The notes below the pieces were generated by a model. The model did not search any database. It was not told the origin of the DNA and worked only from the letters and a program-made list of their open reading frames with translations. Shown one piece after another: positions 1 through 64,000 of a stretch of 64,000 nucleotides of DNA (positions within the stretch are counted from its first letter, which is position 1; every line of letters begins with the position of its first letter). Source of the DNA: Candidatus Woesearchaeota archaeon (lineage in GTDB: Archaea > Nanobdellota > Nanobdellia > UBA10117 > JABICX01); contig JABHLG010000006.1 of NCBI GenBank assembly GCA_018692915.1, positions 5,627-69,626 on the forward strand. The letters run 5' to 3'. The position numbers and the translations under genes were made by a program.

Positions 1-2
1 AA

Positions 3-470
3 AGTAAGAAGTTTGTTTCTGGATTAGCAGACCACTCTGAGCAAGTTATTAAGTATCATACTGCAAATCACTTGCTTTTAGCAGCTCTGCAAAAGGTTTT
101 AGGGCCAAAAGTTACTCAAAAAGGAAGCAATTTGACTGCTGAAAGACTTAGGTTCGACTTTAATTGGCCAGAAAAGATGACACCCGAGCAGCTAAAAAAG
201 ACAGAAGATTGGGTAAATAAATGGATTAAACAAGATACAAAAGTCACAATGTGCGAGATGTCAGTTGCAGATGCTAAGAAATCAGGTGCAACAGGTGCTT
301 TTGAGCATAAATATGGTGCAAAAGTTAAAGTTTATACTATTGGAGCAGTCTCAAAAGAGATGTGTTTAGGGCCTCATGTAGCTAATACAAGCACATTAGG
401 TCATCTAAGAATTATTAAGGAAAAATCAAGTTCTGCAGGAGTTCGTAGGATTAAAGCTGTTCTAGATTAG
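3..470 (+). CDS. alaS: Alanyl-tRNA synthetase, C-terminal editing (second additional) domain; 5' end lies outside the window
   Basis: Frame open from the window edge. HTANHLL and CLGPH zinc motifs (HxxxH / CxxxH) and GVRRIKAV are collinear with the AlaRS/AlaX editing domain. Confidence 0.8.
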   Translation, partial: SKKFVSGLADHSEQVIKYHTANHLLLAALQKVLGPKVTQKGSNLTAERLRFDFNWPEKMTPEQLKKTEDWVNKWIKQDTKVTMCEMSVADAKKSGATGAFEHKYGAKVKVYTIGAVSKEMCLGPHVANTSTLGHLRIIKEKSSSAGVRRIKAVLD

Positions 471-1328
471 TTATTTATGCATAGCTTCTCTTTGTAGGAG
501 AAGAATATCTTCTGTTGTAAGTTTCTTTTTGCTTTTAAGTTTCTCTTTAACTGCTTCTGTTTTTTTATGTATTAATTCATAGCCTTTTCTAGCAGTTCTT
601 AATACAACTTTGTCTGCTAATCCAGACCAGTCTTTGAGTATCTTACTTAATTTATGATTCATGTGACCAATTTGAACTTTAATGTTCTTTAGAATTAATT
701 GAACTGTATTTCTTTTTGCTTTGATGTCAGCAATGTCCTTTGATAATTTAGTTAATTCTTCAAATATTTGAGAGCTTTCAGTTGCTAATTTTTGGATTTC
801 TGCATGCATTTTATCTGCTTTGATTTTAAGGTCTTTAGCATTTCTATAATCAGAATCAGAGCCTCTTAAACTCTCTTCGTAAGCAATACTTTTCTTTAAT
901 TCAGATTTTACTCTTTTAATTTGGTCCATAGCTTGTTTTTCTTTTTTAAAGCTTAGAACTTCAATCTGCATGTTGTATTCCATATCTTTAATCTGCTTTC
1001 TTAGGTTGCTAGATGGTGTAATATTCTCTCTGCTTGTCTTTCTGTCTTTTTTTGTTTTTCTTACATTTGCAAGAGTCTCATTGTATAATTTATTAGCATC
1101 TTCACGTTCAGATTTAAGTTTGTGTATATTTTTATCTACGTCATGTTTTTTATCTTTAAGTTCTTTAGCTTTGCTAATTAAAGAATTAAGTTGTTTGTCT
1201 AGACTGTTTTTCTGCTTGTAATGTTCTTCTTTTTGTCCACCAAATTCTTTAAGTTTAGAACTAATTATTTGAATTTCTCTTTTTAGTGATTCAACTTTTT
1301 GTTCTATTTCCACATTACTTTCTTTCAC
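471..1328 (-). CDS. Coiled-coil protein (archaeal COG1340-like)
   Basis: 285-aa ORF with a GTG start. K/E/L-rich heptad-like sequence throughout. Position and composition resemble the conserved archaeal coiled-coil protein family. Confidence 0.5.
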   Translation of the reverse strand: MKESNVEIEQKVESLKREIQIISSKLKEFGGQKEEHYKQKNSLDKQLNSLISKAKELKDKKHDVDKNIHKLKSEREDANKLYNETLANVRKTKKDRKTSRENITPSSNLRKQIKDMEYNMQIEVLSFKKEKQAMDQIKRVKSELKKSIAYEESLRGSDSDYRNAKDLKIKADKMHAEIQKLATESSQIFEELTKLSKDIADIKAKRNTVQLILKNIKVQIGHMNHKLSKILKDWSGLADKVVLRTARKGYELIHKKTEAVKEKLKSKKKLTTEDILLLQREAMHK

Positions 1329-1356
1329 TTTTGCATCTCCCTTGTTGTTGGAGTAT

Positions 1357-1440
1357 TGCGAGGTTTCCCTCGCAAAACACTAATTTTTATTCTCTATTGA
1401 AAATCAAAGATTTTCAATTCCGCAAATTGTATAACAATTA
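1357..1440. repeat. Two-hairpin intergenic element related to the hairpin-element family
   Basis: Hairpin tgcgagg-tttc-cctcgca (1357..1374) and hairpin attgaaaatc-aaa-gattttcaat (1396..1418). The second shares gaaaatcaaagattttc with 51133..51149. The tail gcaaattgtataacaatt resembles the right arm of the other copies. Confidence 0.4.
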
Positions 1441-1443
1441 GCG

Positions 1444-1746
1444 TTATCCGAATAAAGCACCTAATCCAGCAGCAGCTTCTTCATTGTTTTCTTCTTTCTT
1501 TTCTTCCTTTGGTTCTTCAGCTGGAGCTTCACTTGATGGTGCAGCAGCGCCGGCAGCAGGAGCAGCAGCAATAGTTGTTTCAGCTAGGACTTTTTCTATG
1601 TCAACGTCCTTTAATGCTGTTACAGTTGCTTTCACTCTTGCATCGTCAACTTTAACGCCTGCAGCAGTTAGTGTCTTTTTTAAGTTCTCGTCATTTATTG
1701 TCTGCCCTGCTTTGTGCAGTAACAGAGCACCGTATAGATATTCCAT
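1444..1746 (-). CDS. rpl12: Ribosomal stalk protein P1 (L12e)
   Basis: MEYLYGALLLH N-terminus, Ala/Glu-rich hinge, and the conserved C-terminal peptide AAAGLGALFG. Confidence 0.9.
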   Translation of the reverse strand: MEYLYGALLLHKAGQTINDENLKKTLTAAGVKVDDARVKATVTALKDVDIEKVLAETTIAAAPAAGAAAPSSEAPAEEPKEEKKEENNEEAAAGLGALFG

Positions 1747-1748
1747 TT

Positions 1749-2717
1749 CTATTGGCCTCCTTGATTGTCATCTTTTGTCTCCGCAGGAGTTTCCTCTTTT
1801 GGAGCTGATTCAACTTCATTATCTGAAGTTTCAGATGATTCTGATTGTTCCTCTTTAACTAGTGCGTCAGGAACTTTTTCTTTTAATGTAGCAGCTTGAG
1901 ATTCTGCTTTCTTAAGTAAATGCTCTTTTGTTTCATCACATAAAATATCTGCACCAAATGCTAATTTCTTTGCATCAGTGTGAGCTTCTTGTAATTTGAT
2001 TGTAACTGTTTCTGGTGTAAGAATGTTTGCACCAAGAGCTAGTTTCTTAGCATTTAAGATTGCTTGTTTAAGATTATCTGTGTATTCATCAATATCGATA
2101 TTAAGAACACTGCGCTTGTATACTTCACCATTTTCTACAGCAACAACTAAGTTTAGACCAATTTTCATTGGTTTAATATCTAAACGTGCTAATATTGCAG
2201 CAGCAGCAGCAGGTACTGGTTCACCTTCTTTAACAACTAATGAGTCTTTTTTAACTACAACTTTTCCACCATCGATTCCAGCAACAATATTTGCTGCACC
2301 TAAATCTCCAATAATTGGTCCTGGTGCAAATGGTGTTGGACCTGCTTTAACCCAAATATCTTCCGGCGCAATTTGTCCAGTTTTTGCTGGAGCATCAGTC
2401 ATGTTATCTTTAAGAATTTTAAATAATTCAAATGCATTTTTATTTGTTAAAATAAGTGCAGGCATTCCTTGAATATATTCTCTGATTTGTTTTAGTTCTT
2501 CTTTTCCACATTTGTCTAAAGCTAATTTAATTAATCTTTTTCTTGTTACAATTATTTCAGCATGCTCTTTAATTTTAGAGCGTATAACTTGACTTTGTCT
2601 ACTAGGGAGATTTTCTAAATTAATAACTGCAATCGTTTTGTATTTTGGAAGTTCCTTGATAATATTATTTACCATATCTTTCTTCCAAGGTTGAACATGT
2701 GCTGTGTGCTCTGCCAT
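1749..2717 (-). CDS. rpl10: Ribosomal stalk protein P0 (uL10)
   Basis: 322 aa with typical P0 N-terminal and insertion domains. Sits in the L1-P0-P1 operon order. Acidic tail is present. Confidence 0.9.
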   Translation of the reverse strand: MAEHTAHVQPWKKDMVNNIIKELPKYKTIAVINLENLPSRQSQVIRSKIKEHAEIIVTRKRLIKLALDKCGKEELKQIREYIQGMPALILTNKNAFELFKILKDNMTDAPAKTGQIAPEDIWVKAGPTPFAPGPIIGDLGAANIVAGIDGGKVVVKKDSLVVKEGEPVPAAAAAILARLDIKPMKIGLNLVVAVENGEVYKRSVLNIDIDEYTDNLKQAILNAKKLALGANILTPETVTIKLQEAHTDAKKLAFGADILCDETKEHLLKKAESQAATLKEKVPDALVKEEQSESSETSDNEVESAPKEETPAETKDDNQGGQ

Positions 2718-3364
2718 TATATTTTAATTGGAGCCCCCATAGTTGTTTTGATTAGAATGTTTTTGATATTAGCGTTTTTTCTTGGAAGTGAGTTTTCAAT
2801 TTGGTCTATTGCAAATAATATATTTTCTGCAAGTTTTTCATCATCCATTTTTTCATCACCTATTCTGCAACTTGCGATAGGCATTTTTGATATCATGATT
2901 TTTGAAGTATTTTTTAATTTCTTAACAATTGGGTCTAAGTTTAAGTTTGGAGGAACGATTTGTCCACCTTTTGGATTTGGCATTTTACCAATTGGACCAA
3001 AATACTTACCAAAAACCTGTGCGATTTGAGGCATTATGTTTGCTTGACCAATAAAGAAATCATATTTTCTAGCTAATTTTCTAACTTTTCTTGCGTCTTT
3101 GTATTCTGGAAAATTATCTGTGAAAACAACATTATCGCATGCAGATACATTTGTCTTCATTTCTTGACCAACTAAAGCACATACTGTTGCGTCTTTTCCT
3201 CGGCCATGTGGTAATGTAATAAAGTCATCTATTTTTGCTTCTTTTTTAATATCAAATTCTTTTAGATTTATAATTAAGTCAAATGATTGAGAAAACTTTC
3301 GTTCTTTTGATTTTTCTCTAGCTAGTTTTATCGCTTCAAGGATTTTTTGTTTATTTGCTGCCAT
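2717..3364 (-). CDS. rpl1: Ribosomal protein uL1
   Basis: MAANKQKILEAIKLAREKSKERKFSQSFDLIINLK... is a typical L1 N-terminus. I prefer the internal ATG at 3364 over the ORF-track start at 3394. Confidence 0.9.
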   Translation of the reverse strand: MAANKQKILEAIKLAREKSKERKFSQSFDLIINLKEFDIKKEAKIDDFITLPHGRGKDATVCALVGQEMKTNVSACDNVVFTDNFPEYKDARKVRKLARKYDFFIGQANIMPQIAQVFGKYFGPIGKMPNPKGGQIVPPNLNLDPIVKKLKNTSKIMISKMPIASCRIGDEKMDDEKLAENILFAIDQIENSLPRKNANIKNILIKTTMGAPIKI

Positions 3365-3462
3365 TTTAAGATTGCCATAATAGAAGGTCAACAATTCAAT
3401 TGTCGGCTGACGCCTTCTGCTAAAGCAGTGATTGAAACTTCCAATATGCTTTTATAAATGTT

Positions 3463-3930
3463 GTGGTATCTGTATTTATGCCTACAAAGACGCTGAATTA
3501 CAAGCCATTTTTAGGATTTGTATTATCATATTCTTTACTTTTTTATTTCTTAGGACATCTTGACGCTATGCATAATGTTGAGGTAGTAGATGATTTTTAT
3601 TTTGGCTTTCTTACATTAATAGGATTATTTGTATTTCTAAGTATGATATCTACATATAAGCTTTTTGAGAGTAAATTCTTGAATTTTAATGAATTTGTGT
3701 TATTCTCAGGATTTGGAACATTAATTTTACCTATTTCAGTTTGGGGTTTGGCATGGATTAGCTGGTTTTCAATGAAGACAGGTAATTTGACTTTATGGAA
3801 AATTGGTATTATAAAAATAAGTATTCCATGGGCTTGGTTTATTCCATTTCATATATTTATGACCTTACTATTTGTAATTGTAACTTCGCTTATCGTGTAT
3901 AAAAAATTACATCTTAAGAGAGTAAGTTAA
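3463..3930 (+). CDS. Hypothetical multi-pass membrane protein
   Basis: 155-aa ORF with 4-5 hydrophobic segments. No recognisable motif. Confidence 0.4.
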   Translation: MVSVFMPTKTLNYKPFLGFVLSYSLLFYFLGHLDAMHNVEVVDDFYFGFLTLIGLFVFLSMISTYKLFESKFLNFNEFVLFSGFGTLILPISVWGLAWISWFSMKTGNLTLWKIGIIKISIPWAWFIPFHIFMTLLFVIVTSLIVYKKLHLKRVS

Positions 3931-6009
3931 ACTATCTAATATTTTTTCTTCTTCATCTGTTTCAACTTTAAAGAAAGGTAGCCAGCAATCTTTCTTAGAA
4001 TTGATTTTTATACCAAATGCGTTTAGGAAACTTTGTATTTGAGAATATTTTACTTTAGAAGCCATTTTTTCAGCAACAGGCAAATCCATATATTTTGGCT
4101 TTTGAGTAAAAGATATTTTCTGAAAGTTTGCCAGCATAGAGGTATTACTTGTCACTTTATTACCTGAAATGTTTAATATTTTCATTCTAGCTAAAGAACT
4201 TACTATACCTGAAACTTCATTAAAACCAAGACCTGTTTTTACAAAAAGGTCTGAGACTGTTGTTTGAGATGTTTCATTAATTATATCTAATACTTTTTTT
4301 TGTATTGGCGATAAGTTAGCCACATTTGTAGGTAGTCGTATTGTTGATAATTTATTTGTTAAGGAGAATATTTGAAAATTATTCATGTCAAATAATATAT
4401 CAAAATTATTTTTGGCAGAAGAGCAGCTTGCTAAAAGACACGGACGTAAAATTACAGATATGTTTTTTATTTTAGATTTCTCAAGAGTTTCAATTTCTTT
4501 TATACCGATTTTAGGCTCTAATATGTACGCTGATTTCTTAGCAATACTTTTCTTAGCAATTGGTTTAGAAATATTGGAGGACTCTACAGATTTACTTGGT
4601 TTGTAATCCTTTACTGATTTCTTTAAATCAAATGTTTTTGCTCGACCTCCATGCTGGCTTCGTCTAACTCTTATGTCAACAAAAATTGGATAATCTGTTG
4701 CTCCAATTAATAATGCTTTACCAACAGGAAGGTTTCGTATTTCTCTTTCAGTTTCACCAGTTATACCTTCAAATGAATTTGAAATTGCTTTTAAGTCCCC
4801 CGGATTTGATACTTGCATTGCAATTTGACTTGTGCACTGGCTTAAAACCGATTTGTCAACTCTAGCAGGTCTTTGAGATATAACACATAATCCAAGACCG
4901 AATTTTCTTCCTTCTGCAGCAATTGTTCGAATAATTGAAGAAGATTTAGCTTCACCATATCCTCTTTCTGGACAAAAGTTGTGCGCTTCTTCTATGATTA
5001 AAAAAAATGGAGGAATTTCATCACGTTTACGTTTTTCAAAAAGTTCTGTTAATAATGATTTTACCGCAATCTGCTGAAGCTCGGGAGGTGAACCTTTAAG
5101 ATTTACAATTGAAAGTCTATTTGGTCGTATAAATTCTGAAACAGCTGTTGGGCTAAATGAAAATAAATTTGTTTTCATTAATTGTTGAAGTCCAGATATT
5201 ATGTTCCATTTTGCATTTGATTCAATAATATTTAATTCATCAACAATATCTTGAAATCCTATTTTTGATTTACTTTCCTCAAGTATATTTATCGTATTAT
5301 GAATTAATCCAGTTTGACCAGAGGATATTTTGAATGGCATAGCTTGAATTATACCATAAGCATCTTGCGGAACTTCAAGTTTTAATTGTGATGCTTCAGG
5401 ATTTACCTCTGTATTAATTGTAAACTCTTTTACAATATCTGCAAAACCTTTTGGTGTAACTCTATAATTTTTGAAATATTTTACATCATCTTTACTTGTA
5501 TTTGGATATTTAATATCTGAATATTCTCCGTGTGGGTCAATAACAACACAAGGCACACCATAGCTAGCAAGTTCTTCTAGTAAAACACCAATTGTATAAG
5601 ATTTACCACCACCACTTTTTGCTAAGACTGCTAAGTGTTTTGTAATAATTTTCTTTGGGTCAATAAATGCTTTTAGATTGTCTTTACCTTCTAAAAAACC
5701 CAGATATAATCCTTCTTTTTTAATTCCAATTATATTTGAAATGTAATAATCATTTGCAGTAAAAATTTGCGTTCCAGGTGCTAAAGGTGTTCTTGGTTTT
5801 CTAAGTAAACCTCTATCGTTTCGATAACCAACAATTGCACAAATAGCCGTTGTGTGCTGACCTGCTTCAATTTCAAGAACTTGAGATAAAACAGGACCAA
5901 TCTCTGCATGGTTTGCTACGATATAGTCCCATTTCTTGACAGGATTTTCTACTTTAAATCTAAAATCGTGAGTAGTAGTTCTACCGTAAATAACTCCAAG
6001 TGGTTTCAT
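3907..6009 (-). CDS. herA: HerA-like (DUF87/FtsK-HerA superfamily) ATPase with a C-terminal extension of about 230 aa
   Basis: N-terminal HAS-barrel-like region. Walker A is LAKSGGGKSYT and Walker B is FFLIIEEAHNF. The extra C-terminal region contains a wHTH-like segment (LSPIQKKVLDIINETSQTTVSDL...SSLARMKIL). Confidence 0.75.
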   Translation of the reverse strand: MKPLGVIYGRTTTHDFRFKVENPVKKWDYIVANHAEIGPVLSQVLEIEAGQHTTAICAIVGYRNDRGLLRKPRTPLAPGTQIFTANDYYISNIIGIKKEGLYLGFLEGKDNLKAFIDPKKIITKHLAVLAKSGGGKSYTIGVLLEELASYGVPCVVIDPHGEYSDIKYPNTSKDDVKYFKNYRVTPKGFADIVKEFTINTEVNPEASQLKLEVPQDAYGIIQAMPFKISSGQTGLIHNTINILEESKSKIGFQDIVDELNIIESNAKWNIISGLQQLMKTNLFSFSPTAVSEFIRPNRLSIVNLKGSPPELQQIAVKSLLTELFEKRKRDEIPPFFLIIEEAHNFCPERGYGEAKSSSIIRTIAAEGRKFGLGLCVISQRPARVDKSVLSQCTSQIAMQVSNPGDLKAISNSFEGITGETEREIRNLPVGKALLIGATDYPIFVDIRVRRSQHGGRAKTFDLKKSVKDYKPSKSVESSNISKPIAKKSIAKKSAYILEPKIGIKEIETLEKSKIKNISVILRPCLLASCSSAKNNFDILFDMNNFQIFSLTNKLSTIRLPTNVANLSPIQKKVLDIINETSQTTVSDLFVKTGLGFNEVSGIVSSLARMKILNISGNKVTSNTSMLANFQKISFTQKPKYMDLPVAEKMASKVKYSQIQSFLNAFGIKINSKKDCWLPFFKVETDEEEKILDSLTYSLKM

Positions 6010-6063
6010 AATATAATATCTACTGCGAATTGTTTTTAAGAAGTTATAGCTTGTTGTATATAA

Positions 6064-6621
6064 TTAGGCTCGGATTATTTTTCCGTCTTTGATGATGCGA
6101 GATGGCTTTCTTTTATGTAACAGACCTGCATCTAGAACAATATCAACCTTACCTGAAAATATTTTATATGCTTCTCTTGAAGAATATATTTCAGGATTTC
6201 TAGCGATGTTTGCAGAAGTTGATATTATTGGTTCTTCAAATTTCTTTAGTAATTTTCGAGCAATAGGATTTGATGTAATTCTAAAAGCAAAATCTGGACC
6301 AATCCATTCTGGCCAGATTTCTTTTCGTTTAGATATTATTGTTGTTGGCTCTCTTGAGCGAGTTAGTTCTCTTTCTTCTTTAGTTACATTTCCATATTTT
6401 TCAGCTTGTCTGATGTTAGAACACAGAACTAAATATCCCGTTGCATTTACTCGTTTTTTGATTTTAGTTATTTTTTCAACAGACTCTTTATTAAATGGAT
6501 TACATCCAATTCCATAGCAAGTTTCAGTTGGATATATAACTAAGCCGCCTTGTTTCAGAACTTCTGCAGCTTTCTTAATATTAGTTAGGTTGGGTTTTAG
6601 TAATTCAGTTTTCATAGCCAT
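6064..6621 (-). CDS. tsaC: L-threonylcarbamoyladenylate synthase (Sua5/YrdC/TsaC family)
   Basis: VIYPTETCYGIGCNP and ISTSANI motifs. Overlaps kae1 by 10 nt, giving an operon for t6A synthesis. Confidence 0.85.
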   Translation of the reverse strand: MAMKTELLKPNLTNIKKAAEVLKQGGLVIYPTETCYGIGCNPFNKESVEKITKIKKRVNATGYLVLCSNIRQAEKYGNVTKEERELTRSREPTTIISKRKEIWPEWIGPDFAFRITSNPIARKLLKKFEEPIISTSANIARNPEIYSSREAYKIFSGKVDIVLDAGLLHKRKPSRIIKDGKIIRA

Positions 6622-7589
6622 GTAACGTCAACATCATCTGTTCTCCAGTGTTGATTAATTGCAGTGTCTTTCATTTTATAATTAGCTTTTTGTTCTAGAA
6701 TTCCTTGCCAAGCAATCATTGCACCATTATCTCCTGCAAGAGCCATTGGAACAACCGCGAATTTTACACCACGCTCTTTTGACATGATTTTTAACATTTC
6801 TTGAAGTCGAGAGTTTGCAGCAACTCCACCAGTTAGAAGAATTTCGTTTTTGTTAATGTGTGCAATTGCTCGTTCTGTTGCTTCTGTTAGCTCTGCAAAA
6901 ACAGTTTCTTGCGCAGAGAAACATAAATCTTCTGTCTTGTGTTTTCCAGTTTGAACTAATTGATTAATTTTAGTTTGAATTCCTGAAAAAGCAAAATCCA
7001 TTCCTTTGATTGTGTAAGGCAATTCGATGTAGTTCTTACCCTTTTTTGCAAGTTTATCTATTGTTGGACCTGCAGGAAATCCCATTCCCATTGACCTGCC
7101 AATTACATCAATGAAATTTCCAACACCGATGTCGAGAGTTTCGCCAAAAACCCTGTATCTGCCAGACGCAAGAGCAAGAATTTGTGTGTTTGCTCCAGAT
7201 ACATAAAGCGTAATTGGGTCTTTAAATCCAGAAGTTAGTTTTCCAATTTCAATATGTGCAATACAATGATTTACTCCAATTAGTGGAACTTTCAAAAGGC
7301 TTGCAAGTGAGCGAGCAGCAACTGCTCCAACTCTCAAACATGCGCCAAGTCCAGGACCTTGTGCAAATGCAACTATATCAATATCTTTTGGTTTAATTTT
7401 AGCAGTTTTCAAAGCTCTGTCAAGGACAAACTGATACATAAGAACATGATGTTGGGCAGCTTTGCTTGGATGAATTCCACCTTTTTCAGTTGTAAAATTA
7501 GATTTCTCATTAGCTAACACTTTTCCTTTCTCATTAACTATTCCAATTCCAAGTGTATGTGCTGTTGATTCTATTCCCAGACATATCAT
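6612..7589 (-). CDS. kae1: tRNA N6-adenosine threonylcarbamoyltransferase Kae1
   Basis: MICLGIESTAHTLGIGIV, NHCIAHIE and GGVAANSRL motifs of Kae1/TsaD. No Bud32 fusion. Confidence 0.9.
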   Translation of the reverse strand: MICLGIESTAHTLGIGIVNEKGKVLANEKSNFTTEKGGIHPSKAAQHHVLMYQFVLDRALKTAKIKPKDIDIVAFAQGPGLGACLRVGAVAARSLASLLKVPLIGVNHCIAHIEIGKLTSGFKDPITLYVSGANTQILALASGRYRVFGETLDIGVGNFIDVIGRSMGMGFPAGPTIDKLAKKGKNYIELPYTIKGMDFAFSGIQTKINQLVQTGKHKTEDLCFSAQETVFAELTEATERAIAHINKNEILLTGGVAANSRLQEMLKIMSKERGVKFAVVPMALAGDNGAMIAWQGILEQKANYKMKDTAINQHWRTDDVDVTWL

Positions 7590-7590
7590 A

Positions 7591-8511
7591 TTAAAAATTA
7601 ACTAAAAGAGGTAATAAAACTGTTGCGTCTCCTTCGATTGTGATATGTTTTGCTTTTTCTGTAATTTTTCCCCAAGAGATTGCTTCTTTTGTTCTTGCGC
7701 CACTAAGAGAGCCATCTGATTCTGGAGCTGTTGTGATTTGAACTGCATAATCAAGTCCACCACGGAATTGATTCCACCATATAACATGATGCTTTGAGAT
7801 TCCACCACCAAGCATTAATGCTCCGCTCTTTTTTGCTTCGAAAACAAGGTTTGCTAGCTCTTGCTCATCTTCAAATAAGTTGATTTTAAAATCTCTATGG
7901 TTTTGCCAGAACATCCATAACTGACTGCCCCATGAACCATCCATTGGTCCTGGAATGAAAACTGGAATTTTGTTTTTCCAAGCCCAGTAAAGTATGCTTT
8001 CTTCTTTGTTTTTGTGTTTTGAAATTGCTTCGCCAAAGGCCCAAACTAAATCACGAGTTGACCATTCTTTTTTTTGCTTGTATAGTTTTTCTAAAATTGG
8101 CAAAACATTATTTTCAAGAACTTCACCATAACATTCATTTGGAACAAAGACATTTCCTAGTCTGTTGATTCCTTGTTTGTGTAGTTCTTTATCATCTGCA
8201 TCAAATCTACCTTGACAATAGAACTTCCAAAGTCTTGCTAAATCATGGTCTAAAGTTCCACAAGTTGTAATCAGAACATCAACTTGTTTGTTCTTGACCA
8301 TGTCTTTGATTATTCCACGAGTTCCAGTTGCACAAATGCATGCAGGAAATGAAAAGAATACTTTGCAGTCTTTATCTTTCTGCATATCTTGCCATATTCC
8401 AGCGCCATCACCAAGCTTCTTTGCTGTAAATCCACCTGCTTGTGAGAATTGTTTGATAAGTTCTGCTATCTTTGTGTTCTTATTTATGCTCAAGTCTTTT
8501 ACTTTCTTCAT
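7591..8511 (-). CDS. dys: Deoxyhypusine synthase
   Basis: 306 aa. LGGGISKHHV and TAPESDGSLSGA blocks are typical of DHS. Confidence 0.9.
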   Translation of the reverse strand: MKKVKDLSINKNTKIAELIKQFSQAGGFTAKKLGDGAGIWQDMQKDKDCKVFFSFPACICATGTRGIIKDMVKNKQVDVLITTCGTLDHDLARLWKFYCQGRFDADDKELHKQGINRLGNVFVPNECYGEVLENNVLPILEKLYKQKKEWSTRDLVWAFGEAISKHKNKEESILYWAWKNKIPVFIPGPMDGSWGSQLWMFWQNHRDFKINLFEDEQELANLVFEAKKSGALMLGGGISKHHVIWWNQFRGGLDYAVQITTAPESDGSLSGARTKEAISWGKITEKAKHITIEGDATVLLPLLVNF

Positions 8512-8558
8512 ATAATATGCTGTAGAATTCGTTTTAAAGGTTAACTGTTTATCATTTT

Positions 8559-8897
8559 ATGTTAGAACATGAATCTCTTGATAAACGAGTTGAACAATAT
8601 GAACAAAGAAGTATTGAACAAGTTGAGCAATATGAACAAACAAGTATTGCAAGTCATGAAGAAAATCAGCGTGATATTAAAGTAGCCGGTATCGAGACAA
8701 AAAGTAAGTTAGAAGCAATTGCAGATAATACAGGTGCTTGTGCAAAAGGTTTTAATTTAATGGAAAAGCAAACAGGACAATGGGCCGATTCTCAGCAAGA
8801 TATTAATAATTTATTAAAAACAGCTATTGCTGGCGGAGTTGTTATTTTAGGTATTGGATTATATGTTAATCTAAAATTATATGGAATTATTCCTTAA
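8559..8897 (+). CDS. Hypothetical protein with a C-terminal TM anchor
   Basis: 112-aa ORF. Contains the tandem peptide repeat VEQYEQ(R/T)SI. C-terminal hydrophobic helix [12 protein letters not shown]. Confidence 0.3.
8589..8654 (+). repeat. Tandem 33-nt repeat (2 copies) inside a CDS
   Basis: gttgaacaatatgaacaaagaagtattgaacaa followed by gttgagcaatatgaacaaacaagtattgcaagt. Confidence 0.8.
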
Positions 8898-9097
8898 GCT
8901 TGTTTCTTGAATTCAGTAAATCCACATTTACCGCAATGGAATCTGTCTTTGTGTTCAGCCATGAAAATAGCTAATCCACATTTTGGACATTCTCTTTTAT
9001 TCTTTTTTCCATTTACATAGTAGTGTGCTTTGATTGTTGATTTTGAAGGTTTTCTTTGTTTCTTACCCTTTACATTCGATTTTTTTACATTTCCCAT
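8894..9097 (-). CDS. rps27ae: Ribosomal protein S27ae (eS31)
   Basis: Zinc ribbon CPKCG...CGKCG in a small basic protein, adjacent to S24e as in most archaea. Confidence 0.85.
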
Positions 9098-9159
9098 AAA
9101 ACTTTTACAAAAGTTTCATCAAAAACTTGTTTGCTATGCAAACAAAGCCTTCGGCAAAA

Positions 9160-9567
9160 CTATTGGTTACCTCCTTCTTGCTCTTCAGCAGACACCTCAG
9201 CTTTTGGTTCTTCCTTTTTCTCTTCAGCTGGTTTTTCTTCTGGCTTAGCTTCAGCAACAGGTGCTGGAGCAGCTTCCGTTTCTTTCTTTGGTTTTGGAGT
9301 GTTTCGTTTAACAATATATTTTGGTTCTTTTCTTTCTAATTCTTCTTTTGATTTGTAAACATGTGCTAATCCTCTAATTGAATCTTTACCAAATTCAGAA
9401 TCTATGCTAATGATTGCGATTGTTTCAGCTTTGTGCCCGATTTTTGCAGCGATTAAGTCACTAGTTTCTTGTCGTGTTGGGGTTGCGCCAGTTCCAGTTG
9501 CTTTGAATGTGATATCTTCTCTATCAAAAAGTGCGTTTTTATTCTGTTTTATAATTTTAAAATCCAT
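9160..9567 (-). CDS. rps24e: Ribosomal protein S24e with a K/E/P/A-rich C-terminal tail
   Basis: MDFKIIKQNKNALFDREDITF...GLAHVYKSKEEL core. An extra low-complexity tail of about 35 aa follows. Confidence 0.85.
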   Translation of the reverse strand: MDFKIIKQNKNALFDREDITFKATGTGATPTRQETSDLIAAKIGHKAETIAIISIDSEFGKDSIRGLAHVYKSKEELERKEPKYIVKRNTPKPKKETEAAPAPVAEAKPEEKPAEEKKEEPKAEVSAEEQEGGNQ

Positions 9568-9571
9568 GTTC

Positions 9572-9751
9572 TTACCTCAGTGCATATTCTCCAGCAGTAT
9601 CTAATTTCATTTTCTTTGCGATTTCTGATTTATCTGCATCAATGATTATAACTCTACCTTTCCAGCTTTCATTTAATTTGTCAGTTTGGCAAATAGGGCA
9701 CTTGTCTCCTATTACAAGTCTTTTACATTGCTTGCACATCTTCTTTGCCAT
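9572..9751 (-). CDS. spt4: Transcription elongation factor Spt4 (RpoE'')
   Basis: Not in the ORF track (59 aa). Translation is MAKKMCKQCKRLVIGDKCPICQTDKLNESWKGRVIIIDADKSEIAKKMKLDTAGEYALR, with a CxxC...CxxC zinc ribbon. Its start overlaps the rpo7 stop (TAATG). Confidence 0.8.
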   Translation of the reverse strand: MAKKMCKQCKRLVIGDKCPICQTDKLNESWKGRVIIIDADKSEIAKKMKLDTAGEYALR

Positions 9752-10332
9752 TATTTTTTACCTGCCTTTGCTAATTTGGCAGTCTCCTTTGATTCTTTTT
9801 TGATTTGTTCTGCAATCCATTCAATCTTACCTAAGTATTCTTGTCTCATTGTAAGTCCAATCTTTGGCTCATTTGTGTCTTTTATGCTTACAGCAACTAT
9901 TCTTGCTCGAACTTTATCGCCTTTCTTAAGCACTTTCTTTGAGTCTTTTCCTTGTAGAGTTCCTTCTTTGTTTACAGAAACAAAATCGTCCATTGTTTGT
10001 GATACATGCACCATTCCTTCGAATGGTCCAAAATCAATAAATGCACCGAACTTTGCAATATCTCGGATTTCTCCTTCAACAAGTTCATTTATTTCAGGTT
10101 TGAAATGAATTACTTTGAATGTTACTCTATAAAATGCAGCACCATCGCCAGGAACAATTATTCCTTCACCGATTTTCAGAACTTCAATAATTTTGATTAT
10201 GCGTCCAATGTCATTATTAACTTGACCCACATAGGTTGCTTTTAGCTGACTTGCTATTGCTTCATTTAGGTCAGAGCTAAATAACTTTGGTTCTACTCGA
10301 ACAACACCCTCAACTTCTGATAATGCATACAT
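9751..10332 (-). CDS. rpo7: RNA polymerase subunit Rpo7 (E')
   Basis: MYALSEVEGVVRVEP N-terminus and a C-terminal S1 domain (GEIRDIAKFGAFIDFG). The start at 10332 is preferred over the 32-codon upstream extension. Confidence 0.85.
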   Translation of the reverse strand: MYALSEVEGVVRVEPKLFSSDLNEAIASQLKATYVGQVNNDIGRIIKIIEVLKIGEGIIVPGDGAAFYRVTFKVIHFKPEINELVEGEIRDIAKFGAFIDFGPFEGMVHVSQTMDDFVSVNKEGTLQGKDSKKVLKKGDKVRARIVAVSIKDTNEPKIGLTMRQEYLGKIEWIAEQIKKESKETAKLAKAGKK

Positions 10333-10360
10333 GTTGATTATACAGGGAAGAAGACCTTTT

Positions 10361-10675
10361 TTAAAGCTTGTGTTCAGCTTTAAGCAATTTATCAAAAGTG
10401 TATATATCACAACTGTGTTCCTTTGCATATTTTAATATCATTTTGTCAGTATGACCTGCTTCTAGTTTAATAATTTTCCACTTTTTGTGCTTAATTAGCT
10501 GAAGTGCTAGCTTAGCAGCAGCTTTATCTGCTCCTTTTCTAGCCGTCTTTGTTAGTTTTTCTAGCTCAGCAATAACTAAATTTGGAATGAGAATCTGCCT
10601 ATCAATAACTGTAGCTAAATCTTGCTTTTTCTTAGCAGCATAGATTAATGCGTTTGTATCAATAATTACTTTCAT
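10361..10675 (-). CDS. PIN-domain protein (Fcf1/COG1412-like)
   Basis: MKVIIDTNALIYAA ... IYTFDKLL. It has the conserved archaeal position upstream of rpo7. Confidence 0.7.
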   Translation of the reverse strand: MKVIIDTNALIYAAKKKQDLATVIDRQILIPNLVIAELEKLTKTARKGADKAAAKLALQLIKHKKWKIIKLEAGHTDKMILKYAKEHSCDIYTFDKLLKAEHKL

Positions 10676-10697
10676 ATATAATAAACCTTAAAATTGT

Positions 10698-11231
10698 ATG
10701 TTTAAAACTCTATTTATGGCTAAACCTGATGATTACAATAAGACTGCGAAGATTTACAATAATCGTTATAGAGAAACTCAATTTGAGAAATATCGAATAA
10801 TGCTATCAGGTCTTAAACTAAATGGGCAAATTTTAGATCACGGTTGTGGCACAGGACTTTTAGGTGAATTTTTAGCTTCTTGGGGGAGCGAAGCGGGGGA
10901 AGTTGGTAAGAGGGCATGGCTCTTACATGGATGTGATAGTTCTAAAGAGATGCTTAAAATTCGAGGAGCTGGAGATTTGTGTAATGTAGAAAAATTGCCT
11001 TACAAAAACACAGAGTTTGACTTTGTGTTAAGTTTCTCTATGTTGATGAATTGTAAAAATCCTGAAAAAGTAATCAAAGAAATCAAGCGAGTTCTTAAGC
11101 TAAATGGAACTTTTGTATGTACTTTTCTAAAATCCTTTGAATCTAAATTAAAACCTCTTCTTGAAAAACATTTTAAAATTCAATTAGAAACAAATTGCGG
11201 AGAAGATGTAGGATTCTTGTTTAGACTCTAA
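10698..11231 (+). CDS. Class I SAM-dependent methyltransferase
   Basis: Motif I is ILDHGCGTGLL, with an acidic motif II region. Contains a GC-rich in-frame insertion (10878..10926). Confidence 0.75.
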   Translation: MFKTLFMAKPDDYNKTAKIYNNRYRETQFEKYRIMLSGLKLNGQILDHGCGTGLLGEFLASWGSEAGEVGKRAWLLHGCDSSKEMLKIRGAGDLCNVEKLPYKNTEFDFVLSFSMLMNCKNPEKVIKEIKRVLKLNGTFVCTFLKSFESKLKPLLEKHFKIQLETNCGEDVGFLFRL

Positions 11232-11259
11232 CAAATAACTTGAATCTATCTTTCTCTTC
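11221..11259 (-). pseudogene. Displaced duplicate of the last 13 codons (including stop) of the DUF655 gene
   Basis: Encodes EEKDRFKLFVRV*, identical to the functional end at 11355..11317. 7 of 39 nt differ and all are synonymous. It overlaps the methyltransferase stop convergently. Confidence 0.85.
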
Positions 11260-11316
11260 GAAACTTTTCAAAAAATTTTCACTAAAACGTCTAATTGTAA
11301 CAGAATACCGACAGAA
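11260..11316. repeat. Hairpin element, short form (family copy)
   Basis: gaaacttttcaaaaaattttc (compare gaaactttttcagaaaaagtttc at 51077) followed by aaaacgtct...cgacagaa (compare aaaacgttgct...cgcaacaataa). Abuts the DUF655 stop codon. Confidence 0.7.
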
Positions 11317-11871
11317 TTAAACACGAACAAACAGCTTGAATCTGTCTTTTTCTTCTAGCTCATCCATTATTCTTTGTATAACTAATTTCTTTGGGTTTGA
11401 GACAGAGCTAACTCTAGTTTTAATATCTTCAAAACTAACAAATGGTCGAACTTCTCTTTCTTCTAATAGCTCTTTTGCATGTCGCTTTCCAATGCCTGGA
11501 AGTAGCTCAAGAGTGTGTGCTCTAAGTGAGATTGGTCCAGAATAGTTAAAGAAATTAACAAATTTCTCTTCTCTTTTATCAACAAGACTTTCAATTATGA
11601 ATTTTAACTCGCTTTTAGCTGTCTGAGTTAGTTTTTCATTTGGTAGAATTCCTCTAATCCATGCAATCTGATCTCGTTCACCTTCACCAATGTAGACCTC
11701 ATCATGTGCTTTTAGAGCTATATCTGGTTTAGGAACTAATTCAAAAAGTGTAAAATGGTCACGACCTAGTGCCTGAACAACAGGTTCTTTCTGATGTAAT
11801 GGTCTAGAGTCCTCTGGATAGCCGTTCTTCAAAAAATCTAATACGATTGCATATTCTTCTTTCGCTCTCAT
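11317..11871 (-). CDS. DUF655 / COG1491 predicted RNA-binding protein
   Basis: MRAKEEYAIVLDFLKNGYP N-terminus and a C-terminal HhH-like region. Has the conserved archaeal neighbourhood with rpo4. Confidence 0.75.
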   Translation of the reverse strand: MRAKEEYAIVLDFLKNGYPEDSRPLHQKEPVVQALGRDHFTLFELVPKPDIALKAHDEVYIGEGERDQIAWIRGILPNEKLTQTAKSELKFIIESLVDKREEKFVNFFNYSGPISLRAHTLELLPGIGKRHAKELLEEREVRPFVSFEDIKTRVSSVSNPKKLVIQRIMDELEEKDRFKLFVRV

Positions 11872-11891
11872 TTTTTTTTCCTTTAGCTATC

Positions 11892-12236
11892 TTACTTTTC
11901 ATATTTGTTGACTGTTTTTTGTATATTATTTAAGTTCTCTGGAGCAATTGTTGTTTTTGTGCCAGCGAAAATTGTCTTTAGTTCGCTTATGGCTCGCGGT
12001 ATTAAGTTAATTATTGTAGCGATGTGTTCTTCAGTCATACGAGGAACTTCGAGTGCTCTTAATTCCTCAATTAACTTAAGCTCTTGAGATTTATTAAGTT
12101 TGCTGAACTTGATTGAATGATCCATAGCTTTTTGCTGTATTGGCTCTAGCTCATCTTTTTTAGTTTTAGGTTTAATAGTTTCAGCTATTTCTCCTAATCC
12201 CATTATTCTTGATTTGATTATTTTAAGTTCTGGCAT
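11892..12236 (-). CDS. rpo4: RNA polymerase subunit Rpo4 (F)
   Basis: 114 aa. Size, helical HRDC-like C-terminal half and the position between L21e and DUF655 match archaeal rpoF. Confidence 0.7.
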   Translation of the reverse strand: MPELKIIKSRIMGLGEIAETIKPKTKKDELEPIQQKAMDHSIKFSKLNKSQELKLIEELRALEVPRMTEEHIATIINLIPRAISELKTIFAGTKTTIAPENLNNIQKTVNKYEK

Positions 12237-12260
12237 AATGTTATAGAAAAAATGGGCTTT

Positions 12261-12551
12261 TTAAAGTTTCCTTAAATGGACTGCTTTAGCTAAAACATGT
12301 TTAATCTTTTTGAAATCTTTAAGTTGAATTAAATAGGCCATACCTTGTTTCTTTTTGATTGTGCCTACAGAGTTTTTGAATCGAGGATGTGGCATTGCGC
12401 TGTGCTGACCTGATTCTTGTAAAATTCTAACTTTTTCACCAATATTGAAAGTTCTAAGAATCTTATTAATAGGAAGTTTTCCTCTATCTCTAGCTTTCTT
12501 TTGGAGCTTGTTTCTTGTCTTGTATCTTGATCCACCTGTTCTTTGTGTCAT
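12261..12551 (-). CDS. rpl21e: Ribosomal protein L21e
   Basis: MTQRTGGSRYKTRNKLQKKARDRGK...FNIGEKV...PHPRFKNSVG. Confidence 0.9.
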   Translation of the reverse strand: MTQRTGGSRYKTRNKLQKKARDRGKLPINKILRTFNIGEKVRILQESGQHSAMPHPRFKNSVGTIKKKQGMAYLIQLKDFKKIKHVLAKAVHLRKL

Positions 12552-12589
12552 AGTTTTAACCTCATTTTAGGGTTTTTAAAGTTTTGTGT

Positions 12590-12943
12590 TTAATCCTTAT
12601 TGTATTTTATTTTAAATTGAGCAAAAATATTATCAAACGGAGGTAATCCTGGATCAACAGGAATAAGACCTTTTGCTTCTAGTCTATCTCCAATATCTTT
12701 TAGACTTTTACCATTGTCATCTACATAAATATAATAATAATTATTAGTTGGTCCATCTGGCAATAGTTTAAATTTTTCACTAGATTTCATTGGGCGAGGA
12801 TATACTATAAAACCCATATCATTTATTGAATCAGGTTGTGCGACTAATGCACCACTCTCATTAATTATTTCTCGTAGATCGTTCTCATCTAGTGTAAGTG
12901 TATAAATTGTTTTACCATTTTCTTTAGATATTTTTTTTTCCAT
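12590..12943 (-). CDS. Hypothetical protein, tightly coupled downstream of srp54
   Basis: 117-aa ORF starting 2 nt after the srp54 stop. No recognised motif. Confidence 0.4.
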   Translation of the reverse strand: MEKKISKENGKTIYTLTLDENDLREIINESGALVAQPDSINDMGFIVYPRPMKSSEKFKLLPDGPTNNYYYIYVDDNGKSLKDIGDRLEAKGLIPVDPGLPPFDNIFAQFKIKYNKD

Positions 12944-12944
12944 T

Positions 12945-14312
12945 TTACATTCCAGGTAGTTTCATACCACCGGGTAAGCCACCTTTGCCACCCATCATTT
13001 TAGCTAATTGCTTCATCTTTTGAGGGCTGCCCATTGACTTCATCATTTTCTGCATCTGCTTGTATTGCTTAAGTAATCCGCGCACTTCTTTTTCATCAGT
13101 GCCCGAGCCATTAGCGATTCTGTTGATTCTAGAAGCATTCATAACATCAGGATTTTCCTTTTCTGTTGGAGTCATAGATTGCATAATAAATTTCCATGTT
13201 TTCATTTTGCTTTCTTGACCTTTAAGCGCATCTTTTGGAACTGCTCCACCCATTCCAGGTATCATACCCATAATTTGTGAGAGCGGACCCATTTTTTGCA
13301 TTGCTTCCATTTGATCATATAAATCTTGAAGTGAAAGTCCTTGACCTTTTGTAACTTTCTTAGCTAATTTCTCAGCTTTATCTTTGTCAATTGCACCTTC
13401 TGCTTTTTTTAGAAGAGTTTCTAAATCTCCCATTCCAAGAATTCGAGATACAAAGTTCTTTGGCTTGAACTCTTCAATTGCATCCATTTTTTCTCCAACT
13501 CCAATAAACATAACTTTTGCTCCAGTAGTTGCGCAAGCTGTTAATGCACCTCCACCTTTTGCAGTTCCATCTAGTTTTGTAATTACAACACCTGTAACTC
13601 CAACGTTTTTGTGGAAAGATTCAGCTTGAGATTGTGCACCTTGACCAATGTCTCCAGAAAGAACTAGAAGTGCTTCATCAGGATTTACTGCTTTATTTAA
13701 CACCTTGATTTCATCTGTTAGCTCTTTGTTTAGAGAATCTCGTCCAGCTGTATCAATTATAACAACATCATATTTTTTGAATTCCTTTTCAAATTCTTTG
13801 ATTATATCTTCAGGTTTTTTAGCAGATGAATTTCCATAAAAATCAACTTTCATTGCTCTAGCTAGCTGCTGTAGCTGTGCATATGCAGCAGGTCGCCATG
13901 TGTCTGTTTGAACAACTGCAACTTTTTTACCTTGTTTTTTATAGTATCGTCCAAGTTTTCCTGCAGTTGTTGTCTTTCCAGACCCAAATAGACCAACTAG
14001 CATTATCTTAGTTGGCTTTTTCTTAAATTCAATCTCTTTGAACTCTTTTCCAAGGAAGTTAGTTAGTTCTTCAAAAACAATATTTACAACATGCTCGCGA
14101 GTTGTTAGACCTTTTGGAGGAGTTTCATTTGTTCCTCTGTCTCTGATTTTCTGAGCAATTTCTTTAGCTAAAGTAATATTAACATCAGCTGCTATCAATG
14201 CTTTTTTGATATCAGAAGATAATTCAATAACTGCTTTTTTATCAACTAGCCCTATATTAGTTATTTTCTTCAAACTTTCCTTTAGTCTATCTGATAATGA
14301 GTCTAATACCAT
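12945..14312 (-). CDS. srp54: Signal recognition particle protein SRP54
   Basis: N domain, G domain (GLFGSGKTTT, DTAGR, TKLDG) and a Met-rich M domain. Confidence 0.95.
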   Translation of the reverse strand: MVLDSLSDRLKESLKKITNIGLVDKKAVIELSSDIKKALIAADVNITLAKEIAQKIRDRGTNETPPKGLTTREHVVNIVFEELTNFLGKEFKEIEFKKKPTKIMLVGLFGSGKTTTAGKLGRYYKKQGKKVAVVQTDTWRPAAYAQLQQLARAMKVDFYGNSSAKKPEDIIKEFEKEFKKYDVVIIDTAGRDSLNKELTDEIKVLNKAVNPDEALLVLSGDIGQGAQSQAESFHKNVGVTGVVITKLDGTAKGGGALTACATTGAKVMFIGVGEKMDAIEEFKPKNFVSRILGMGDLETLLKKAEGAIDKDKAEKLAKKVTKGQGLSLQDLYDQMEAMQKMGPLSQIMGMIPGMGGAVPKDALKGQESKMKTWKFIMQSMTPTEKENPDVMNASRINRIANGSGTDEKEVRGLLKQYKQMQKMMKSMGSPQKMKQLAKMMGGKGGLPGGMKLPGM

Positions 14313-14329
14313 ACTTTTTAGCAGAAATG

Positions 14330-14350
14330 GAGGTTTTTAAGTGCTTTGAT
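14330..14350 (-). promoter_or_regulatory. Promoter block shared by srp54 and ftsY (TATA-like TTAAAAAC)
   Basis: gaggtttttaagtgctttgat begins 18 nt upstream of the srp54 ATG. 20 of 21 nt match 18928..18948, which sits at the same spacing from the ftsY ATG. Confidence 0.55.
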
Positions 14351-14406
14351 TAGAAGATTATAACCGTTAATCTTATAAACTAGTCATTACACAGTAGCAC
14401 TATAGT

Positions 14407-16410
14407 ATGACACTTTCAGAAGTAAAAAATTCGGTTCAAGAAACTATATTTCTTAAAGACCGTATCAAAACAAGTCTAGAAAAAATAATTAAGTTAAATA
14501 AAGAGATAGATCCTGGTGATGACGGATATAAACGATTTGTTAATGCTAAGTCTGATGATATAATGCCATATGTTCAATCTAACTGGACTGATCTTGATGA
14601 GGCTTCGCTGGTTAATGATAGTCAAGTGATTTTATTTGGAGATACCAATCATGCAAAAACAGGTAATATTGGCGGTATGGCAAAGTATATACCTCTTTTG
14701 AAGAAAGCAGGAATTACTGATGTAGCTATTGAGTTTCCAAGAGATGAGAAGAATCTCGAAGCAGTTACTCAGTTTAATGAGACTGGAGACTTGTCTCTGA
14801 TACGACCTATTGCAAATCAGACAAGAACACCTGTACGAATTGTTAGATTTTTTAGAAACGCACATCAAGAAGGAATGAATGTATCTTTAATAGATATGCC
14901 TGAAAAATCTCGGGATTCAAAATGGAGCACTACCCAACTTAACTATCAAAGAGGAATATATATGGGCCAAGTTCTTTCTGAGTTAGCTGAAGATTCTAAT
15001 GTTAAAATTGCGGCTTTTTGTGGTGCGGGACATTTTAGAGAAAAAGAAATACCGAAACAACTAACTGATGATAATATTGCATTTAAGAAATTTGCAGTTG
15101 TTACTCAAGGACAACCTATGTCGTTTATACTTCCAGATAATCAATATGAGATCGGCCCAGCAAATGCAGTAAATAGATGTGATTTATCTAATCGTAGTGG
15201 GTTTGTTGATTTAAATAATAATTACGATTTAGATGGATTTATATATTTTACAAAATCTAGTCTTATTGAGGATCAGAAATCTGCTAAATTAATTCTTGAT
15301 GATATTTCTAGTATTATCCCTTCTGTAGATGCACCAAAAGAAAACGCATTAGCACATTTAACTGGAAGCACAGCAATTCAAACAATTTCACAGCATTTTG
15401 GAAATCGTGTGGATCCATCATTATATACCTGGGAAGGCACAAATACTGAAAAGATTTATGATTTTGTAAATAATATTGACAGTCTAAATAATGGACAGAA
15501 ACTTCATCTATCAATTATGCTGGAGAATTATGTTCGTACTACTCTGCGTCATGGTGGAGGTTCTATACTTAGAATGGAATTTGATTCAGATGCAAACGCA
15601 TTTGGTATAGATACTATTGATACTTTTGGAAAGAAATTTGATGCAGAAGAGTATGCTGCTGCACGTGGAAAACACAGAGAAGTTACGTTAGATATGTTAC
15701 TTTCACAATATAATTTTGAAGACATAATGATTAAAGACGTAAGTCAAATACCTGAGACAGATATTTTACCTAATCCAGAAAATCTAGAAAGTGCACATAA
15801 GGTTATGATATTAATGTCTGCGTATGCGACGCACCCAGAACGGATTACGTGGGCAAATGATCGAAGTACACCTATGATTGGAGTTTATCGGGAAGGAAAT
15901 CATAATGATGATTATATTACTCGACTTGGTATTGAAGATTTTCTATTAACTGATATGGAGAGCAAGCTAGTTGATTTTGAAAAAAAGAATTCCGAGTACA
16001 CTCATAATATGGATAAGTTAAATACATTATTCTATTCATTTAGTAAAGATAAAGCTCTTTCTTTTAGTTATCGTAAAAAAGTGAAAAATTATAGCAGTGA
16101 GTTCATAGCCATATTTAGTGATATTATTTATGCAAGCAATAATGTAACGCGTAAGATAATTAATGCTCGATCTGAGCTACAGTATCTTAGTAACGATTCC
16201 GCAGAAACGCTGATTGAAAATGCTTATAACAAATTAGAAACATATAACGCAGTTATTAATAATGTGGCAGATGTTATGGATAAGAAAAATGTCTATCGAG
16301 GCAAATTTTTTGAAAATGATCTTGACTTTAAGCAGATTATTCAGGATAATCGCGAAATGGTTAAAGATTTAAGAAGTAATCTTAATGACATCAGAACATC
16401 GCTTAATTAA
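14407..16410 (+). CDS. Hypothetical 667-aa protein (cassette X1); N-terminal region has ChaN/Tiki-like motifs
   Basis: ILFGDTNHAKTG ... VAIEFPRDE ... AAFCGAGHFRE resemble the GExH / GxGH pattern of the ChaN (haem-binding uptake)/Tiki/erythromycin-esterase fold. The rest is orphan. Unverified. Confidence 0.45.
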   Translation: MTLSEVKNSVQETIFLKDRIKTSLEKIIKLNKEIDPGDDGYKRFVNAKSDDIMPYVQSNWTDLDEASLVNDSQVILFGDTNHAKTGNIGGMAKYIPLLKKAGITDVAIEFPRDEKNLEAVTQFNETGDLSLIRPIANQTRTPVRIVRFFRNAHQEGMNVSLIDMPEKSRDSKWSTTQLNYQRGIYMGQVLSELAEDSNVKIAAFCGAGHFREKEIPKQLTDDNIAFKKFAVVTQGQPMSFILPDNQYEIGPANAVNRCDLSNRSGFVDLNNNYDLDGFIYFTKSSLIEDQKSAKLILDDISSIIPSVDAPKENALAHLTGSTAIQTISQHFGNRVDPSLYTWEGTNTEKIYDFVNNIDSLNNGQKLHLSIMLENYVRTTLRHGGGSILRMEFDSDANAFGIDTIDTFGKKFDAEEYAAARGKHREVTLDMLLSQYNFEDIMIKDVSQIPETDILPNPENLESAHKVMILMSAYATHPERITWANDRSTPMIGVYREGNHNDDYITRLGIEDFLLTDMESKLVDFEKKNSEYTHNMDKLNTLFYSFSKDKALSFSYRKKVKNYSSEFIAIFSDIIYASNNVTRKIINARSELQYLSNDSAETLIENAYNKLETYNAVINNVADVMDKKNVYRGKFFENDLDFKQIIQDNREMVKDLRSNLNDIRTSLN

Positions 16411-16656
16411 TTAAAGCATTTTCTTTAATAATTTTTTAGGGTTAAATATTTCTAAATCTTTGTATTCTTGCCCTGTTCCACAGTCTCTAATTTTCTGAGC
16501 AATTTCTTTAGCTAAAGTAATATTAACATCAGCTGCTATCAATGCTTTTTTGATATCAGAAGATAATTCAATAACTGCTTTCTTATCAACTAGACCAATA
16601 TTTGTTATTTTCTTCAAACTTTCTTTTAGTCTGTCTGATAATGAGTCTAATACCAT
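16411..16656 (-). pseudogene. In-frame chimera: first 58 codons of srp54 fused to the last about 22 codons of ftsY
   Basis: 16484..16656 matches 14140..14312 (7 of 173 mismatches, all synonymous). 16411..16479 matches 17849..17917 (4 of 69 mismatches). The junction lies at a tgttcc microhomology. Confidence 0.85.
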
Positions 16657-16681
16657 TAAAATAAAGTAAATTTTAGTTTTA

Positions 16682-16700
16682 TAAAGAAGACGAATTGAAG
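16682..16700. repeat. 19-bp perfect direct repeat, copy 1
   Basis: taaagaagacgaattgaag, identical to 17423..17441. Confidence 0.8.
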
Positions 16701-16702
16701 TA

Positions 16703-16975
16703 TTAATGTAAATATTTCAATAGACCTTTTGCACTATTTAATAATGTATTAAATCTAAAATCTTTGAATTCATCAGATATTGAGTCACAATCATTAATTA
16801 ATTCTGTCAATTCAGATTTAGTATTTAGATCGTTGACTTTTTCTATGGCTGACGAATTAATTGTACCATCTTGATTTGTTCCATGTTCGATATAAGATAA
16901 GTTATATGTAGCGAAAGCTAATCTTCCATATATTTCTAAAACTTTTTTCACCTCATCAGATGAATATTTTTTCAT
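16703..16975 (-). CDS. Hypothetical protein (cassette X2)
   Basis: 90-aa ORF, no motif recognised. Confidence 0.3.
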   Translation of the reverse strand: MKKYSSDEVKKVLEIYGRLAFATYNLSYIEHGTNQDGTINSSAIEKVNDLNTKSELTELINDCDSISDEFKDFRFNTLLNSAKGLLKYLH

Positions 16976-17008
16976 TTAACTGTACTAAATAACACTTTTT
17001 AAAGTCTT

Positions 17009-17425
17009 TTGATGTGTGATTTTATGGGAATAGAAATTCTTATGAAAAATGATTTGGAAAAAGGTGCAGAGATTCTCGAATTTTTTATGAGAAAAAGATA
17101 TTCTGAAGAAATGGATTATGATGTTGATAGAGCTTCTTTTGCGAGTACATATATAATAATGGGTTTAAAACACTCAAAAAATGAAGAGTTAGTTGATAGA
17201 ACTAAAGAAATATTGCGTCGTATAATGAATAATTATATGTTTGATGTAGATAAAGATCAGAGTTATTTATATGAATTGACAACAGTATCAACATTTTACC
17301 GGATTCCAGAAACAACTAATTTTTTAGAAAAAATAAAACAAAGTAATGACTATATAAAATTGAATGATAATTTGAAAGATAGAGTTGAACGATGTGTTTT
17401 TACTTTCGAGCAAGAAAAAAATTAA
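17009..17425 (+). CDS. Hypothetical protein (cassette X2)
   Basis: 138-aa ORF, helical composition, no motif recognised. Confidence 0.3.
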   Translation: MMCDFMGIEILMKNDLEKGAEILEFFMRKRYSEEMDYDVDRASFASTYIIMGLKHSKNEELVDRTKEILRRIMNNYMFDVDKDQSYLYELTTVSTFYRIPETTNFLEKIKQSNDYIKLNDNLKDRVERCVFTFEQEKN

Positions 17426-17441
17426 AGAAGACGAATTGAAG
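17423..17441. repeat. 19-bp perfect direct repeat, copy 2
   Basis: taaagaagacgaattgaag, identical to 16682..16700. The pair brackets the two divergent ORFs 16703..17425. Confidence 0.8.
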
Positions 17442-17462
17442 ATATCGAACTGTTTTTAAAAT

Positions 17463-17852
17463 TTGCCACTGATATTTAATATGTCAGAAATTGTTGATAA
17501 TATTTGGGAAAAAACTCGCAAGATTGCGTTAGAATTAACTATTGAAGATGCTAAAGAGATTGCAAGTGCATTTAAGTTTTTTAATGAAGCAGTTGGTACT
17601 AAGCGAATTAATGATGGAGATTATTTCTTGCATACATTTCTTGCAAATGTAGCTCGTTATCAGACTAAATTTACTGATGCGGAAAAAGATTTCTTGCTAA
17701 ATGATGCTAAAACAGGTAGAGGTCAGACAGAAACAGTTATTTTATGTATATTGAATGAGAATAGTTCTAAACATTTAGAAACCTTGGAAGAAAAGAGAGC
17801 ATATCCAATATATAATGTATTTAGTGATGCGATTAATGCTGCATATCCTTAG
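17463..17852 (+). CDS. Hypothetical protein (cassette X2)
   Basis: 129-aa ORF (non-ATG start in the track). Its stop overlaps the ftsY stop convergently. Confidence 0.3.
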   Translation: MPLIFNMSEIVDNIWEKTRKIALELTIEDAKEIASAFKFFNEAVGTKRINDGDYFLHTFLANVARYQTKFTDAEKDFLLNDAKTGRGQTETVILCILNENSSKHLETLEEKRAYPIYNVFSDAINAAYP

Positions 17853-18910
17853 AGCATTTTCTTTAATAATTTTTTAGCATTAAATAGTTCTAAATCTTTG
17901 TATTCTTGCCCTGTTCCGATGAAAAGAATTGGTTTTCCAGTTTCATAGCCCGCAGAGATTATTGCTCCACCACGCTCATCTGCATCAGTTTTTGCTACAA
18001 TTGTTCCATCAATGTTAATCATCTGAGAAAAGTATCTTGCTTGCTCAACTGCATCGTTTCCAGTTAAAGCATCTACAACTAATATTGTGAAATCAGGATG
18101 AATTACTCTTTTGATTTTCTTAAGTTCGTTCATTAAATCTTCAGAAGCGTGCTGTCTTCCAGCAGTGTCAATCATTACAATATCCAAATTTTTTGCTTTT
18201 GCATGCTCCATTGCATCATAAGCAACAGCTGCAGGGTCTGCACCATATTTGTGCTTAACCATTTTGATTTTTAGATTGTCTGCATGATGTTGTAGCTGCT
18301 CAATTGCAGCAGCCCTGAATGTATCGCCCGCTGCAAATACAACAGATTTTTTATGGTCTTGGAAATATTTTCCCAATTTAGCTAAATTAGTTGTTTTTCC
18401 AACACCATTTACACCTACAAAAAGAATTGTTAATGGCTTCTTGTTCTTTGATTCTGCTAACAAATCAATTTGTTTGGGTTTTGTAAGAACTTCTGTTAAA
18501 ATTTCCTTAAGTTTTTCAGAAATAATTTCTGCACTTGGTTTTTGTTTGTTTTCTAAAAGCTCTCTTTTAACTTCTTCAAGAATTCTTTCAGTAATATCAT
18601 AAGCAATATTATTCTGAATTAATGCATCCCCAAAATCTTCAAGAGCAGATTCTATTTTATCTTCTGAGCGCTTTGCAAAGAAACCTTTTTTCTCTTCTGA
18701 AGGGCCTGTGCCCCCTTCGACCTCCCCCGACTTCTGCGAAGTCTCCTCCAAAGGTTTATCTTCTCGGTGAAATCTTGCTGCTATTCTTTCCTTGAGGCTC
18801 TTTTTTTCTTCCTCAACAGGTTTTTCTTCTTTAATTTCTTCCTTAGGTTCCTCTACTTCTTCAACATCTTTCTTAAATTTTGAAAACGCTTCTTTTAATC
18901 GACCGAACAT
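17849..18910 (-). CDS. ftsY: SRP receptor FtsY
   Basis: K/E-rich A domain, N domain and G domain (GVNGVGKTT, DTAGR, AKTDAD). Confidence 0.95.
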   Translation of the reverse strand: MFGRLKEAFSKFKKDVEEVEEPKEEIKEEKPVEEEKKSLKERIAARFHREDKPLEETSQKSGEVEGGTGPSEEKKGFFAKRSEDKIESALEDFGDALIQNNIAYDITERILEEVKRELLENKQKPSAEIISEKLKEILTEVLTKPKQIDLLAESKNKKPLTILFVGVNGVGKTTNLAKLGKYFQDHKKSVVFAAGDTFRAAAIEQLQHHADNLKIKMVKHKYGADPAAVAYDAMEHAKAKNLDIVMIDTAGRQHASEDLMNELKKIKRVIHPDFTILVVDALTGNDAVEQARYFSQMINIDGTIVAKTDADERGGAIISAGYETGKPILFIGTGQEYKDLELFNAKKLLKKML

Positions 18911-18927
18911 AAGACTTAGATAGAATT

Positions 18928-18948
18928 GAGGTTTTTAAGTTCTTTGAT
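18928..18948 (-). promoter_or_regulatory. Promoter block shared by ftsY and srp54
   Basis: gaggtttttaagttctttgat begins 18 nt upstream of the ftsY ATG (see 14330..14350). Confidence 0.55.
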
Positions 18949-18962
18949 ATAAGACAATATGA

Positions 18963-19391
18963 TTACATACCAAGACTTTTTTGCATTTCAGCTTGGATGA
19001 TTTGAGCTTGCATGTTAAGCATTTGCATATTTTGTTGCAGCTGAACTTCTGCTTTTTCAAGCTCTGCGCTTTGGGTGTTTAGAAGTGCTTGAACTTCTCT
19101 TAGTGATTTTTTAACATATGTGTTTGCACCAACATTTATCATAAATTCTTTTGTGTTAGTTAGTTTTGTTTCTGCAAATATACCTGCGCCAACATTAGAG
19201 AATGAATTTGAATTTGCCTTTGAGTCATTTATTTTTTCAAGGTCTTCTGATAGTTTTAAGAATTCTACTCTTTTTTGTTCAATTAATCTTAATTCTTTAT
19301 CAATTTCAGAAATCTGTGCATCTATTTGTTGTAACTGCATATACATCTGTTGAAGTTCTTGCTCATTCTGTGGTTTTGGTTGTTTTGTCAT
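18963..19391 (-). CDS. pfdA: Prefoldin alpha subunit
   Basis: 142 aa with two long coiled-coil arms flanking a beta-hairpin core. Has the conserved archaeal neighbourhood (LX, aIF6). Confidence 0.8.
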   Translation of the reverse strand: MTKQPKPQNEQELQQMYMQLQQIDAQISEIDKELRLIEQKRVEFLKLSEDLEKINDSKANSNSFSNVGAGIFAETKLTNTKEFMINVGANTYVKKSLREVQALLNTQSAELEKAEVQLQQNMQMLNMQAQIIQAEMQKSLGM

Positions 19392-19650
19392 TACTCTTTG
19401 GAGCCTGTAAAACAGTGCTCTGTCCTACTGCAGATTTATCTTCTGCAGTCTCGTTAACGGTAACTGTTCCCGATGTATCTGAAACCGCTAGAAGGTTTAT
19501 AAACCTTCTGGGTAGCTTGTGTTTTGAGCCAAATCTAGCAAAAAGAAGTTCTTTAGCGTGATTTTCATCATTTGCAGCAATGTCTTTTGAGAATTTGTTC
19601 CATCTTGAACCAAGTCTTAGTTCTCCTGTAAGATTGAAAGTCTTTTTCAT
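19363..19650 (-). CDS. rplX: Ribosomal protein LX (L18Ae/L20A) with a C-terminal tail
   Basis: MKKTFNLTGELRLGSRWNKFSKDIAANDENHAKELLFARFGSKHKLPRRFI matches the LX pattern. Overlaps pfdA by 29 nt. Confidence 0.75.
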   Translation of the reverse strand: MKKTFNLTGELRLGSRWNKFSKDIAANDENHAKELLFARFGSKHKLPRRFINLLAVSDTSGTVTVNETAEDKSAVGQSTVLQAPKSNDKTTKTTE

Positions 19651-19713
19651 GGAGAGGATTTAGACTTTGCTTAAATAAGGTTTGTGTAATTACTTTATAG
19701 AAATACTTTAAAA

Positions 19714-20379
19714 TCAAATAAGTCGAAGAGATTCATCAATTCGCATAATCTCATGACCGGAAGTTAATTTTCCTATAATAAAACCCTTTGAGTTAGCCAT
19801 TAATCCTGTGCTGACAAAGTTGTTTCCAAGGTTGCTTGTTCCTAATCCTACTTCCTTGCCTAATTCTTTCTCGATTTTCTTAACTTCGTCATCTGAAGCA
19901 AGCGGATTAAATATTGCACCTTTGTTTGTTAGAACTCCGCAAGAGCCAGGTAGACTTGTTTCAGCAATATCTATTTGAACAACTTTTACGCCAAGTGCGT
20001 CTTTGATTTGTTTAACTTCTTCTTTTGTGTATTCTTTGCTAACAAAAGCAATTTCATCATTACATAGAATAGTATTGTTTAATGCAGTTTTTTCTGTTTT
20101 GAATGTGACAAATTTAATTGGTAATTTTTTTAGTGCTTCCATTTCAGATTCAAATATAATATCTGGAATTAAAACACACTTTGAATTACCTACAGCGAAA
20201 ATACCTACCAAATCTGTGCCATAAAGTTTGGCTTGGTAAACTGGAACTTTAAGCGTGTCTTCAATTTTCTTAAGATATTTCTTTGGAACAGTTGTTCCTA
20301 ATAGACAGAACTTGTCAGTAGCTATCCCATATAATCCAATATTTGGGTCCCCATTTACATCAAATTTTATCGCTTTCAT
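19714..20379 (-). CDS. eif6: Translation initiation factor 6 (aIF6)
   Basis: 221 aa. Pentein repeats and an N-terminus FDVNGDPNIGLYGIATDKF typical of IF6. Confidence 0.9.
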   Translation of the reverse strand: MKAIKFDVNGDPNIGLYGIATDKFCLLGTTVPKKYLKKIEDTLKVPVYQAKLYGTDLVGIFAVGNSKCVLIPDIIFESEMEALKKLPIKFVTFKTEKTALNNTILCNDEIAFVSKEYTKEEVKQIKDALGVKVVQIDIAETSLPGSCGVLTNKGAIFNPLASDDEVKKIEKELGKEVGLGTSNLGNNFVSTGLMANSKGFIIGKLTSGHEIMRIDESLRLI

Positions 20380-20428
20380 GATACTATATTCTTTAGAAGT
20401 GGTTTTTAAGGGTTGCTAATCTGAGAAA

Positions 20429-21031
20429 TTACTTATGCATATTTGCTTCTTGGCCTTTTGTTGGTTTAGCTTGTTTCTTCGCTTCTTCTTTTTGTTTATC
20501 TTCTGCTGTGTGTAATTCAGCTGCTAAATCTTTAGCTGACTTTTTCTTTTCAGCGGGAGCTTCTTTTTTCTTAGCAGTTAGTTTTTCTTTAAGGCTCTTT
20601 GCAAGCTCTTTTGGGTCTTTACCTGTAATCTGTGGCATTGCTTCTGCTTTTGGCTTTGCATCTAATTTGAGTTTTTTATCTCTTTCTTCTTTCTTTTTAG
20701 TTAATCTTTCAACTCTCTTTGGAAGTGTTGCTAATTCAGCAACGGCAAATGGAACATCAATATCTTTCTTTGTTTTCTTATCTTGAACTTTTCGGTTTTC
20801 AATCTTAACTTCAATCTCAACCTTTGCAGGAGGGTTTTTTCCACCATGTTTCCAAATTGCTTCGTTTAACCAATTAGAAATCTTTACGTTTTCTGTTTTT
20901 GTGTGTTTTTCTAAATATGAATGTAATGCATCAACTGCTCTCTTTGACCGTCTCCATCTAGGAACTTTTAGCCATTCTCTTCTAAGTGGAACAGTAAATT
21001 TTCTTTTTTCACCAACTTTTATTCTTACCAT
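20429..21031 (-). CDS. rpl31e: Ribosomal protein L31e with a K/E/A-rich C-terminal tail of about 110 aa
   Basis: MVRIKVGEKRKFTVPLRREWLKVPRWRRSKRAV core. ATG at 21031 is preferred over the TTG at 21070. Confidence 0.85.
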   Translation of the reverse strand: MVRIKVGEKRKFTVPLRREWLKVPRWRRSKRAVDALHSYLEKHTKTENVKISNWLNEAIWKHGGKNPPAKVEIEVKIENRKVQDKKTKKDIDVPFAVAELATLPKRVERLTKKKEERDKKLKLDAKPKAEAMPQITGKDPKELAKSLKEKLTAKKKEAPAEKKKSAKDLAAELHTAEDKQKEEAKKQAKPTKGQEANMHK

Positions 21032-21042
21032 TTTTGTTAAAA

Positions 21043-21216
21043 TTATGCTCTTACGCGATTTCGTCTCCAATTACGTTTTTTTCTTGTTAATCTAGAAGGA
21101 TGAACTTTTCTACCTACGCCAAAAACCTTAGGGATTAACCAGAATGGTGCCCACTTAGTTTGTTTTTGTGCTTTTATCAGTCTTATCTTCTTTCCCGATG
21201 TTTTCCTTGATGACAT
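21043..21216 (-). CDS. rpl39e: Ribosomal protein L39e
   Basis: Not in the ORF track (57 aa). Translation is MSSRKTSGKKIRLIKAQKQTKWAPFWLIPKVFGVGRKVHPSRLTRKKRNWRRNRVRA, with the KRNWRR signature. Its first 62 nt overlap the rps19e tail in another frame. Confidence 0.8.
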   Translation of the reverse strand: MSSRKTSGKKIRLIKAQKQTKWAPFWLIPKVFGVGRKVHPSRLTRKKRNWRRNRVRA

Positions 21217-21742
21217 TTTTGTTTTCCTCTTCTTTTACTGGTTCTTTAATTTCTTCTACCTTTTTTTCTTCTTTTGGTTTTTCAACCTTTGTTTCTTTTT
21301 TAGCAGGTTTAGTTTTATTTGCACCTGCGATTTGATTAGAAATATTATCTAAGAATGCTTGACCTTGTGGAGTAATTATTCTACCTTTTGAACCTTTTTT
21401 CGCTTGCTGAACAAGACCTATTTTTTCAAGTTGCTGTAACATTGTTCGAATTATTTTTCCACCAGCTTTTTGAAATCGATGAGGCTTTAATCCTCGATTT
21501 CTTCGTCCACCATATTTAGTTCTAAGTTTTGAAACACCTACAGGTCCGTCTTTGTATATAGTTCTTAAAAGTGCAGCAGCTCTAATTTGCCACCAATCTT
21601 CTTGTGCAGGTGGTCTTTCTACATGTGCTCCAGATTTAACAAATTCAGCCCATTCAGGCTTTGACATGTCTGGATTTTTAGAAAATTCTTTAGCTGCAGA
21701 TTCTATAACTTTGATTGCTTCTACATCATGTATTGATGCCAT
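21155..21742 (-). CDS. rps19e: Ribosomal protein S19e with a K/E-rich C-terminal tail
   Basis: MASIHDVEA...WWQIRAAALLRTIY...GGRRNRG core, plus a tail of about 45 aa. Confidence 0.9.
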   Translation of the reverse strand: MASIHDVEAIKVIESAAKEFSKNPDMSKPEWAEFVKSGAHVERPPAQEDWWQIRAAALLRTIYKDGPVGVSKLRTKYGGRRNRGLKPHRFQKAGGKIIRTMLQQLEKIGLVQQAKKGSKGRIITPQGQAFLDNISNQIAGANKTKPAKKETKVEKPKEEKKVEEIKEPVKEEENKNVIKENIGKEDKTDKSTKTN

Positions 21743-21764
21743 TCAGAAAGTCGTTTTTAGGTAT

Positions 21765-22145
21765 TTAAAAGGATTGCGCTAAGAAGTAAGCTGCGAGAAA
21801 TACGCCAATATGGATTATGAAGAACATAACCTGATGTTTAGGTTTTTTATTGACGCTATATAAGCTAGAAAATAAAATAGATATTATAAATAATAATATT
21901 ATATTAATTTCGTAGCTAAATTGTAGAATACTTGGAGCAAAAATTGATGCACTAAGAATTGCAGAAAATATTAGCATTTGATTGAAAGATATTTTAAATT
22001 TATTTGCCCAAGGATTAATTTCTTCTTTAGTCCAGTTGTATAATGGAATTCCAATTAGCCATCCACTTCCTGCGAATATTCCTGCTAAAATTTCATTAAG
22101 CATAACGCCTTTAAACCCAATTACATATAAAGATTTATGGCACAA
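21765..22145 (-). CDS. Hypothetical membrane protein
   Basis: 126-aa ORF with 3-4 hydrophobic helices. Confidence 0.35.
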   Translation of the reverse strand: MCHKSLYVIGFKGVMLNEILAGIFAGSGWLIGIPLYNWTKEEINPWANKFKISFNQMLIFSAILSASIFAPSILQFSYEINIILLFIISILFSSLYSVNKKPKHQVMFFIIHIGVFLAAYFLAQSF

Positions 22146-22194
22146 ATCAAAGAGTTGCTAATTCTAATTACTACGCAAAAGGAGAGCAATTAGA

Positions 22195-22758
22195 ATGGAA
22201 CTAAACGTCAAAGAATCTGTTTATGAGCCAATGGAAGATTCAAAGCTAATGCAAAAAGCGGTGCAGCTGCGAGCTAAAGGAAAAAGTATTCTTGATGTAG
22301 GAACTGGCTCTGGAATTCAAGCAATATCTGCTTCTCTAGCAGGAGCAAAAGAAGTTTGGGCTTGCGATATTAATCCAGAAGCAGTTAAATGTGCAAAAGC
22401 AAATGCTACGTCTAACAAAGTAGAAGTTAATGTTATTCAGTCTAATTTGTTTGAGAATGTTCCAAAGAAAAAGTTCGATTTGATTGTTTTTAATCCACCT
22501 TATTTGCCAAGTGATGGCAAGCACGATGATATTAGATGGTCGGGTGGATATGAAGGAATTGAAGTAATTTTAGATTTCTTTGAGCAAGTAAAGCCTTTTT
22601 TAGCAGAGAAAGGAGAAATTTTATTTATATTTAGTTCTCATGCAAAGCAAGATAAAATGAAGAAAGTGCTTAAGCAAGTCGGTTTTAATTTGAATGTGAT
22701 TGGAAAAAAGAGAATTTTCTTTGAAGAGATTTATTTAGGATTAGCAATTCTTGTTTAG
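22195..22758 (+). CDS. HemK/PrmC-Mtq2-like N5-glutamine (NPPY) methyltransferase
   Basis: ILDVGTGSGIQA (motif I) and IVFNPPYLPS (motif IV). Confidence 0.8.
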   Translation: MELNVKESVYEPMEDSKLMQKAVQLRAKGKSILDVGTGSGIQAISASLAGAKEVWACDINPEAVKCAKANATSNKVEVNVIQSNLFENVPKKKFDLIVFNPPYLPSDGKHDDIRWSGGYEGIEVILDFFEQVKPFLAEKGEILFIFSSHAKQDKMKKVLKQVGFNLNVIGKKRIFFEEIYLGLAILV

Positions 22759-22799
22759 TCCAAACCATTATATTTTATGAGTGTTTTGTAAATATGTAT

Positions 22800-23150
22800 A
22801 ACTTTGGATTTAGCCAAAGGTGGGCAAATTGAGTGGGCTATTTGGTTATGAAGTCGCATCCGCGATAGACCATTAGCTGTGAGTTGAGGGCAACTGTTGG
22901 TTACTCAAAAGCACTCTGCGAGGAACAATAGGCTATAAAGCCTCGTGAGTAGCTTCCCTGTGATTAGCATCTCTTAACTTTCGGAAAGGCTTTGAAACAT
23001 AAAGTTTGAGTTACTGAAAGGGTATGGGGACTTTATGTGAGGAGAATTTCCCATTCGAGCCTATAAGTAATCCCTTTCTTGTAAGAAAGGTTTTACAATC
23101 CTAAAGAACATTTTGTAAAAGAGGTCTTTTAACCCCAGAAAACATTTAGC
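22800..23150. ncRNA. Candidate structured RNA (RNase P RNA / SRP RNA size class; identity unresolved)
   Basis: About 430 bp without an ORF between two genes, visibly more G+C than the flanks. Clear stems: tcgc-atcc-gcga (22854..22865), aggct-ataa-agcct (22930..22943), cataaagt...actttatg (22998..23005 / 23030..23037), cctttctt-gt-aagaaagg (23073..23090). GAGGAA (22920) and CAGAAAAC (23136) are only loosely RNase P CR-I/CR-V-like. Confidence 0.4.
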
Positions 23151-23197
23151 AGAGAAACTATTTTTAGGAAAACATATTATTATTGCGAAAGTTAGAA

Positions 23198-23767
23198 TTA
23201 TTTCTTTTTAGATTTGGCTTTGATTGTGATTTGTTCTTTCATAACTGTGGAATTTGGTATGATTATTTTATTTCCATTATCTAAAAGAGTTGTTTCAGTT
23301 AGTGAAATTTCAGAGACTTTTCCAGAAACATCACCTATTTTGATTTGGTCACCTTTTTTTAGCTTGTTTATAGAAATCAAATGTATTCCAGAAATTACAT
23401 TTGGGACAAAGTCTTTTAGGCTAAGGAAAAGTGTTAAAATTACAACAATTAGAATTCCTACAAAAATTATGTTTAGAATAACTGGAGTAATACCTAGATA
23501 ATTTAGCGCAACTATGAAAGTTCCCAAGTAACCGAGATACTTGACCACATTTTCAGCCATCGTCTCTGGATTAAATCGAATTCCAGCTTTCTTGAACTGT
23601 TTTTTTAGTTCAATTGATTGAATAATATGCTTAGCAGCTTTTCCCATTCCTTTTGATAGGAAAAAACCAATTACACCAATTAAAATTGCTCCAAATAATT
23701 TGATTAAAATTCCCCAAAGAGGAAGTAATATTCCATTGTTTTGGCTGAACACCAATGACCAGTCCAT
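23198..23767 (-). CDS. Small-conductance mechanosensitive channel (MscS family)
   Basis: Three TM helices followed by KKGDQIKIGDVSGKVSEISLTETTLLDNGNKIIIPNS, the MscS beta-domain signature. Confidence 0.75.
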   Translation of the reverse strand: MDWSLVFSQNNGILLPLWGILIKLFGAILIGVIGFFLSKGMGKAAKHIIQSIELKKQFKKAGIRFNPETMAENVVKYLGYLGTFIVALNYLGITPVILNIIFVGILIVVILTLFLSLKDFVPNVISGIHLISINKLKKGDQIKIGDVSGKVSEISLTETTLLDNGNKIIIPNSTVMKEQITIKAKSKKK

Positions 23768-23796
23768 TTCAGAGGTCGAAAAGTTAATATTTAAGC

Positions 23797-24123
23797 TTAT
23801 TGTTTTAGCATTTGTCCATTTCTTATTTTAGTCGGAGCCAAATCTTCATAAGGTAGTTCAAAAGTAATTTCTGGAAAATCTCTACTGATTTCTTCGATAA
23901 TATCTGAGTCAATCCGTCTTTCTTTCCATTTAAATCCGAGGAATGATTTTTGTTTTTTAAGAGCTTCATCATTAATCTTTGCTTCAAAAGTTAATGTATT
24001 ATTTTCATATTTGTATTCTTTTTCCCAGCATTGACCTAAAGGAGAGCGTTCAATAGCCTTACGAATAGCTTTAGCTTGTTTGTCGTTTTTTACTTTTATG
24101 ACTATATTGGTGTGGACACTCAT
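23797..24123 (-). CDS. Hypothetical protein
   Basis: 108-aa ORF, no motif recognised. Confidence 0.35.
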   Translation of the reverse strand: MSVHTNIVIKVKNDKQAKAIRKAIERSPLGQCWEKEYKYENNTLTFEAKINDEALKKQKSFLGFKWKERRIDSDIIEEISRDFPEITFELPYEDLAPTKIRNGQMLKQ

Positions 24124-24170
24124 TTTAGGGTATTTAATAATGCTTTTTAAGTCTTATCTATATGTATTGA

Positions 24171-25055
24171 ATGCCAATAAATGCAGATTATAAATATATA
24201 GCTGCTGAGATTGAGTTTCAAAAAGCTGAAACAGGTGCTCAGAAGATGAAGGCACTTAGGAACATGCTTTCTACTGCTCCAACACACAAAGGTGCAGAAA
24301 GATTACGTGCAGATATTAAAAGAAGAATTGCTCAGCTTAAAGATGAGATTGTCAAGACAAAAAAACAAGGAAAGGGACGCAGTTTCGCTATTAAACGAGA
24401 AGGTGCTGCACAAATAGTTTTTATTGGTCTGCCAAATTCAGGCAAATCAACACTTCTTTCAAAGCTTTCAAGTAAGAAAATCAAAGTTGCAGATTATGAA
24501 TTTACAACAACTAAACCTGAAGTTGCTTCTATCAAGTTTGAAAATATTTGGCTACAAGCTATTGAAGTTCCGGCGGTTCATGAAGGTTATGCAGAACATA
24601 AGCAAGGAAGACAGTTTTTAGCTATAGTTCGTAGTGCAGATTTTGTTGTAGTTGTTGTTAAGGAATTTAGAGATATTGCTAAAATTCAAGCAGAGTTAAA
24701 GAAAGCAAATATTTTGTTGCGTAAAACAAAAGAAATGATTCGCTTTGAACAACATATGCCACACATGGTTATTACTTGGAAAGATTTCAATAAAAAAAAT
24801 TTAGTTAGGGAATTATGGAAAGCACAACATAAAATTAGAGTTCAGACAAGAGCAGGACATAAAATTGCTCCAAAGCCAATTGTTTTGCAAGAGGGAGCAA
24901 CTGTTGAAACTGTTGCAAAAACAATCCATAAAGATATGATTCGTAAGTTTAGATTTGCAAAGGTTCGCGGTCCATCAGCTGCTTTCAAAGACCAGCAAGT
25001 TGGTTTAGAGCACGTTCTCAAAGACACAGATATAGTTGAAGTTTTTATGAAGTAG
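24171..25055 (+). CDS. DRG/Obg-family GTPase with a C-terminal TGS domain
   Basis: G1 motif is GLPNSGKSTLLS, with TTTKPEV in the G2 region. The C-terminal TGS-like block is GATVETVAKTIHKDM...VRG.... Confidence 0.85.
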   Translation: MPINADYKYIAAEIEFQKAETGAQKMKALRNMLSTAPTHKGAERLRADIKRRIAQLKDEIVKTKKQGKGRSFAIKREGAAQIVFIGLPNSGKSTLLSKLSSKKIKVADYEFTTTKPEVASIKFENIWLQAIEVPAVHEGYAEHKQGRQFLAIVRSADFVVVVVKEFRDIAKIQAELKKANILLRKTKEMIRFEQHMPHMVITWKDFNKKNLVRELWKAQHKIRVQTRAGHKIAPKPIVLQEGATVETVAKTIHKDMIRKFRFAKVRGPSAAFKDQQVGLEHVLKDTDIVEVFMK

Positions 25056-25079
25056 AATATCTTTTAAGTTTTACTGTGT

Positions 25080-25373
25080 ATGAGTAATATGGCAATGACT
25101 CTAAGAGAAGTATATGTTATTACTTTAGCTAATAGAAGTTACGATAATATTTCATGTAAAATTAAAGAACAGGAAATTGATACTTTTTCTGGTATAGAGA
25201 GTAAATTAGAGCAAGATCTTAAAACACTTATTAGTAAAAAAACACATAATTATTTTGGTAAGGACAAACAGTTGTTTGTTACTACTATTTTAGCTAATCT
25301 TAAAGCAGATAATTTTGATACTCTTTGTATGAAGATGTCTATGTCATATGGTTTTCAAGAAGTAATGAAATAG
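25080..25373 (+). CDS. Hypothetical protein
   Basis: 97-aa ORF, no motif recognised. Confidence 0.3.
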   Translation: MSNMAMTLREVYVITLANRSYDNISCKIKEQEIDTFSGIESKLEQDLKTLISKKTHNYFGKDKQLFVTTILANLKADNFDTLCMKMSMSYGFQEVMK

Positions 25374-25407
25374 CAACTTATTTATTCTTTTAATTATTTA
25401 ATGTTAA

Positions 25408-34460: not shown

Positions 34461-35222
34461 TTATAATTTATGATATGTTACAACTGGTTGATCTTCACCA
34501 ACTGGCTCAGCGTCAATCACTGCAAAATTATTATCAAATAGAGCACCAGGATTTATAGTATGCTGTCTATGTTTGAATAGTCTAAACGAATTTGAATCTA
34601 CAAAAGGAACGTAGCTAACAATACCTTTTGCAGGGTCCTTATATGTATATGCTGGCTCATGGTCGTGGCCTCTAATCATAACTTGATAGCCCTGTCTGTT
34701 TCTCTTGCTTGCCATAACTGCGAAGTTTGCAGCATGATCTGCTGAATTTGAAAGACGGTTCCAAAGCATTTGAACAGCAGGCGAATTTCCAGAACTACTA
34801 TGCTGGTCTCCAGCATAAGCTCCATGTATAACAATTATTTTCTGTTCTGGAGTTAAGTCTGTAGAAACTCTCTTGCCAAGTATACCGCTATTACCAAAAT
34901 ATCCCCGTTCGAATCCAGTTCTTATAAAATTAGTAGCTTCAGGATCATTTGCCCATTCTTTCCACATCTGAGGCGAATTAATACTTTGCTTGCGCATAGT
35001 GCCAGAGTATATAGTTTCACCATTAATATGCGAATAATCATGATTTCCAACAACCGCAATAGTGTCTTCAGTATCTAAAATATCCATTAATTCATGAGCT
35101 AAATGTGCTCGGTCTAAATCACCTAGAACAACTAGTTTATCAAAATTAGTTTCATCTTTAATTTCGTCTACTTTTCTTGCTAATGGAGCGCCATGTACGT
35201 CTCCTACGATTGCTATTTTCAT
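34461..35222 (-). CDS. Calcineurin-like metallophosphoesterase
   Basis: IAIVGDVHG, VLGDL, VVGNHD and IRGHDHE motifs. Confidence 0.8.
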   Translation of the reverse strand: MKIAIVGDVHGAPLARKVDEIKDETNFDKLVVLGDLDRAHLAHELMDILDTEDTIAVVGNHDYSHINGETIYSGTMRKQSINSPQMWKEWANDPEATNFIRTGFERGYFGNSGILGKRVSTDLTPEQKIIVIHGAYAGDQHSSSGNSPAVQMLWNRLSNSADHAANFAVMASKRNRQGYQVMIRGHDHEPAYTYKDPAKGIVSYVPFVDSNSFRLFKHRQHTINPGALFDNNFAVIDAEPVGEDQPVVTYHKL

Positions 35223-35281
35223 AGTATTACTTATAAGTGGAATAGTTTATTTAAAAAGCTTATCATTTTGTATTTTTGTGT

Positions 35282-35349
35282 AAAAAGTCAAGAGTCTGTG
35301 TAATAAGTCTAGCTAAAATACTACTTTATACACAAAGCCCAATATATAG
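35282..35349. repeat. Right copy of the imperfect inverted repeat bracketing the accessory island
   Basis: tttatacacaaagcc (35325..35339) is the reverse complement of 26732..26746, with extended patchy similarity. Confidence 0.4.
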
Positions 35350-35412
35350 AAACATTTATAAATTAAATAATTTACTTTATAGTAGTAATGAGAATTAACC
35401 TTAATAGACACA

Positions 35413-36378
35413 ATGATGGAAACTAATTATTATTGGCGATTGGGACTAGAGAATGGAGCATCTATAGAAGATGTTAAGTCTGCGTTTAGAAAAAGAGCTA
35501 TGAAATTGCACCCTGATGCACATCAAGATGAAGATATTAAGGAAAGAGCCGAATGGGGTTTTAATTATATGAATGAAGCATATGAAATATTGGGAGATCC
35601 TGATAAGAAAAGAGAATATGATAAAAAATTAGAAAATTTAATCCCTGAAACAGACCATTCCAACAGTCATTTTGAAAATAATAATACTGAAGTGAATATG
35701 CAGAATGAAATTAATAAAGAATATGCTCGAAGTATGAAAGATTTTAATGAACGTAGGGATGCTTTTTGGAAAAATAGACCTTCATATAGATTTAGTGGAA
35801 GAAGATCTGAAAATGCTGCACAGAGCAGAGAACAACAACATGGTAAACGTTTTTCAGAAAATTTTGAGCTAGAAGATGGAGCAACAGTTGAAATTAATGG
35901 TAGCAATTTTTTGAGATTTGATATTTTTACAAATAGTACTACTGCAGAATTCAAAGGATACAAAAAATCACCAATTTTATATAAAAAAGAACATGTAATT
36001 TTATCACAATTTAGTGGAATAGTTACTTTACCACGGAATGTGGATTTGGAATTAAGTATTAAAATGAATGATAATCCTTCCGCTCTTGTTGATGGTACAA
36101 TTGTCCATGCTGGAGATTTATCTATCTTGAATGGTAATATTGATATTAATCTTGATGGAGACATTGGCGTTTTACTTAAATCCACTAAACCTATTGTAGA
36201 TAGCTATGACATCAAAGGTATGAAACATAGAAAAGGACAATCTAGTCTATTTGGACAAAAATATACTACATCTAGGAAAGATCCTGCAAGAATGCTTAAT
36301 ATTAGACCTGATGTAAGTGGTGTAAAAATTAGTCATAATAATCCTACAGGTTTTATGGATAGATTCTATAAAAAATAG
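35413..36378 (+). CDS. J-domain (DnaJ-like) protein with an orphan C-terminal beta-rich domain
   Basis: YYWRLGLENGASIEDVKSAFRKRAMKLHPDAHQ contains the HPD tripeptide. The C-terminal half has repetitive beta-strand-like segments (DUF4097/adhesin-like impression only). Confidence 0.7.
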   Translation: MMETNYYWRLGLENGASIEDVKSAFRKRAMKLHPDAHQDEDIKERAEWGFNYMNEAYEILGDPDKKREYDKKLENLIPETDHSNSHFENNNTEVNMQNEINKEYARSMKDFNERRDAFWKNRPSYRFSGRRSENAAQSREQQHGKRFSENFELEDGATVEINGSNFLRFDIFTNSTTAEFKGYKKSPILYKKEHVILSQFSGIVTLPRNVDLELSIKMNDNPSALVDGTIVHAGDLSILNGNIDINLDGDIGVLLKSTKPIVDSYDIKGMKHRKGQSSLFGQKYTTSRKDPARMLNIRPDVSGVKISHNNPTGFMDRFYKK

Positions 36379-36448
36379 TTCCAAGGGAACTCACCTATTG
36401 TTTAAAGTAAACAATAAATTGTTTTTAATTAATTCAGATCTTGTCTGA

Positions 36449-36811
36449 ATGAAAGAGAGTATTGGTGTTGTTGTGAGATTGTATTTAGATGTTGAAAATA
36501 AAAAAGATAATCATCCAACAAAAAAAATGCAAATAATCAGACCTTATTTAAATTCTAAATTTTCTGAAACTGCAAAAGATTGTGTAACTGATTTAGAATA
36601 TTTTTTAGCACGTAGAGGAAGATATACTTCTTGTGGAGATCAAAATATTAGAATTAATGGAGAAGAACATAGAGCAATTGTTACAACTTATTCTTTAAAA
36701 TACTTTGATTCTAAAGATATTGATAAAATTATAAGTTATACTTATAAGAAAAATATAGATTTATATTTATCTTTTCCAGATGTTGTTAAAGAACATATCG
36801 AAAATAGCTAA
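36449..36811 (+). CDS. Hypothetical protein
   Basis: 120-aa ORF, no motif recognised. Confidence 0.3.
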   Translation: MKESIGVVVRLYLDVENKKDNHPTKKMQIIRPYLNSKFSETAKDCVTDLEYFLARRGRYTSCGDQNIRINGEEHRAIVTTYSLKYFDSKDIDKIISYTYKKNIDLYLSFPDVVKEHIENS

Positions 36812-36841
36812 CTATTTATTTCTAGACAGATTTTAATTAAT

Positions 36842-37252
36842 GTGAAACAAAAAGGTAGTGCAGCTGAGAGAGAATTAGTAGCAATGTTCTGGGGAACAGG
36901 TAACTGGAGCTCATTAAGAATTGCAGGAAGTGGAAGAATGAATTTTCCAAGTCCTGATGTTTTGGCAGGTAATGGTTCACAGATTTTTGCAATTGAAGTA
37001 AAAAGCACAAAACACAAGAGCCAATATATTGATGCAGATCAGATTCAGCAATTGAGAGACTTTGCAGAAAAGTTTGGAGCAACACCTTTGGTTGCAGTTA
37101 AGTTCTCAACAAAATGGCACTTTTGTAGCCCAGATGACATGAAGAAAACCACTTCTGGAAAGCACGTTCTACATAAAGAAAAGCATAAAGATATTGTAAA
37201 GCAGTTTGAAGAAGTTATTTCACGACGACCAGACCAAATAGCTGAGGAGTGA
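36842..37252 (+). CDS. hjc: Holliday junction resolvase Hjc (C-terminus remodelled by an insertion)
   Basis: GSAAERELV...GSG....PDVLA...IFAIEVKS (E...PD...ExK of Hjc), with a GTG start. The last 12 codons read into inserted sequence. Confidence 0.8.
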   Translation: MKQKGSAAERELVAMFWGTGNWSSLRIAGSGRMNFPSPDVLAGNGSQIFAIEVKSTKHKSQYIDADQIQQLRDFAEKFGATPLVAVKFSTKWHFCSPDDMKKTTSGKHVLHKEKHKDIVKQFEEVISRRPDQIAEE

Positions 37253-37288
37253 AGCGATGTGAACTGTCGCAGTCAGTTCACTGGAGAG
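37217..37288. repeat. 72-bp GC-richer insertion with an 8-bp-stem hairpin between duplicated hjc 3' segments
   Basis: Hairpin gtgaactg (37259..37266) / cagttcac (37274..37281). Supplies the current hjc stop TGA (37250..37252). Confidence 0.6.
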
Positions 37289-37354
37289 CAAGTGTTACAT
37301 AAAGAAAAACATGCTCATATAGTTAAACAATTTGAAGAAGTTCTAAATTTGTAA
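37289..37354 (+). pseudogene. Displaced copy of the hjc 3' end (22 codons including the native-looking stop)
   Basis: Encodes QVLHKEKHAHIVKQFEEVLNL*, against HVLHKEKHKDIVKQFEEV in the gene (37163..37216). 12 of 54 nt differ, 8 at third positions. Same reading frame as hjc. Confidence 0.8.
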
Positions 37355-37624
37355 TTATAAACTTTTACCACTAGTTGGAAAGCGTTTAGCAATTTCTTCA
37401 ACAGGTAATTTCTTAACTAAACTATTCCCATTAGTAAGACTATCGGGATTTAATGGATCAGATAATCCCTCGCCATTATCTAAACCATTTCTATCAGTTA
37501 ATAAATATGGAGTTTGGCTAATTCCCTCTGGAGGAAATTGTTTTGAATACGTTGCTTTTACTTTTGGTCTGCGTGCTTCATCTCCTTGTGGGATATCTTC
37601 ATATCTTCTTTGAAATACTTCCAT
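37355..37624 (-). CDS. Hypothetical protein
   Basis: 89-aa ORF, no motif recognised. Confidence 0.3.
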   Translation of the reverse strand: MEVFQRRYEDIPQGDEARRPKVKATYSKQFPPEGISQTPYLLTDRNGLDNGEGLSDPLNPDSLTNGNSLVKKLPVEEIAKRFPTSGKSL

Positions 37625-37653
37625 AAAAATATTAGAAGCTAAAAATATAAAAA

Positions 37654-37899
37654 CTATTCGCTAACTAACTGATTAATTGTTTCGTCTTTGCCTAGCACAA
37701 CAATCAGAATGAATAAAACTAAGCATACAAACAGAGGGACTGCGAGGATATATGTTACATAAATTAAAGAAGTTCCTGTAGATCGTTGATAAACATAATA
37801 AGTCATGTAGCTGAAAATTGCAATTACGCTAAGGCACATAACAACAAGTAAACTATATAATTTTCCACCTTGTTCACCTAAAAATCTCGCATCAACCAT
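37654..37899 (-). CDS. Hypothetical small membrane protein
   Basis: 81 aa with two hydrophobic helices. Overlaps the upstream transporter gene by 8 nt. Confidence 0.35.
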   Translation of the reverse strand: MVDARFLGEQGGKLYSLLVVMCLSVIAIFSYMTYYVYQRSTGTSLIYVTYILAVPLFVCLVLFILIVVLGKDETINQLVSE

Positions 37900-38839
37900 T
37901 GTTTATCTTTAACTCCTTAAATAATGCAATTGCAATTGATAAAATTATCGGCCCAATTACTATTCCAATGAAACCCATTACTTTCATACCACCGAAAATT
38001 CCTAAAAACATTACAAGAGGATGCATTCTAACTTTCTTTCCATAAAAGAAAGGTCTAATTAAATAATCCATTATACTTCCAAGAGATAATCCATAAATTA
38101 TAATTCCTAATGCTGTTGTAAGTCCATACGATGCATAAGCAAAAATTCCAACAGGGATATAAATAACATACGGCCCAATTATTGGTAAAATAGATGCTAT
38201 ACCTGCTGCAAAACCTGCAAGAATTGGATAAGGTATACCAAATATCCAAAACCCTATTGCTGCTAGAATACCTTGAACAATTCCAATAACTATCTGAACA
38301 TGTACGAATGTATCGAGATGTAATTTAATATTCTTCACAATTCTATTACGTGATTTAATTTCAAATGGAAGAATTTTCGAGATTTTTTCATATATTATAT
38401 CTCCTTCTTTTAAGAAATAAAATAGTGATATAAAGAAGACAACACTTGCAGCTATTATATTAATTATTGTAAGTATGTGTTCGGAAAGTGTGCTAATAAA
38501 TTTTGTAGTTATAGAACGAGCAAATTCTTGTGTTGTGGGACTTATGTAAGGTATATTTAATTTTGATAAAAATAAGTAAAAATTAGCAGATTCTTCTAGT
38601 AAAAGATTAATTCCATAATATATTGACCCAATTACAATAATTACTGTCGTAAGAGTTAGTATTAGAGAAGAAGGTGTTTCTCCAATGTATTTCATGATTC
38701 TTTTGTGCAAAGGCCAAAGTAAGTAAGCAACAATTGCACCTAAGATTACAGTTATTAGAAATGGTTCGATAATATATAATGCGAGAGCTAATATTGCTAA
38801 AATTAAGAACAGCCTAACTTGCCCTATTTTCAAATCCAT
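37892..38839 (-). CDS. AI-2E family transporter (PerM/UPF0118)
   Basis: 315 aa with about 8 TM helices and a conserved C-terminal region (PILAGFAAGIASILPIIGPYV...LVMFLGIFGG). Confidence 0.75.
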   Translation of the reverse strand: MDLKIGQVRLFLILAILALALYIIEPFLITVILGAIVAYLLWPLHKRIMKYIGETPSSLILTLTTVIIVIGSIYYGINLLLEESANFYLFLSKLNIPYISPTTQEFARSITTKFISTLSEHILTIINIIAASVVFFISLFYFLKEGDIIYEKISKILPFEIKSRNRIVKNIKLHLDTFVHVQIVIGIVQGILAAIGFWIFGIPYPILAGFAAGIASILPIIGPYVIYIPVGIFAYASYGLTTALGIIIYGLSLGSIMDYLIRPFFYGKKVRMHPLVMFLGIFGGMKVMGFIGIVIGPIILSIAIALFKELKINNG

Positions 38840-38890
38840 TTTAAATCTGTTTGCTATAACTTATATATTTTGTTATCTACTTTGCAAGAA

Positions 38891-39292
38891 TTATAATTTA
38901 CTTTCTAAAATTGAGCGATATTTTAGTGCTGTGCTATACAGTGCAGCTGCGTGTTCAGTATCATCAATATTATGATCTATAAATATTACTGTTGAATCTA
39001 AACCATCATTTAGTTCATCAGTTAGATCATCTGAAAGTATTGCAAGACTACATGTATCTCCTGGATAAACTTCAATATATGTTAAGCCAAAATTAGGATC
39101 CCAGGAAAGTTTAATATATTCAATATTTGATCGTTCTGCTTCACATAATGATTTAGCATATTTTTCAATAAATAATTTATCTAAATCAGTTAATTTTTTG
39201 GTAGCTTTTGTCCAACCTTTTGGTAATTCTACATTAACATTCCATTCTTCATTATGTTCAGTATATTCAAATGCATCTTGTGAATATTCCAT
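38891..39292 (-). CDS. Hypothetical acidic protein
   Basis: 133-aa ORF, no motif recognised. Confidence 0.3.
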   Translation of the reverse strand: MEYSQDAFEYTEHNEEWNVNVELPKGWTKATKKLTDLDKLFIEKYAKSLCEAERSNIEYIKLSWDPNFGLTYIEVYPGDTCSLAILSDDLTDELNDGLDSTVIFIDHNIDDTEHAAALYSTALKYRSILESKL

Positions 39293-39321
39293 AAAGAAGG
39301 TTATACTAAAGTCTTAAAAAA

Positions 39322-39963
39322 CTATTTAATCAAAATATCTGGTAGGATTGCAACCGAAGAAGCAAGGATATCTGGAGAGGCTTTCATTAGCTGTTCCATG
39401 TTGTGGACACCTGTAAGAACTCCTATGGTTTTGCAGTTAGCTTTCTTTCCAGCTTTTATATCATATATTGTGTCTCCGACCATATATTTTGCATTTGCTT
39501 TTGTTAGTTTCTCAGCAAGCAGAATTTCTTTTGGAGATGGCTTTGCAGCAGCATCGTCTTCACCAACAATTACATCAAATAGCTTGTGTGGTATCTGTGC
39601 ATACTCAAGAATTTCCATAATTGCTTCATGATGATTGTTTGATACAATTCCAATCTTGAAGTGTGGTTTTAGTTTTACAAGCGCTTCAACAACATAAGGT
39701 AATTGTTTGATTAAGTTCTTTGATTTCTCATGTGCTTCTAAGAGGTCTTGCACAACTTTCTCTAACTTGCGCTTAGAGATTTTTGGATACAATTTTGTAA
39801 TTATTTCTTCAGCACCAAGACCAAAAAGACTAAGCAATTTCTTTTTTGTTGGTAGCTTGAGATTGTTTTCTTTAAACGCAGTCATGTATGATTTTTCATG
39901 CGCTTCAATAGAACTAACTAATGTTCCATCTAAATCAAAACAAATCAAATCTTTCTTAACCAT
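39322..39963 (-). CDS. HAD-superfamily hydrolase (phosphoglycolate phosphatase-like)
   Basis: Motif I is ICFDLDGTLV, motif II is VSNN, motif III/IV is K...GDTIYD. Confidence 0.8.
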   Translation of the reverse strand: MVKKDLICFDLDGTLVSSIEAHEKSYMTAFKENNLKLPTKKKLLSLFGLGAEEIITKLYPKISKRKLEKVVQDLLEAHEKSKNLIKQLPYVVEALVKLKPHFKIGIVSNNHHEAIMEILEYAQIPHKLFDVIVGEDDAAAKPSPKEILLAEKLTKANAKYMVGDTIYDIKAGKKANCKTIGVLTGVHNMEQLMKASPDILASSVAILPDILIK

Positions 39964-39992
39964 TTCAAATTTACTGGTTGAACTTTAAAAAG

Positions 39993-40322
39993 TTAAAGAA
40001 ATGATTTAACAACCTTAGAATTGAGTATTTCTCCCATAGGTTTAGAATTAGTTTTATCACATAAAGTTCTTATTACTTGTTTATCTTTTTCAGGTAATTT
40101 TCCCCCAGGCATAACTTCATCTGTGCGATATATCCAACTAAATTCATTATCAGAGTTTATAGTAAATATAATTTCTTTTTTATGAATATTATTAATTCTA
40201 AATTCTATGCTATCTTGACCGCACTCTCCATCTTTTGTAAACTTATTTTCTGTTAGATATGTATCTATATCATTGCACATTTCCGCAGATAAATGTGTAT
40301 TTGAATGATATGCCGTTATCAT
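39993..40322 (-). CDS. Hypothetical protein
   Basis: 109-aa ORF, no motif recognised. Confidence 0.3.
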   Translation of the reverse strand: MITAYHSNTHLSAEMCNDIDTYLTENKFTKDGECGQDSIEFRINNIHKKEIIFTINSDNEFSWIYRTDEVMPGGKLPEKDKQVIRTLCDKTNSKPMGEILNSKVVKSFL

Positions 40323-40353
40323 ACGCTTGTTTTAATTATTGTTTTAAAAAGAT

Positions 40354-41385
40354 TTAGATTTTGAATTTTAGAATAGCTGCTATGCCTGAGAGTCCAAGTA
40401 GTTTTTTTCCTGCATCAGATTTTTTGTCAAGAATATGAATAGAACCCTTTGCTTGTTCAACTTGCTTAATTAGTTTCTCTAGTTCTTCTCTTTTAGATGG
40501 AAATAGTTTTTCAGAAATTAGTAAGTCTTTAACTGCACTGCTTTGTGCTGCTTGCTCAACTTGCTCAAATCCATATGTTGCAAGACTTTCTTTAGCAATT
40601 TCTTCAAGCAGTTTGTTCATAATTTTTTCATGTCTTGATATTTCTGCATTTTTAATTATGTTATCAACTGCACCTGTTGATAGTAACTCAAGCAAGCCTT
40701 TTTCTGAACCTGTGCTAACATTTCCCATTAAAACTTTTTTAGCAATTGCTGGATTAATATCTTTTATTGCTTTGAAAACAAGTTCTTTCCAAAATAAAGG
40801 ACTAGCAACAATTATTTGCATATCTCCTGCTTTTTCTAATATCTCCTGTGCAACTTTTTTAATTTCATCTTTCTTTTTTTCTTCAATGCGTTTTTTTGTA
40901 AGTCTTAAATTTATTTTTCCAAGATACTTAATACCTGAACTACTTAAGTGTCCGAAACTAGCTTGTTCATCATCAAGAACGCACAAGAACGCCTTGGGTA
41001 TTTGAGAAGAAGTCTCTGCATTTTTTAATTGTTCGATTTGATAATTGAGCCACTCTTTTTTCTTTAGTTTAAATTCAGAGCCTTCAGTTAGTTCTATTGT
41101 GTGCGCAGAATTAATAGGTATATCTTCAGTTGGTTTTGTAACTTGCCCATTAACTCTAAGAACACTTTCTTCAAAAATAATTTTGATAACTTTAATTTCT
41201 AGAGTTATTGTTTTTCTAATTGATTTTTGTCGCCCATCTTCCCCACCCAGTTTTATTTTTCTTTCAGTTTTGCCAATTATAATATCTCCTTGTTGAATTA
41301 TTTTTGACAGTGGAACAAGATCTTCTTTGTTCTGGACTAGCAGTTTTGATTCTCCATATTTTAAATCTAATTTTAAGATTTTCAT
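40354..41385 (-). CDS. pelA: Pelota (Dom34) ribosome-rescue / mRNA surveillance factor
   Basis: MKILKLDLKYGESKLLVQNKEDLVPLSKIIQQGDII N-terminus and an eRF1-like central and C-terminal architecture. ATG at 41385 is preferred. Confidence 0.85.
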   Translation of the reverse strand: MKILKLDLKYGESKLLVQNKEDLVPLSKIIQQGDIIIGKTERKIKLGGEDGRQKSIRKTITLEIKVIKIIFEESVLRVNGQVTKPTEDIPINSAHTIELTEGSEFKLKKKEWLNYQIEQLKNAETSSQIPKAFLCVLDDEQASFGHLSSSGIKYLGKINLRLTKKRIEEKKKDEIKKVAQEILEKAGDMQIIVASPLFWKELVFKAIKDINPAIAKKVLMGNVSTGSEKGLLELLSTGAVDNIIKNAEISRHEKIMNKLLEEIAKESLATYGFEQVEQAAQSSAVKDLLISEKLFPSKREELEKLIKQVEQAKGSIHILDKKSDAGKKLLGLSGIAAILKFKI

Positions 41386-41430
41386 TGTATTGTATCGTAA
41401 ACTAAATAAATGATTGTTATATAAAATATT

Positions 41431-42603
41431 ATGGCTAAATATGATTTGATTCATTCGAGCGCAGTTTTTGTTATTCTTATTGCTATGTTTGCAGGTATTA
41501 TGGTTTTTATTTATACTGTTGAACCTTCAGTTCGGGAAGAAATTTTACCACCATATGTTGTTGAATATGAAAATACTGTTTTTGATGTTGCACCTGGTGA
41601 ATTAAATTCAGGAACTACTATTGAAGGTGTAAAAAGGATACCTCTTAATGATATTGTTGTTGATAATACACTTAGAAAGGCTGAGATTGATGTTGCACGT
41701 GACGCTGTTTTTTCTTCAAGTATATTTACAAATGATGTTTATGAATTTGGATTTAGTGTAGATTTAGAAAATGTTGATTCTGCAGGTCTGACTTTTATTG
41801 TTTATGACATAGCGGGCGATGCAAATATTAAAATTTACTTGAATGGTAAAACTGTTCTTTCTAGAGATGCAGTTATTGGTGGACAAATTACGGTTGATTT
41901 CCCAAAAACTTATCTTGAAGATGGCGCAAATTATATTGAGATAACAACTGATTCTCCAATAATCCAATTTTGGCAAAAGAATTCAGTTACTGTTCTTGAT
42001 TTAGAATTATTTACTTATGAATATAATGATAAAGATTCGCAAGTTAATCAGATATTTTCATTATCTTCATCTGAAGTTGCAAATGCTCGCGAAGTTACAT
42101 TAAAGGCATACATAATATCTGAAGGTGAGCAATCTAATTTAGATATTAAGTTAAATGGGAAGCGATTGATAAAAGCAATTCCTTCGCAAGATTTAGAGTT
42201 TTCAATTCCAGTAACTGCTTTGAAAGAAGGCGCTAATATAATTGATTGGAATGTTGATAAAGATGGTAAATATAATGTTCGCTTTTCAAATATTTTAATT
42301 GATACAATAAAATCTTCAGGTAGATCTACAACATACTTTTTCTCAATTAATAGTGGAGATTATAGGAAGATTCAGAGAGTTGGTGATTATGAATGTATTC
42401 TTAATTTAAGAAAAGATACAGGAGATGATTCTATTGCTGTTGAAATAAATTCTCGGATTGAGAAATATGATTTTACAAATTCTGAAGTTGAGATTGATAT
42501 TTGCGAAGATTTATTAGAAGGCAGAAATGAAATAAAATTTTCTGCTGAAGATGAGCTTGATCTAAGACAAGCTTCACTTATAATTCAAAATGTAGAAAAT
42601 TAA
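41431..42603 (+). CDS. Membrane-anchored surface protein with three jelly-roll-like repeats
   Basis: N-terminal TM helix AVFVILIAMFAGIMVFIYTV. Three repeats follow the pattern (I/L)xLNGKxh...LxEGxNxIxh (41.8, 42.1 and 42.4 kb), reminiscent of carbohydrate-binding jelly rolls. Confidence 0.4.
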   Translation: MAKYDLIHSSAVFVILIAMFAGIMVFIYTVEPSVREEILPPYVVEYENTVFDVAPGELNSGTTIEGVKRIPLNDIVVDNTLRKAEIDVARDAVFSSSIFTNDVYEFGFSVDLENVDSAGLTFIVYDIAGDANIKIYLNGKTVLSRDAVIGGQITVDFPKTYLEDGANYIEITTDSPIIQFWQKNSVTVLDLELFTYEYNDKDSQVNQIFSLSSSEVANAREVTLKAYIISEGEQSNLDIKLNGKRLIKAIPSQDLEFSIPVTALKEGANIIDWNVDKDGKYNVRFSNILIDTIKSSGRSTTYFFSINSGDYRKIQRVGDYECILNLRKDTGDDSIAVEINSRIEKYDFTNSEVEIDICEDLLEGRNEIKFSAEDELDLRQASLIIQNVEN

Positions 42604-42604
42604 G

Positions 42605-44296
42605 ATGGTAGACTGGGATGATATTTTAGATAAAATCAGGGGGGAAGATGATGAAGATGATATTCCTGAAAATGAAACTTTATCTCAAAGAAAAGAAAGA
42701 CGTAAGAAAGAATTAGCTAAGAAAAAAGAGAGTTATAAAAATAAATGGGGTTTATTTAAAGGCAAAGATTATCGTAAGAAGCGAAAAGCTGATTTTAAGA
42801 GTTCATTAAAAGAACAAAGATTTGATCTTAGAAACGCTAGAAAAGAAAAAAAATTTAGTTATAGAGCTGGTAAAAAAGAAGAGCGTCTACAGAAAAGATT
42901 AGAGAAATCTTGGGGACTTAAATTATTATTGTCAATTGGTGCGATTATTAGTCTTTTTGTTATGAATTATTTACCTAGTACTTTTTCATTAGTTCTTTTG
43001 GTGGCAATTATCGCTATAATACTTTTTATATCTTATACAAAATTTGCATTTGCTTTTGGACTTGTGCTTGTTGTTTTACTAATATTTGCTTACTGGATGT
43101 TTTTCTTTACACCATATGGCACAGATTTAGTATCTGAATTTGAAAAGTCAAATGTTGTTGGAGAAACAGAAGAAGCTTTAGAAGAAAGTGGTGTAGAACA
43201 TCAATTTAATATTATTGGAAAAATACTTTCTGGTGATTTTGAGCCAGAGGAGCTCTGGACTTCAGAAGCTGTAGAATCTGAATATGCAGTTCAAGAAGAA
43301 TTTGATATTGTTTTAAAGAATATTGAACCACGTAAAGAGTATTTCAAAAATAGTGAAGCAATATATTTAACTGGAAATATAAATTTAATTAGTGGATTTG
43401 ATAAGACCACAATAGTTACAATTACTACGGAACCTGATGATTTCTGTGCAGAAAATTCTCAAGAGGAATGGGATGAATTTTTAGAAAAAGTATCATTAGG
43501 ACGAATTAGTGATGATGAAAAACCAAAAGGATGTTCTGATGGTTCTGATTGGGAATGTTATATTTCTGGTTCTGATGAAGTAAATACTTTCCACATGGAG
43601 CGAATATATAATCGACAATTATATTGTAATCATACAGGTGTTAGGGTTGATGAAGAAGAAATAATATCTAACTTGAAAGTAAATTGGGAATATGCAACAA
43701 CTGCTGTTGCAGGAAAACAGATTTATGCATTTGATTCTGAAATTGTTAGTAGTTATGATGGTAATCCTTTAGATAAGTATGAAATTGCTAAGGATAGTTA
43801 CACTTCTTGGTATATTGGTGATAGACAAATTAATTTAGGATTAGGATTAACTGGCTCAGAGGATTATGTGCGTGGAGAAGATAAAGATGATTCATTTAGA
43901 GAAGTTACTGATTTAGTAATAACTGTTCAAAATACAGGAAGTGGAAAAATTAGTGATATTGAATCTCTTTCAATTAGTTTCCCAAATACAGAGATGATTC
44001 AAGTTGGTAATGAAATCGAAGATGCACTTGATTCAAATGTATTATTTACTGGACCAACAACAGAAATTATTGCAATCCGTGGTGAGGATATTATAACGCG
44101 GAAATTTACATTATCAGATGAAGGCAAAAGAGAATTTGAAACAATAGAACCTGCAGACCATATGAATTTTTACATACCGTTTGTTGTAACTGAAGAATAT
44201 ATTGGGAATTCTGCATTCCAGAGTTTCTTAGTTAAAGCAGAAGTCAGTTATAAATATCGAGATCATGAAACAACTGCTGTCACAATTAAACCTTAG
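42605..44296 (+). CDS. Membrane protein with a K/R-rich cytoplasmic N-terminus, 3 TM helices and a large external domain
   Basis: 563-aa ORF starting 2 nt after the previous stop. Orphan sequence. Confidence 0.4.
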   Translation: MVDWDDILDKIRGEDDEDDIPENETLSQRKERRKKELAKKKESYKNKWGLFKGKDYRKKRKADFKSSLKEQRFDLRNARKEKKFSYRAGKKEERLQKRLEKSWGLKLLLSIGAIISLFVMNYLPSTFSLVLLVAIIAIILFISYTKFAFAFGLVLVVLLIFAYWMFFFTPYGTDLVSEFEKSNVVGETEEALEESGVEHQFNIIGKILSGDFEPEELWTSEAVESEYAVQEEFDIVLKNIEPRKEYFKNSEAIYLTGNINLISGFDKTTIVTITTEPDDFCAENSQEEWDEFLEKVSLGRISDDEKPKGCSDGSDWECYISGSDEVNTFHMERIYNRQLYCNHTGVRVDEEEIISNLKVNWEYATTAVAGKQIYAFDSEIVSSYDGNPLDKYEIAKDSYTSWYIGDRQINLGLGLTGSEDYVRGEDKDDSFREVTDLVITVQNTGSGKISDIESLSISFPNTEMIQVGNEIEDALDSNVLFTGPTTEIIAIRGEDIITRKFTLSDEGKREFETIEPADHMNFYIPFVVTEEYIGNSAFQSFLVKAEVSYKYRDHETTAVTIKP

Positions 44297-44577
44297 TCTC
44301 TTGTTATTTCCCAATGAGATGGATTTTTATCTTCTTTAGATACCCACAGGTTTATGCGATCAATTATATCTTCGTGTGTTAGTGTGGTAATTGAACCTGC
44401 AGTTGATGTAGTTAATAATGCATATCCTTTATGTATATTGGCTAAATCTTCAATGTTGCAGTAAGTAAATGCTGCTAGAGAAACATATGTTGCTGCAAGA
44501 GCTGCTTTGTGGTACCAGGGTTGTCCAATTCCTAGTAATGTTTTTAATGTATACTTCGCGTTTTCTTTAAAATTCAT
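44293..44577 (-). CDS. Hypothetical protein
   Basis: 94-aa ORF, convergent with the surface cluster. Confidence 0.3.
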   Translation of the reverse strand: MNFKENAKYTLKTLLGIGQPWYHKAALAATYVSLAAFTYCNIEDLANIHKGYALLTTSTAGSITTLTHEDIIDRINLWVSKEDKNPSHWEITRD

Positions 44578-44678
44578 ATTTTAATAAATAAATTAAGTTT
44601 TTAATAATTTGTATTTTGAATTGTTACCTCTACCATACAATGAACAAACTATAAAAGTAATAAGCTATTAAAAACTGG

Positions 44679-45680
44679 ATGAGTACAAAAGTATTATCTG
44701 TCCTGTCCGTATTTTTACTTATATTTGCATTTAGTGGTTGTACTGGAAACGATGAAGAGACAGCAACTGTTTCAGATTCAAGCGGCATTAATGTTGAATT
44801 TATGCCTGGCGCACCACCACAACAAATAAGTGAAGATGATACTTCTTTTGACATTGGTATAAAATTAGATAATCGTGGAGAATATGATTTATCTGCAGCA
44901 GAGGGTACAGATGGTGCTATTTCAGTTTTCTTACTTGGTGTAAATCCTATGACTATTGGTTTATGTGAAGCAGGCGAAGAATGTAGCACAGAACTAATTT
45001 ATGATCAAGGTTTAGGTGGAGCTCATTATGTAAATAGTGAATTAATTCCAGGAGAAATCGCATATGTTAATTGGCAAGCAGTAGATGGTTCATTACCTTC
45101 TTATGATTTATCAATTTCATCAGATCAAACTCTGAATTTTGTTGCACAAGCTTGTTACGGATATAAGACAATGACTACAGCAGAAGGTTGCTTTAGTGAT
45201 AATGCTTATGCACAAGCAACAGGTGCTGAAACATGTACAATTTCAGGAGAAAAAGATGCATCAAATACAATTGCACCAATTCAAATTACAAATGTTGTTG
45301 AAAATCCTGCAGGAAAGAACAAAGAAACTAGCGAAAACAAATATGCATTTACATTTACAATAGAAAATATTGGAGATGGTATTGCATTCCCAATAACAAA
45401 GTCAGTAAGTAATTGTACAAAATTAGGTGTAGCTGACTTAAACTCAAATCAAATAACAATTGATAGTGTAAAAGTTGGCGGTGTTGAAAAAGTGGAATGT
45501 TTGAGAAAAGGAGCAAAACCAACAATTACATTAGTTGATAACAAAGGTTCGTACACATGTACATTTTCACAGCCTTCAATATCTGGAGATTATTCAGAGC
45601 TAGTTGAGATTACTCTTTCATATAATTATTACACACAAACAACTAAGCAAGTTGTAGTTAAGAATAGCATTGACTTTTAA
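44679..45680 (+). CDS. Lipobox-bearing secreted protein, paralogue of 45756..47516
   Basis: Signal peptide ending FAFSGCTG. The blocks DIGIKLDNRGEYDL and ACYGYKTMTTAEGCF align with the downstream gene. Confidence 0.45.
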   Translation: MSTKVLSVLSVFLLIFAFSGCTGNDEETATVSDSSGINVEFMPGAPPQQISEDDTSFDIGIKLDNRGEYDLSAAEGTDGAISVFLLGVNPMTIGLCEAGEECSTELIYDQGLGGAHYVNSELIPGEIAYVNWQAVDGSLPSYDLSISSDQTLNFVAQACYGYKTMTTAEGCFSDNAYAQATGAETCTISGEKDASNTIAPIQITNVVENPAGKNKETSENKYAFTFTIENIGDGIAFPITKSVSNCTKLGVADLNSNQITIDSVKVGGVEKVECLRKGAKPTITLVDNKGSYTCTFSQPSISGDYSELVEITLSYNYYTQTTKQVVVKNSIDF

Positions 45681-45755
45681 TTAAGGAAGATATTTTAGTT
45701 TAGATTTAATTATATTATAGAGTAAAGTTTATTATATAGTATAGCATCTAATTGT

Positions 45756-47516
45756 ATGAAGACGGTTTATGTAGCTCTGATATTTAGTCTTGTATTATTA
45801 GTTAGTGGATGTGTTGATTATTTACCTTCAATTGGTGGAGGAACAGATAATGTCGGAGTTGTAGGTTTTGTAGGTGGAGATAATGGTGTAGTTGTTTCAT
45901 TTGTTGGAAATAATCCTCCTGCACGAGTTTTCCAAAATAATAATTTTAATGTTGTTCTTCAATTAGAAAATAAAGGTGAAAATGATATTGATGCAGGAGA
46001 TATACGCGTTTTAATTAGTAATATGCAGAACTTTGGACTTGAAGATAATATTGTTAAATATAATGAAAATCTTATACCTAAGAGAATAAAAACAGAGGCA
46101 GGTTTTATTCCTGGCGGCATTGATTATATTAGTTTTGATGATGTTGCTTACTCAGGACCTGCTATGATTACAGAAGATTCTCCGATTTCTATTGCAGTAG
46201 ATGTTTGTTATCCTTACAAAACCACTGCTGTTGCAGATATATGTATAACAAGAGAGCGCGATGAAACTGTATGTGATCCATTTGGAAAGCCAAGTGTTCA
46301 GACAAGTAGTAGTCCAATTTTAATTACAGGGATTACTCAAATGTCAAACGGTTTAATTAGAACAGACAGTGATGATGTTTTGTTAGATATACGAATTGAT
46401 TTCGAAATGGTTGGTGATGGAGAAATTTATAATTCAGATTCAACATGTTCAGAATTAGTTATTGATGATATTAATGTTATTACAATTGATCAAATTACTC
46501 TTGGTGCAGATATTTATAATAATGATAACGTTACTAAACTTTGTGGATATAATGATAATAAAATTGGATTAGATGAAGATGGAAATGGTTTTGTGATATG
46601 TTCAATTATGGTTCCAAACGTTCCTTTTGATTTTGAAGATAGGTTTACAATTACTACAAGTTATATGCATACTCAACTTTTAACTCAGAAAATTGCAGTA
46701 ATGCCTGTTCTTGAATCAATGAGAACTTGCACAATCTCAACAGATTGCGAGGTTAATGAATATTGTGAGCAACCAGGTTTCTGTAGAGCTAAAATTGCAA
46801 CTAAACAAACTTGTGGATTGCCTGTAGAACTTTTAACTGGCGAGAATTCAGATGTATCTTGCATGAGTGGTTTTTGTGGAAGTGGTTATTGCACAGGAAT
46901 TGCAGATAATTCTGAAGTATATCGGAGTTTAATTTGTGAAGAAGGACTTGTTATTGTAGAATATGATTTTGAAAAAGACCCCGGTCATAATAATTTAGAA
47001 TATTATGGTTGGACACCATATTTAACTGAAGATACAACTTTTATTGGTAGTTATTGTTCAGGTGAATCTGAATGGGTAATGTCTGCAGATTTAGGCTATC
47101 AATCAGGGCATGGATTATATACCATAGCAAAATTAAATGATAGTGAAATTAATTATTGTGTGAATTCTGAGAAAATACTTGTTCCAAAAGATGCTAACTT
47201 GAAAGTTAGTTTTATGTCTAATTTCCAATTAGATGGAGGTAGTGAAGATAGTGTAAGTGTTCTATGTGCTACTTCAGATAATTACAAACATTTAGGGAAA
47301 TTCCCTGGTATAATTGGCGAAGGCGATAATACTAAACGTTCTAGTGTATGGCCTGGAAATGAAGATGGTTGGGTTAAATTTGAATATGATATCCCAGAAG
47401 AATGTATTGTAAATGATAGAACAGAATTGTTATTTTCAGCAGAAATCGACTCAGAGAATCTTAATGATCCCGTTGCAATCGATGATATTAAAGTTCAAGT
47501 AGATAGTTGTAATTAA
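45756..47516 (+). CDS. Lipobox-bearing secreted protein with a Cys-rich module and a MAM/ConA-like C-terminal domain
   Basis: Signal peptide ending LLVSGCVD. The paralogous N-terminal domain has NVVLQLENKGENDI and VCYPYKTTAVADICI. Cys-rich region is CTISTDCEVNEYCEQPGFC...CMSGFCGSGYC. The C-terminus ...DPVAIDDIKVQVDSCN is MAM-like. Confidence 0.45.
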   Translation: MKTVYVALIFSLVLLVSGCVDYLPSIGGGTDNVGVVGFVGGDNGVVVSFVGNNPPARVFQNNNFNVVLQLENKGENDIDAGDIRVLISNMQNFGLEDNIVKYNENLIPKRIKTEAGFIPGGIDYISFDDVAYSGPAMITEDSPISIAVDVCYPYKTTAVADICITRERDETVCDPFGKPSVQTSSSPILITGITQMSNGLIRTDSDDVLLDIRIDFEMVGDGEIYNSDSTCSELVIDDINVITIDQITLGADIYNNDNVTKLCGYNDNKIGLDEDGNGFVICSIMVPNVPFDFEDRFTITTSYMHTQLLTQKIAVMPVLESMRTCTISTDCEVNEYCEQPGFCRAKIATKQTCGLPVELLTGENSDVSCMSGFCGSGYCTGIADNSEVYRSLICEEGLVIVEYDFEKDPGHNNLEYYGWTPYLTEDTTFIGSYCSGESEWVMSADLGYQSGHGLYTIAKLNDSEINYCVNSEKILVPKDANLKVSFMSNFQLDGGSEDSVSVLCATSDNYKHLGKFPGIIGEGDNTKRSSVWPGNEDGWVKFEYDIPEECIVNDRTELLFSAEIDSENLNDPVAIDDIKVQVDSCN

Positions 47517-47556
47517 GAATAATATTGTTTTTAACTTAGAGATTTATTATAGTATT

Positions 47557-47610
47557 ATGCAATACATATCTGATTTACATCTTCATAGCAGATTTTCTAG
47601 AGCTACATCC
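47557..47610 (+). pseudogene. Displaced duplicate of the first 18 codons (including ATG) of the PHP-domain gene
   Basis: Encodes MQYISDLHLHSRFSRATS, against MKYIADLHLHSRFSRATS at 47688..47741. 10 of 54 nt differ, 7 at third positions, giving 2 aa changes. Confidence 0.85.
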
Positions 47611-47687
47611 AAACTTTTTCAGAAAAAGTTTGACCAAAAACGCTGCTCATATATAATTTGTATTAAATCGCAGCAGGAGATATATGT
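47611..47687. repeat. Hairpin element, short form (family copy), abutting the ATG of the PHP gene
   Basis: aaactttttcagaaaaagttt (identical to 51078..51098) followed by aaaacgctgctcatatataatttgtattaaatcgcagcagg (compare 51155..51196). Confidence 0.8.
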
Positions 47688-48980
47688 ATGAAATATATTG
47701 CTGACTTGCACTTACATAGCAGATTTTCTAGAGCTACATCTAACAAGCTAGACCTACCTAATCTTGAGAAATATGGTAAGATAAAGGGACTTAATTTGCT
47801 TGGAACGGGAGATTTTATGCATCCACAATGGCAGAAAGAGCTAAAGTCTGAACTAACTACAGATGGTTCTGGAATTTACAAAACAAAGTCAAGATATCCT
47901 TTTGTTCTTTCAAATGAGATTTCTTTAATGTATCGTCAGGGCGATAAAGGTCGTAGAGCACACGTTGTTCTTCTTGCGCCAAATATGGATGTTGTGGACC
48001 AAATTACAGATTACTTCAAAAAATTTGGTAGAGTTGATTATGATGGTCGACCAATATTCGGTAAGAGTATAATTGAAGTTACAGAAGGGCTAAATAATAT
48101 ATCTAATGATATTGAAATAATACCTGCACACATATGGACACCTTGGTTTGGTTTGCTTGGTTCAAAATCAGGTTTTGATTCATTTAAAGAAGCACTTGGT
48201 GACCAAATAAAGCATATTCATTCATTTGAAACAGGACTTAGTTCTGACCCTGAGATGAATTGGCGAGTTTCTGAACTAGATAAATTTACAGCTCTGTCTT
48301 TTTCAGATGCACATAGCCATTGGCCTTGGAGAATTGGTAGGGAAGCAACTTTGTTTGACTTGAAAAATCTAACTTACAAAGATTTAATTAACGCAATTCG
48401 AACACGAGACGGCTATGAAGGAACAATTGAAGTTGACCCTGGTTATGGACGGTATCATCATGATGGACACAGAAATTGTGGAGTTAGTTTCATTCCACAG
48501 ATTTCTAAAAAGTATAATGATATTTGCCCAGTTTGTAAAAAGCCACTTACAATTGGAGTTATGTATCGAGTTGAAGAATTAGCAGATAGGCCAGAAGGAT
48601 ATACACCAAAAAATGCAGCAAAAGTATACAAATTACTACCTTTATCTGATTTGATTTCTGGAGTAGTTGGAACAGGAGTAGCAACGCAAAAGGTTTGGGA
48701 AATTTTCAACAAACTAATTGATAATTTTGGTTCAGAATACAATGTTCTTCTAAATGTTTCTGCAGATGATTTGCAAAAAGTTGTGGATGAAAATATAGTT
48801 CAGTTTATCTTAAAGAATCGTGCAGGTCAGATTGAAGTTAAGCCAGGTTATGATGGTGTTTATGGCGAAGCAATCTTTGGAGAGAAACCACAACCTAAAC
48901 CATTTGTATCTGAACGCCCGGCTAGTATGGAACAACAAAAACAAATAGAAAAACCCCAAAAGAGTTTAACTGATTTCTAA
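47688..48980 (+). CDS. PHP-domain phosphoesterase with an internal zinc ribbon (COG1379-like)
   Basis: ADLHLHSRFSRATS (PHP motif I), HIWTPW, FSDAHS, CPVCKKPLT. The architecture matches the archaeal COG1379 family. Confidence 0.7.
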   Translation: MKYIADLHLHSRFSRATSNKLDLPNLEKYGKIKGLNLLGTGDFMHPQWQKELKSELTTDGSGIYKTKSRYPFVLSNEISLMYRQGDKGRRAHVVLLAPNMDVVDQITDYFKKFGRVDYDGRPIFGKSIIEVTEGLNNISNDIEIIPAHIWTPWFGLLGSKSGFDSFKEALGDQIKHIHSFETGLSSDPEMNWRVSELDKFTALSFSDAHSHWPWRIGREATLFDLKNLTYKDLINAIRTRDGYEGTIEVDPGYGRYHHDGHRNCGVSFIPQISKKYNDICPVCKKPLTIGVMYRVEELADRPEGYTPKNAAKVYKLLPLSDLISGVVGTGVATQKVWEIFNKLIDNFGSEYNVLLNVSADDLQKVVDENIVQFILKNRAGQIEVKPGYDGVYGEAIFGEKPQPKPFVSERPASMEQQKQIEKPQKSLTDF

Positions 48981-49017
48981 TTCGAACTGTTTTTAAGTTT
49001 TTACTATCTTTCAAAGT

Positions 49018-49395
49018 ATGGTAATTGCAGCACAAGCGCATGAAATAGATAATGACGAAAAAGATAATATAATCGTAAAACCTGATCCGAATATTTGTTC
49101 AGTAGAAAGAATTAGAATCGAGTTCGCAGATAATTATGATTTGCAATTAAGTGGCAACGAGATTTTTAAGAAAACTTTGATAATAAAATATGAACGAGTT
49201 AATAATGGTTATTATGCAATACATGCTGATTTTACAGATAAGAATGGTGAACTTGAGAAAGATATTCGGAAGTTTAAAGCTGGAGAGAAAGGAATACCCC
49301 CAAAAATTTCAGAGCTAGAGTCAGATGTACTTGCTGCATTAAAAGCCGAACCTGAACTAGCTGAGATAGTTGATTTTATGAATCGCTTTGAATAA
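49018..49395 (+). CDS. Hypothetical protein
   Basis: 125-aa ORF, no motif recognised. Confidence 0.3.
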   Translation: MVIAAQAHEIDNDEKDNIIVKPDPNICSVERIRIEFADNYDLQLSGNEIFKKTLIIKYERVNNGYYAIHADFTDKNGELEKDIRKFKAGEKGIPPKISELESDVLAALKAEPELAEIVDFMNRFE

Positions 49396-49397
49396 TC

Positions 49398-50207
49398 TTA
49401 TCCAATATAGCTCGTATCACTACTTGCATCACCTGAAAGTCTCTTAAGTTTTTTCATTAAAACTCCTTCATGAGATTCTTTAGCTTTTTCAGAGTGATCG
49501 ATTTCTTCTTTCTTAATTTCTTTCTCAATCTTGTTTAAATCAACTTTTAATCCAAGTGGTTTTTTTAGAATTTTAAGAACTTGTGTTGCTTCTCTAAGTC
49601 CTAAGTGATATGGATGTCCTACTGTTTCGCAAAGTAAGGATATTCCATTTAAATTCTTTAGCTTTCCAAGTCCTAAAAGCAATCCCGTTGCTCCAACAAT
49701 TGTAGCTGCTTTATTATCTTTGAATTTAATTGATTTACTTAATTTTGTCCATTTTAGTTTGGTTTTTTTGTCTGTTACAACACCATAGACATCAGGATGT
49801 TTTTGTTCTCCAGGCAGACCAATTCCACCAATAGTTATTACTTCGGTGCAACCTATGTGTTTTGCTAAATCAAGTATTTTATTGCAGAATTCATAACTTG
49901 CTTGTTCTTCCATTGGTTGAACATCTCCCGTTAGGAAAATTAAATCCTTAGTGTTTTTAGCACCAGCTTTTAGAAAATGAAGACTAACTGTTGGTAATTC
50001 AAGTAAACTATCCTCACCAATGAACACAGAGTGTGGGAATAATGTGGAATTTATTCGATATAATTCTTTAGCTTTTAATTCATCTACAAGAAAATCTGCA
50101 GTGATTTTTCCAACGTTACCAATTCCTGGCAAGCCTGCAATTAAAATAGCATTTTTTAGCTTTGGGACTTTCCCTTCCTCTTTAATCATCCATACATCGT
50201 TTTTCAT
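49398..50207 (-). CDS. PAC2-family (proteasome assembly chaperone-like, COG1938) protein
   Basis: LKNAILIAGLPGIGNVGKITADFLVDELKA is the typical N-terminal block. Has the conserved archaeal position next to aIF2alpha. Confidence 0.7.
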   Translation of the reverse strand: MKNDVWMIKEEGKVPKLKNAILIAGLPGIGNVGKITADFLVDELKAKELYRINSTLFPHSVFIGEDSLLELPTVSLHFLKAGAKNTKDLIFLTGDVQPMEEQASYEFCNKILDLAKHIGCTEVITIGGIGLPGEQKHPDVYGVVTDKKTKLKWTKLSKSIKFKDNKAATIVGATGLLLGLGKLKNLNGISLLCETVGHPYHLGLREATQVLKILKKPLGLKVDLNKIEKEIKKEEIDHSEKAKESHEGVLMKKLKRLSGDASSDTSYIG

Positions 50208-50211
50208 ATTA

Positions 50212-51003
50212 TTAACTCCGGTTCTTTACGAACTCAACATTTGATTTTCCACCAAGTAAAGATTGTAATCTTGATACAATCTCCTCAGATGCTTGGTCTG
50301 CTCGTTTTTTGTTTTCAGCAGATATTTTTAGCTGGTATTTTGGAGCACCAATATAATTAATGCTTATATCATAATCTTTCTTTTTTGCAGTTTCTATTAT
50401 ATCTTCTACAGCGTTCTTAATTGCATTGACTCCATCACCTTTTGTTGAGTGCATATGGAGCTCTCCGTTTATCTCTGATTTGGGTATTTTTATCCTTTGC
50501 TTTATTAGAGCAAACAGTTCATGTGCTTGTTTGCTTTGAATTTTAAGTTCTTTAAGCGTATCTTCTCCTAATTGTGTAACTTCTAACATAAATGGATATA
50601 ATCCTTCATAGTTTGATATGATGTTTTCATCAAACTTTTTGTATATTTCTTCAATTTCTAATTTATTTTTTTTAGCAAAGAACTGTAGCAAGTCATCTGC
50701 TCGCTTTTCATTTTTCCATTTCTGCATTTTACTTCTTCGCTGACCTTCACCAACTCTTCTAATTGATAGATTAATCTGATTTCTTTCTTTATCTACATCC
50801 ATAACTTTACAAACTAACTGGCGTCCAATTTTTAGGTAGACTTTCATATTACGGACCCAGCGTCTATCCATTTCAGAAGTATGAATCATGCCTTCTTTTT
50901 TGCTATACTCATCTAATGTTGCAAATACAGAATGAGGTAAAACTTTGGCAATTGTGCAAATAATGAATTCTCCTTCTTCAGGATACCCTTTTTTAGTATA
51001 CAT
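50212..51003 (-). CDS. eif2a: Translation initiation factor 2 alpha subunit (aIF2alpha)
   Basis: S1 domain GEFIICTIAKVLPHSVFATLDEY...GMIHTSEM, followed by helical and alpha-beta domains. Confidence 0.9.
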   Translation of the reverse strand: MYTKKGYPEEGEFIICTIAKVLPHSVFATLDEYSKKEGMIHTSEMDRRWVRNMKVYLKIGRQLVCKVMDVDKERNQINLSIRRVGEGQRRSKMQKWKNEKRADDLLQFFAKKNKLEIEEIYKKFDENIISNYEGLYPFMLEVTQLGEDTLKELKIQSKQAHELFALIKQRIKIPKSEINGELHMHSTKGDGVNAIKNAVEDIIETAKKKDYDISINYIGAPKYQLKISAENKKRADQASEEIVSRLQSLLGGKSNVEFVKNRS

Positions 51004-51038
51004 AATAAATTCTAAAATAACAGCTTTATAAAACTTCT

Positions 51039-51077
51039 TAGTTCAAGACTTCAGTAACCTTAGCTTTTATGTCTGCG
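51039..51077 (-). pseudogene. Displaced duplicate of the last 13 codons (including stop) of rps27e
   Basis: Encodes ADIKAKVTEVLN*, against ADIKSKVTEVLN* at 51235..51197. 5 of 39 nt differ, 4 of them synonymous third-position changes. Confidence 0.85.
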
Positions 51078-51196
51078 AAACTTTTTCAGAAAAAGTTTCA
51101 TCACCAAGCTGAACTTTGTTCAGCGAGGCCAAGAAAATCAAAGATTTTCTCTGGAAAACGTTGCTCATATGTGTTGGTGTTCAATCGCAACAATAA
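51078..51196. repeat. Hairpin element, long (composite) form, abutting the rps27e stop codon
   Basis: Left hairpin at 51078..51098. Inner two-hairpin module catcaccaagc-tgaactttgttca-gcgaggccaagaaaatcaaagattttctctgg at 51099..51154. Right arm at 51155..51196. Confidence 0.8.
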
Positions 51197-51409
51197 TTAA
51201 TTTAATACTTCAGTAACCTTAGATTTTATATCTGCTTTTCCGCCTTTTGATTTAGCTAAAAGTTCATCACAAACAAGGCATTTTACATCGCTTGCAGCTT
51301 TTTCGAAAATAATTTGAATATTTTTACATTTAGCACATTTTACTTTTATAAAACTTGAACTTGGACCTTTATCTTTTACCATTTTAGTTGTTCTCCTTTT
51401 GTTTTGCAA
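51197..51409 (-). CDS. rps27e: Ribosomal protein S27e
   Basis: Zinc ribbon VKCAKCKN...VKCLVCDE. The true start may be the internal MVKDKG. Confidence 0.85.
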   Translation of the reverse strand: MQNKRRTTKMVKDKGPSSSFIKVKCAKCKNIQIIFEKAASDVKCLVCDELLAKSKGGKADIKSKVTEVLN

Positions 51410-51445
51410 CTGAAATTTGCAAATTTTTAATTTGTATCATTTTAT

Positions 51446-51733
51446 TTATACCTGACTGAATTTCTTCATTCTATTAAAACTTCGAACATGAGATTTTTTA
51501 CACTTTTCACAAGTGTATTTCAAAACAATGTGTTGACTTTGTTTTGATTTATTAACTTTAGAACGTGGCATTCCACCAAAACCAGCATTAACTCTAAAAT
51601 ACTGTCGGATTCCCCATTTTAATGAGTGCTTTTTTGGCTTTGGTCTAGGTTTTGTCTTTGCTTGAGTAACCTTATGTTTAAATCTAGCTTTACACATCGG
51701 ACAATATCTCATTACTGATTTTGGGAATTTCAT
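51446..51733 (-). CDS. rpl44e: Ribosomal protein L44e
   Basis: MKFPKSVMRYCPMCKARFKHKV...YTCEKCKKSH zinc ribbon. ATG at 51733 is preferred. Confidence 0.85.
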   Translation of the reverse strand: MKFPKSVMRYCPMCKARFKHKVTQAKTKPRPKPKKHSLKWGIRQYFRVNAGFGGMPRSKVNKSKQSQHIVLKYTCEKCKKSHVRSFNRMKKFSQV

Positions 51734-51765
51734 TATATAGAACCTAATTTTACCCATTAAAAAGC

Positions 51766-52449
51766 TTACTGTTTTCGTTCTACTTTCTTTTGTTTTTCTA
51801 GAATTGAGAATAGTTGTTCAGGTAGCTTACTTTCAGTACCTACTTCAAAAGGACCGTATTTTTCTAAGTCTTCACCAAAAACCTCGGGACATTCTTCAAT
51901 AAATTTTACATCAATAAATTTTACAGGACAATCTTCTTTTTCTACATGTGCTGGAGTTTCACTTTCTTCAGGGTCTTCATAAGTAGGGTTTTCTTTAACT
52001 GGCTTGTTTTTAGAAATCTTAATATTCTTTTCTTCAATTTCAGAAGCTTTCTCAAGAGTCTTAAAGAAAATCTTTTTTTGGTCACTTAAAATAGTAAGTA
52101 GCTGTTCATATAATTCAATTTCATTTTCAAGCATATTTGTCGTGTCTTTAAATTCAGAACCAGTTCTTGCATTGTATAACGCACGATTTATTATTTTTCG
52201 TTCTCGAATTTCATATAAATCTTTGAGCGCTCTTAGTGCATTGTTTATTTCTTGCTGAATCTTGATTTTCTTTTGAGAACTTAAAATTGAAACCGCGCTT
52301 TCTTGTTTGCTAAGTAGTTCTTCTTTTGCTTTGAGATAAGCTTGAATTCTTGCTAATGCTGTGGATTTTATTTCTTCAAGGTCTGTTGCAAATTTTTCTA
52401 CTCTAAGTAATTCATAAATATCTTCATAAGTAAAAGCTTCAATTGGCAT
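51766..52449 (-). CDS. Probable GINS subunit (Gins51/Gins15-like)
   Basis: N-terminus FTYEDIYELLRVEKFATDLEEI and C-terminal B-domain-like FGEDLEKYGPFEVGTESKLPEQLFSILEKQ. The position between primase and L44e is as in many archaea. Confidence 0.5.
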   Translation of the reverse strand: MPIEAFTYEDIYELLRVEKFATDLEEIKSTALARIQAYLKAKEELLSKQESAVSILSSQKKIKIQQEINNALRALKDLYEIRERKIINRALYNARTGSEFKDTTNMLENEIELYEQLLTILSDQKKIFFKTLEKASEIEEKNIKISKNKPVKENPTYEDPEESETPAHVEKEDCPVKFIDVKFIEECPEVFGEDLEKYGPFEVGTESKLPEQLFSILEKQKKVERKQ

Positions 52450-52495
52450 ATCAAAATATTAGATTTCGCCTTTAAGATATTTTGTTAGGTTAAAA

Positions 52496-53743
52496 CTATA
52501 GTTTCTTTCGTTTGACATAGCTTAAAGGGTTCTTGATTGATTTGCAGATATTATCTGGCTGACAAATTCCGATTTCAACATAGTATTCTTTGCAGTTTGA
52601 TGGTGGAACTTTCTTTGGATTTCTTCTGTGCCAGTTTAGTTGCGAAATAATATAACCTTCTTTTAGTGGCTCAGCATTTTTATCATTCCATGCTTTTATG
52701 GTCTGTTCAATTTCTTGCCAGCTCCAATTACAACATTTAAGAAAGTTTAGAAGTGCAAATAAACCTCGTTTTCTACCATCGGTTAATCCATTAAGAATAA
52801 GTTTCATACATGGAGGAAATTTGTTTTCATGAACTTTACCTTCAATTTCAGTTATTTGCGTGACTTCTCCTGTGCTAGATTTTTCTAATTCTCTCTGTCT
52901 TTGTTCTATTCTTGCAGAGCCAAGTAATTCTAATGCAGAGCCACGCTTGACTTTTTCTGGATTAAGAAATGAGTCATTTATTTCTTTGATGTTTTCAGGT
53001 TTAGCCCAATCTCTATCAAATTTTTTAATATCTTTTGGATCGATTGTGATGCTTACAAGTCCGGTTTTTTCATGTAAAGAGTATGGTGCTCGAATTAAGT
53101 GTCTTGGCTTACCTAGAGCCAGGTCTAGACCAATGTATTTACTTATATCTTCACTAGTTGGTTTCTTGCCAATTCGCTCAACAACTTTTCTTAAGTCACC
53201 TTCTTTTTCTTTAATTTTAACCCAAAGTTGTTTGTTGATTATATTACGTAAGTAAAGAAGAATTGCTTCACTTGCTTCTCCATACATATCTTTAGTTTTC
53301 TTTTTTCCAACTTTATCTGGAAATGCTTCAAATGGAATTGCAATATGCCATCCACGATTTCCTGAGAATTTAATTTGCGGTTCAACACCTTCAACATCTA
53401 GTGCTTCAAGAATTGTTTCAGCAGCAAGAGTTGAGTAATCAAAATGTGGACAATCAATATCAACAATTAAATCCCAACCTTTTCGTAAAGCATCTATTTC
53501 TCTTTTTGTAGATTCTGATGAAAGATGCATTGGGTCAAACCAACGCTCTTGCGAAATATGAAAACTAGTTGCACCTTTGCGTGCAAGTGCTTCAATTTCT
53601 TTTGGATATTGAATAATATCTGGTCGCTTTCCAAAAAAGCCACCTTGCATTACAATTCCAACTTCTCGGTCTTGACTAACTCTCGCTAGTTCTTTCATAA
53701 CTTCTGGATTTGAATAATGTTCTATCGCTATACTTTGTTTCAT
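52496..53743 (-). CDS. priS: DNA primase: PriS catalytic domain fused to a PriL-CTD-like (Fe-S) domain
   Basis: LIVDIDCPH and FSGNRGWHIAIPF (AEP catalytic motifs). The C-terminal region FPPCMKLILNGLTDGRKRGLFALLNFL ... C..C cysteines is PriL-CTD-like. ATG at 53743 is preferred. The track ORF extends through the upstream repeat. Confidence 0.8.
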   Translation of the reverse strand: MKQSIAIEHYSNPEVMKELARVSQDREVGIVMQGGFFGKRPDIIQYPKEIEALARKGATSFHISQERWFDPMHLSSESTKREIDALRKGWDLIVDIDCPHFDYSTLAAETILEALDVEGVEPQIKFSGNRGWHIAIPFEAFPDKVGKKKTKDMYGEASEAILLYLRNIINKQLWVKIKEKEGDLRKVVERIGKKPTSEDISKYIGLDLALGKPRHLIRAPYSLHEKTGLVSITIDPKDIKKFDRDWAKPENIKEINDSFLNPEKVKRGSALELLGSARIEQRQRELEKSSTGEVTQITEIEGKVHENKFPPCMKLILNGLTDGRKRGLFALLNFLKCCNWSWQEIEQTIKAWNDKNAEPLKEGYIISQLNWHRRNPKKVPPSNCKEYYVEIGICQPDNICKSIKNPLSYVKRKKL

Positions 53744-53752
53744 CTTAATCCG

Positions 53753-53867
53753 AACCTTGTGAGGTTTAAGAGACATCACCGAGCAAAACCTTAGCTTTGC
53801 GTGGCCAAGAAAACGCAAAGCGTTTTCTCTGGAATTGCATAGCAATTTGATGTATAATAAATTTGCA
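53753..53867. repeat. Hairpin element, long (composite) form, diverged copy, immediately upstream of the primase start
   Basis: Left hairpin aacct-tgtg-aggtt (53753..53766). Inner module catcaccgagc-aaaaccttagctttgc-gtggccaagaaaacgcaaagcgttttctctgg (53774..53832). Right arm aattgcatagcaatttgatgtataataaatttgc. Confidence 0.7.
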
Positions 53868-53900
53868 AAATTGAGAATATAAGATTTTGTTTACTATGTT

Positions 53901-54578
53901 TTATGCAATAGCAATGTTATGTATTTCATTAGCATCAGAGATATAATTAGTTGAACACCAATGGCTGAACTGAATAATTCTTCCTTGATTTTGCTTTCTC
54001 ATGTTTTTACTTATCTTAACTTTATTTGGTGTTTTTGGATTAAAAAAACTCATGCTCCAATTAAGTTTTTTCATACGCGTAGTTAAACTTTCTAAGTTTG
54101 ATGTTACAAATAAAATTCCTTTATGATGCTCTTCTGTAGTTTGTTCGGGTTGATCTAATATATTCGTATAAAATGTGCGGCTACCTTCTTTAGGTACTTC
54201 TTTTATATTTGGTCTGCTATTAAATAATCGTAATTCTCTATCATATTCTGAGGATAATGTAATTCCAATCGATCCAATATCTTTATCATTAATTAGACCT
54301 ACTTCTGGCTGGTCTGCTAATCTTCTAGCTAACATATATTGTTTAAATCCAATATGTGGTTTTTTCAATTCTTCTTTTGATAAATAAGGATCCCAAATAG
54401 CATAAAACCAGTCACGATTATTCTCATTATCTTTTAGATGATTATTTATTCTAGCTATTTTTTTAGTTAGAGTTAATTCTTCTTTAAAGCCAGGATGTTT
54501 TACACGAATAGCTTCATTAACTATATTTCCTAAGCCTATTTCATAATAATAATAATATTTAGGTGCTTTATTATCCAT
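53901..54578 (-). CDS. Hypothetical protein
   Basis: 225-aa ORF, no motif recognised. Confidence 0.35.
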   Translation of the reverse strand: MDNKAPKYYYYYEIGLGNIVNEAIRVKHPGFKEELTLTKKIARINNHLKDNENNRDWFYAIWDPYLSKEELKKPHIGFKQYMLARRLADQPEVGLINDKDIGSIGITLSSEYDRELRLFNSRPNIKEVPKEGSRTFYTNILDQPEQTTEEHHKGILFVTSNLESLTTRMKKLNWSMSFFNPKTPNKVKISKNMRKQNQGRIIQFSHWCSTNYISDANEIHNIAIA

Positions 54579-54612
54579 TTATTAAATTCCAGTAGTTTGT
54601 TTTTAAGTTTAA

Positions 54613-55584
54613 CTATTCATTAGAAAATGCAGCTCTGGATTTTTCTGGTTTGATATATGGTAAACCTAACTTTTTGAAAATATCTTTTTCAGTTTTACCT
54701 GCAATTAGCTTGTTTGTCTTGCGGTCAAAAAGTCCGTATTCAGAAAGTTTGTAACCTTTTTTGATTGCGATTTTTCTTGTTTTGATGTTAAAGTTTTTTG
54801 GTCCTGTAAAATATTGTAATGCTGCACCATAACAAGAATCATCAACAACACGCACATCTACTTCAAAATTATTATTCATCCAGACTGCTGCTTTTGTTGA
54901 ACCATGTGCAATTACTTTCTTAACTTGCCGTAGTTTGACAAACTTTGCAGTTACTTCGGGAGGGTTTTTGGAACTTACAATTATATCGATATCACCAATT
55001 GTTGGTTCTTTCCGTCTAATTGAACCTGCAAGTTCTGCGCGTGTAACTTCTGGCCAGCTTTGAACTTTTTTTAGTATCTTTTCTGCAATTGGAAATATTT
55101 TATCATAAGGTTGGCGAACTTTTTGCTTAAGTCCCAAGCTAATTCCTTCTAAAATTTCTTTTTCAGATTTCTCACCAAAACCATCAAGTTCACGAATCTT
55201 ACCCTCTTGCGCAGCTTTTTTCAATTCCTCAATTGTTTTAATTTTAAGTTTTTCATATAGAATTTTACCTTTTTTTGGACCCATTCCTGGAAGCCCCATA
55301 ATTTCAATAAGTTGCTTTGGTATGTCTTGAGTTAATTCAGCAATTTTTTTTATTTCACCAATTTCAATGAATTCAATAATTTTGCTAGCAATTGCTTCTC
55401 CAACACTTGGAATCTTTTTCAGACCTTCAACACCTTCTCGCGTGTATATCTTGCGAACATCTTCAATACCATCAATTGCAAATGCTGCCCTTCGATATGC
55501 TTGCGGCTTCCAAGCAACGCCTTTCATATCTAAAGCATCTGCTAACTTAAAGAACTCTTTTGCTAGCTCTGAATTAAATGTCAT
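54613..55584 (-). CDS. polX: Family X DNA polymerase core (Pol beta-like), no PHP domain
   Basis: HhH motifs (IPSVGEAIASKI, LPGMGPKKGKIL) and nucleotidyltransferase motif GSIRRKEPTIGDIDIIV. 323 aa only. Confidence 0.8.
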   Translation of the reverse strand: MTFNSELAKEFFKLADALDMKGVAWKPQAYRRAAFAIDGIEDVRKIYTREGVEGLKKIPSVGEAIASKIIEFIEIGEIKKIAELTQDIPKQLIEIMGLPGMGPKKGKILYEKLKIKTIEELKKAAQEGKIRELDGFGEKSEKEILEGISLGLKQKVRQPYDKIFPIAEKILKKVQSWPEVTRAELAGSIRRKEPTIGDIDIIVSSKNPPEVTAKFVKLRQVKKVIAHGSTKAAVWMNNNFEVDVRVVDDSCYGAALQYFTGPKNFNIKTRKIAIKKGYKLSEYGLFDRKTNKLIAGKTEKDIFKKLGLPYIKPEKSRAAFSNE

Positions 55585-55626
55585 TATATATAATACAAAA
55601 TATAATTTATGTAGTTTTTGATTATA

Positions 55627-56358
55627 TTATTTTACTCTTAATGTGGCATTAAAAATATCCACAGTACATGCAGAATGAGATTCAAGAGTCAAGCCAATTT
55701 GTTTATATATTTCTAAGTGGAAAGGTCTATTAAGACCACCTCTGTTTCTTACATAGCTTTGCACTATCAATAATCCTTGTGGTTTGATAATATTTTTTAA
55801 TAATGTATATTTTTGTTTAAATTCTTTTATATTATTATAATATATTGAATTTCCTGCAAAAACAATATCTTGTGGTTGTATAAGTTCAGCAGCTTTTTCA
55901 TGATCTGAAATATGGAAAGTAATATTATCTAAATTAGTTTTCCTTGCTCTGCGTGCAGCCATAATTATTCTTTCAGGTTTTGGGTCATAGCCACTTATAT
56001 TTACAGAATCTTTGTACATCCATCCTAAGGCACAACTTTCTATACCAACACCACATCCAGCATCAGCAATATATATTTGTTCAATATCTTTGCCTACTAA
56101 ATTATCTATCTCATTTGTTAATGTAGAAAGTAGTTTAGTTCTTATATCTATTTCAAAATCTAAACTATGAAATAAATCAATTATTTCAGGAAATTGATAT
56201 ATAACATTCCATTGCATTTTTTTAGCTTCAGAAATTATTACATCAGCAATATTTGTATCATGTTCTTTTTGTATAATTCTAGAAAATTCTTCTATATTAA
56301 TCTGGTTGATTCCTACAGCATTAAATGCTTTTTCAATTTCTGTAAATGTTTTAGTCAT
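55627..56358 (-). CDS. Class I SAM-dependent methyltransferase
   Basis: Motif I is IADAGCGVGIES. Typical Rossmann spacing. Confidence 0.7.
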   Translation of the reverse strand: MTKTFTEIEKAFNAVGINQINIEEFSRIIQKEHDTNIADVIISEAKKMQWNVIYQFPEIIDLFHSLDFEIDIRTKLLSTLTNEIDNLVGKDIEQIYIADAGCGVGIESCALGWMYKDSVNISGYDPKPERIIMAARRARKTNLDNITFHISDHEKAAELIQPQDIVFAGNSIYYNNIKEFKQKYTLLKNIIKPQGLLIVQSYVRNRGGLNRPFHLEIYKQIGLTLESHSACTVDIFNATLRVK

Positions 56359-56439
56359 GTTATTTATATTTAGAATAACTTAAAAATATTTAGTTTTTGA
56401 TTATAAAAGAGTTTAAGAGCTTTTGCGTGTATATTAAAT

Positions 56440-57255
56440 ATGTCAGAACAATCAAAGCAAGTTAAACATACATTAATCCATGATTCGGATACTGAAGAAT
56501 TTCATAAGAGTTTAGATACAGGATTTTTTAAAGATCAAGAACATCTTTTAAATTATATTTTAAATGAGATTCCATCTAATGTAAATAATATTTGTGAAAT
56601 TGGATGTGGCACAGGTATAGTTGGACGTTATATTAAACACAAACTTCAAAATGTTAATATAACTTTTGTTGATTGTAATGAACCTTTGTTAGATGCAATA
56701 CCTGATGAAGTTGGTGTCAAGGAATGTGTAGATTTATTACAATATAATCCAAAAAGTGATTTTGATTGTGTTGTTTCAAGGTTAATGACACATTATTTTC
56801 CAAAAGGAAAGCATCAAGAAATATTTAATAAAGCATATGAATTATTGTCTGATGATGGATGCTATATAGATGTTTCTGCTCTTGAAATAGATCATGATAC
56901 TCAAGCTGTAATAAGTGAATTTTGGTATAAAGAAGCTTGTTGGACGGCAGATAGGAAAGGTGAATCTCGAAGTGATATGATTAGACCATATGTATTAACT
57001 GTTAATGAAGTTATGGAGTTTGCTGATAAAGTAGGATTTAATGAGTTTACAATTAAAAGATTTAATGATTATAATTTAACACATACAATTCAAGACCTAG
57101 TTCCTAGATGTAAACTTACACCACCACAAGTTAAAGAACTTGAGGAATTTTTACTTGATCAACCACTACATGTAATTAATAATTTAGGCATTAAGGAAGT
57201 TGATGCAGGTGTTGAGATAACTCAACCTGTGTACATATTAAAAGCAACTAAGTAA
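56440..57255 (+). CDS. Class I SAM-dependent methyltransferase
   Basis: Motif I is ICEIGCGTGIVG and motif II is FVDCNEPLL. Confidence 0.7.
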   Translation: MSEQSKQVKHTLIHDSDTEEFHKSLDTGFFKDQEHLLNYILNEIPSNVNNICEIGCGTGIVGRYIKHKLQNVNITFVDCNEPLLDAIPDEVGVKECVDLLQYNPKSDFDCVVSRLMTHYFPKGKHQEIFNKAYELLSDDGCYIDVSALEIDHDTQAVISEFWYKEACWTADRKGESRSDMIRPYVLTVNEVMEFADKVGFNEFTIKRFNDYNLTHTIQDLVPRCKLTPPQVKELEEFLLDQPLHVINNLGIKEVDAGVEITQPVYILKATK

Positions 57256-57399
57256 TTATAACAGACCTTTTTCTTTTGCTATACCTGCTGAGCTTATAGC
57301 TTTTTGATATCCTAAATAATGATTATAGAATCCTTCTGCTATCTGGCTTCGCCCTACATTGGACGCACAAATAAATAACACTTCATATTTTTCTTCCAT
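57256..57399 (-). pseudogene. Truncated low-molecular-weight phosphotyrosine phosphatase / ArsC-like fragment (47 codons)
   Basis: Not in the ORF track. MEEKYEVLFICASNVGRSQIAEGFYNHY... carries the CX5R(S) P-loop. It stops after 47 aa, whereas family members are about 140-150 aa. Confidence 0.5.
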
Positions 57400-57400
57400 T

Positions 57401-58576
57401 CTACTTGTTCTCTATTAAAGATATGTAACAGTCTTTGCATTTAGTTAAATCATTAAGAGTTACATATTCGCCAGGTTCATGTGCGTGTTGGTTTGTTGGC
57501 CCAAATCCAATTACATTAAATCCTTTATTACATATGAAATTATCTTCAGCAAATCCAAATTCTCCACCAATTCCTTTAGCAAGAGGTATTTTCTCTGCAA
57601 TTGATTTAGCAAATTCAACAGGCATCTGATACGGTGGATAATTCATACCTAATATAGCTTCAAATTCATTACCTTGTGTAAATCCTGTTTGTTTGGATAT
57701 TGCTGCAATTAATTTTTCAGTTGCTTGTTCACCAGTTTCACCAGGTATTAATCTGCTTTCTAGATTAATGATGGTTTCATCAGGTACAGTATTAACTCGT
57801 GAACCTCCAGATATTTTTCCAATATTTATTGTCCTGTATCCTAATACTGGATCTTTAATCTGTTTTATTTCTTCTATATGATTTTCAATTGCTTCTATAA
57901 TTCTTCTTGCGCGATAAATTGAATTTATACCTTCTTCAGGTCTACTTCCATGAGCAGATTTTCCCTTTACGTATATATTTACAGTCATAGCACCTTTTCT
58001 TGAATATGTTACATTGAATGAACTTGCTTCCATATTTACAAAAAATTCAGGAGATATATTATTTCTTTTCATATAGTCTAATGTATTGTGTATTCCTGCA
58101 AATCCACTATAGTGACCCATTTCTTCATCAGTTGTTAAAATTATATGTGGACGTTTATTTGTTTCATATAATGATGCAAAAAGAGCACCAATCTGTGCTT
58201 TCATATCAATAGCACCACGTCCGAATAATACTTTTTCTTCATTTTTCTCAGTAATTTCACCTAACCAATTATATTCGCATTCTTTATCCCATTCATTTTT
58301 AGGAACAGTGTCTAAATGTCCTTGAAAAGCAATATTACAATTAGTTCCTTCAGCAAATATTGCTGCAATTCGATTGTTGTTTTTATGATCTTTTATTATA
58401 ATTGGTGTATAACCTAATTCAATTAAATGTCTTTTAGTTAATTCAATCACACTGTCGTCTATTTGTAATAATGTTATTTTTTCTTCATCATTTACTTGTT
58501 CTTTTAATATATTTACAGTAGTATCTATTTTTAATAATTCTAAAGCAATTTCATGTTCTAAATTTATATTATCCAT
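57401..58576 (-). CDS. M20-family metallopeptidase / deacylase (ArgE/DapE-like)
   Basis: AFQGHLDTVP, GRGAIDMK, TTDEEMG and a C-terminal HAHEPGEY block. Confidence 0.8.
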   Translation of the reverse strand: MDNINLEHEIALELLKIDTTVNILKEQVNDEEKITLLQIDDSVIELTKRHLIELGYTPIIIKDHKNNNRIAAIFAEGTNCNIAFQGHLDTVPKNEWDKECEYNWLGEITEKNEEKVLFGRGAIDMKAQIGALFASLYETNKRPHIILTTDEEMGHYSGFAGIHNTLDYMKRNNISPEFFVNMEASSFNVTYSRKGAMTVNIYVKGKSAHGSRPEEGINSIYRARRIIEAIENHIEEIKQIKDPVLGYRTINIGKISGGSRVNTVPDETIINLESRLIPGETGEQATEKLIAAISKQTGFTQGNEFEAILGMNYPPYQMPVEFAKSIAEKIPLAKGIGGEFGFAEDNFICNKGFNVIGFGPTNQHAHEPGEYVTLNDLTKCKDCYISLIENK

Positions 58577-59399
58577 TTTTTAGATCTTTTACTTTATCAG
58601 CACTTACTCTTTGTTTGAAAGATTTTAAATTAGTTTCTCCAAAGATATTAGAACCTTCTTTTAAAGATGTGCTTATAATAATACCATTTGCATATTTTAA
58701 TAGATATTTAATATTCTCTTTACATGCTCCGCTACCTATAAAAATTGGAAAATCTTTAGCAGTATCTCTAGCAATTTTAAGTTCTTCAATGTTTGGAGCA
58801 TCTCCAGTCCACTTACCTGTTATAATTATTGCATCACTTTTGTTAACTATTGCTTCTATAATTGATTCAGATAAAGGTCGCTCTTCTAACATTTCTGCAT
58901 GCTTAACTTGAACATCTGTAAACAATAATACATTCTCAGCGCCGATTTTCTTTCTATATTCTATAACTTTTTTAGGTTCAGCAATTACTGTTCCATATGC
59001 AGTTTTTACACTATCTACAAATGCTGGCACTCTAATAAATTTAGCACCACATACTCTTGCAATTGATAGTGCAGCTTTATAGTCATTCCAAAGAACACTT
59101 ACTCCAACAGGAAGCTTTGTTCTTTTCATTATCTCACTTGTTAAATAACTCATACATGCTACAGTTTCAGGTCCAACTTCTATTTTATGTGGAACATCAT
59201 AATTATTCTCTACAATAATTCCATTAACTCCACCTTTTTCAAAAGCTTCTAAATCTTTTATTGCAGCATCAAGAACTTTTTTTATGTTTTTAAAGTTAGG
59301 ATATCCTAGCAATGGAGTAAAGTGTAGAGATCCTATAATTGGTTTATCTGTTTTAAATATTTTATTTAACATTTTCACAACTATGTTTTGCAAAATCAT
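58569..59399 (-). CDS. BtpA/SgcQ-family TIM-barrel protein
   Basis: KPIIGSLHFTPLLGYP...GGVNGIIVENNYDVP is the family N-terminal signature. Confidence 0.7.
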   Translation of the reverse strand: MILQNIVVKMLNKIFKTDKPIIGSLHFTPLLGYPNFKNIKKVLDAAIKDLEAFEKGGVNGIIVENNYDVPHKIEVGPETVACMSYLTSEIMKRTKLPVGVSVLWNDYKAALSIARVCGAKFIRVPAFVDSVKTAYGTVIAEPKKVIEYRKKIGAENVLLFTDVQVKHAEMLEERPLSESIIEAIVNKSDAIIITGKWTGDAPNIEELKIARDTAKDFPIFIGSGACKENIKYLLKYANGIIISTSLKEGSNIFGETNLKSFKQRVSADKVKDLKNG

Positions 59400-60540
59400 C
59401 TATTGTTCTGACAGGTAATCCTGATTCAATAGCATTTCTCGCAATTTCAACACCCTCATCTAAATCTCTTCCTTGCAAATAAAATATTATAGCTGTATTT
59501 GCTAAGATTAAATCTCTTGGAGCACCTTGGACTTTACCTTCTAAGATACTTCTACTAAATTTTGCTTTACTTTTTGGAACTTGGAAATATTCTATTTCTT
59601 TCATTCCAAAATCTTCTGCATATAATTCATAATTTCCTATTTGTCCGTAATTAAGTTCAGATACAATTGTTCCACCTGGAAAAATAGATACTTCATCAAT
59701 TCCACCATTACGTTCTTTTCCAATAAATCCTCTTACAAATAATCCTTTTTGCAAGTTAGTTACACCTTTTTCATTTAGCACTTGATATGCTTCAGCAATT
59801 TTATCTGTTGTAATTAAATGATTTATACCTAAAATTCTTTTTGTCATTATTTCTGGATTAATTGGATTTGTTATTGGTCCAATAATATCATTCATATGTG
59901 CTAGTTGTGCTGACTTATGTGTTTGGACATGTATAAGTTTATATTTTGTATCAACTGCATCAGTATAACCATAATTGAATTTTTCAACACCTTTTTCTAC
60001 AACACCTTTTGGACTGAATAAATCAACACCACAATGTTTCATAAAATCACTACTACCTGTTGAGTCTGTGTTACCTGGTGAACCATGTTTGCAAAATGGA
60101 ATTCCTTGGCTTGCAGCAATTATTGCAGATATTGTGCTGACATTTGGAGTTCTGTATAGATCTCCACCCATTCCACAATTATCCATACAAAGTTCTACAT
60201 TTGGATTTAAGAAACTATTTTCTGATGGGAAAATATCATAGTCAAAAACAGCTGCAGATATTCCTGCGATCTGTTCTGCTGAACCTTCTTGTCTATAAAG
60301 AGCTTGGTTATGCAATGAACATAGCGCTGCTATTGATTGCTTTTCAGCTACATCTCTATTAATTTTAAATGTTCCTTCAAGTGCAGGATTATATCCATAA
60401 ATTGTAAAAACACCTAATAAGTATGCATCTTCAAAACTTAATGGCTTGTTTTGATATGCATGATGTTTTAATACATCGTTTACTTTGAAATCTCTTGCTT
60501 GTTCTTTTACTTCTTCTATATTTAATATAGGTTTATACAT
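59362..60540 (-). CDS. Glycosyltransferase family 3 protein, anthranilate phosphoribosyltransferase (TrpD)-like
   Basis: DNCGMGGDLYRTPNVSTISAIIAASQGIPFCKHGSPGNTDSTGSSDF parallels the TrpD block D.CGTGGDG..TFNISTA.A...A..G..V.KHGNR...S..GSAD. No other trp genes are nearby. Confidence 0.65.
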   Translation of the reverse strand: MYKPILNIEEVKEQARDFKVNDVLKHHAYQNKPLSFEDAYLLGVFTIYGYNPALEGTFKINRDVAEKQSIAALCSLHNQALYRQEGSAEQIAGISAAVFDYDIFPSENSFLNPNVELCMDNCGMGGDLYRTPNVSTISAIIAASQGIPFCKHGSPGNTDSTGSSDFMKHCGVDLFSPKGVVEKGVEKFNYGYTDAVDTKYKLIHVQTHKSAQLAHMNDIIGPITNPINPEIMTKRILGINHLITTDKIAEAYQVLNEKGVTNLQKGLFVRGFIGKERNGGIDEVSIFPGGTIVSELNYGQIGNYELYAEDFGMKEIEYFQVPKSKAKFSRSILEGKVQGAPRDLILANTAIIFYLQGRDLDEGVEIARNAIESGLPVRTIDDFAKHSCENVK

Positions 60541-60776
60541 TAGTCATCACCACATCATTACTAGTGATTGTATGATATATATTTCTAGATAAACTTAAAA
60601 GCTTATTGAGCGCGGAAAAATATCGTGAACTAGAAAGAAATACTAAAGGGCTAAGCCCAAAAACAACCACCGTTTATTCTAGTTTGCATTGCTAATAATA
60701 TTTATGAAGTATGTTTTATAAATCTTTCTATGGGCTAGCGAAATCCTTAAAACCTTTGTCCCTTTATATTAATATA

Positions 60777-62531
60777 ATGGCTGACTCGTCAAAGCAGACT
60801 GTAGATCCTTGGTCATCTGAGTTACCTGAGGATTATGATAAGAGGATTAAAGATTTTGGATTAACGCGTTTTGATAAAGATGGTAAAGATGATGATTTAA
60901 TAACTAAAATTAAAGATCCAGATTATACTATGCGCAGAGGTATTATGGTTGCACATAGAGATTTTGATACTATTGTTGATGTAATAAATAAAGGCGAACC
61001 TTTTATTATGATGACAGGTTTAATGCCAAGTGGTAAATTACATTTAGGTCATAAGTTAGTTGTTGATCAAATTAGATGGTATCAAGACCATGGTGCGAAA
61101 GTTGTTATTGCAATATCTGATACAGAAGCATGGGTAGCAAGAGGTATTTCCACAGAAGAATCTAGAAAAATTGCAACTGAAGAATATATTACAAATTATC
61201 TTGCACTTGGTTTAGATCCAGATAAAGTTGATGTTTATAGTCAGTGGCAGAGAGAAGATTTAATTAATTTAGCAATTGCATTCTCAGGTAAAAAAACTCT
61301 TGGAGAGATGAATAGTATTTATGGTTTTGTAAAATTAGATGAAGATAAAGATATTGAACAATTAATTAGAGAATCTATTGTTGCTTTAGATAAAGAGAGA
61401 AAAGAAAATCCCGATGCTGAGCTAAAAGATCCATTAAGTCATTATAATTGGAGCGTTCCTGCAGGAAAAGTTTTCTTTCCATTTATTCAAGTTTCAGATA
61501 TACTTCATCCACAACTGCCGCAATATGGTGGTCCAAGACCTACTATTGTTCCTGTTGGTCTTGATCAAGATCCACATCTGAGATTAACTCGTGCAATTGC
61601 AGAAGCATGGCGCCAATACAAAGTTGATTTTACACCAGAGCATGGAGAAGTTATGATTTATACTAAAGGTAAAGGAAAGGCGCTTAAAGATAAATTATCA
61701 ACTATTGAAGCTGAATTAATTGACTTGGGATATGAAAAATTTGACTTTGATTCAGAAGGTAATGAATATGAAGCAATTAGAAGAGTTCCAAATTCAGGTG
61801 CATTATTAGTTTCTTCTGCAGGACCATATGATATTGTAGATATTCAGAGTAATTTAGAAGGTGTAGTTGAAGATGTTTATGTTACAGATAATAGATTAGG
61901 AATATTTGTTGAACAAAATGAAAAAAGTCAAAGTTTACTAAGCAAAGCAGATAATATAATAAGAAACATGGGATATACTCAAGTGGAAGTTCTTCCTAAA
62001 TATGGTGCAATATTTATTTATGATAGAGAAAATGTAGATGAAAGAGCTATTGATAAAGAATTACTTCATTTAGAAGAAGAACTTGGAATGCCGGTGTTCT
62101 ATAAACCAGCAGCAACATATAATCAATTTGCTAGAGGTCTTACAGGTGGTAAAATGTCTAGTAGTGAACCTAATTCAGCTATTTTCCTTACAGATGAACC
62201 ATCTGATGTTGAAAAGAAAATTAAAGGTGCTGCAACAGGAGGAAAACAAAGCGCTGAAGAACAAAAAACATATGGTGGAGAACCAGATAATTGTATGATA
62301 TTTGAATTACAAAAGTTTAATCATCCAGATGATGAGTTTGTTGAGACTACATATAAAAAATGTATGTCTGGAGATAGACTTTGTGGAGAATGTAAACAAC
62401 TTACTGCAGATTATTTTAGTAGCTGGATGAAAGATTTCCAAGCTAAACGACAAGAACTTATTGAATCAGGTGCTGTTGATAAATTTGTTAAAGATCAAAA
62501 GATCTTCCGCACTGAAAACATTTTATGCTAA
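60777..62531 (+). CDS. trpS: Tryptophanyl-tRNA synthetase (archaeal/eukaryotic type) with a large internal insertion
   Basis: PSGKLHLGH (HIGH), DQDPHLRLTR and GGKMSSSEP (KMSKS). The start at 60777 is supported by tccTTAAAAcc about 27 nt upstream. Confidence 0.85.
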   Translation: MADSSKQTVDPWSSELPEDYDKRIKDFGLTRFDKDGKDDDLITKIKDPDYTMRRGIMVAHRDFDTIVDVINKGEPFIMMTGLMPSGKLHLGHKLVVDQIRWYQDHGAKVVIAISDTEAWVARGISTEESRKIATEEYITNYLALGLDPDKVDVYSQWQREDLINLAIAFSGKKTLGEMNSIYGFVKLDEDKDIEQLIRESIVALDKERKENPDAELKDPLSHYNWSVPAGKVFFPFIQVSDILHPQLPQYGGPRPTIVPVGLDQDPHLRLTRAIAEAWRQYKVDFTPEHGEVMIYTKGKGKALKDKLSTIEAELIDLGYEKFDFDSEGNEYEAIRRVPNSGALLVSSAGPYDIVDIQSNLEGVVEDVYVTDNRLGIFVEQNEKSQSLLSKADNIIRNMGYTQVEVLPKYGAIFIYDRENVDERAIDKELLHLEEELGMPVFYKPAATYNQFARGLTGGKMSSSEPNSAIFLTDEPSDVEKKIKGAATGGKQSAEEQKTYGGEPDNCMIFELQKFNHPDDEFVETTYKKCMSGDRLCGECKQLTADYFSSWMKDFQAKRQELIESGAVDKFVKDQKIFRTENILC

Positions 62532-62541
62532 GGTGATAATA

Positions 62542-64000
62542 ATGACAGAAACAAGAACAGATAAATTAGTAAGAGATTTCCCAAGAATAAGATATGCAAA
62601 AGTTCCTGAAAGAGGTATATCTAAACCAAAAATTGTTTTAGATAATGTTATAAGAAAGATAGAATTAGCTGCTGAAGAACTTTTAGATAGTAATGCTCTA
62701 AACCCTCATTATGATCCTTTAATTGGACAGATGGTGTCTGCACTTAGAAGAACTCCAGCAGATTATTATAATTCTGGTGAAGAAATGGCTAAGCCAGGAA
62801 CAGTAAATGATCAATATGCGTTACTTGGTTTTGTTTATGCTGCAGCTACATATAATCCAAATCTTGTTGATAGTCAAATGTTTGTAGGTCCATGGGAAAT
62901 GGCTCAAGAAGCTAAAACTATGACTGCAGATCTTTTAGGATTACATATTGAAACCGTTAAGGATTTGAAAAGTGAATGGGTTAATCATGAAAAACCACCT
63001 TATGTTGGTGGGTGGTTCTTAAATGGTGGAACTGAATCAATTATTCAAGCTACATGGGCATTTAGAAATAAATATTTTGCAGATCTAGTTGATGATAAAA
63101 TAGCACCTGGTGATTTTTCAGTTAGAAAAAACGGCGCATTTGATATAGGTAATTTACCTCGACCTGTAATTTTAGCACCAATTAATGCACATCTTGCTTT
63201 AGAAAAAGCTGCAGATATGACGGGTTTCGGTAGAGGAGATATGGGAGTTACAAAATATTATTTAACACCCGAAGGTAGACCTGATATGAATTCATTTAGA
63301 ACAGAACTTAATAATATACTTAATCCAGAAAATAAAATTGGTCTTTCTTACGTGTTTGTTACAGCAGGAGATACAGAAAGAGGTATTATATCAAATACAC
63401 AAGAGATTGGAAATATATTAAGACAAGAATGTGGTAAGATAGGAATTGATCCTCCACCAATATTAGTAGATTCTGCTGCACAGTATTTATTTGCTGAAGT
63501 TATGCGAGATAGCCCTAATTATACAGATTTAGAAGGTAATTTGAAAAAGTTGCCTATATGGGATTTTAGAGTTCCAGAAGTTAGTGCAATTGTTGTTGAT
63601 CCACACAAAAATCAGATTCCATATCCAGCTTCTCTGTTAATATATCGAAATCCTCAAATGATGAAGCTTACTGATATAAAACATAATTATCTTAGCACAG
63701 ATATGCATAGAAGTGACAGTCGTTTAACTGATGAAGAAAAAGAGAATTTACAGGTTATCGGTTCAATACCAACTTCAAGAGGTGGTTATAGTGCTGTTGC
63801 AACTTGGATGTATTATTTATCACATGGTTTGGAAGGAATACGGGCTAAAAAAGAAAAAGTATGGAATAATGTAAAGAAGGTTTGGTCTGCATTGGAACAA
63901 GGTGATTTAAATAAGAAATATGAATTAATGTCTATCCCTGAAACAGCAATAATTACATTAAGATTAAATCCTGAATGGGTTGCATCAAATCATGAATCTT
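62542..64000 (+). CDS. PLP-dependent (group II) decarboxylase-like enzyme; 3' end lies outside the window
   Basis: Not in the ORF track (no stop in the window). ATG at 62542 is preceded by GGTGAT. NGGTESIIQA, TAGDTERG and VVDPHKNQIPYPASL (PLP-lysine HK motif). Confidence 0.65.
   Translation, partial: MTETRTDKLVRDFPRIRYAKVPERGISKPKIVLDNVIRKIELAAEELLDSNALNPHYDPLIGQMVSALRRTPADYYNSGEEMAKPGTVNDQYALLGFVYAAATYNPNLVDSQMFVGPWEMAQEAKTMTADLLGLHIETVKDLKSEWVNHEKPPYVGGWFLNGGTESIIQATWAFRNKYFADLVDDKIAPGDFSVRKNGAFDIGNLPRPVILAPINAHLALEKAADMTGFGRGDMGVTKYYLTPEGRPDMNSFRTELNNILNPENKIGLSYVFVTAGDTERGIISNTQEIGNILRQECGKIGIDPPPILVDSAAQYLFAEVMRDSPNYTDLEGNLKKLPIWDFRVPEVSAIVVDPHKNQIPYPASLLIYRNPQMMKLTDIKHNYLSTDMHRSDSRLTDEEKENLQVIGSIPTSRGGYSAVATWMYYLSHGLEGIRAKKEKVWNNVKKVWSALEQGDLNKKYELMSIPETAIITLRLNPEWVASNHES

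What the first reader, a model, noticed from the sequence alone, without database searches (positions are those of the whole stretch)
11221..11355. Same element and same layout at the DUF655 gene: 13-codon 3' end duplicated with purely synonymous differences
The functional end (11355..11317) reads gaa gaa aaa gac aga ttc aag ctg ttt gtt cgt gtt taa. The displaced copy (11259..11221) reads gaa gag aaa gat aga ttc aag tta ttt gtt aga gtc taa. Both encode EEKDRFKLFVRV*. Seven of 39 nt differ and every difference is synonymous, including the two-step Leu ctg/tta and Arg cgt/aga codon swaps. Between them lies a 57-bp short form of the element (gaaacttttcaaaaaattttc ... aaaacgtct ... cgacagaa) in the same orientation as at rps27e. 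As there, it abuts the functional stop codon. The duplicated length (39 nt including stop) is identical to the rps27e case, which argues for a defined mechanism rather than random rearrangement. The displaced copy still overlaps the convergent methyltransferase stop (11229..11231), so it looks like the original genomic context.
Basis: seen in the sequence. Interest (0 to 1): 0.8.

Follow-up and report, generated by a model that had tools for sequence, protein, structure and literature searches.

The report
Hairpin mini-element that replaces gene ends
A 57-base non-coding hairpin element sits just after the stop codon of an archaeal housekeeping gene, with a second intact copy of the gene's last 13 codons beyond it; it is one of a family of protein-less insertions that appear to swap in a replacement gene end and leave the old one behind.

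Summary
The DUF655 gene (11317..11871, minus strand) ends EEKDRFKLFVRV*. A 57-bp spacer (11260-11316) follows, then a second copy of those 39 nt (11221-11259). Seven nucleotides differ and all are synonymous. The second copy overlaps the stop of the convergent methyltransferase. The structure is identical in 10 independent public assemblies, so it is not an assembly artefact.

The spacer belongs to a family with four copies in the window, all on the + strand. Each has the polarity [displaced copy][hairpin SAAACTTTT-loop-AAAAGTTTS + ATCAAAAA...][functional copy], whichever strand or gene end is involved. The duplicated length varies (0, 26, 39, 39, about 56 nt), so there is no 39-nt ruler.

The hairpin motif is absent from Rfam and has no recurrent neighbouring protein. 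It occurs in many archaea and in Clostridia. Elsewhere it flanks partial tRNA duplications and begins tRNA introns.

My best reading, at about 0.45 confidence, is a tiny non-autonomous element carrying a diverged copy of its target's terminus. It would integrate by one crossover in a short identical core and displace the resident terminus. The Hjc locus, which holds a different element, gives the clearest support.

At DUF655 itself, overlap with the methyltransferase can also explain the purely synonymous pattern. The enzyme and the mobile intermediate are unknown.

The parts
11317..11871 (-). DUF655 (PF04919) gene, 184 aa. Its last 39 nt (11317-11355) are the functional copy F of the duplicated terminus.
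   Evidence: ORF list. PF04919 assigned on public contigs. Homologues are DPANN or Woesearchaeota DUF655 proteins.
11317..11355 (-). Functional copy F: last 12 codons plus stop, EEKDRFKLFVRV*.
11260..11316 (+). 57-bp non-coding element, the short degenerate form. The hairpin GAAACTTTTC-AAAAAATTTTC (11260-11280) abuts the displaced copy. It is followed by ACTAAAACGTCT... and ends ...CGACAGAA against the stop codon of F.
   Evidence: Alignment with the other copies. Covariance-model hit of 57.4 bits, E=4e-8, although this copy was in the training set. As RNA the hairpin folds weakly, z=+1.35.
11221..11259 (-). Displaced copy D of the DUF655 terminus. It has an intact reading frame and stop, and 7 synonymous differences from F. 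Its last 11 nt carry the end of the convergent methyltransferase.
   Evidence: Comparison with the displaced copy in L013.
10698..11231 (+). Convergent class I methyltransferase gene whose 3' end lies in D. The stop at 11229-11231 looks like a recent gain: window aga versus L013 cga on the DUF655 strand corresponds to TAA versus GAA in the methyltransferase frame.
   Evidence: (Pfam methyltransferase families).
51077..51196 (+). 120-bp long form of the element, downstream of rps27e. It has the P1 hairpin, two further hairpins and a 5-bp long-range stem. F is at 51197-51235 and D at 51038-51076 (39 nt, 5 differences, one S/A change).
   Evidence: (fold z=-3.9). The structure is fixed in 10 assemblies.
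47610..47686 (+). Roughly 75-bp copy upstream of the PHP-like gene 47688..48980, at the gene's 5' end. Its right end supplies a TATA-like ATATATAA, a GGAG and the ATG context. D is at 47556-47612 and now opens a 32-codon dead-end ORF. F is at 47687-47743.
9098..9159 (+). 62-bp copy between the S24e stop and the S27ae start, with no retained duplication. Strain L007 (98.5% identical) lacks it, keeps the ancestral ATAATG overlap and has a different S24e tail.
37217..37280 (-). A different, GC-richer 64-bp element with the same layout at the Hjc 3' end. It encodes a new tail, ISRRPDQIAEE*, followed by the hairpin TGAACTG..CAGTTCA, which abuts the displaced copy. F is at 37155-37216 and D at 37281-37354.

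Best explanation
The 57-bp spacer is a miniature, protein-less insertion element. It carries a diverged copy of the terminus of the gene it targets, and it entered by a single crossover inside a short identical core of that terminus, in the manner of a Campbell or att-type integration.

After such an event the gene reads from its own body into an element-borne end (F) and stops. The element's non-coding part follows, ending in a stable hairpin. Beyond the hairpin lies the resident end (D), still joined to its native downstream DNA. Each copy is then a hybrid, split at the crossover.

Both copies derive from functional orthologous sequence, so they differ mostly at synonymous sites from the moment of insertion. 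At DUF655 the displaced copy is additionally held in place because it still encodes the tail of the convergent methyltransferase. An insertion between two overlapping genes can only survive if the overlap is duplicated.

Shown: the anatomy, the constant polarity, the recurrence at other genes and in other species, the hybrid pattern at Hjc, the native character of D at two loci, and the rejection of neutral decay.

Inferred: the single-crossover topology, a small circular or otherwise mobile intermediate of about 60-160 nt, and horizontal origin from related co-occurring species.

Unknown: the enzyme. No recombinase lies near any copy.
For: 1. The polarity D-hairpin-...-F holds in every P1 copy that retains a duplication. 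In the window these are the minus-strand 3' ends of DUF655 and rps27e and a plus-strand 5' end. In other archaea they are tRNA 3' ends (L219, L223, L310) and a tRNA 5' end (L322). This points to a DNA-level event rather than a transcript feature.
2. Hjc locus, a different element family. The window and relative L350 (88% aa identity) carry the same 64-nt element but displaced copies of different length and sequence. L350's displaced copy, KEKHLHITKQFEELLESLD*, is 19/20 identical to the functional C-terminus of P0123. In the window the displaced copy is deviant next to the hairpin (GEQ) and ortholog-like distally (AH). The functional copy is ortholog-like next to the gene body (GKH) and deviant distally (KD...ISRRPDQIAEE). 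This is the pattern one crossover in the identical TACATAAAGAAAA core would give.
3. PHP-like gene 5' end. D shares Q2 and S5 with the nearest relative L138, whereas F has K2 and A5 as in distant homologues. All but one of the differences lie on the far side of a 26-nt identical core.
4. At the tRNA loci, the distal 14-21 nt are identical and mismatches cluster in the 8-13 nt next to the hairpin, as expected for host-distal plus element-proximal hybrids.
5. 'Identical duplication followed by neutral decay' is rejected: P=0.0006 (DUF655), <0.0002 (L013), 0.006 (PHP-like gene), 0.08 (rps27e).
6. F-D third-position identity (8/13 at DUF655) equals the divergence between species of this clade (0.50-0.67). 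Those species co-occur in one sample (ERZ27250245).
7. Relative L013 has a related 60-bp element at the same gene with a 26-nt displaced copy. Its 7 differences are also all synonymous.
8. The hairpin is under structural selection. The closing pair is complementary in 125 of 131 instances, as C-G in 104 and G-C in 21.
Against: - No integrase, transposase or Cas1 lies near any copy. Ten ORFs around the window's elements gave no such Pfam hit. No protein family recurs near the motif in 120 loci.
- A double-stranded circle of 60-160 bp is physically implausible, so the intermediate would have to be single-stranded, RNA-derived or not circular at all.
- No free or 'empty-donor' form was seen.
- At DUF655 the identical core is only 9 nt, and I could not show which half of each copy is host-derived.
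- I could not detect an imported tract in the DUF655 or PHP-like gene bodies, because synonymous sites are near saturation between the available relatives.
- The best hybrid evidence (Hjc) comes from a different element family.
- At DUF655 the methyltransferase overlap alone can account for the synonymous-only pattern.
Confidence: 0.45

Rival explanations
1. The duplication arose in place and the pattern reflects selection, with no foreign copy. An insertion, made by any mechanism that produces a long target duplication, fell in the overlap of the convergent DUF655 and methyltransferase genes. Only an event that duplicated the overlap could survive. Afterwards F drifted at synonymous sites under DUF655 protein constraint, while D was frozen by the methyltransferase reading frame.
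For: - DUF655 third positions are methyltransferase second positions. In L013 the methyltransferase reads 23 of the 26 nt of D.
- D in the window and D in L013 are identical at 24 of 26 positions, including all 8 third positions. The two F copies share only 20 of 26.
- The window's methyltransferase stop looks like a recent gain. L011 keeps an 11-nt remnant of D at its methyltransferase stop.
- Elements in the two species are about as diverged as neutral DNA would be.
Against: - It cannot explain rps27e, the PHP-like gene or Hjc, where no gene overlaps D yet D keeps an intact frame and ortholog-like residues.
- The 13 nt of the window's D that lie outside any ORF still differ from F only at two third positions.
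- D lengths differ between window and L013 (39 versus 26 nt). These two species are not sister taxa among six near-equidistant lineages, four of which lack the structure.
- No known mechanism makes identical target duplications of variable length from 26 to about 56 nt.
Confidence: 0.2
2. These are scars of ordinary large integrative elements, such as proviruses or plasmids with an integrase, that targeted gene termini. The interior was later deleted, leaving attL, a short remnant and attR.
For: - Gene-terminus and tRNA-end duplication flanking an insert is the classic signature of archaeal and bacterial integrative elements (established knowledge).
- The same layout occurs at tRNA genes.
- The FtsY-SRP54 interval of the window does hold kilobase inserts flanked by 69-nt and 183-nt duplications.
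Against: - Independent deletions should leave remnants of unrelated content and size. Instead the same hairpin always abuts D, and the Hjc element is 64 nt in two species.
- One tRNA case has only about 32 nt between the copies.
- No integrase fragment is present, and no full-length relative turned up near the motif in 120 loci.
Confidence: 0.12
3. Both copies are expressed. The element plus one repeat unit is removed at the RNA level, for example as a bulge-helix-bulge intron, or is bypassed by the ribosome. D would then be a real exon kept by purifying selection.
For: - The same hairpin motif sits at the 5' start of tRNA introns in several DPANN lineages, at different positions in the tRNA.
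- On the DUF655 mRNA strand a bulge-helix-bulge-like fold exists with a spacing of exactly 96 nt and helices of 7/4/7 bp.
- D copies are more conserved between species than F copies at DUF655 and Hjc.
Against: - No such fold with the right spacing exists at rps27e, the PHP-like gene or Hjc.
- The DUF655 fold is rich in G-U pairs. It follows from one quasi-palindrome being repeated, with a chance probability of about 0.01-0.02 by my estimate.
- In L013 the central helix is lost.
- The element's orientation relative to transcription is opposite at 3' and 5' ends.
- Splicing is unnecessary for a complete protein.
Confidence: 0.08
4. A natural 'guide plus recoded rescue' arrangement. The structured element followed directly by D would be transcribed as a scaffold-plus-guide RNA that targets element-free alleles. 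F would be the synonymously recoded, immune copy.
For: - The layout is a multi-hairpin scaffold, a terminal hairpin, then 26-56 nt matching the native allele.
- D is conserved at nucleotide level while F differs at synonymous sites.
Against: - No nuclease gene is associated.
- No consistent adjacent motif precedes the would-be targets, on my reading of the sequences.
- At tRNA loci the hairpin-proximal part of D, where a seed would lie, is the diverged part.
- D conservation has simpler explanations.
Confidence: 0.04
5. Assembly or strain-mixing artefact.
For: The window is metagenome-derived, and related species co-occur in the same samples.
Against: The structure is identical in 10 contigs from megahit, SPAdes, JGI, NCBI and Logan assemblies of different samples. 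The rps27e and PHP-like gene structures are likewise fixed in 10 contigs.
Confidence: 0.01

Closest known systems
Integrative elements that target the 3' end of tRNA or protein genes and carry a replacement copy (attL/attR duplication), such as archaeal SSV-type and pNOB8-type integrating elements and bacterial tRNA/tmRNA islands
   Same: Direct repeat of the gene terminus on both sides of the insert. The gene stays intact because the insert supplies the end. The displaced native end stays joined to native flank. There is a short identical core with diverged arms (hybrid pattern at Hjc and the tRNA loci).
   Different: The insert is 32-120 bp, non-coding and without an integrase. Targets include 5' ends and several unrelated housekeeping protein genes. 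A conserved hairpin always abuts the displaced copy.
PATEs and terminal-only derivatives of IS200/IS605-type transposons (as small as 52 bp in Haloquadratum; PMC3119063)
   Same: Protein-less elements of tens of base pairs built around near-terminal palindromes. Found in archaea and bacteria. All four window copies lie on one strand. The hairpin is followed by TTGAT/TTCAT-like bases. From memory, and not checked here, TTGAT is the ISDra2 target.
   Different: IS200/IS605 elements make no target duplication and do not carry host gene ends. The hairpin here sits at the very boundary. The bases 5' of the other end (TTAA, TTAA, TTAG, ATAG, CATA) give only a loose motif.
Casposons and CRISPR spacer integration (Cas1)
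   Same: Insertion at tRNA or protein-gene 3' ends, with duplication of a stretch of target longer than classical transposon duplications.
   Different: Those duplications are identical at birth and of fixed length (14-15 bp, or the repeat length). Here lengths vary from 0 to about 56 nt within one family and the copies differ like orthologues. There are no terminal inverted repeats, and no Cas1 was seen.
Homology-facilitated illegitimate recombination, or copying from a diverged donor that stops at a hairpin
   Same: One side of the new DNA is anchored in homologous gene sequence and the other joins at a non-homologous point, giving a diverged duplicate next to foreign DNA.
   Different: This does not predict the same repeated element at unrelated genes, nor a junction that always falls at the foot of the same hairpin.
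Small intergenic repeat elements carrying terminators or promoters (Correia, REP/BIME, ERIC, RPE)
   Same: Short structured repeats at gene boundaries. One copy here appears to supply TATA-like and Shine-Dalgarno-like signals, and the hairpin arm contains a T5 run.
   Different: Those elements have inverted termini or species-specific palindromes and do not duplicate gene termini. This hairpin motif is shared across domains.

Membership tests
Integrase-type integrative element (att duplication) | Direct repeats of the target terminus flank the insert, and the gene is restored by the insert-borne copy | tested here: met
Integrase-type integrative element (att duplication) | Identical crossover core with hybrid arms (host/element on one side, element/host on the other) | tested here: inconclusive
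   Clear at Hjc and compatible at the PHP-like gene and the tRNA loci. At DUF655 the core is only 9 nt and the parentage of the halves could not be assigned.
Integrase-type integrative element (att duplication) | Element encodes, or lies next to, a tyrosine or serine recombinase | tested here: not met
   The insert is 57 bp. There are no recombinase Pfam hits in 10 neighbouring ORFs and no recurrent protein near 120 motif loci. A trans-acting enzyme elsewhere in the genome was not testable.
MITE | Terminal inverted repeats and a short fixed target duplication | tested here: not met
   The only palindrome is the internal hairpin at one end, and the two ends are unrelated. Duplications are 0 to about 56 nt and diverged.
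IS200/IS605-derived PATE | Sub-terminal hairpins at both ends, a 4-6-nt target 5' of the left end, and no target duplication | tested here: inconclusive
   There is a hairpin at one boundary and a weak 5-bp stem near the other. The flank motif is loose (TTAA, TTAA, TTAG, ATAG, CATA). The flanking duplications contradict the family rule. The presence of tnpA or tnpB in the genome was not testable.
Diversity-generating retroelement (TR/VR pair) | Differences confined to adenines of the template repeat, with a reverse transcriptase nearby | tested here: not met
   The substitutions between the two copies are a mix of transitions and transversions in both directions, not confined to adenines (read directly). 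No RT was seen among the ORFs.
Casposon or Cas1-type integration | Identical target duplication of fixed length, and terminal inverted repeats | tested here: not met
   Lengths vary and the copies differ by 13-27%. The neutral-decay model is rejected.
Archaeal bulge-helix-bulge intron | Bulge-helix-bulge motif at both boundaries with a spacing that restores the frame | tested here: inconclusive
   There is one G-U-rich 7/4/7 motif with a spacing of exactly 96 nt on the DUF655 mRNA strand. None exists at rps27e, the PHP-like gene or Hjc.
Any Rfam RNA family | Match at the family's gathering score | tested here: not met
   No hits in the 64-kb window. Only tRNAs were found in 15 motif loci. Only sub-threshold noise appeared around the rps27e copy.

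The most novel reading that the evidence does not exclude
This would be a previously undescribed class of protein-less, gene-specific 'terminus-replacement' elements. Each is a 60-160-nt unit made of a diverged copy of a housekeeping gene's first or last 9-25 codons (or of a tRNA end) plus a conserved hairpin module. They would spread horizontally among co-occurring DPANN species and integrate through a host-supplied, still unknown activity, possibly via a single-stranded or RNA-derived circle. The hairpin module (SAAACTTTT-loop-AAAAGTTTS-ATCAAAAA) is shared almost unchanged between many archaeal phyla and Clostridia and also starts tRNA introns, which would link intron gain, tRNA-end duplication and gene-end replacement to one mobile RNA or DNA module.
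Probability: 0.25. Interest if true: 0.85.

Novelty: new variant of a known kind. Interest (0 to 1): 0.65.

Why it matters
If the reading is right, essential genes in reduced DPANN genomes are invaded by insertions with no coding capacity. These insertions stay harmless by bringing their own copy of the gene end. That would be a minimal form of the strategy used by large integrating viruses and islands, and it would need an integration route not accounted for by any gene near the elements.

It has three practical consequences. It explains otherwise puzzling duplicated gene termini and short dead-end ORFs in metagenome-assembled archaeal genomes. It marks sites of recombination between species. 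It also exposes a 28-30-nt hairpin motif, shared across domains and missing from Rfam, whose function can now be tested.

For annotation, the second copy must not be called as a gene fragment or taken as an assembly error.

Tried and rejected
- Assembly artefact: rejected. The structure is identical in 10 independent contigs, and the rps27e and PHP-like gene loci are fixed in 10 more.
- Identical target duplication followed by neutral decay: rejected by simulation.
- Fixed 39-nt ruler: rejected. Lengths of 0, 26, 39, 39 and about 56 nt occur within the family.
- DGR-type mutagenesis: rejected because the substitutions are not adenine-specific.
- Known RNA family: none found.
- Associated protein: none found.
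- Plasmid or phage origin of the bacterial composite repeat that contains the motif: no BLAST match.
- The plain AT hairpin alone is not diagnostic. It is common in giant-virus contigs, but the full motif with ATCAAAAA occurred essentially once among 214 such hairpins.
- Recombination tract inside DUF655 or the PHP-like gene: not detectable. The apparent 97% block between window and L011 is a segment conserved in all lineages, and synonymous sites are near saturation.
- The strain polymorphism at 9098-9159 (L007) did not give a clean before/after picture. The low-complexity S24e tail and the whole region beyond S27ae also differ.
- Orientation of the motif relative to neighbouring ORFs in 120 loci: only a weak excess of gene 3' ends on the hairpin side.
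- Literature: searches by motif sequence and by keywords found nothing describing the motif or the layout. The only sequence hit was an unrelated primer.
- Gene-end duplications in about 700 kb of other DPANN loci: none apart from L013. An apparent case in L179 is a tandem protein repeat.
Full report
**Organism and locus**

The window is a 32% GC archaeal segment with ribosomal-protein, Rpo, SRP and eIF2 genes. It contains no tRNA and no Rfam hit. DUF655 homologues and their source names place it among DPANN archaea (Woesearchaeota or Nanoarchaeota-like).

The DUF655 gene (11317..11871, minus strand) converges on a methyltransferase gene (10698..11231, plus strand).

**The observation**

On the minus strand the sequence reads ...GAA GAA AAA GAC AGA TTC AAG CTG TTT GTT CGT GTT TAA, then 57 nt, then GAA GAG AAA GAT AGA TTC AAG TTA TTT GTT AGA GTC TAA. 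Both stretches encode EEKDRFKLFVRV*. Seven nucleotides in five codons differ and none changes the peptide. The last 11 nt of the second copy carry the methyltransferase's final codons and stop.

The 176-nt stretch is identical in 10 contigs assembled independently from different samples (ENA, JGI, NCBI GCA_018646145.1, Logan). These contigs are 98.5-100% identical to the window overall.

**An element family with a constant layout**

Self-comparison finds the same arrangement at three other places in the window:
- rps27e 3' end: F 51197-51235, a 120-bp insert, D 51038-51076.
- The 5' end of a PHP-like gene: D 47556-47612, an insert of about 75 bp, F 47687-47743.
- Hjc 3' end: F 37155-37216, a 64-bp insert of a different kind, D 37281-37354.

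A further copy lies between S24e and S27ae (9098-9159) with no retained duplicate.

The DUF655, rps27e, PHP-like and S24e/S27ae inserts, and the insert at DUF655 in a related species (L013), align over three segments: a hairpin SAAACTTTT-loop-AAAAGTTTS, then SAYCA, then AAAAYGCTNCT.... A covariance model built from them finds only those four copies in the 64 kb, all on the + strand.

On that strand the order is always displaced copy, hairpin, rest of the element, functional copy. This holds whether the gene is on the plus or minus strand and whether its 5' or 3' end is involved. The constant is therefore a DNA polarity, not an orientation relative to transcription.

The right end of the element abuts the stop codon at DUF655, rps27e, S24e and L013. 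At the PHP-like gene it supplies a TATA-like ATATATAA, a GGAG and the start-codon context.

**Duplicated length is not fixed**

Within this family the duplicated length is 39, 39, about 56, 26 (L013) and 0 nt. The Hjc-type element has 62-74 nt in the window and 60 nt in L350. The coincidence of two 39-nt cases does not indicate a measuring mechanism.

**The hairpin motif is widespread and unannotated**

I estimate that chance would give only a few.

Hits come from Methanosarcinales, other Methanobacteriota, Methanocaldococcus, Micrarchaeota, Woesearchaeota, Nanoarchaeia and Nanohalarchaeota. They also come from Clostridia, Cloacimonadota and a CPR bacterium.

The base before AAAC, which the pattern did not constrain, is complementary to the base after GTTT in 125 of 131 distinct instances. 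It is C-G in 104 and G-C in 21, so the hairpin is maintained by compensatory change. The following bases are ATCAAAAA in 118 and ACCAAAAA in 13.

No Rfam family matches. No protein family recurs within 2.5 kb. Nothing in the searchable literature mentions the sequence.

In Ruminococcus and Methanosarcinales the motif is one module of longer multi-hairpin repeats and tandem arrays. The plain AT hairpin is common in giant-virus contigs, but the full motif is not.

**The same layout at tRNA genes, and tRNA introns**

In other archaea the motif is flanked by partial duplications of tRNA ends, with the same polarity: L219 (Methanocaldococcus), L223 and L310 at tRNA 3' ends, and L322 at a tRNA-Ala 5' end in the rRNA spacer. 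A further candidate at L239 was flagged by the scan but not inspected.

In the four inspected cases the distal 14-21 nt are identical and the mismatches cluster in the 8-13 nt next to the hairpin.

The motif also lies at the very start of tRNA introns at different positions. Examples are the anticodon loop in L308, L222 and L305, the D-loop in L259, and a stem-variant in a T-loop intron in L152. It also directly follows tRNA 3' ends in L242 and L317.

**Which copy is native**

- PHP-like gene: the displaced copy encodes MQYIS..., as does the nearest relative L138 (77% aa identity), and shares its upstream context. The functional copy encodes MKYIA..., and K2 and A5 are the common states in distant homologues.
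- rps27e: the displaced copy keeps the native spacing and the TATA-like context upstream of eIF2-alpha.
- Hjc: relatives at 87% identity end ...KEKHLHITKQFEE(I/L)L(E/D)(Q/S)LD and are 130 aa long. The window protein is 136 aa, with the tail ISRRPDQIAEE encoded by the insert.

The Hjc comparison goes further. Relative L350 (88% identity) has the same 64-nt insert, about 78% identical by my count, with the same hairpin stem and a different loop. Its displaced copy starts 18 nt later, and its translation, KEKHLHITKQFEELLESLD*, is 19/20 identical to the functional end of P0123.

In the window, D is deviant next to the hairpin (GEQ, against GKH in all orthologues) and ortholog-like further on (AH). 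F is the reverse: GKH next to the gene body, then KD and the foreign tail. A 13-nt identical core, TACATAAAGAAAA, lies between the two regions. That is the pattern produced by one crossover between a resident terminus and a diverged element-borne copy.

Different junctions and species-typical displaced ends in two species argue for separate, fairly recent insertions of related elements. A single old scar is less likely.

**What the synonymous differences do and do not show**

Simulations reject the idea that two identical copies were made and the displaced one then decayed freely. P is 0.0006 for DUF655, <0.0002 for L013, 0.006 for the PHP-like gene and 0.08 for rps27e.

The third-position identity between F and D at DUF655 (8 of 13) matches that between the six near-equidistant species of this clade (0.50-0.67). 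Those species co-occur in single samples. This fits copies that were already diverged orthologues when joined.

DUF655 has a second, sufficient explanation. Its third codon positions are the second codon positions of the methyltransferase tail on the other strand. In L013 the methyltransferase still reads 23 nt into the displaced copy (...RLEQIA*). The window has a stop where L013 has GAA, followed by a still recognisable CAA ATA ACT TGA.

The two species' displaced copies are identical at 24 of 26 positions, including every third position. Their functional copies share only 20 of 26. L011 retains an 11-nt remnant at its methyltransferase stop.

So the ancestral state was a convergent overlap. 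Any insertion there had to duplicate the overlap to survive, and afterwards each copy answered to one gene only. For this locus I cannot separate 'born diverged' from 'diverged in place'. The other loci favour the former.

**Distribution among relatives**

Of six related lineages, only the window species and L013 have the element at DUF655. The others have a 94-nt unrelated spacer (L339), a 113-aa gene (L011) or other genes (L015, L338, P0002) at the junction. The site is a hotspot.

In about 700 kb of other DPANN loci no further gene-end duplications of this type were found. In about 530 kb of those loci the covariance model hit only the same species, L013 and the L152 tRNA intron.

**Mechanism: what I commit to**

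A small element carrying a diverged copy of its target's terminus plus a hairpin-ended spacer integrates by a single crossover in a short identical core. The gene keeps a complete, slightly different end. The resident end is pushed beyond the hairpin.

The hairpin contains a T5 run in either direction, and archaeal polymerases are known to stop at such runs. This may limit read-through, and one copy brings promoter-like signals. These functional points are inference only.

The enzyme, the physical form of the intermediate and the origin of the first copy for each gene are unknown. No recombinase is nearby. A single-stranded (HUH or IS200-like) or RNA-derived route is suggested only by three weak signs: the hairpin's structural conservation, the one-strand bias (4 of 4) and the link to tRNA introns.

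**Rivals**

The alternatives are listed with their tests:
- In-place duplication with overlap constraint, which is viable for this locus alone.
- Deletion scars of large integrated elements.
- RNA-level removal. One G-U-rich bulge-helix-bulge-like fold with exactly 96-nt spacing exists at DUF655 but nothing comparable elsewhere.
- A guide-plus-rescue arrangement.

**Verdict**

The finding is real and reproducible, and it is part of a recurring pattern. It resembles the att duplications of integrating elements but differs in three ways: extreme miniaturisation, targeting of protein-gene ends at both termini, and a hairpin module shared across domains that has not been described in the resources searched.

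Noticed in passing
window 14130-17917: The FtsY-SRP54 interval holds two kilobase inserts. The first 183 nt of SRP54 (14130-14312) recur at 16474-16656 at 95% identity. The last 69 nt of FtsY (17849-17917) recur at 16411-16479 at 94% identity. The two displaced pieces are fused, with a 6-nt overlap, into a chimeric 81-aa ORF (16411..16656, minus strand). The layout looks like two alternative island alleles placed in tandem by one crossover of a circularised fragment. There is no P1 hairpin at the junctions. The insert ORFs (667, 138, 129 and 90 aa) have no Pfam hit. Relatives have FtsY and SRP54 adjacent or with other inserts between them.
   Followed up: partly
window 9098-9159, compared with L007 2848-2937: The P1 copy between S24e and S27ae is polymorphic. 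Strain L007 (98.5% identical upstream) lacks it, keeps the overlapping ATAATG stop/start and has a different low-complexity S24e tail. S27ae is only about 95% identical, and the genes beyond it differ. The element therefore lies at the edge of a strain-variable tract.
   Followed up: partly
window 37155-37354; L350 1813-2000: A second, unrelated mini-element sits at the Hjc 3' end. It is 64 nt, GC-richer, encodes an 11-residue new tail and ends in the hairpin TGAACTG..CAGTTCA. It is present in two species, with displaced native C-termini of different length and sequence.
   Followed up: yes
window 11243-11339, minus strand: On the DUF655 mRNA strand, F and D can pair into a bulge-helix-bulge-like motif: helices of 7, 4 and 7 bp, many G-U pairs and TCA bulges. 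The spacing is exactly 96 nt, so removal would keep the reading frame. No equivalent exists at the other three loci, so it is probably chance.
   Followed up: partly
L308, L222, L305, L259, L152 (tRNA genes): In several DPANN and Micrarchaeota genomes, tRNA introns begin with the P1 hairpin motif. The introns sit at different positions: the anticodon loop, the D-loop and the T-loop. tRNA-Thr(GGU) carries the intron at different sites in two organisms. In L152 a variant with compensating stem changes (CAAGCTTTTT..AAAAAGCTTG AGC AAAAAAA) starts an intron of about 220 nt in the T-loop.
   Followed up: partly
L245 3920-4281, L299 1-156, L227, L253: In Methanosarcina and other Methanosarcinales the motif occurs in perfect tandem arrays with periods of 83 and 64 nt. 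In Ruminococcus it is one module of a multi-hairpin repeat of about 230 bp that is present several times per genome.
   Followed up: no
window 11229-11231: The methyltransferase stop codon appears to be a recent gain (TAA where relative L013 has GAA), shortening the protein by four residues. The former tail codons CAA ATA ACT TGA are still intact downstream.
   Followed up: partly
window 9098-9159, 11260-11316, 47610-47686, 51077-51196: All four P1-type copies lie in the same orientation on the + strand. This may reflect a strand or replication bias of the insertion process, but with four copies it is not significant.
   Followed up: no
window 8584-8649: A perfect-register tandem duplication of 33 nt (91% identical) lies inside a 112-aa ORF of unknown function on the + strand, giving an 11-residue repeat.
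   Followed up: no
window 47557-47655: The displaced 5' end of the PHP-like gene keeps its own upstream region and start codon. It now opens a 32-codon ORF (MQYISDLHLHSRFSRATSNFFRKSLTKNAAHI*) that runs into the element.
   Followed up: no

Follow-up and report, generated by a model that had tools for sequence, protein, structure and literature searches.

The essential protein-targeting genes ftsY and srp54 lie in the same order and on the same strand in a marine Woesearchaeota archaeon, in relatives of its genus, and in more distant Woesearchaeota, and the gap between them, normally 44 bases long, here holds two unrelated cassettes, X1 and X2 (Table 1; "the window" denotes the whole 64-kb stretch of DNA that was analyzed). 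Each cassette belongs to a unit consisting of an ftsY 3' end, the cassette, and an srp54 5' end, and the two units are stacked, as an earlier note on this DNA had described. That note had placed the border of X1 directly at the srp54 start codon. The 44 nucleotides (nt) next to srp54 align with the complete intergenic spacer of two relatives that have no cassette (L109 and L110), and also with L107 and L104; X1 is taken to start behind them, because they represent the spacer with the conserved srp54 promoter. The borders of X2 also had to be redrawn, since X2 is a composite with a nested insertion between perfect 19-nt repeats.

Table 1. Features of the ftsY-srp54 interval and its flanking genes (positions in the window)
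Feature	Position	Strand	Evidence
Intact srp54, 455 amino acids (aa), N, G, and M domains	12945..14312	-	ORF; Pfam SRP54_N, SRP54, SRP_SPB
Resident srp54 5' repeat, codons 1-61, including GGAACA at 14130-14135	14130..14312	-	95% identical to 16474-16656
44-nt spacer between ftsY and srp54 (ancestral state), containing the conserved srp54 promoter ATCAAAGCACTTAAAAACCTC (14330-14350)	14313..14356	-	Alignment to relatives
X1: own promoter region and 667-aa ORF (14407..16410), predicted TIKI/RRSP-like toxin-type hydrolase	14357..16410	+	ORF, homologues, AF2, Foldseek
Second copy of the ftsY 3' end (final 69 nt with stop codon); TGTTCC at 16474-16479	16411..16479	-	94% identical to 17849-17917
In-frame chimera SRP54(1-58)-Cys59::FtsY(last 22 aa + stop), 81 aa	16411..16656	-	Intact ORF; Pfam SRP54_N
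Alternative srp54 promoter/5'UTR variant upstream of the chimera; TATA 16678-16685; 19-nt repeat copy 1 at 16682-16700	16657..16700	-	UTR/promoter matches to L107 and L111; repeat search
Nested module in X2: X2a 16703..16975 (-, 90 aa) and X2b 17009/17024..17425 (+, 133-138 aa)	16701..17422		19-nt repeat on both sides
19-nt direct repeat copy 2 (TAAAGAAGACGAATTGAAG), srp54 promoter variant fragment	17423..17441	+	2 exact copies vs 0.06 expected by chance
X2c with promoter, ORF 17481..17852, 123 aa; stop overlaps the ftsY stop convergently	17442..17852	+	Sequence and ORF
Intact ftsY, 353 aa; 3' repeat copy 17849-17917; microhomology 17912-17917	17849..18910	-	ORF, repeats, Pfam
ftsY promoter motif ATCAAAGAACTTAAAAACCTC, same 21-nt motif as upstream of srp54	18928..18948	-	2 matches vs 0.03 expected

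A repeat search and self-blastn of the window found the srp54 5' end duplicated over 183 nt (E value of 2e-78) and the ftsY 3' end over 69 nt (E value of 2e-23), at the identities that are given in Table 1 and bear out the duplications reported in the earlier note; both repeats far outscore all others in the window. The copies of the srp54 5' end flank X1, those of the ftsY 3' end flank X2, and the only sequence common to the two repeats is GGAACA, which occupies srp54 codons 60-61 and ftsY codons -22/-21 and lies exactly at the switch point. Its complement, TGTTCC, was found at all three expected positions, in agreement with the microhomology that had been noticed before. The adjoining bases acag (16480-16483), previously regarded as a 4-nt joint, align base for base with tctg of the resident srp54 (14136-14139) and represent the last base of codon 58 and codon 59 in another allelic state (TGT versus the resident AGA). 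No bases were therefore inserted at the joint, and the junction consists of the 6-nt microhomology without filler. The breakpoint in srp54 is overlapped by hairpin-prone sequence. Two further loci of the window, already suspected as small-element loci, also carry gene-terminus duplicates next to inserted DNA, and both adjoin a shared small hairpin element.

The protein encoded across the joint reads MVLDS...KIRD-C-GTGQEYKDLEIFNPKKLLKKML, i.e., SRP54 residues 1 to 58, the variant codon 59, the Gly-Thr of the microhomology, and the FtsY C-terminal tail. It matches Pfam SRP54_N with an E value of 4e-10, and its sequence is identical in all population contigs. The TATA box (tttataaa) that the chimera had been said to keep is located 22 to 29 nt upstream of its ATG, a canonical distance, and the promoter looks functional as judged from its sequence. 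Most likely, the chimera ORF is a scar and by-product rather than a selected gene.

The two copies of the flanking gene ends appear to be alleles from two lineages. Codons 1 to 58 of the srp54 copies differ by seven synonymous and no nonsynonymous substitutions (pS of 0.19; P of about 2e-5 if the changes were random), the same count as obtained earlier. The ftsY copies have the four mismatches previously counted, two synonymous and two nonsynonymous (pS of 0.16), giving a ratio of 9:2 for the flank copies outside codon 59. Such synonymous-only divergence in srp54 argues for functional genes of two lineages and against decay of a duplicate, and it fits an allelic origin from a second lineage, although purifying selection on the chimera peptide could also explain it. 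The TGT of chimera codon 59 is one step away from the CGT of four relatives, and the chimera-specific states in the ftsY tail (Pro and CTT) also occur in other species. Over 20 nt, the 5'UTR of the chimera is the same as that of srp54 in L107, and CAATTCGTC in the chimera promoter recurs in the srp54 promoter of L111, so that the flanks are mosaic. Between the window and L107, srp54 is 94 to 99% identical in the middle of the gene and 83 to 88% identical at both ends, where it adjoins variable DNA. These dips match the signature described for the boundaries of islands replaced by recombination (PMC4033161), and part of the effect may come from relaxed constraint in the N-terminal helices and in the tail of the M domain.

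In 12 samples, 12 distinct contigs that were generated with several assemblers span the whole stack from ftsY to srp54 with 99.95 to 100% identity, and every contig that carries this FtsY, X1, or X2c has the same stack. The population sampled is thus clonal at the locus, and the stack is fixed in it. X1 and X2c were never found in another arrangement in the contigs searched, and the collections searched contain neither an allele with X1 or X2 alone nor a donor lineage. An assembler could have falsely concatenated X1 and X2 as alternative alleles of co-assembled strains, and some assemblies do break or contain an N gap inside the identical part of the srp54 repeat (L012, L016, L018, and L118 to L121). 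Joining two alleles would, however, not produce the srp54-ftsY joint, which must be present in the reads; copy-specific single-nucleotide polymorphisms flank the identical core of 92 nt, which is shorter than a read; and no single-cassette contigs were found. The earlier note had named a lack of reads running through 16380..16700 into both sides as the sign of such an error; all 12 contigs run through this stretch into both sides. We consider an assembly artifact effectively refuted.

Comparison with relatives suggests that the ftsY-srp54 interval is a genuine hot spot with conserved flanks. The gene order pfdA-ftsY-interval-srp54-L21e is kept in nine congeneric loci (SRP54 82 to 97% identical), and strand and order of ftsY and srp54 are the same in these nine and in seven more distant Woesearchaeota. 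The interval is empty in two congeners, consisting of the ftsY stop codon, a promoter-only spacer of 43 to 44 nt, and the srp54 ATG, and this arrangement is the ancestral one. Different ORFan cassettes occupy it in the other seven (congeneric intervals listed: 43, 44, 422, 666, 1,040, 1,589, 1,691, and 1,956 nt). Cargo is mostly unrelated between loci, but recurs in part: an X2a-like gene (35% identity) is found alone at the same site in L114, and an X2b-like gene (35%) in L108. The cassettes of relatives insert at differing points, either behind the stop codon or in between the promoter and the start codon, and no comparable chimera was found in the relatives. The survey thus bore out, between species, the cassette variation and the conserved-flank hot spot that the earlier note had anticipated; the X1-only and X2-only alleles it had proposed to look for did not appear.

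The X1 ORF has no Pfam match above threshold and no PHROG or PADLOC match. Its family, with 45 representative homologues, some of which are modules of proteins of 1.3 to 5.1 kaa, has an invariant GDTNH..E..D..R..GxGH pattern (D79, T80, H82, E109, D163, R182, G206, and H209 invariant in 14 members). The AF2 model (pLDDT of 82) retrieved RRSP with Foldseek (6a7h and 5w6l; E values of 6e-5 to 4e-4), HopBA1 (5t09; TM score of 0.56 on the target), PMT (2ebf), and EreC (6xcq). X1 is therefore predicted to be a TIKI/RRSP-like toxin-type hydrolase: like the toxin domains of the TIKI/erythromycin-esterase superfamily (RRSP of MARTX toxins, PMT C1, and HopBA1), it combines paired GxxH motifs with a conserved Glu and Arg (GxxH...E...R...GxGH) in a similar predicted fold, and its domain likewise occurs as a module within giant proteins. 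This likeness, drawn from sequence pattern and predicted fold, concerns the X1 cargo alone; sequence identity is 13 to 19%, and X1 differs by an additional C-terminal region of about 380 aa with long helices. The genes X2a and X2b are bracketed by the perfect 19-nt repeat, which is present in two copies in every population contig and is part of a promoter variant also found in L111.

From this anatomy, we infer a recombination pathway, its direction, and a transfer of DNA between cells. ORFan cassettes would be exchanged between lineages at the ftsY-srp54 spacer, with recombination taking place within the conserved termini of both essential genes, and one exchange in this species would have been additive instead of replacing. 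Recombination in the flanks is supported indirectly by the synonymous-only divergence of their copies, the mosaic promoter and UTR, and the dips in identity at the ends of srp54. The incoming DNA would have come from a related lineage, at a synonymous divergence of about 0.17, with its own ftsY 3' end, cassette, promoter, and srp54 5' end. On one side it would have been integrated by homologous recombination inside a flanking gene, and on the other by an illegitimate join of the GGAACA of srp54 to that of ftsY, so that the overall process would be homology-facilitated illegitimate recombination (HFIR) of a linear fragment. Both essential genes would have remained intact and both cassettes been retained, with the in-frame SRP54-N::FtsY-C mini-ORF as the joint. 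X2 would earlier have gained its two-gene insertion by recombination at the 19-nt piece of srp54 promoter. Of the two cassettes, X1 probably arrived later and X2 was there before it, because X1 homologues are rare and occur in unrelated contexts, while X2a- and X2b-like genes sit at the same site in relatives. We think it rather probable that a second allelic unit was captured additively in this HFIR-like manner, anchored by homology on one side and joined illegitimately at a microhomology, at a cassette-exchange hot spot. The lack of a donor or single-cassette allele in the collections searched and the scarcity of such scars in relatives count against this reading. To our knowledge, HFIR has been demonstrated experimentally in bacteria only. 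Both HFIR and products that leave orphans are described in PMC3240628 and PMC5361080.

HFIR, a circle with a single crossover, unequal exchange, and duplication followed by replacement all yield the same product. A Campbell-type integration, the first option of the earlier note, would have closed a donor segment between its GGAACA sites into a 2.3-kb circle (ftsY 3' end, cassette, srp54 5' end) with the chimera as closure joint, followed by a single crossover in the 69-nt or 183-nt homology. The product predicted is the one observed, the 2,344-nt spacing between the repeats defines a possible circle unit, the nested insertion between the 19-nt repeats is arranged likewise, and the identity of the srp54 copies over their central 92 nt is what a heteroduplex or conversion tract formed at a crossover would leave, but a gap of 92 nt among nine differences is not significant. 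According to PMC3240628, linear incoming DNA in E. coli is often circularized and integrated by a single crossover. Here, however, two rare events would be needed, an illegitimate closure and a crossover in 69 to 183 nt at 95% identity, and a donor would lose two essential genes if the segment were excised from its chromosome. No circular or junction-only contigs are on record, and the repeat-bounded 2.3-kb contigs (L119 to L121) have the lengths expected of repeat-bounded de Bruijn unitigs. We regard this route as unlikely.

Alternatively, the unit might have been tandemly duplicated within the genome by unequal exchange or template switching at GGAACA, and one cassette with its flanks later replaced from another lineage. 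Microhomology-mediated tandem duplication is common and yields joints of this kind. This order of events would be viable, with both genes staying intact throughout, and replacement of cassettes between species is evident at the site, where the mosaic promoters show repeated exchange. It demands at least two events where one suffices, and the intermediate with the same cassette twice is seen in no relative or strain. Divergence of a nonfunctional copy in place is contradicted by the seven of seven synonymous differences and the CGT-like codon 59, so that import from a second lineage would still be needed. We judge this sequence of events to be improbable.

Direct repeats of gene termini around inserted DNA are a classic signature of integrative elements. 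X1 or X2 might thus be such an element or its remnant, with an att site overlapping the ftsY 3' or srp54 5' end, a replacement copy of the gene terminus, and a recombinase encoded elsewhere; the 19-nt repeat flanking the nested module could be an att-like core for X2a-X2b, and the terminus duplicates beside the hairpin element elsewhere in the window would also fit. No recombinase, integrase, or transposase domain was detected in X1, X2a to X2c, or 10 cassette proteins of relatives (Pfam, PHROG, and PADLOC for the window cargo); no viral or mobile-element homologues of the cassettes were found, including none of X2c in viral contigs. The would-be att repeats, 69 nt and 183 nt long, are plain coding sequence with synonymous differences and have only GGAACA in common, whereas an integrative element would show one and the same att core at each of its ends; the differing insertion points in relatives also speak against it. 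Site-specific integration is, in our opinion, very improbable.

DPANN archaea have tiny genomes with many lineage-specific ORFans and few recognizable mobile elements, and how they gain genes is poorly documented; the locus offers a clean, population-fixed molecular record. Relatives in which the site is empty, the different cargos found there in others, and the two-sided scar together point to cassette gain via recombination in essential-gene ends with a microhomology joint. Among the cargo, the locus draws attention to a predicted toxin-type protein of the TIKI/RRSP-like kind. In metagenomes of the Saanich Inlet type, the chimera joint and the 19-nt repeat can serve as markers with which to look for donors, circles, and alleles of strains. 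As a speculation with only a small chance of holding, marine Woesearchaeota, perhaps DPANN archaea generally, might shuffle ORFan and toxin-like genes without an integrase, with the ends and promoters of essential housekeeping genes serving as homology arms that can be carried along, maybe via small circular intermediates (gene end, cassette, gene start), and leaving expressed mini-proteins such as SRP54-N::FtsY-C that could disturb or modulate targeting by SRP; the three scars with duplicated gene termini in the window, with the hairpin element of two of them, would then reflect one recurrent mechanism.

The locus does not represent a novel type of mobile element; its logic is that of minimal mobile elements, HFIR, and replacement islands in bacteria. 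The minimal mobile elements of Neisseria (Saunders and Snyder 2002; Snyder et al. 2007) are defined in PMC3082526 by conserved flanking genes, different whole-gene cassettes per lineage, and no mobility genes of their own, their incorporation being attributed there to homologous recombination in the flanks. The ftsY-srp54 locus resembles them in its conserved flanks and cassettes lacking mobility genes, but its host is a DPANN archaeon rather than a naturally transformable bacterium, variation is between species of the genus (43 to 1,956 nt, with two empty sites) with one stack within the species, and two cassettes are stacked with a flank-flank chimera, whereas minimal mobile elements are normally mutually exclusive replacements. 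HFIR and "orphan" arrays are described for Acinetobacter, S. pneumoniae, and P. stutzeri, for T6SS effector-immunity arrays of V. cholerae, and for Rhs C-terminal displacement (PMC3240628, PMC5361080). The proposed one-sided homologous anchor with an illegitimate joint at the other end is similar, as are the additive insertion, the older module pushed aside, and the displaced gene-end fragment left behind; further rounds can lengthen such stacks, and the nested 19-nt repeat suggests the same here. Here, however, housekeeping GTPase genes take the place of toxin loci as anchors, the ends of the two flanking genes are joined by the scar in a single intact, in-frame ORF that has a promoter, and the mechanism is deduced from one product. 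Flexible genomic islands of the replacement type in aquatic prokaryotes, finally, always sit at the same places; homologous recombination exchanges them between clonal frames, and their borders are marked by mostly synonymous substitutions (Lopez-Perez, Martin-Cuadrado, and Rodriguez-Valera 2014, PMC4033161). The mostly synonymous flank differences and the dips in srp54 identity are alike, while the cassettes here comprise 0.4 to 2 kb with one to three ORFan genes, in contrast to tens of kilobases of surface-structure genes, and the outcome is an addition and not a replacement.

The source of the window is a marine Candidatus Woesearchaeota population (MAGs GCA_018672575.1 and GCA_018646145.1) in which two unrelated gene cassettes, X1 and X2 (X2a, X2b, and X2c), are stacked between ftsY and srp54. 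A repeat search and self-blastn returned, as the strongest repeats of the 64-kb window, a duplicated srp54 5′ end (183 nt, 95% identical) and a duplicated ftsY 3′ end (69 nt, 94% identical), which bears out the two terminus repeats claimed in the earlier note. Where they abut lies an 81-aa open reading frame (ORF), termed the chimera herein, that consists of SRP54 residues 1 to 58, Cys, Gly-Thr, and the 20 C-terminal residues of FtsY, with the peptide KIRDCGTGQEYK across the junction. The TATA box reported upstream of its ATG was likewise found, at the canonical distance of 22 to 29 nt. The ORF was intact in every contig examined, which says nothing about selection, since the population is clonal. 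An alignment-free AF2 model of the chimera was of low confidence (pLDDT 66), with three SRP54-type helices and a poorly placed tail, and functional inference was withheld for this reason; the chimera is regarded as a scar that may be transcribed.

Features of the ftsY-srp54 locus and other repeats in the window
Feature	Position	Strand	Remarks
L31e, eIF6, LX, pfdA		minus	upstream genes, in this order
21-nt promoter motif	18928-18948; 14330-14350		before ftsY; before srp54
ftsY	18910..17849	minus	after pfdA
ftsY 3′ repeat	16411-16479; 17849-17917
X2			three small ORFs between ftsY and the chimera
19-nt direct repeat	16682-16700; 17423-17441		brackets X2a and X2b
Chimera TATA box	16678-16685
Chimera ORF	16656..16411	minus	81 aa
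srp54 5′ repeat	14130-14312; 16474-16656
X1 proper	14357-16410
X1 ORF	14407..16410	opposite to ftsY and srp54	667 aa
44-nt spacer	14313-14356		intact
srp54	14312..12945	minus	followed by orf117, L21e, RpoF
Inverted repeat in srp54	14115-14139		GGAGGA...TCCTCT
orf117	12590-12943		directly downstream of srp54
62-nt direct repeat	37155-37216; 37281-37342		spacing of 126 nt
PHP-like gene	47688..48980
PHP-like gene-start duplication	47556-47743		insert at 47611-47686
S27e gene	51197..51409	minus
S27e 3′-end duplication	51038-51235		insert at 51077-51196

The chimera switches from one gene to the other on GGAACA (Gly-Thr), which occupies codons 60 and 61 of srp54 and lies 22 codons before the stop of ftsY. 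Because these sites do not correspond to each other in the two paralogous proteins, belonging to the N domain of SRP54 and to the C-terminal tail of FtsY, a crossover between paralogues at homologous positions was ruled out, and the joint is illegitimate and based on microhomology. The earlier note had described a 4-nt joint at 16480-16483; these nucleotides instead align base for base with srp54, differing only in codon 59 (TGT versus AGA in the resident gene), and there is no insertion. The inverted repeat in srp54 is hairpin capable and overlaps the GGAACA breakpoint. Hairpin-capable structures are known to favor illegitimate joints.

Look-ups by exact protein gave 33 index blocks with the chimera and 29 with FtsY. 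The region was spanned by 12 distinct contigs from 12 samples, 99.95 to 100% identical to the window over 6.1 kb; all 12 were continuous from X2 across the chimera and X1 and on into srp54, and 11 also contained all of ftsY. The contigs came from MEGAHIT-style k141 contigs, JGI assemblies, METAG scaffolds, and NCBI MAGs, and samples with this population include JGI 3300025659, 3300025644, and 3300004111 and ENA ERZ27250245. An assembly artefact in which alleles were wrongly joined, for which the earlier note had expected a loss of contiguity across 16380..16700, is ruled out by these 12 contigs; moreover, concatenating two alleles could not make the srp54::ftsY joint. Some assemblies (L012, L016, L018, and L118 to L121) have breaks or an N-gap within a 92-nt stretch that is identical between the srp54 copies. 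A short exact repeat breaks assembly graphs in this manner. Neither a single-cassette allele nor a donor turned up when the chimera, FtsY, X1, X2c, and the SRP54 variant P0169 were each looked up as exact proteins, nor among members of 90%-identity clusters, in a genome-contig scan with FtsY, or in a metagenome-contig scan with the chimera. An apparent strain difference in cargo between the relatives L104 and L106 was ruled out, being a truncated contig plus one nonsense single-nucleotide polymorphism. In this species (that of protein P0013; L106:1-760 versus L104:7691-8446), a TTG-to-TAG change interrupts a 371-aa gene of the ftsY-srp54 interval in one strain, suggesting that this cassette gene is dispensable.

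SRP54 homologues (82 to 97% identity) and their contigs, together with a scan of metagenomes in which the chimera was the query, yielded nine congeneric loci. The order pfdA-ftsY-interval-srp54-L21e was kept in all nine, and the intervals ranged from 43 to 1956 nt, in agreement with the conserved-flank hot spot proposed earlier. The interval was empty in L110 (43 nt) and L109 (44 nt); it held a single gene 35% identical to X2a in L114 (422 nt), a single 201-aa ORF in L111 and L103 (666 nt), contents including a gene 35% identical to X2b in L108 (1040 nt), ORFan cargo in L113 (1589 nt) and L104 (1691 nt), and cargo including a methyltransferase in L107 (1956 nt), the closest relative (97% identical in SRP54 and about 89% at the nucleotide level). 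In the window, the interval with its two stacked units measures 3536 nt. The ancestral layout is seen at the empty sites L109 and L110: the ftsY stop, a 44-nt spacer with the promoter AATCAAAGnACTTAAAAACCT, and the srp54 ATG. Since the window retains this spacer, X1 proper begins at 14357 and not, as had been claimed, at 14313, while its claimed end at 16410, directly after an ftsY stop codon, holds. Both srp54 and ftsY are preceded by the 21-nt promoter motif ATCAAAGnACTTAAAAACCTC (0.03 occurrences expected). Several congeners have it upstream of srp54 as well, and the near-identical promoters suggest that both SRP GTPases are coregulated. A sigma-70 promoter and terminator scan was uninformative, the host being an archaeon.

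Domain scans of cargo ORFs revealed no recombinase in any cassette of the window or of the relatives examined. No chimera or terminus duplicate was present at the ftsY-srp54 site of relatives, and few were found elsewhere in 362 kb of related loci. In a distant Woesearchaeota clade (L029, L033, and L039), the interval contains a conserved three-gene set, and rapid interval turnover is thus characteristic of this marine genus. The interval of L033, a distant MAG, carries a perfect 55-nt direct repeat (2324-2378 and 2479-2533; spacing of 155 nt). The same cluster has other spacers that vary between genomes, namely, L31e-eIF6, srp54-L21e, and L21e-RpoF. Because orf117 is missing in L107 and L104 (srp54-L21e gap of 40 to 75 nt) and replaced by different genes in L103, the P0005 genome, and others, the srp54-L21e spacer is a further cassette site.

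The two flank copies differ in an instructive way. Over srp54 codons 1 to 58, all seven differences are synonymous (pS 0.19, pN 0; P of about 2e-5 under random substitution), the chimera-type states being 24C, 33A, 54A, 60T, 63T, 75G, and 168T. The ftsY copies show two synonymous and two conservative differences (pS 0.16), located at sites that vary among species, and there the chimera has the states of other species. Its codon 59 is one step from the CGT of four relatives, L107 having AGA like the resident srp54. Just before the chimera ATG, 20 nt match the L107 srp54 5′ untranslated region exactly, and the adjoining promoter piece CAATTCGTC..CTTTA is common to the chimera and L111. The divergence therefore arose in functional genes of two lineages, at about one-third of the window-L107 distance, and the flanks are mosaics; an in situ duplicate undergoing decay does not fit. 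A published signature of recombinational island exchange is that substitutions, most of them synonymous, peak where islands border their flanks (PMC4033161), and srp54 identity to L107 does dip at both gene ends. As each srp54 copy matches L107 at 152 of 174 positions, similarity to L107 does not show which unit was imported.

Three routes yield the identical product. We favor one-step homology-facilitated illegitimate recombination (HFIR; defined in PMC3240628), in which a linear fragment from the other lineage would pair within one of the flanking genes and be joined at GGAACA by its far end, because it requires a single event, disrupts neither essential gene, and accounts for the absence of filler. 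HFIR has been proposed for the stacked orphan modules of T6SS and Rhs loci (PMC5361080). Integration by one crossover of a circle closed at GGAACA, an option raised in the earlier note, and tandem duplication at GGAACA with later replacement of one cassette would give the same arrangement and are less favored than HFIR. X1 is more likely to be the newcomer. Its family is rare, with 45 representatives among 1.84 billion, and its members occur in unrelated contexts, some of them as modules of giant proteins; genes like X2a and X2b, by contrast, sit at the same site in relatives. X2 is itself layered: the perfect 19-nt direct repeat that brackets X2a and X2b (0.06 expected by chance) is a fragment of the promoter variant, which suggests that a broadly similar insertion had earlier entered a compact divergent srp54/X2c promoter region.

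Pfam, PHROG, and PADLOC gave no annotation of cassette cargo; X1 had no Pfam match above threshold, and searches of viral contigs yielded no matches for X1, X2c, or the hairpin element described below. X2a, X2b, and X2c are small helical ORFans, and a word-indexed search with X2b returned only itself. Across the X1 family, the GDTNH, E, D, R, and GxGH residues are invariant. A confident AF2 model of X1 (pLDDT 82) matched the RRSP effector domain of MARTX toxins, HopBA1, the C-terminal fragment of Pasteurella multocida toxin (2ebf), and erythromycin esterase, making X1 a candidate toxin-type hydrolase of the TIKI/EreA superfamily. Foldseek also gave weak matches of this model (E 0.01 to 0.1) to SRP54/FtsY NG-domain structures, most likely generic alpha/beta similarity, though curious for a gene between ftsY and srp54.

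Elsewhere in the window, the first 57 nt of a PHP-like gene (18 codons, MxYIxDLHLHSRFSRATS) are repeated at 82% identity 131 nt upstream of the authentic start. This copy opens a 44-aa ORF and is separated from the gene by an insert of ∼75 nt; it is a second gene-terminus duplication scar. A third involves the S27e gene, whose last 39 nt recur at 87% identity 159 nt downstream of its true 3′ end, with an insert of ∼120 nt between. The two inserts belong to one small element family, sharing an exact AAACTTTTTCAGAAAAAGTTT (0.04 expected) and AAAACGyTGCTCATATrT..AATCGCAnCA, and fold into several short hairpins in a row, all perfectly paired (z = −2.0 and −3.5), with one compensatory stem change (GCUGC/GCAGC versus GUUGC/GCAAC). 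Rfam returned no families in the window, this hairpin element included. The 62-nt direct repeat (79% identity) is probably an internal repeat of coding sequence.

The locus documents the mechanism neatly in nature and supplies markers that can be tested. Functionally, the ftsY-srp54 interval resembles a minimal mobile element site (PMC3082526) and a small replacement island (PMC4033161), and its additive, HFIR-like outcome resembles that of Rhs/T6SS orphan arrays (PMC5361080). Particular to this locus are its DPANN archaeon host, the anchors ftsY and srp54, and a scar that is an in-frame fusion of the termini of both flanking genes.

What the first reader, a model, noticed from the sequence alone, without database searches (positions are those of the whole stretch)
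37163..37354. hjc 3' end duplicated (54 nt) around a 72-bp hairpin-bearing insert; the whole 126-nt addition is in frame
The hjc segment 37163..37216 (HVLHKEKHKDIVKQFEEV) recurs at 37289..37342 (QVLHKEKHAHIVKQFEEV) and continues LNL* like a native C-terminus. Twelve of 54 nt differ, 8 at third positions. Between them a GC-richer 72-bp segment carries an 8-bp-stem hairpin (gtgaactg/cagttcac) and provides the present stop (TGA 37250). As a result Hjc now ends ...EEVISRRPDQIAEE. Both copies are in the same reading frame. The duplicated length (54 nt) equals that at the PHP gene. The insert sequence is not the same as the 51078-type element, although both have a tgaac...gttca hairpin. This could be a second family or an older, diverged copy.
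Basis: seen in the sequence. Interest (0 to 1): 0.65.

Follow-up and report, generated by a model that had tools for sequence, protein, structure and literature searches.

The report
Foreign tail and hairpin insert in hjc
The end of the Holliday-junction resolvase gene of this Woesearchaeota archaeon was overwritten by a ~100-126-base block from another strain (a foreign copy of the gene's tail plus a small two-hairpin element), and the original tail survives just downstream; the same layout recurs at several other gene ends in the window.

Summary
A 62-nt direct repeat (37155-37216 / 37281-37342, 79% identical, 126 nt apart) flanks a 64-nt, GC-richer, two-hairpin insert (E_B). The insert supplies 11 codons and the TGA that now end Hjc. 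The structure is identical in four independent assemblies.

It is not an in-place duplication. Empty-site relatives end hjc 2-7 codons after FEE/FED. The downstream copy matches the nearest empty allele (4/36 differences), while the in-gene copy does not (11/36). Across four such loci in the window the paired copies give dN/dS of about 0.05, so both evolved as coding sequence, most simply in separate genomes.

Best reading: a foreign hjc tail plus E_B was recombined in ahead of the native tail. The route was a homologous crossover on one side and either an illegitimate joint at the hairpin base or integration of a small circle. E_B sits at the same junction in two other lineages, once as a ~270-nt form without duplication. 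It was not found anywhere else.

A different hairpin family shows the same layout at the PHP, S27e and DUF655 gene ends. The closest known analogue is the fungal mitochondrial "gene hybrid", but here there is no endonuclease gene. I rate it a new variant of a known kind.

The parts
36842..37252 (+). hjc ORF as it now stands (136 aa, GTG start, TGA stop)
   Evidence: PF01870; NCBI name: Holliday junction resolvase, Candidatus Woesearchaeota archaeon
37155..37216 (+). copy 1 (H1) of the hjc tail segment; translated
37181..37216 (+). part of copy 1 that looks foreign: 11/36 differences from the nearest empty allele L069, against 11.2% over the first 339 nt of hjc (P=0.0014)
37217..37280 (+). E_B, a 64-nt non-coding two-hairpin insert; its first 33 nt encode ISRRPDQIAEE
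37218..37254 (+). hairpin 1 (TTTCAC ... GTGAAG); two compensatory pairs in lineage L075; its 3' arm contains the stop codon
37250..37252 (+). TGA, the present hjc stop, supplied by the insert
37259..37281 (+). hairpin 2 (GTGAACTG / 7-nt loop / CAGTTCAC); its outer base is the fixed right-hand junction in all three lineages
37281..37342 (+). copy 2 (H2), the displaced native tail segment, untranslated; its last 36 nt differ from L069 at only 4 positions (3 synonymous, 1 Val/Ile)
37343..37354 (+). native last codons LNL plus TAA, directly abutting the convergent gene
37355..37624 (-). convergent 89-aa ORF; in the empty-site genome L008 its end overlaps the hjc stop by 12 nt
47556..47743 (+). same layout at the 5' end of the PHP gene: displaced native head 47556-47612, type-A hairpin element 47613-47686, in-gene (foreign) head 47687-47743; empty site in L069 and L070
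51038..51235 (-). same layout at the 3' end of ribosomal protein S27e: displaced tail 51038-51076, type-A element 51077-51196, in-gene tail 51197-51235
11221..11355 (-). same layout at the 3' end of the DUF655 gene: displaced tail 11221-11259 (also the end of the convergent methyltransferase ORF), type-A element 11260-11316, in-gene tail 11317-11355; all 7 nucleotide differences leave the peptide identical
9097..9166 (+). type-A hairpin element lying between two genes with no gene-end copy (simple arrangement)
16411..16656 (-). 81-aa chimeric ORF: a copy of the SRP54 head (95%) fused to a copy of the FtsY tail (94%) at a 6-nt microhomology, between two ORF-bearing inserts; a kb-scale version of the same insertion-duplication layout

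Best explanation
The hjc 3' end is a 'gene hybrid' left by inter-strain recombination.

What was added: a block of about 100-126 nt was joined into the resident hjc ahead of its own tail. The block consists of an allelic copy of roughly the last 12-20 hjc codons from another Woesearchaeota lineage, followed by E_B, a 64-nt two-hairpin non-coding element that sat directly after hjc in the donor.

Current state: translation runs from the resident gene body into the foreign tail (KHKDIVKQFEEV), then through 11 element-encoded codons to a TGA in hairpin 1. The resident tail (…KHAHIVKQFEEVLNL*) remains untranslated and still abuts the convergent gene.

Mechanism (inferred):
- The left joint is a homologous crossover in or near the 13-nt stretch TACATAAAGAAAA that is identical in both copies.
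- The right joint is fixed at the outer base of hairpin 2. It landed 62 nt upstream of the allelic position, which created the repeat.
- Two routes would give this. One is homology-facilitated illegitimate recombination of a linear fragment that ended at the hairpin. The other is single-crossover integration of a small circular or tandem [tail + E_B] form.
- Once formed, the whole H1-E_B-H2 allele can spread by ordinary homologous recombination and can be lost again by recombination between the two copies.

The module is probably neutral or selfish. It replaces only the last 2-3 residues of Hjc.

Shown: the anatomy, its reproducibility, the native position of copy 2, the foreign-like divergence of copy 1's 3' part, coding-type divergence of both copies, and the patchy distribution of E_B. 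Inferred: the recombination route and the role of the hairpin as a break or join point.
For: 1. Empty sites. L069 is the closest relative (hjc p-distance 0.114). L070, L008/L074, L011, L071-73 and L076 are also empty. In all of them hjc ends 2-7 codons after FEE/FED, without E_B.

2. Native versus foreign partition.
- Window copy 2, 3' part: 4/36 differences from L069. Window copy 1, 3' part: 11/36 (hjc background 11.2%, P=0.0014).
- L068 copy 2: 2/42 differences from its nearest empty allele L070. L068 copy 1: 10/42.
- PHP displaced head: 4/27. PHP in-gene head: 8/27.
- Pooled, 10/105 against 29/105, Fisher P=0.0012.

3. Coding-type divergence. For the four window pairs, pS=0.66, pN=0.076 and dN/dS is about 0.05. 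In a bootstrap over these pairs plus one mis-framed outside pair (L042), 0 of 2000 replicates reached 0.5. A copy that had been a pseudogene since an in-place duplication should push the ratio towards 0.5 or higher. In L080 the DUF655 copies differ at 8/27 nt, and all differences are synonymous.

4. The element is real and patchy. It sits at the same left junction (FEE[V/I/L] | TTT[C/T][A/G]CGACGA) in three lineages. Copy 2 is 62 nt in the window, 41 nt in L068 and absent in L075. L075 carries a ~270-nt form (fold z=-4.6). The right end is always ...CAGTTCA. Helix 1 has 2 compensatory pairs. Occupied and empty alleles coexist within one 90%-identity protein cluster.

5. The simple donor-type arrangement exists, with the element beside the gene and no duplication: L075 for E_B and 9097-9166 for type A.

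6. Independent kb-scale example. The SRP54/FtsY locus has order head, B, tail', head', A, tail, with a 6-nt microhomology (TGTTCC) at the novel joint. It is reproducible on at least 24 contigs.

7. Possible microhomology at hjc. In L075 the element is followed by TGG, and the window joint reads CAGTTCA-C-TGG-AGAG where the gene has TTC-TGG-AAAG.

8. Precedent. The fungal mitochondrial gene hybrids show the same logic: the native C*-terminus is close to relatives and the inserted C-terminus is divergent with mostly synonymous change (PMC3630166). The definition of HFIR is in PMC3240628 (abstract).
Against: - No donor lineage with the KHKDIVKQFEEV tail was found.
- The segments are short (26-62 nt), so each single-locus test is weak. 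The evidence that the 5' part of copy 2 is foreign (6/26 against 3/26) is not significant.
- Integration and excision are mirror images. L069 could be a revertant that lost the module rather than a never-occupied allele.
- Window-L068 divergence of E_B (about 17%) is similar to that of hjc itself. This also fits long vertical inheritance with repeated loss.
- HFIR and Campbell-type integration of ~100-nt molecules have not been demonstrated in archaea, to my knowledge.
- The microhomology at the hjc joint is only 3 nt and rests on a distant lineage's flank.
- No nuclease, integrase or transposase can be tied to the element. The nearest transposase (IS4-type DDE, 33487-34440) shows no evident link to it.
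Confidence: 0.58

Rival explanations
1. In-place event. E_B inserted with a long target-site duplication (staggered nicks 40-60 nt apart), or hairpin-induced slippage duplicated the flank. The two initially identical copies then diverged in this lineage, and relatives without it lost it by recombination between the copies.
For: - The left junction is constant in three lineages while the length of copy 2 varies (0, 41, 62 nt). That fits one fixed nick and one variable nick.
- E_B divergence between window and L068 (about 17%) is similar to that of hjc, as expected for an old shared insertion.
- Pairwise distances among the four H copies are star-like. These were counted by hand from the sequences, not computed.
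- Tandem [H][E][H][E] arrays occur in other DPANN genomes (L018, L056).
Against: - dN/dS of about 0.05 between copies, with saturated synonymous change. A silent copy should have accumulated non-synonymous and disruptive changes.
- Copy 2 still encodes a perfect native tail, with only synonymous or conservative differences from L069.
- At PHP the untranslated copy is identical to L069 over 18 nt, while the functional copy differs at 6 of those 18. That is the reverse of what decay in place would give.
- At PHP, 26 identical nt lie next to a stretch that is 33% diverged, which does not fit uniform ageing.
Confidence: 0.14
2. Scar of a larger integrative element. A virus or plasmid whose attachment site was the hjc 3' end integrated, giving attL and attR as the two hjc copies. 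Its interior was later deleted, leaving 64 nt.
For: - Direct repeats of 40-60 nt of a gene's 3' end, with the incoming copy restoring the gene, are typical of tyrosine-integrase elements in archaea. This is from my own knowledge; related reviews were listed but I did not read them. PMC3293823 describes a tRNA fragment plus an intact tRNA flanking a 1.8-kb recombinase-bearing element.
- hjc borders a ~10-kb strain-specific island with a restriction-modification methylase and an IS.
- L075 has a longer (~270-nt) form.
Against: - No integrase is present in the window ORFs next to hjc, and there is none in the L075 long form, which has no ORF.
- The same 64-nt remnant with the same ends in two lineages would need one deletion event that then spread.
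- Four other loci have equally tiny ORF-less inserts at different genes, which one site-specific integrase could not serve.
- The island lies on the 5' side of hjc, not between the repeats.
Confidence: 0.13
3. Both tails are expressed through recoding, so that the repeat is functional. Candidate routes are archaeal bulge-helix-bulge splicing of the mRNA, translational bypass from copy 1 to copy 2, or TGA read-through.
For: - Both copies keep coding-type conservation.
- The 126-nt spacing keeps the frame.
- The stop lies inside a hairpin.
- Type-A hairpin motifs lie inside a genuine BHB intron of tRNA-Pro and in a T-arm insert of another tRNA in other DPANN genomes.
Against: - My BHB scan found the canonical intron in the control (L064: h=5, h'=10) but nothing comparable at hjc or the other window loci.
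- TGA is the normal hjc stop in L008/L074.
- In L068 the second copy is out of frame.
- At the S27e and DUF655 loci the first copy already ends in its own stop.
Confidence: 0.05
4. Assembly artefact: two strain variants of the hjc tail stitched in series.
For: The material is metagenomic and closely related strains co-occur.
Against: - The structure is identical in contigs from different samples, pipelines and assemblers.
- A diverged lineage has the homologous insert with a different copy-2 length.
- The insert has conserved structure with compensatory changes.
Confidence: 0.02

Closest known systems
Fungal mitochondrial 'gene hybrids' made by mobile endonuclease ORFs (Allomyces macrogynus atp6; Glomus atp6, atp9, cox2, nad3) - PMC3630166
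   Same: The order is gene core, inserted foreign C-terminal copy, mobile insert, displaced native C*-terminus. The native copy is close to relatives, and the inserted copy is divergent with mostly synonymous change. The reading frame runs from the gene into the insert. The distribution is patchy and points to horizontal transfer.
   Different: Here the insert is 64 nt and has no endonuclease ORF or any other ORF. The host is an archaeal chromosome rather than mtDNA. The same layout also occurs at a gene's 5' end. The insertion point varies between lineages (copy 2 of 0, 41 or 62 nt), so no single cleavage site is implied.
Homology-facilitated illegitimate recombination (HFIR) in naturally transformable bacteria - PMC3240628 (abstract)
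   Same: One end of the imported DNA is joined by homology and the other by an illegitimate (microhomology) joint. This accounts for a foreign patch bounded by a homologous crossover on one side and a novel junction on the other. The SRP54/FtsY joint in this window has 6-nt microhomology.
   Different: HFIR is usually described as adding or replacing DNA downstream of the anchor. Here the illegitimate joint repeatedly falls 15-62 nt upstream of the allelic position and at the base of a hairpin. It has not been reported in archaea, to my knowledge.
Integrase-mediated elements that target gene 3' ends and carry a replacement end (archaeal tRNA- or gene-targeting proviruses and plasmids; the Caldiarchaeum tRNA-Thr case, PMC3293823)
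   Same: A gene fragment and an intact gene copy flank the inserted DNA. The att-like direct repeats are tens of nt long. Tandem accretion is seen (L018, L056).
   Different: There is no integrase. The cargo is 64-120 nt. Many different genes are affected. The repeats are 13-21% diverged rather than sharing a long identical core.
Small palindromic or hairpin repeats that sit in or next to genes (Rickettsia palindromic elements; mitochondrial double-hairpin elements and GC clusters; MITEs) - own knowledge; papers on the mitochondrial ones were listed but not read
   Same: These are short, GC-richer, ORF-less structured inserts in AT-rich genomes. They are sometimes in frame within ORFs, and nested insertion into hairpin loops occurs (L075).
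   Different: None of them is known to come with a diverged copy of the neighbouring gene's end. E_B lacks terminal inverted repeats and a short fixed target-site duplication, and was not shown to be multi-copy.
Archaeal bulge-helix-bulge introns
   Same: The type-A hairpin motif of this window is found inside a canonical BHB intron of tRNA-Pro (L064) and in a T-arm insert of another tRNA (L055).
   Different: No BHB motif bounds the hjc insert or the other window inserts. Those inserts lie outside or at the very end of ORFs.

Membership tests
Mobile-ORF 'gene hybrid' (fungal mtDNA type) | Inserted, divergent copy of the gene terminus in the gene, with the native terminus displaced beyond the insert | tested here: met
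   Copy 2 differs from the nearest empty allele at 4/36 positions and copy 1 at 11/36. The pattern is replicated in L068 and at PHP.
Mobile-ORF 'gene hybrid' (fungal mtDNA type) | Homing-endonuclease ORF (LAGLIDADG or GIY-YIG) between the two copies | tested here: not met
   Only 64 nt lie between the copies. There is no ORF beyond the 11 codons that end hjc. The ~270-nt form in L075 also has no ORF.
MITE / non-autonomous transposon | Terminal inverted repeats and a short target-site duplication of fixed length | tested here: not met
   The ends ATTTCACGACGA... and ...CAGTCAGTTCAC are not inverted repeats (read). The flanking repeat is 0, 41 or 62 nt in three lineages.
MITE / non-autonomous transposon | Many copies per genome | tested here: inconclusive
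   There are no further E_B copies in the 64-kb window or in about 600 kb of held loci. The whole genome could not be scanned. The viral-contig scan found nothing.
Integrase-borne integrative element (att scar) | Tyrosine or serine recombinase gene in or next to the element | tested here: not met
   Pfam scans of the neighbouring ORFs gave a restriction-modification methylase, DUF2779, a DDE_Tnp_1 transposase, a metallophosphatase and two ORFs with no hit. DnaJ is annotated. No integrase was found.
Integrase-borne integrative element (att scar) | Direct repeats of the target gene's 3' end with an identical core | tested here: inconclusive
   The 62-nt repeat has a 13-nt identical stretch, TACATAAAGAAAA. 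This is too short, and the flanks too diverged, to tell an att core from a homologous crossover.
Homology-facilitated illegitimate recombination product | One homologous junction and one novel junction with microhomology | tested here: inconclusive
   The foreign patch begins within hjc at about 37181. The right joint has at most 3 nt (TGG) of microhomology, inferred from the L075 flank. The SRP54/FtsY joint in the same window has a clear 6-nt microhomology.
Archaeal BHB intron | Two 3-nt bulges separated by a 4-bp helix at the two boundaries | tested here: not met
   My own scan recovered the tRNA-Pro intron in L064 (h=5, h'=10), and ARAGORN finds the tRNA after removing that intron. At hjc only weak hits (h of 2-4 bp, h' of 2-3 bp) appeared, at irrelevant positions.
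Diversity-generating retroelement (template/variable repeat pair) | Mismatches between the two repeats confined to adenines of one copy | tested here: not met
   The 12 differences include C/A, T/G, C/T, G/A, A/G, A/C, A/T and G/C in both directions (read).
Any Rfam RNA family | Covariance-model match at the gathering score | tested here: not met
   No hit at the gathering threshold in the whole window. Only chance-level hits appeared in E-value mode on 37100-37400 and on L075.

The most novel reading that the evidence does not exclude
E_B and the type-A hairpins would be an undescribed kind of ORF-less mobile element of DPANN archaea. In this reading they travel as tiny (about 80-160 nt) circular or hairpin-ended units made of the element plus the adjacent gene's start or stop region. 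They integrate by the host's homologous recombination into the same gene of other strains. This gives a harmless insertion, because the unit brings its own gene end. The same hairpins can also settle as tRNA introns or rRNA insertions. That would be a new transposition-free route of selfish spread, and a driver of allelic turnover at gene termini.
Probability: 0.22. Interest if true: 0.8.

Novelty: new variant of a known kind. Interest (0 to 1): 0.55.

Why it matters
If the reading holds, it matters in four ways.

1. Gene termini in these reduced, highly recombining episymbiont genomes are being overwritten piecemeal by DNA from other strains. Small hairpin elements mark the junctions, and there are at least five such junctions in 64 kb.
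2. It would give a concrete, sequence-level signature of illegitimate recombination in uncultured archaea, where none has been documented to my knowledge.
3. Gene callers will report altered C-termini (Hjc ...ISRRPDQIAEE) and orphan mini-ORFs that are really recombination scars.
4. It links hairpin repeats at gene ends with the hairpin-bearing introns of DPANN tRNA genes. That bears on the old question of how archaeal tRNA introns and gene fragments arise.

For Hjc itself the effect is probably negligible, because only the last 2-3 residues are replaced.

Tried and rejected
- BHB-intron splicing of the mRNA. My own scanner, with a positive control, found nothing at the window loci.
- DGR-type adenine mutagenesis. 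The mismatch spectrum is mixed.
- tRNA, tmRNA or a known RNA family in the insert. ARAGORN and Rfam were negative.
- Intrinsic-terminator function of E_B. No terminator-like site was found.
- E_B as a repeated element. It was found only at hjc.
- E_B as a relative of the type-A element. No similarity is evident when the sequences are compared.
- A 'multiple of three' rule for the spacing. It looked promising (126, 159, 96, 117, 81) but failed with L012, L056, L068 and L080.
- A homing-endonuclease link through the 16S rRNA gene of L043. The 211-aa ORF sits in a separate insertion about 40 nt downstream of the hairpin motif, not in it.
- Import of the whole hjc gene together with the upstream island. 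The hjc body is no more diverged from L069 than the downstream genes are.
- Literature search for the type-A core sequence. No paper holds it.
- The genome-contig scan with the 21-nt palindrome returned many unrelated bacteria (Oscillospiraceae, Rhodothermaceae and others). The bare palindrome is therefore not specific. Only hits with the extended GAYCAAAAAC linker and a second hairpin were treated as related.
- The L042 codon comparison was in the wrong frame. It is excluded from the point estimate of 0.05, although the bootstrap was run with it included.
Full report
**1. Observation**

The hjc ORF runs 36842..37252 and encodes 136 aa (Pfam Hjc). It ends ...KHKDIVKQFEEV-ISRRPDQIAEE followed by TGA. 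A 62-nt direct repeat (37155-37216 and 37281-37342, 79% identity, spacing 126) brackets a 64-nt segment, 37217-37280, which I call E_B. Copy 2 continues CTA AAT TTG TAA and abuts the stop of a convergent 89-aa ORF.

E_B is 48-50% GC in a 32% GC window. It folds into two hairpins. Hairpin 1 is TTTCAC/GTGAAG and its 3' arm contains the TGA. Hairpin 2 is GTGAACTG/CAGTTCAC.

Only four local direct repeats in the window reach a score of 18 or more. None did in 12 Markov simulations. The 321 nt around the site are identical in four independent assemblies, and the exact protein is on at least 23 contigs. NCBI names the protein as coming from a Candidatus Woesearchaeota archaeon.

**2. Which tail is ancestral**

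Orthologues end 2-7 codons after FEE/FED...FEEILE*...FEELLDSLD*...FEDLLV*...FEDLIL*.

- In L008/L074 (a 788-kb contig) the hjc stop overlaps the convergent 89-aa gene by 12 nt, so there is no room for an insert.
- The closest relative, L069 (hjc p-distance 0.114), has a single tail...KHAHIVKQFEEILE*.

Copy 2 plus LNL* therefore sits in the native position and has the native sequence type. The ISRRPDQIAEE tail is insert-derived.

**3. Not an in-place duplication**

Against L069, hjc differs at 11.2% over its first 339 nt but at 11/36 positions in the last 36 nt before E_B (P=0.0014). The corresponding 36 nt of copy 2 differ at only 4 positions: 3 synonymous and 1 Val/Ile.

The same partition holds in two other comparisons:

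| Locus | Displaced copy vs nearest empty allele | In-gene copy vs nearest empty allele |
|---|---|---|
| hjc, window (vs L069) | 4/36 | 11/36 |
| hjc, L068 (vs L070) | 2/42 | 10/42 |
| PHP 5' end, window (vs L069) | 4/27 | 8/27 |
| Pooled | 10/105 | 29/105 |

The pooled Fisher test gives P=0.0012.

Across the four window loci the paired copies give pS=0.66, pN=0.076 and dN/dS of about 0.05. In a bootstrap that also included one mis-framed outside pair (L042), 0 of 2000 replicates reached 0.5. Both copies therefore diverged as coding sequence, most simply in different genomes, and were brought together recently.

At PHP a 26-nt stretch is identical between the copies and lies next to a stretch that is 33% diverged. 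That is what a crossover region would look like.

**4. The element**

E_B occurs at the same left junction in three lineages:

- Window: copy 2 is 62 nt.
- L001/L068 (88% aa identity): copy 2 is 41 nt and out of frame. It is nearly identical to the intact tail of L070-type genomes.
- L075 (77% aa identity): a ~270-nt form with extra GC-rich hairpins nested in both loops, no duplication, and the native remainder following directly.

The right end is always ...CAGTTCA. Helix 1 shows two compensatory pairs, although with only three sequences this is weak evidence. Occupied and empty alleles occur within one 90%-identity protein cluster. E_B was not found anywhere else in about 600 kb of held sequence or in the viral collection, so its multi-copy status is unproven. 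It matches no Rfam family, tRNA or terminator pattern.

**5. The pattern is general in this genome**

A different element, type A, has the core AAACTTTTTCAGAAAAAGTTT-GAYCAAAAAC followed by a second hairpin. It sits in the same layout at three gene ends:

- the PHP 5' end (47556-47743);
- the S27e 3' end (51038-51235);
- the DUF655 3' end (11221-11355).

In every case the order is [displaced copy][hairpin-1 end of the element ... other end][intact gene end]. The element also occurs once with no copy, at 9097-9166.

L069 and L070 are empty at the PHP site. A related strain, L080, has a different type-A member and a shorter displaced tail (26 nt) at DUF655. All 8 differences between its two copies are synonymous.

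Other DPANN MAGs show the same layout (L012, L042) or tandem [E][H][E][H] arrays (L018, L056).

The type-A motif also lies:

- inside a canonical BHB intron of tRNA-Pro (L064);
- in a T-arm insert of a tRNA (L055);
- next to tRNA-Val (L045);
- inside the 16S rRNA gene (L043), in what I read by eye as a helix loop.

A kb-scale example is the SRP54/FtsY locus. It has copies of the SRP54 head (95%) and the FtsY tail (94%), fused at a 6-nt microhomology, between two ORF-bearing inserts. It is reproducible on at least 24 contigs.

**6. Mechanism**

The anatomy is N1-F2-E-(F1)-N2. That is the product expected from two routes. One is single-crossover integration of a small circular or tandem [tail + element] unit. 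The other is homology-facilitated illegitimate recombination of a linear fragment that ended at the base of the element's outer hairpin, with the illegitimate joint falling upstream of the allelic position. The mirror-image excision by recombination between the copies would regenerate an 'empty' allele.

I cannot separate these routes, and I cannot separate gain from loss in L069. The variable copy-2 length with a fixed hairpin-base junction favours the hairpin as a break or join point. So do the existence of simple donor-type arrangements (L075, 9097-9166) and the microhomology at SRP54/FtsY. This step is an inference.

Splicing, bypass and read-through are not supported.

**7. Comparison with known systems**

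The closest analogue is the fungal mitochondrial 'gene hybrid'. There a mobile endonuclease ORF carries a foreign C-terminus and displaces the native one (PMC3630166). The hjc case shares that layout and the sequence signatures, but it lacks any ORF.

It resembles integrase att duplications (PMC3293823) but has no integrase. It resembles HFIR products (PMC3240628) but with a recurrent hairpin-base joint. It fails the MITE criteria that could be tested.

I rate it a new variant of a known kind. The hjc instance itself is a probably neutral scar. The multi-locus pattern is the interesting part.

Noticed in passing
window 12945-18910: SRP54 and FtsY are separated by two ORF-bearing inserts (14313-16410 with a 667-aa ORF; 16657-17848 with three small ORFs; none has a Pfam hit). 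Between the inserts lies an 81-aa chimeric ORF made of a 95% copy of the SRP54 head fused in frame to a 94% copy of the FtsY tail at a 6-nt microhomology (TGTTCC). It is present on at least 24 contigs.
   Followed up: partly
window 9097-9166, 11260-11316, 47613-47686, 51077-51196: Four copies of a hairpin element family (core AAACTTTTTCAGAAAAAGTTT, a GAYCAAAAAC linker and a second hairpin with compensatory changes). Three of them have a diverged copy of the neighbouring gene end on the hairpin-1 side. The copy at 51077 carries extra internal hairpins.
   Followed up: partly
L064 (Diapherotrites MAG) ~3995-4180; L055 (Woesearchaeota MAG) ~3150-3420; L045 1534-1628; L043 2340-2400: The same hairpin motif lies inside a canonical 103-nt BHB intron of tRNA-Pro, in a ~51-nt insert in the T-arm of another tRNA, immediately upstream of tRNA-Val, and as a ~45-nt insertion in the 16S rRNA gene about 40 nt before a separate intron that holds a 211-aa ORF.
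   Followed up: partly
Genome-contig hits L013-L067: The 21-nt palindrome with a similar GAYMAAAAAC extension is repeated within unrelated MAGs: Methanosarcina (many, in arrays separated by GATC), one Oscillospiraceae MAG (6 loci) and one Rhodothermaceae MAG (8 loci). I could not tell whether this is shared ancestry, convergence on terminator-like hairpins, or contamination.
   Followed up: no
window ~26700-36430: A ~10-kb strain-specific island lies immediately upstream of hjc. It holds an Eco57I/MmeI-type restriction-modification methylase fusion (954 aa), a DUF2779 protein, an IS4-type DDE transposase, a metallophosphatase and a DnaJ-domain protein. In the closest relative, L069, about 1.8 kb of unrelated sequence takes its place. 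A 120-aa ORF next to hjc (36449-36811) also has no L069 counterpart.
   Followed up: partly
window 38894-39317 and 39990-40352: Two single-gene insertions relative to L069 (133-aa and 109-aa ORFs, no Pfam hit) sit in intergenic spacers. They have only short ambiguous repeats at their borders.
   Followed up: partly
L075 520-700: The long form of E_B carries two related GC-rich hairpin units (ACCGAAGAATCTTCGATTCTCGG...GTCGGTA and ACCGGCGAATCGAAGATTCGCGG...GTCGGTA) nested in the loops of its two hairpins. This suggests a further small element family that targets hairpin loops.
   Followed up: no
window 10863-10940, 18675-18772, 22850-22961, 26811-26868: Short GC-rich islands (52-66% GC in 50-nt windows), some with obvious palindromes (for example GCTACGCTAGCAGCGTAGT at ~26845). 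None matches Rfam at the gathering threshold. They were not examined further.
   Followed up: no
window 11221-11231: The displaced DUF655 tail copy also contains the last four codons and the stop of the convergent methyltransferase ORF (10698-11231). Part of its conservation could therefore be due to that gene.
   Followed up: partly

Follow-up and report, generated by a model that had tools for sequence, protein, structure and literature searches.

How does a housekeeping gene come to be preceded by a displaced copy of its own first codons, with a hairpin-forming element between this copy and the start codon in use? The question is raised by an EndoQ-family (PHP) DNA-repair gene of a Candidatus Woesearchaeota archaeon with a tiny genome, located in a 64,000-nt stretch of contig JABHLG010000006.1 (hereafter the window). 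The coordinates of this locus and of related sites are compiled in Table 1.

The duplicated EndoQ start and its spacer element

Regions 47557-47610 and 47688-47741 encode MQYISDLHLHSRFSRATS and MKYIADLHLHSRFSRATS, respectively, and were recovered by a direct-repeat search as a repeat of 57 nt with 82% identity and a spacing of 131 nt. A recount of the differences between both gene starts (C1 and C2) agrees with an earlier reading made from the sequence alone (hereafter the sequence-only reading): 10 of 54 nt differ, seven of these at third codon positions, and the only amino acid changes are Q/K and S/A. Likewise, a copy of codons 1-18 displaced to a position upstream of the element, the element directly in front of the functional ATG, and a dead-end ORF of 44 codons running through the element (47557-47691), all proposed in that reading, were confirmed. 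The last 26 nt of C1 (47584-47609) are identical to the last 26 nt of C2 (47715-47740), and this run adjoins the junction. The translation of C1 corresponds to the N-terminus of P0004. In total, the added unit comprises 131 bp, consisting of a 78-bp non-coding modular hairpin element and the substitute first 18 EndoQ codons. The gene starts 13 nt past the terminal stem of the right arm of the element, and the right-arm/C2 junction reads GCAGCAGGAGATATATGTATGAAATATATTGCTGAC. Homologues of the gene carry the source names "endonuclease Q family protein", "TIGR00375 family", and "DNA helicase UvrD", and the Pfam family is PF27218.

Table 1. Position, strand, and characteristics of the features at the EndoQ locus and at further sites in the window.
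Feature	Position	Strand	Remark
Native leaderless promoter box TTTTAA	47529..47534	+	starts at -28 of the stub ATG, intact
Native EndoQ 5' end, displaced (copy C1, codons 1-18)	47557..47609	+	contiguous with native upstream context
44-codon stub ORF reading through the element	47557..47691	+	TGA overlaps the EndoQ ATG (ATGA)
Hairpin 1, 10-bp stem and 3-nt loop; outer (left) boundary of the inserted DNA	47610..47632	.	core 21-mer, covarying closing pair
Linker ACCAAAAAC	47633..47641	+	NATCAAAAAC as family consensus past the hairpin
Terminal stem-loop of the right arm (GCTGC...GCAGC)	47642..47674	.	compensatory changes
Candidate element promoter TATTAAA	47661..47667	+	at -27 of the functional ATG, inside the terminal loop
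GGAG, putative ribosome-binding site for reinitiation	47676..47679	+	8 nt upstream of the ATG
Replacement 5' end in current use (copy C2)	47688..47740	+	first 27 nt diverged, next 26 nt identical to C1
EndoQ-family (PHP) gene, 430 aa	47688..48980	+	homologue names, Pfam PF27218
Hjc 3' end version	37155..37342	+	functional end, hairpin, displaced end
Displaced native 3' end of S27e (ADIKAKVTEVLN*)	51038..51076	-	identical to L122 at all 5 differing sites
Long-form element: hairpin 1, two more hairpins, terminal stem-loop	51077..51196	.	absent in L122, L011, and L012
Replacement 3' end of S27e in current use (ADIKSKVTEVLN*)	51197..51235	-	differs from the stub at 5 sites
Partial long-form element (hairpins 2 and 3, terminal stem; without hairpin 1)	53776..53846	.	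upstream of the primase ATG

An assembly artefact, in which the gene starts of two strain variants would have been placed one behind the other, has practically no probability left. Related lineages do share a sample (ERZ27250245 yields L001, L012, and L122), but the identical EndoQ gene is present on 19 contigs from ENA, NCBI (GCA_018646145.1), JGI, and Logan assemblies, and the sequence of stub, element, and gene is the same at all 10 loci compared (L001-L010). The structure is thus reproduced across assemblers, samples, and repositories, including a deposited MAG, and since these 19 contigs were assembled independently, an artefact is excluded. The co-linearity of the two copies, for which the sequence-only reading had proposed a check, is borne out by these short-read assemblies. 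Moreover, the intervening element is a genuine member of a family that is present elsewhere too.

The 21-nt hairpin AAACTTTTTCAGAAAAAGTTT occurs exactly twice in the window, at 47611 and 51078, as compared to 0.04 occurrences predicted from shuffled sequences, and the previously proposed identity to 51078..51098 is an exact 21-nt match. Its full size is 23 nt due to an additional closing pair, which is c47610/g47632 at EndoQ, g51077/c51099 at S27e, and a-t in L110; of 136 unique contexts, 113 have a Watson-Crick pair at this flanking position. Because this pair covaries, the TCC/TCT "difference" at codon 18 represents the first base of the element. The element proposed at 47611..47687 (77 bp) is therefore present, but spans 47610-47687 and measures 78 bp. 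A tail matching NATCAAAAAC follows the hairpin in 49 of 133 unique contexts, and the terminal stem shows compensatory changes to GTTGC/GCAAC at S27e and GCTAC/GTAGC in L110. Copies of the hairpin family were found in 105 metagenome and 56 genome stretches; the window contains two full and one partial copy of the element. In every case compared the left end of the element is precise, while the bases 5' of the hairpin vary (TCC, GCG, TCT, ATC, CAC, AAC). The element lacks inverted copies at its ends, with hairpin 1 on the left and an unrelated stem-loop followed by 13 nt on the right. An Rfam scan of the whole window gave zero matches at or above the gathering score, ARAGORN identified no tRNA genes in the window, and a literature search (hairpin sequence; MITEs in Woesearchaeota/Methanosarcina; DPANN introns) returned nothing describing the element.

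Across the window, TATA-like hexamers, whose positions were measured directly, form a peak between -28 and -26 relative to the ATG, pointing to leaderless mRNAs. The native promoter box upstream of the stub is conserved at the same distance in the relatives L011, L012, L120, and L122. The TATA-like catatataatttg, thought earlier to lie about 30 nt upstream of the functional ATG, is in fact located at -40 to -28 and thus too far upstream. By contrast, the position of TATTAAA in the terminal loop fits the peak, although the equivalent loops of S27e and L110 are not TATA-like. Judged from this position, it is plausible that the element supplies a promoter for EndoQ, which would then be expressed as a leaderless mRNA from the TATA-like box at -27. 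Read-through from the native promoter combined with termination-reinitiation would be an equally good alternative, since the stub TGA overlaps the real ATG and GGAG is situated 8 nt upstream. In that case, transcripts from the old promoter would be translated through the 44-codon stub ORF, with reinitiation at the ATGA.

Empty sites and the native copy

Three syntenic relatives have an empty site, including one with a 93% identical EndoQ. The spacing between the upstream gene and EndoQ amounts to 46, 101, 34, and 44 nt in L011, L012, L120, and L122, respectively, as compared to 171 nt here. Aligned by MAFFT to L122, which served as the close outgroup (85.5% DNA identity over 10 kb and 93% amino acid identity of EndoQ), the window contains blocks of 125 nt and 159 nt of its own that are located exactly at the EndoQ and S27e elements. 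A comparison of the orthologous locus in relatives had been suggested in the sequence-only reading, which also held that the stub retains its upstream context; the relatives bear this out, with the stub corresponding to the native start.

For polarisation of the differences, one close and three distant outgroups were available. Within the first 27 nt, C1 deviates from L122, L012, and L011 at 3-4 sites and from L120 at 9 sites. C2 deviates at 8 sites from L122, the closest relative of the window, but at only 4 sites from the more distant L120, a lineage with 78% amino acid identity overall, whereas the 36 nt beyond the C2 repeat are identical to L122. In case of EndoQ, the stub agrees with L122 at 6 sites, and at most 3 sites point the other way. 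In case of S27e, it agrees at 5 of 5 differing sites, so that in total 11 of 14 changes fall on the functional copy. The probability of this polarity ranges from P = 0.029, if the functional copy evolves as fast as the stub, to P = 4e-5, if it evolves four-fold slower. In addition, an almost identical strain with an empty S27e site (JGI 3300072015, contig of 34,157 bp, spacer of 34 nt) possesses an S27e that is identical apart from the displaced-end site and ends with ADIKAKVTEVLN, i.e., the stub version. As judged from these sequence comparisons, the outgroups show the upstream stub to be the native EndoQ start with its promoter and the functional start to be an imported, diverged copy. A simple insertion with target duplication is thus unlikely.

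The gene-end repeats (53, 39, about 27, 59, and 62 nt; 75-87% identical) consist of coding sequence only and begin at the start or stop codon, with an offset of 1 nt at EndoQ and of 0 nt at S27e, L110, and L125. Repeats that begin at a start or stop codon argue against a target-site duplication; they are expected if the similarity reflects homology of coding sequences between lineages. The stub may itself be under selection, because it is located between promoter and element. A mutational signature in the differences (retroelement-like adenine bias) was considered and rejected, as the substitutions are mixed.

Related arrangements in the window and in other lineages

The order native stub, hairpin 1, right arm, and functional end was observed at EndoQ, S27e, L110, L125, and L155 (AlaRS), and in all five the right arm is directed toward the functional gene terminus, the orientation that the sequence-only reading had stated for EndoQ. 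The L155 junction is without an identical run. The window shows this gene-end layout at the 3' end of Hjc too, and other DPANN archaea have it at AlaRS and further genes.

P0132, the S27e of the empty-site strain, ends exactly as the S27e stub. All five differences of the replacement end are derived relative to L122, and four of them are synonymous. A Campbell-type crossover in the longest identical S27e run was rejected, as the functional copy accounts for all five differences, which are located on either side of the run. The read-through ORF of the S27e element, searched by HMMER against 1.84 billion representatives, gave a single match to a repetitive protein of 1176 aa that was judged spurious.

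In case of Hjc, the functional end carries an 11-codon tail (ISRRPDQIAEE*), followed by a different hairpin at 37259-37281 and a displaced end (..KQFEEVLNL*). The two alternative 3' ends have non-homologous tails, and for each of them natural ends of other lineages provide a match. L181 shares the Hjc tail and the hairpin, but the displaced end and the junction differ. At the primase site, the partial element is not accompanied by a gene-end repeat, and L122 keeps only a 16-nt remnant there. At SRP54/FtsY, foreign cargo is flanked by a chimeric ORF whose parts meet at a GGAACA microhomology, and the four cargo ORFs of the larger insertions there are without Pfam match. The 125-aa gene at 49018-49395, absent in L122, L011, and L012, was inspected as a further case and dismissed, because no duplicated gene end was seen.

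Beyond gene ends, the hairpin occurs within tRNA introns (Ser, Glu, Leu, Pro) of DPANN contigs (aragorn -i), where it is probably a passenger, and in a 16S rRNA helix loop of other DPANN contigs. In Methanosarcina (L160 and L127), a 33-nt intergenic junction is present in two or three copies with a 31-nt version of the element between them, and L131 contains a tandem unit.

Origin of the added unit

Recombination with diverged DNA, in which a homologous exchange inside the gene is combined with non-homologous joining at the hairpin foot, is the preferred origin, to which we give about an even chance from the sequence comparisons. The donor would have been DNA of a diverged relative with a hairpin element already beside the gene start. 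A donor strand would pair with the resident gene, and the homologous exchange would be resolved within the first 27-53 nt. The donor tract would end at the foot of the outermost hairpin, which may block a nuclease or polymerase or serve as a cleavage site, and the joining of this end to codon 18 of the resident strand would proceed without homology. Since such a join would lie inside the paired region, both gene starts would be kept, and the resident start and its leaderless promoter would be pushed upstream as a non-functional stub. The same process would account for the 3' ends of S27e and Hjc and for the larger SRP54/FtsY insertions. The empty sites, the polarity, the similarity of C2 to L120, the repeats beginning at codon edges, the Hjc tails, and the constant orientation all suggest such an import. 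C2 is foreign-like and the sequence past the repeat native-like, with 0-3 nt of possible microhomology at the hairpin junction. Inter-lineage recombination is also frequent here, as seen in the mosaic EndoQ P0006 and the SRP54/FtsY chimera. Counting against import, a tract of at most 27-53 nt is unusually short for homologous exchange, and the 33-nt repeats in Methanosarcina look like a mechanistic target duplication. A donor configuration for EndoQ, with the element beside a C2-type start and without stub, was not found. Furthermore, a junction that is always located at the same hairpin foot implies a specific end-processing step that is absent from ordinary illegitimate recombination; it fits a dedicated enzyme better and speaks against the ordinary process. 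It is tempting to speculate, although we consider this doubtful, that the unit represents an undescribed selfish archaeal "gene-end replacement cassette", i.e., a hairpin-bounded module with the substitute start or stop region of one housekeeping gene and promoter or terminator signals. It would spread horizontally between lineages by homing via its own homology, with the hairpin as the active joining end, and would leave a stub each time.

A MITE-like element with a long, variable target-site duplication (27-62 bp), whose copies have since diverged in place, is unlikely. The family, in which NATCAAAAAC usually follows the hairpin, is widespread and multi-copy, its left end is precise throughout, and both the 33-nt junction repeated around the 31-nt element of L160/L127 and the tandem unit in L131 would fit. 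However, divergence in place predicts more change in the unconstrained stub, whereas the opposite was observed (the 11 of 14 changes given above), and the almost identical empty-site strain carries the stub version. Also at variance are the start of the repeats at start or stop codons, their variable length, the non-homologous tails of the Hjc copies, the lack of terminal inverted repeats, and the absence of a transposase match to Pfam among the ten ORFs scanned, which include the four SRP54/FtsY cargo ORFs. The same scan yielded no integrase or recombinase, which weakens a further, likewise unlikely explanation, the insertion of a miniature non-autonomous integrative element, i.e., of a 131-bp attP-like cassette inserted at the homologous gene end by a recombinase encoded elsewhere. 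In its favour, the 26-nt identical stretch of both EndoQ copies adjoins the junction, the incoming copy restores a complete gene and displaces the resident end, the orientation is constant, the same Hjc cassette displaces different resident ends in two lineages, and the SRP54/FtsY insertions are larger and carry cargo ORFs. On the other hand, the 131-bp unit is non-coding and far smaller than any known substrate circle, the junctions of different targets share no common core (see the variable bases 5' of the hairpin above), and the inferred S27e crossover comprises only 5 identical nt. IMG/VR viral contigs scanned for the hairpin and the long-form right arm gave unrelated matches only and no copy of the element, and a virus or plasmid carrier was therefore rejected.

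Very improbable is an RNA-level element, related to bulge-helix-bulge introns or small RNAs, that is removed from the EndoQ transcript and renders the DNA duplication phenotypically silent. The same hairpin does occur in the tRNA introns and the 16S rRNA helix loop, and its stems show compensatory changes. Yet both element boundaries lack a bulge-helix-bulge (a 4-bp helix between two 3-nt bulges); two relaxed matches were found in the region, both away from the boundaries, versus a background of 9.6 per 320 nt. In addition, Rfam matches are missing in the window, the hairpin palindromes fold equally well on either strand, and direct repeats cannot pair to bring splice sites together.

Integrative elements with a replacement gene end in attP are known from phage 21 and e14 in icd of E. 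coli (3' end) and from tRNA-targeting islands. Here as there, incoming DNA provides a diverged functional terminus, the resident terminus becomes a displaced partial copy, and the differences are mostly synonymous. By contrast, the present units consist of 78-120 bp of hairpins without integrase, affect several unrelated housekeeping genes at the 5' or the 3' end, and are joined at a hairpin foot instead of a conserved core. Homology-facilitated illegitimate recombination, described in Acinetobacter, Pseudomonas stutzeri, and Streptococcus pneumoniae and to our knowledge not demonstrated in archaea, likewise combines one homologous anchor with one non-homologous joint and adds foreign DNA beside the anchor, and the GGAACA junction of SRP54/FtsY resembles a textbook case. 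It differs in that the illegitimate end is here always the same structural feature and the outcome is a duplication, not a replacement or deletion. Bacterial palindromic repeats (REP/BIME, Correia/NEMIS, Rickettsia RPE, and PATEs) are similarly short, multi-copy, hairpin-forming, modular, and located at gene boundaries; they may carry promoter-like or terminator-like signals, and, as in RPEs, the element leaves one reading frame open. We know of none, however, that makes 27-62-bp repeats of a neighbouring gene end, and the present element is without terminal inverted repeats, fixed target sequence, and fixed duplication length. PATEs derived from IS200/IS605 insert 3' of a conserved tetra- or pentanucleotide without duplication, whereas here the 5' bases vary and a long repeat is present. 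Archaeal bulge-helix-bulge introns share the identical hairpin within DPANN tRNA introns, but here the boundary motif is lacking and the host is the start of a protein-coding gene. In the displacement of T6SS effectors in Vibrio cholerae, a new gene end is recombined via a conserved region and the old end is left as an orphan (PMC5361080). As with the "orphan" C-terminal modules of Rhs/CdiA, the orphaned old end keeps part of the conserved region. These are polymorphic toxin loci under diversifying selection with immunity genes, whereas the present cases concern housekeeping genes with nearly synonymous changes and a hairpin spacer.

If recombination with diverged DNA is the correct explanation, hairpin elements in ultra-compact archaeal genomes would mark sites at which DNA of diverged relatives was spliced in, with ends of essential genes being swapped together with promoters or terminators. 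Inter-lineage recombination in uncultivated DPANN archaea would then be recorded in a form readable from sequence, it would be explained how insertions are tolerated where intergenic spacers measure only 30-45 nt, and a hairpin-dependent step in the processing of DNA ends, amenable to biochemical tests, would be indicated. As regards annotation, gene callers are expected to produce spurious short ORFs and wrong starts at such loci.

Duplicated start of the EndoQ-family gene

The EndoQ-family (PHP) gene of this Woesearchaeota (DPANN) archaeon is a long ORF of 430 aa starting at 47688 (MKYIADLHLHSRFSRATS). Its homologues are named endonuclease Q family protein, TIGR00375 family or DNA helicase UvrD, and Pfam-A gives only a sub-threshold PHP_C match. 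As described in the sequence-only reading, a displaced copy of the first 18 codons (47557-47610, MQYISDLHLHSRFSRATS) precedes the gene and is followed by a 77-nt stretch; in a repeat search of the window the pair appears as a 57-nt direct repeat of 82% identity with a spacing of 131 nt. The recurrence of the hairpin is likewise borne out, the 21-mer AAACTTTTTCAGAAAAAGTTT being present exactly at 47611 and 51078 (0.04 matches expected after shuffling). The reported count of 10 differences in 54 positions, seven of them at third codon positions and with Q/K and S/A as the only amino acid changes, holds as a raw figure, but one of these, TCC versus TCT, is the first base of the element, because hairpin 1 is actually 23 nt long with a covarying closing base pair. 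All nine true differences fall within the first 27 nt, and the following 26 nt are identical between the copies.

An identical EndoQ gene is found on 19 contigs from independent assemblies and repositories, and the sequence of stub, element and gene is the same in all 10 fetched loci. An assembly artefact is thus excluded.

The element is a chain of hairpins. In its long form, hairpin 1 is followed by two others and then by a terminal stem-loop; the two in the middle are missing from the short form at EndoQ. The closing pair of hairpin 1 is c47610/g47632 at EndoQ and g51077/c51099 at the second site; L110, a locus from outside the window, has a/t. Of 136 unique contexts, 113 show Watson-Crick pairing at these flanking positions. 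Compensatory stem changes occur among copies, with the terminal stem present as GCTGC/GCAGC, GTTGC/GCAAC or GCTAC/GTAGC. The element folds equally well on both strands, so DNA and RNA structure are not distinguishable. Rfam contains no match, and a protein search with the read-through ORF of the S27e element returned no genuine relatives. A partial long-form copy, in which the stem of hairpin 3 is longer, is located upstream of the primase gene; at this site only a 16-nt remnant is present in L122, the closest syntenic relative, and the window shows no gene-end repeat.

Coordinates of displaced gene ends, elements and neighbouring features in the window
Feature	Position	Strand	Remarks
Nested SRP54/FtsY duplications	14130-17917		
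Chimeric SRP54-FtsY ORF	16411-16656		
Hjc alternative 3' ends	37155-37342		two, non-homologous tails
Hairpin behind Hjc functional end	37259-37281		GTGAACTG...CAGTTCAC
Divergent end of gene upstream of EndoQ	46800-47549		last ~750 nt of 586-aa gene
Box retained by EndoQ stub	47529-47534		TTTTAA, at -28 of stub ATG
EndoQ stub	47557-47609		
Window-only block at EndoQ	47581-47705		125 nt
EndoQ element	47610-47687		short form
Candidate promoter box	47661-47667		TATTAAA, from -27, within terminal loop
EndoQ copy in use	47688-47740		
Additional ORF	49018-49395		125 aa, between EndoQ and PAC2 genes
S27e stub	51038-51076	minus	own stop codon
Window-only block at S27e	51072-51230		159 nt
S27e element	51077-51196	minus	long form
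S27e functional 3' end	51197-51235	minus	
Insertion	51383-51444		62 nt, between L44e stop and S27e start
Partial long-form element	53776-53846		hairpins 2, 3 and terminal stem, no hairpin 1; 33 nt upstream of primase ATG (53743, minus)

Displaced ends at other genes and the resident copy

The same layout occurs at the 3' end of S27e and in three loci from other genomes or metagenomes, namely L110 (stub REFQKLKK* versus functional REFQKTKGK*, with a near-colinear long-form element), L125 (VCGIRKI* versus MCDGIRKI*) and L155 at the 3' end of AlaRS (ARGKIEDIEALKKMINS* versus ARGKIENKDALKEIIKN*). In these loci as well as at EndoQ, the order is constantly stub, hairpin 1, right arm, functional end and gene body, and the repeats begin at a start or stop codon. 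In case of Hjc, the functional end ISRRPDQIAEE* is followed by a different hairpin, and the displaced end finishes with LNL*, abutting the stop codon of the convergent neighbour gene. Both tail types occur as natural ends in other lineages. In L181 (1800-2000), a locus of the related P0003 lineage, the long Hjc tail and the hairpin are the same, but the displaced end (KEKHLHITKQFEELLESLD*), which looks intact, is another one, as is the junction.

Comparison with orthologous loci revealed that the EndoQ insertion is absent from all four syntenic relatives. EndoQ is separated from its upstream gene by 171 nt in the window versus 44 nt in L122 (93% EndoQ aa identity) and 46, 101 and 34 nt in the more distant L011, L012 and L120 (77, 76 and 78%), respectively. 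In a MAFFT alignment of about 10 kb with L122 (85.5% identity), each of the two window-only blocks amounts to a single repeat unit, one per element. In L012 (4900-4950), the upstream neighbour of EndoQ has related hairpins (caaagttcagaaactttgcgagg...) right behind its stop codon, without a gene-start repeat.

With L122 as outgroup, the EndoQ stub agrees with L122 at six differing sites (codons 3-8) and the copy in use at no more than two real sites, at which the stub agrees with other relatives instead; the S27e stub agrees with L122 at all five differing sites. Taken together, 11 of 14 changes lie on the functional copy (P 0.029 if it evolved at the rate of the stub, 4e-5 if four-fold slower). 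A strain with an empty S27e site (34-nt spacer) encodes an S27e equal to that of the window except for the end ADIKAKVTEVLN, the exact translation of the S27e stub. Furthermore, the first 27 nt of the EndoQ copy in use differ at four positions from the more distant L120, the closest sequence, and at 7-9 from L122, L012 and L011; the stub displays the opposite pattern. On this comparative evidence, the stub is the resident gene end, and the functional end a short foreign-looking tract brought with the element. The 36 nt directly 3' of the EndoQ repeat are identical to L122. The contig of the empty-site strain (JGI 3300072015, 34,157 bp) also encodes a mosaic EndoQ, P0006, whose first ~245 residues are nearly identical to the protein of the window and whose remainder is diverged; the upstream spacing is 171 nt as in the window, with extra genes downstream. 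To judge from its sequence, this mosaic is evidence for frequent recombination among co-occurring lineages.

Origin of the displaced ends

Most likely, the displaced ends arose by one-sided recombination with diverged DNA. DNA of a diverged relative, with a hairpin element beside a gene end, would pair with the resident gene. Homologous exchange would take place on the gene side; on the other side the donor tract would stop where the outermost hairpin has its foot, and this end would be attached, with no homology involved, to the resident strand somewhere within the paired region. Such an event would explain why the boundary is precise at the hairpin, why repeat length varies, why the functional end is foreign and the orientation constant, and why the junctions always lie within the gene and never in the tiny spacer. 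A repeat onset at the start or stop codon is expected as well, because the similarity would be coding-sequence homology between lineages. All observed repeats are only 75-87% identical, which may be due to survivorship, since identical repeats at a spacing of 130 bp would soon disappear by recombination or replication slippage.

Weak points of the recombination origin are that the donor configuration for EndoQ was not found, that the imported tract is very short, and that a junction which never departs from the hairpin points to a dedicated step. In addition, a 33-nt intergenic junction is repeated in Methanosarcina around a 31-nt version of the element, with three copies in L160 (380-530) and two in L127. 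Situated between a glutaredoxin-like and a ferredoxin-thioredoxin-reductase-like gene, this junction takes in stop codon, ribosome-binding site and the start of the following gene, and its repetition has the look of a true target duplication. On these grounds two alternatives are retained. Transposition with a long target duplication is unlikely; a staggered cut at a random place would not be expected to yield repeats that begin at start or stop codons. A miniature integrative cassette dependent on a recombinase in trans is marginally less likely still. Other Methanosarcina loci contain long arrays of related hairpins.

Phage 21 and e14 at icd are integrative elements that bring their own gene end, and in outcome the displacement described here is alike. 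The outcome also resembles toxin-tip displacement at Rhs, CDI and T6SS loci (PMC5361080), and the likely mechanism homology-facilitated illegitimate recombination. Among known classes, a MITE was rejected due to missing terminal inverted repeats and fixed duplication length, an IS200/IS605-derived element due to the lack of a conserved target sequence at the hairpin insertions, an integrative element as no integrase was found among the ten ORFs scanned with Pfam, and a bulge-helix-bulge intron as the element boundaries lack the motif. Hairpin gene-end displacement, for which no description was found in the searchable literature, is recurrent, follows rules and hits essential genes.

In the SRP54/FtsY region, the 5' end of SRP54 (183 nt, 95% identity) and the 3' end of FtsY (69 nt, 94%) are duplicated in a nested fashion, and the copies flank two blocks of cargo ORFs (667, 138, 129 and 90 aa) without Pfam match. 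Between the blocks lies a chimeric ORF in which SRP54 codons 1-58 are fused, at a GGAACA microhomology, to the final 23 codons of FtsY. By its arrangement the region looks like a larger, cargo-carrying form of gene-end displacement, and it supports hybrid (homologous and non-homologous) recombination in this genome.

Hairpin distribution, EndoQ expression and neighbouring loci

The exact 21-mer was found in 105 metagenome and 56 genome stretches, including Methanosarcina, Micrarchaeota, Diapherotrites, Woesearchaeota and several bacteria; some bacterial matches resemble ordinary AT-rich terminator hairpins and may reflect convergence. The tail NATCAAAAAC is common to 49 of 133 unique hairpin contexts. 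The identical hairpin, usually with this tail, resides in tRNA introns on DPANN contigs (tRNA-Ser, Glu, Leu and Pro; L038, L093, L096 and L072/L177), and on contigs of Micrarchaeota, Diapherotrites and Woesearchaeota the loop of a 3'-domain 16S rRNA helix contains it (L156, L094, L019).

In 17 of 46 genes in the window, a TATA-like hexamer has its start between -28 and -26 relative to the ATG, a sharp peak according to which most mRNAs are probably leaderless. As had been proposed, the stub keeps the upstream context, including such a box (TTTTAA, at -28); four relatives have one equally far from the gene. The TATA-like box assigned to the copy in use at about 30 nt before the ATG actually extends from -40 to -28, too far upstream for the leaderless promoters here; TATTAAA in the terminal loop, whose AT content exceeds that of the S27e and L110 counterparts, is a better promoter candidate. 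Alternatively, with the native promoter intact, EndoQ might be expressed by termination-reinitiation through the 44-codon stub ORF, which crosses the element in the sole frame without a stop: its TGA overlaps the EndoQ ATG (ATGA), with GGAG 8 nt upstream. The T5 run of hairpin 1 is not necessarily a transcription terminator, as T runs are very common in the genome (374 runs of at least five T on the plus strand of the window).

The ORF between the EndoQ and PAC2 genes has no Pfam match, and inspection showed no duplicate of a gene end. L122, L011 and L012 lack this ORF, and both genes converge directly there. Within the insertion in front of S27e, which is likewise missing from L122, lies the palindrome TTGCAA-CTGAAAT-TTGCAA; a 7-nt direct repeat (CATTTTA), in which the start codon of S27e is contained, borders the insertion. 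The end of the gene upstream of EndoQ shares ~60% identity with L122 compared to 80-97% in the rest of the 10-kb alignment, and the gene ranges from 392 to 668 aa among relatives; it represents either a hypervariable protein or a further imported tract ending at the EndoQ promoter.
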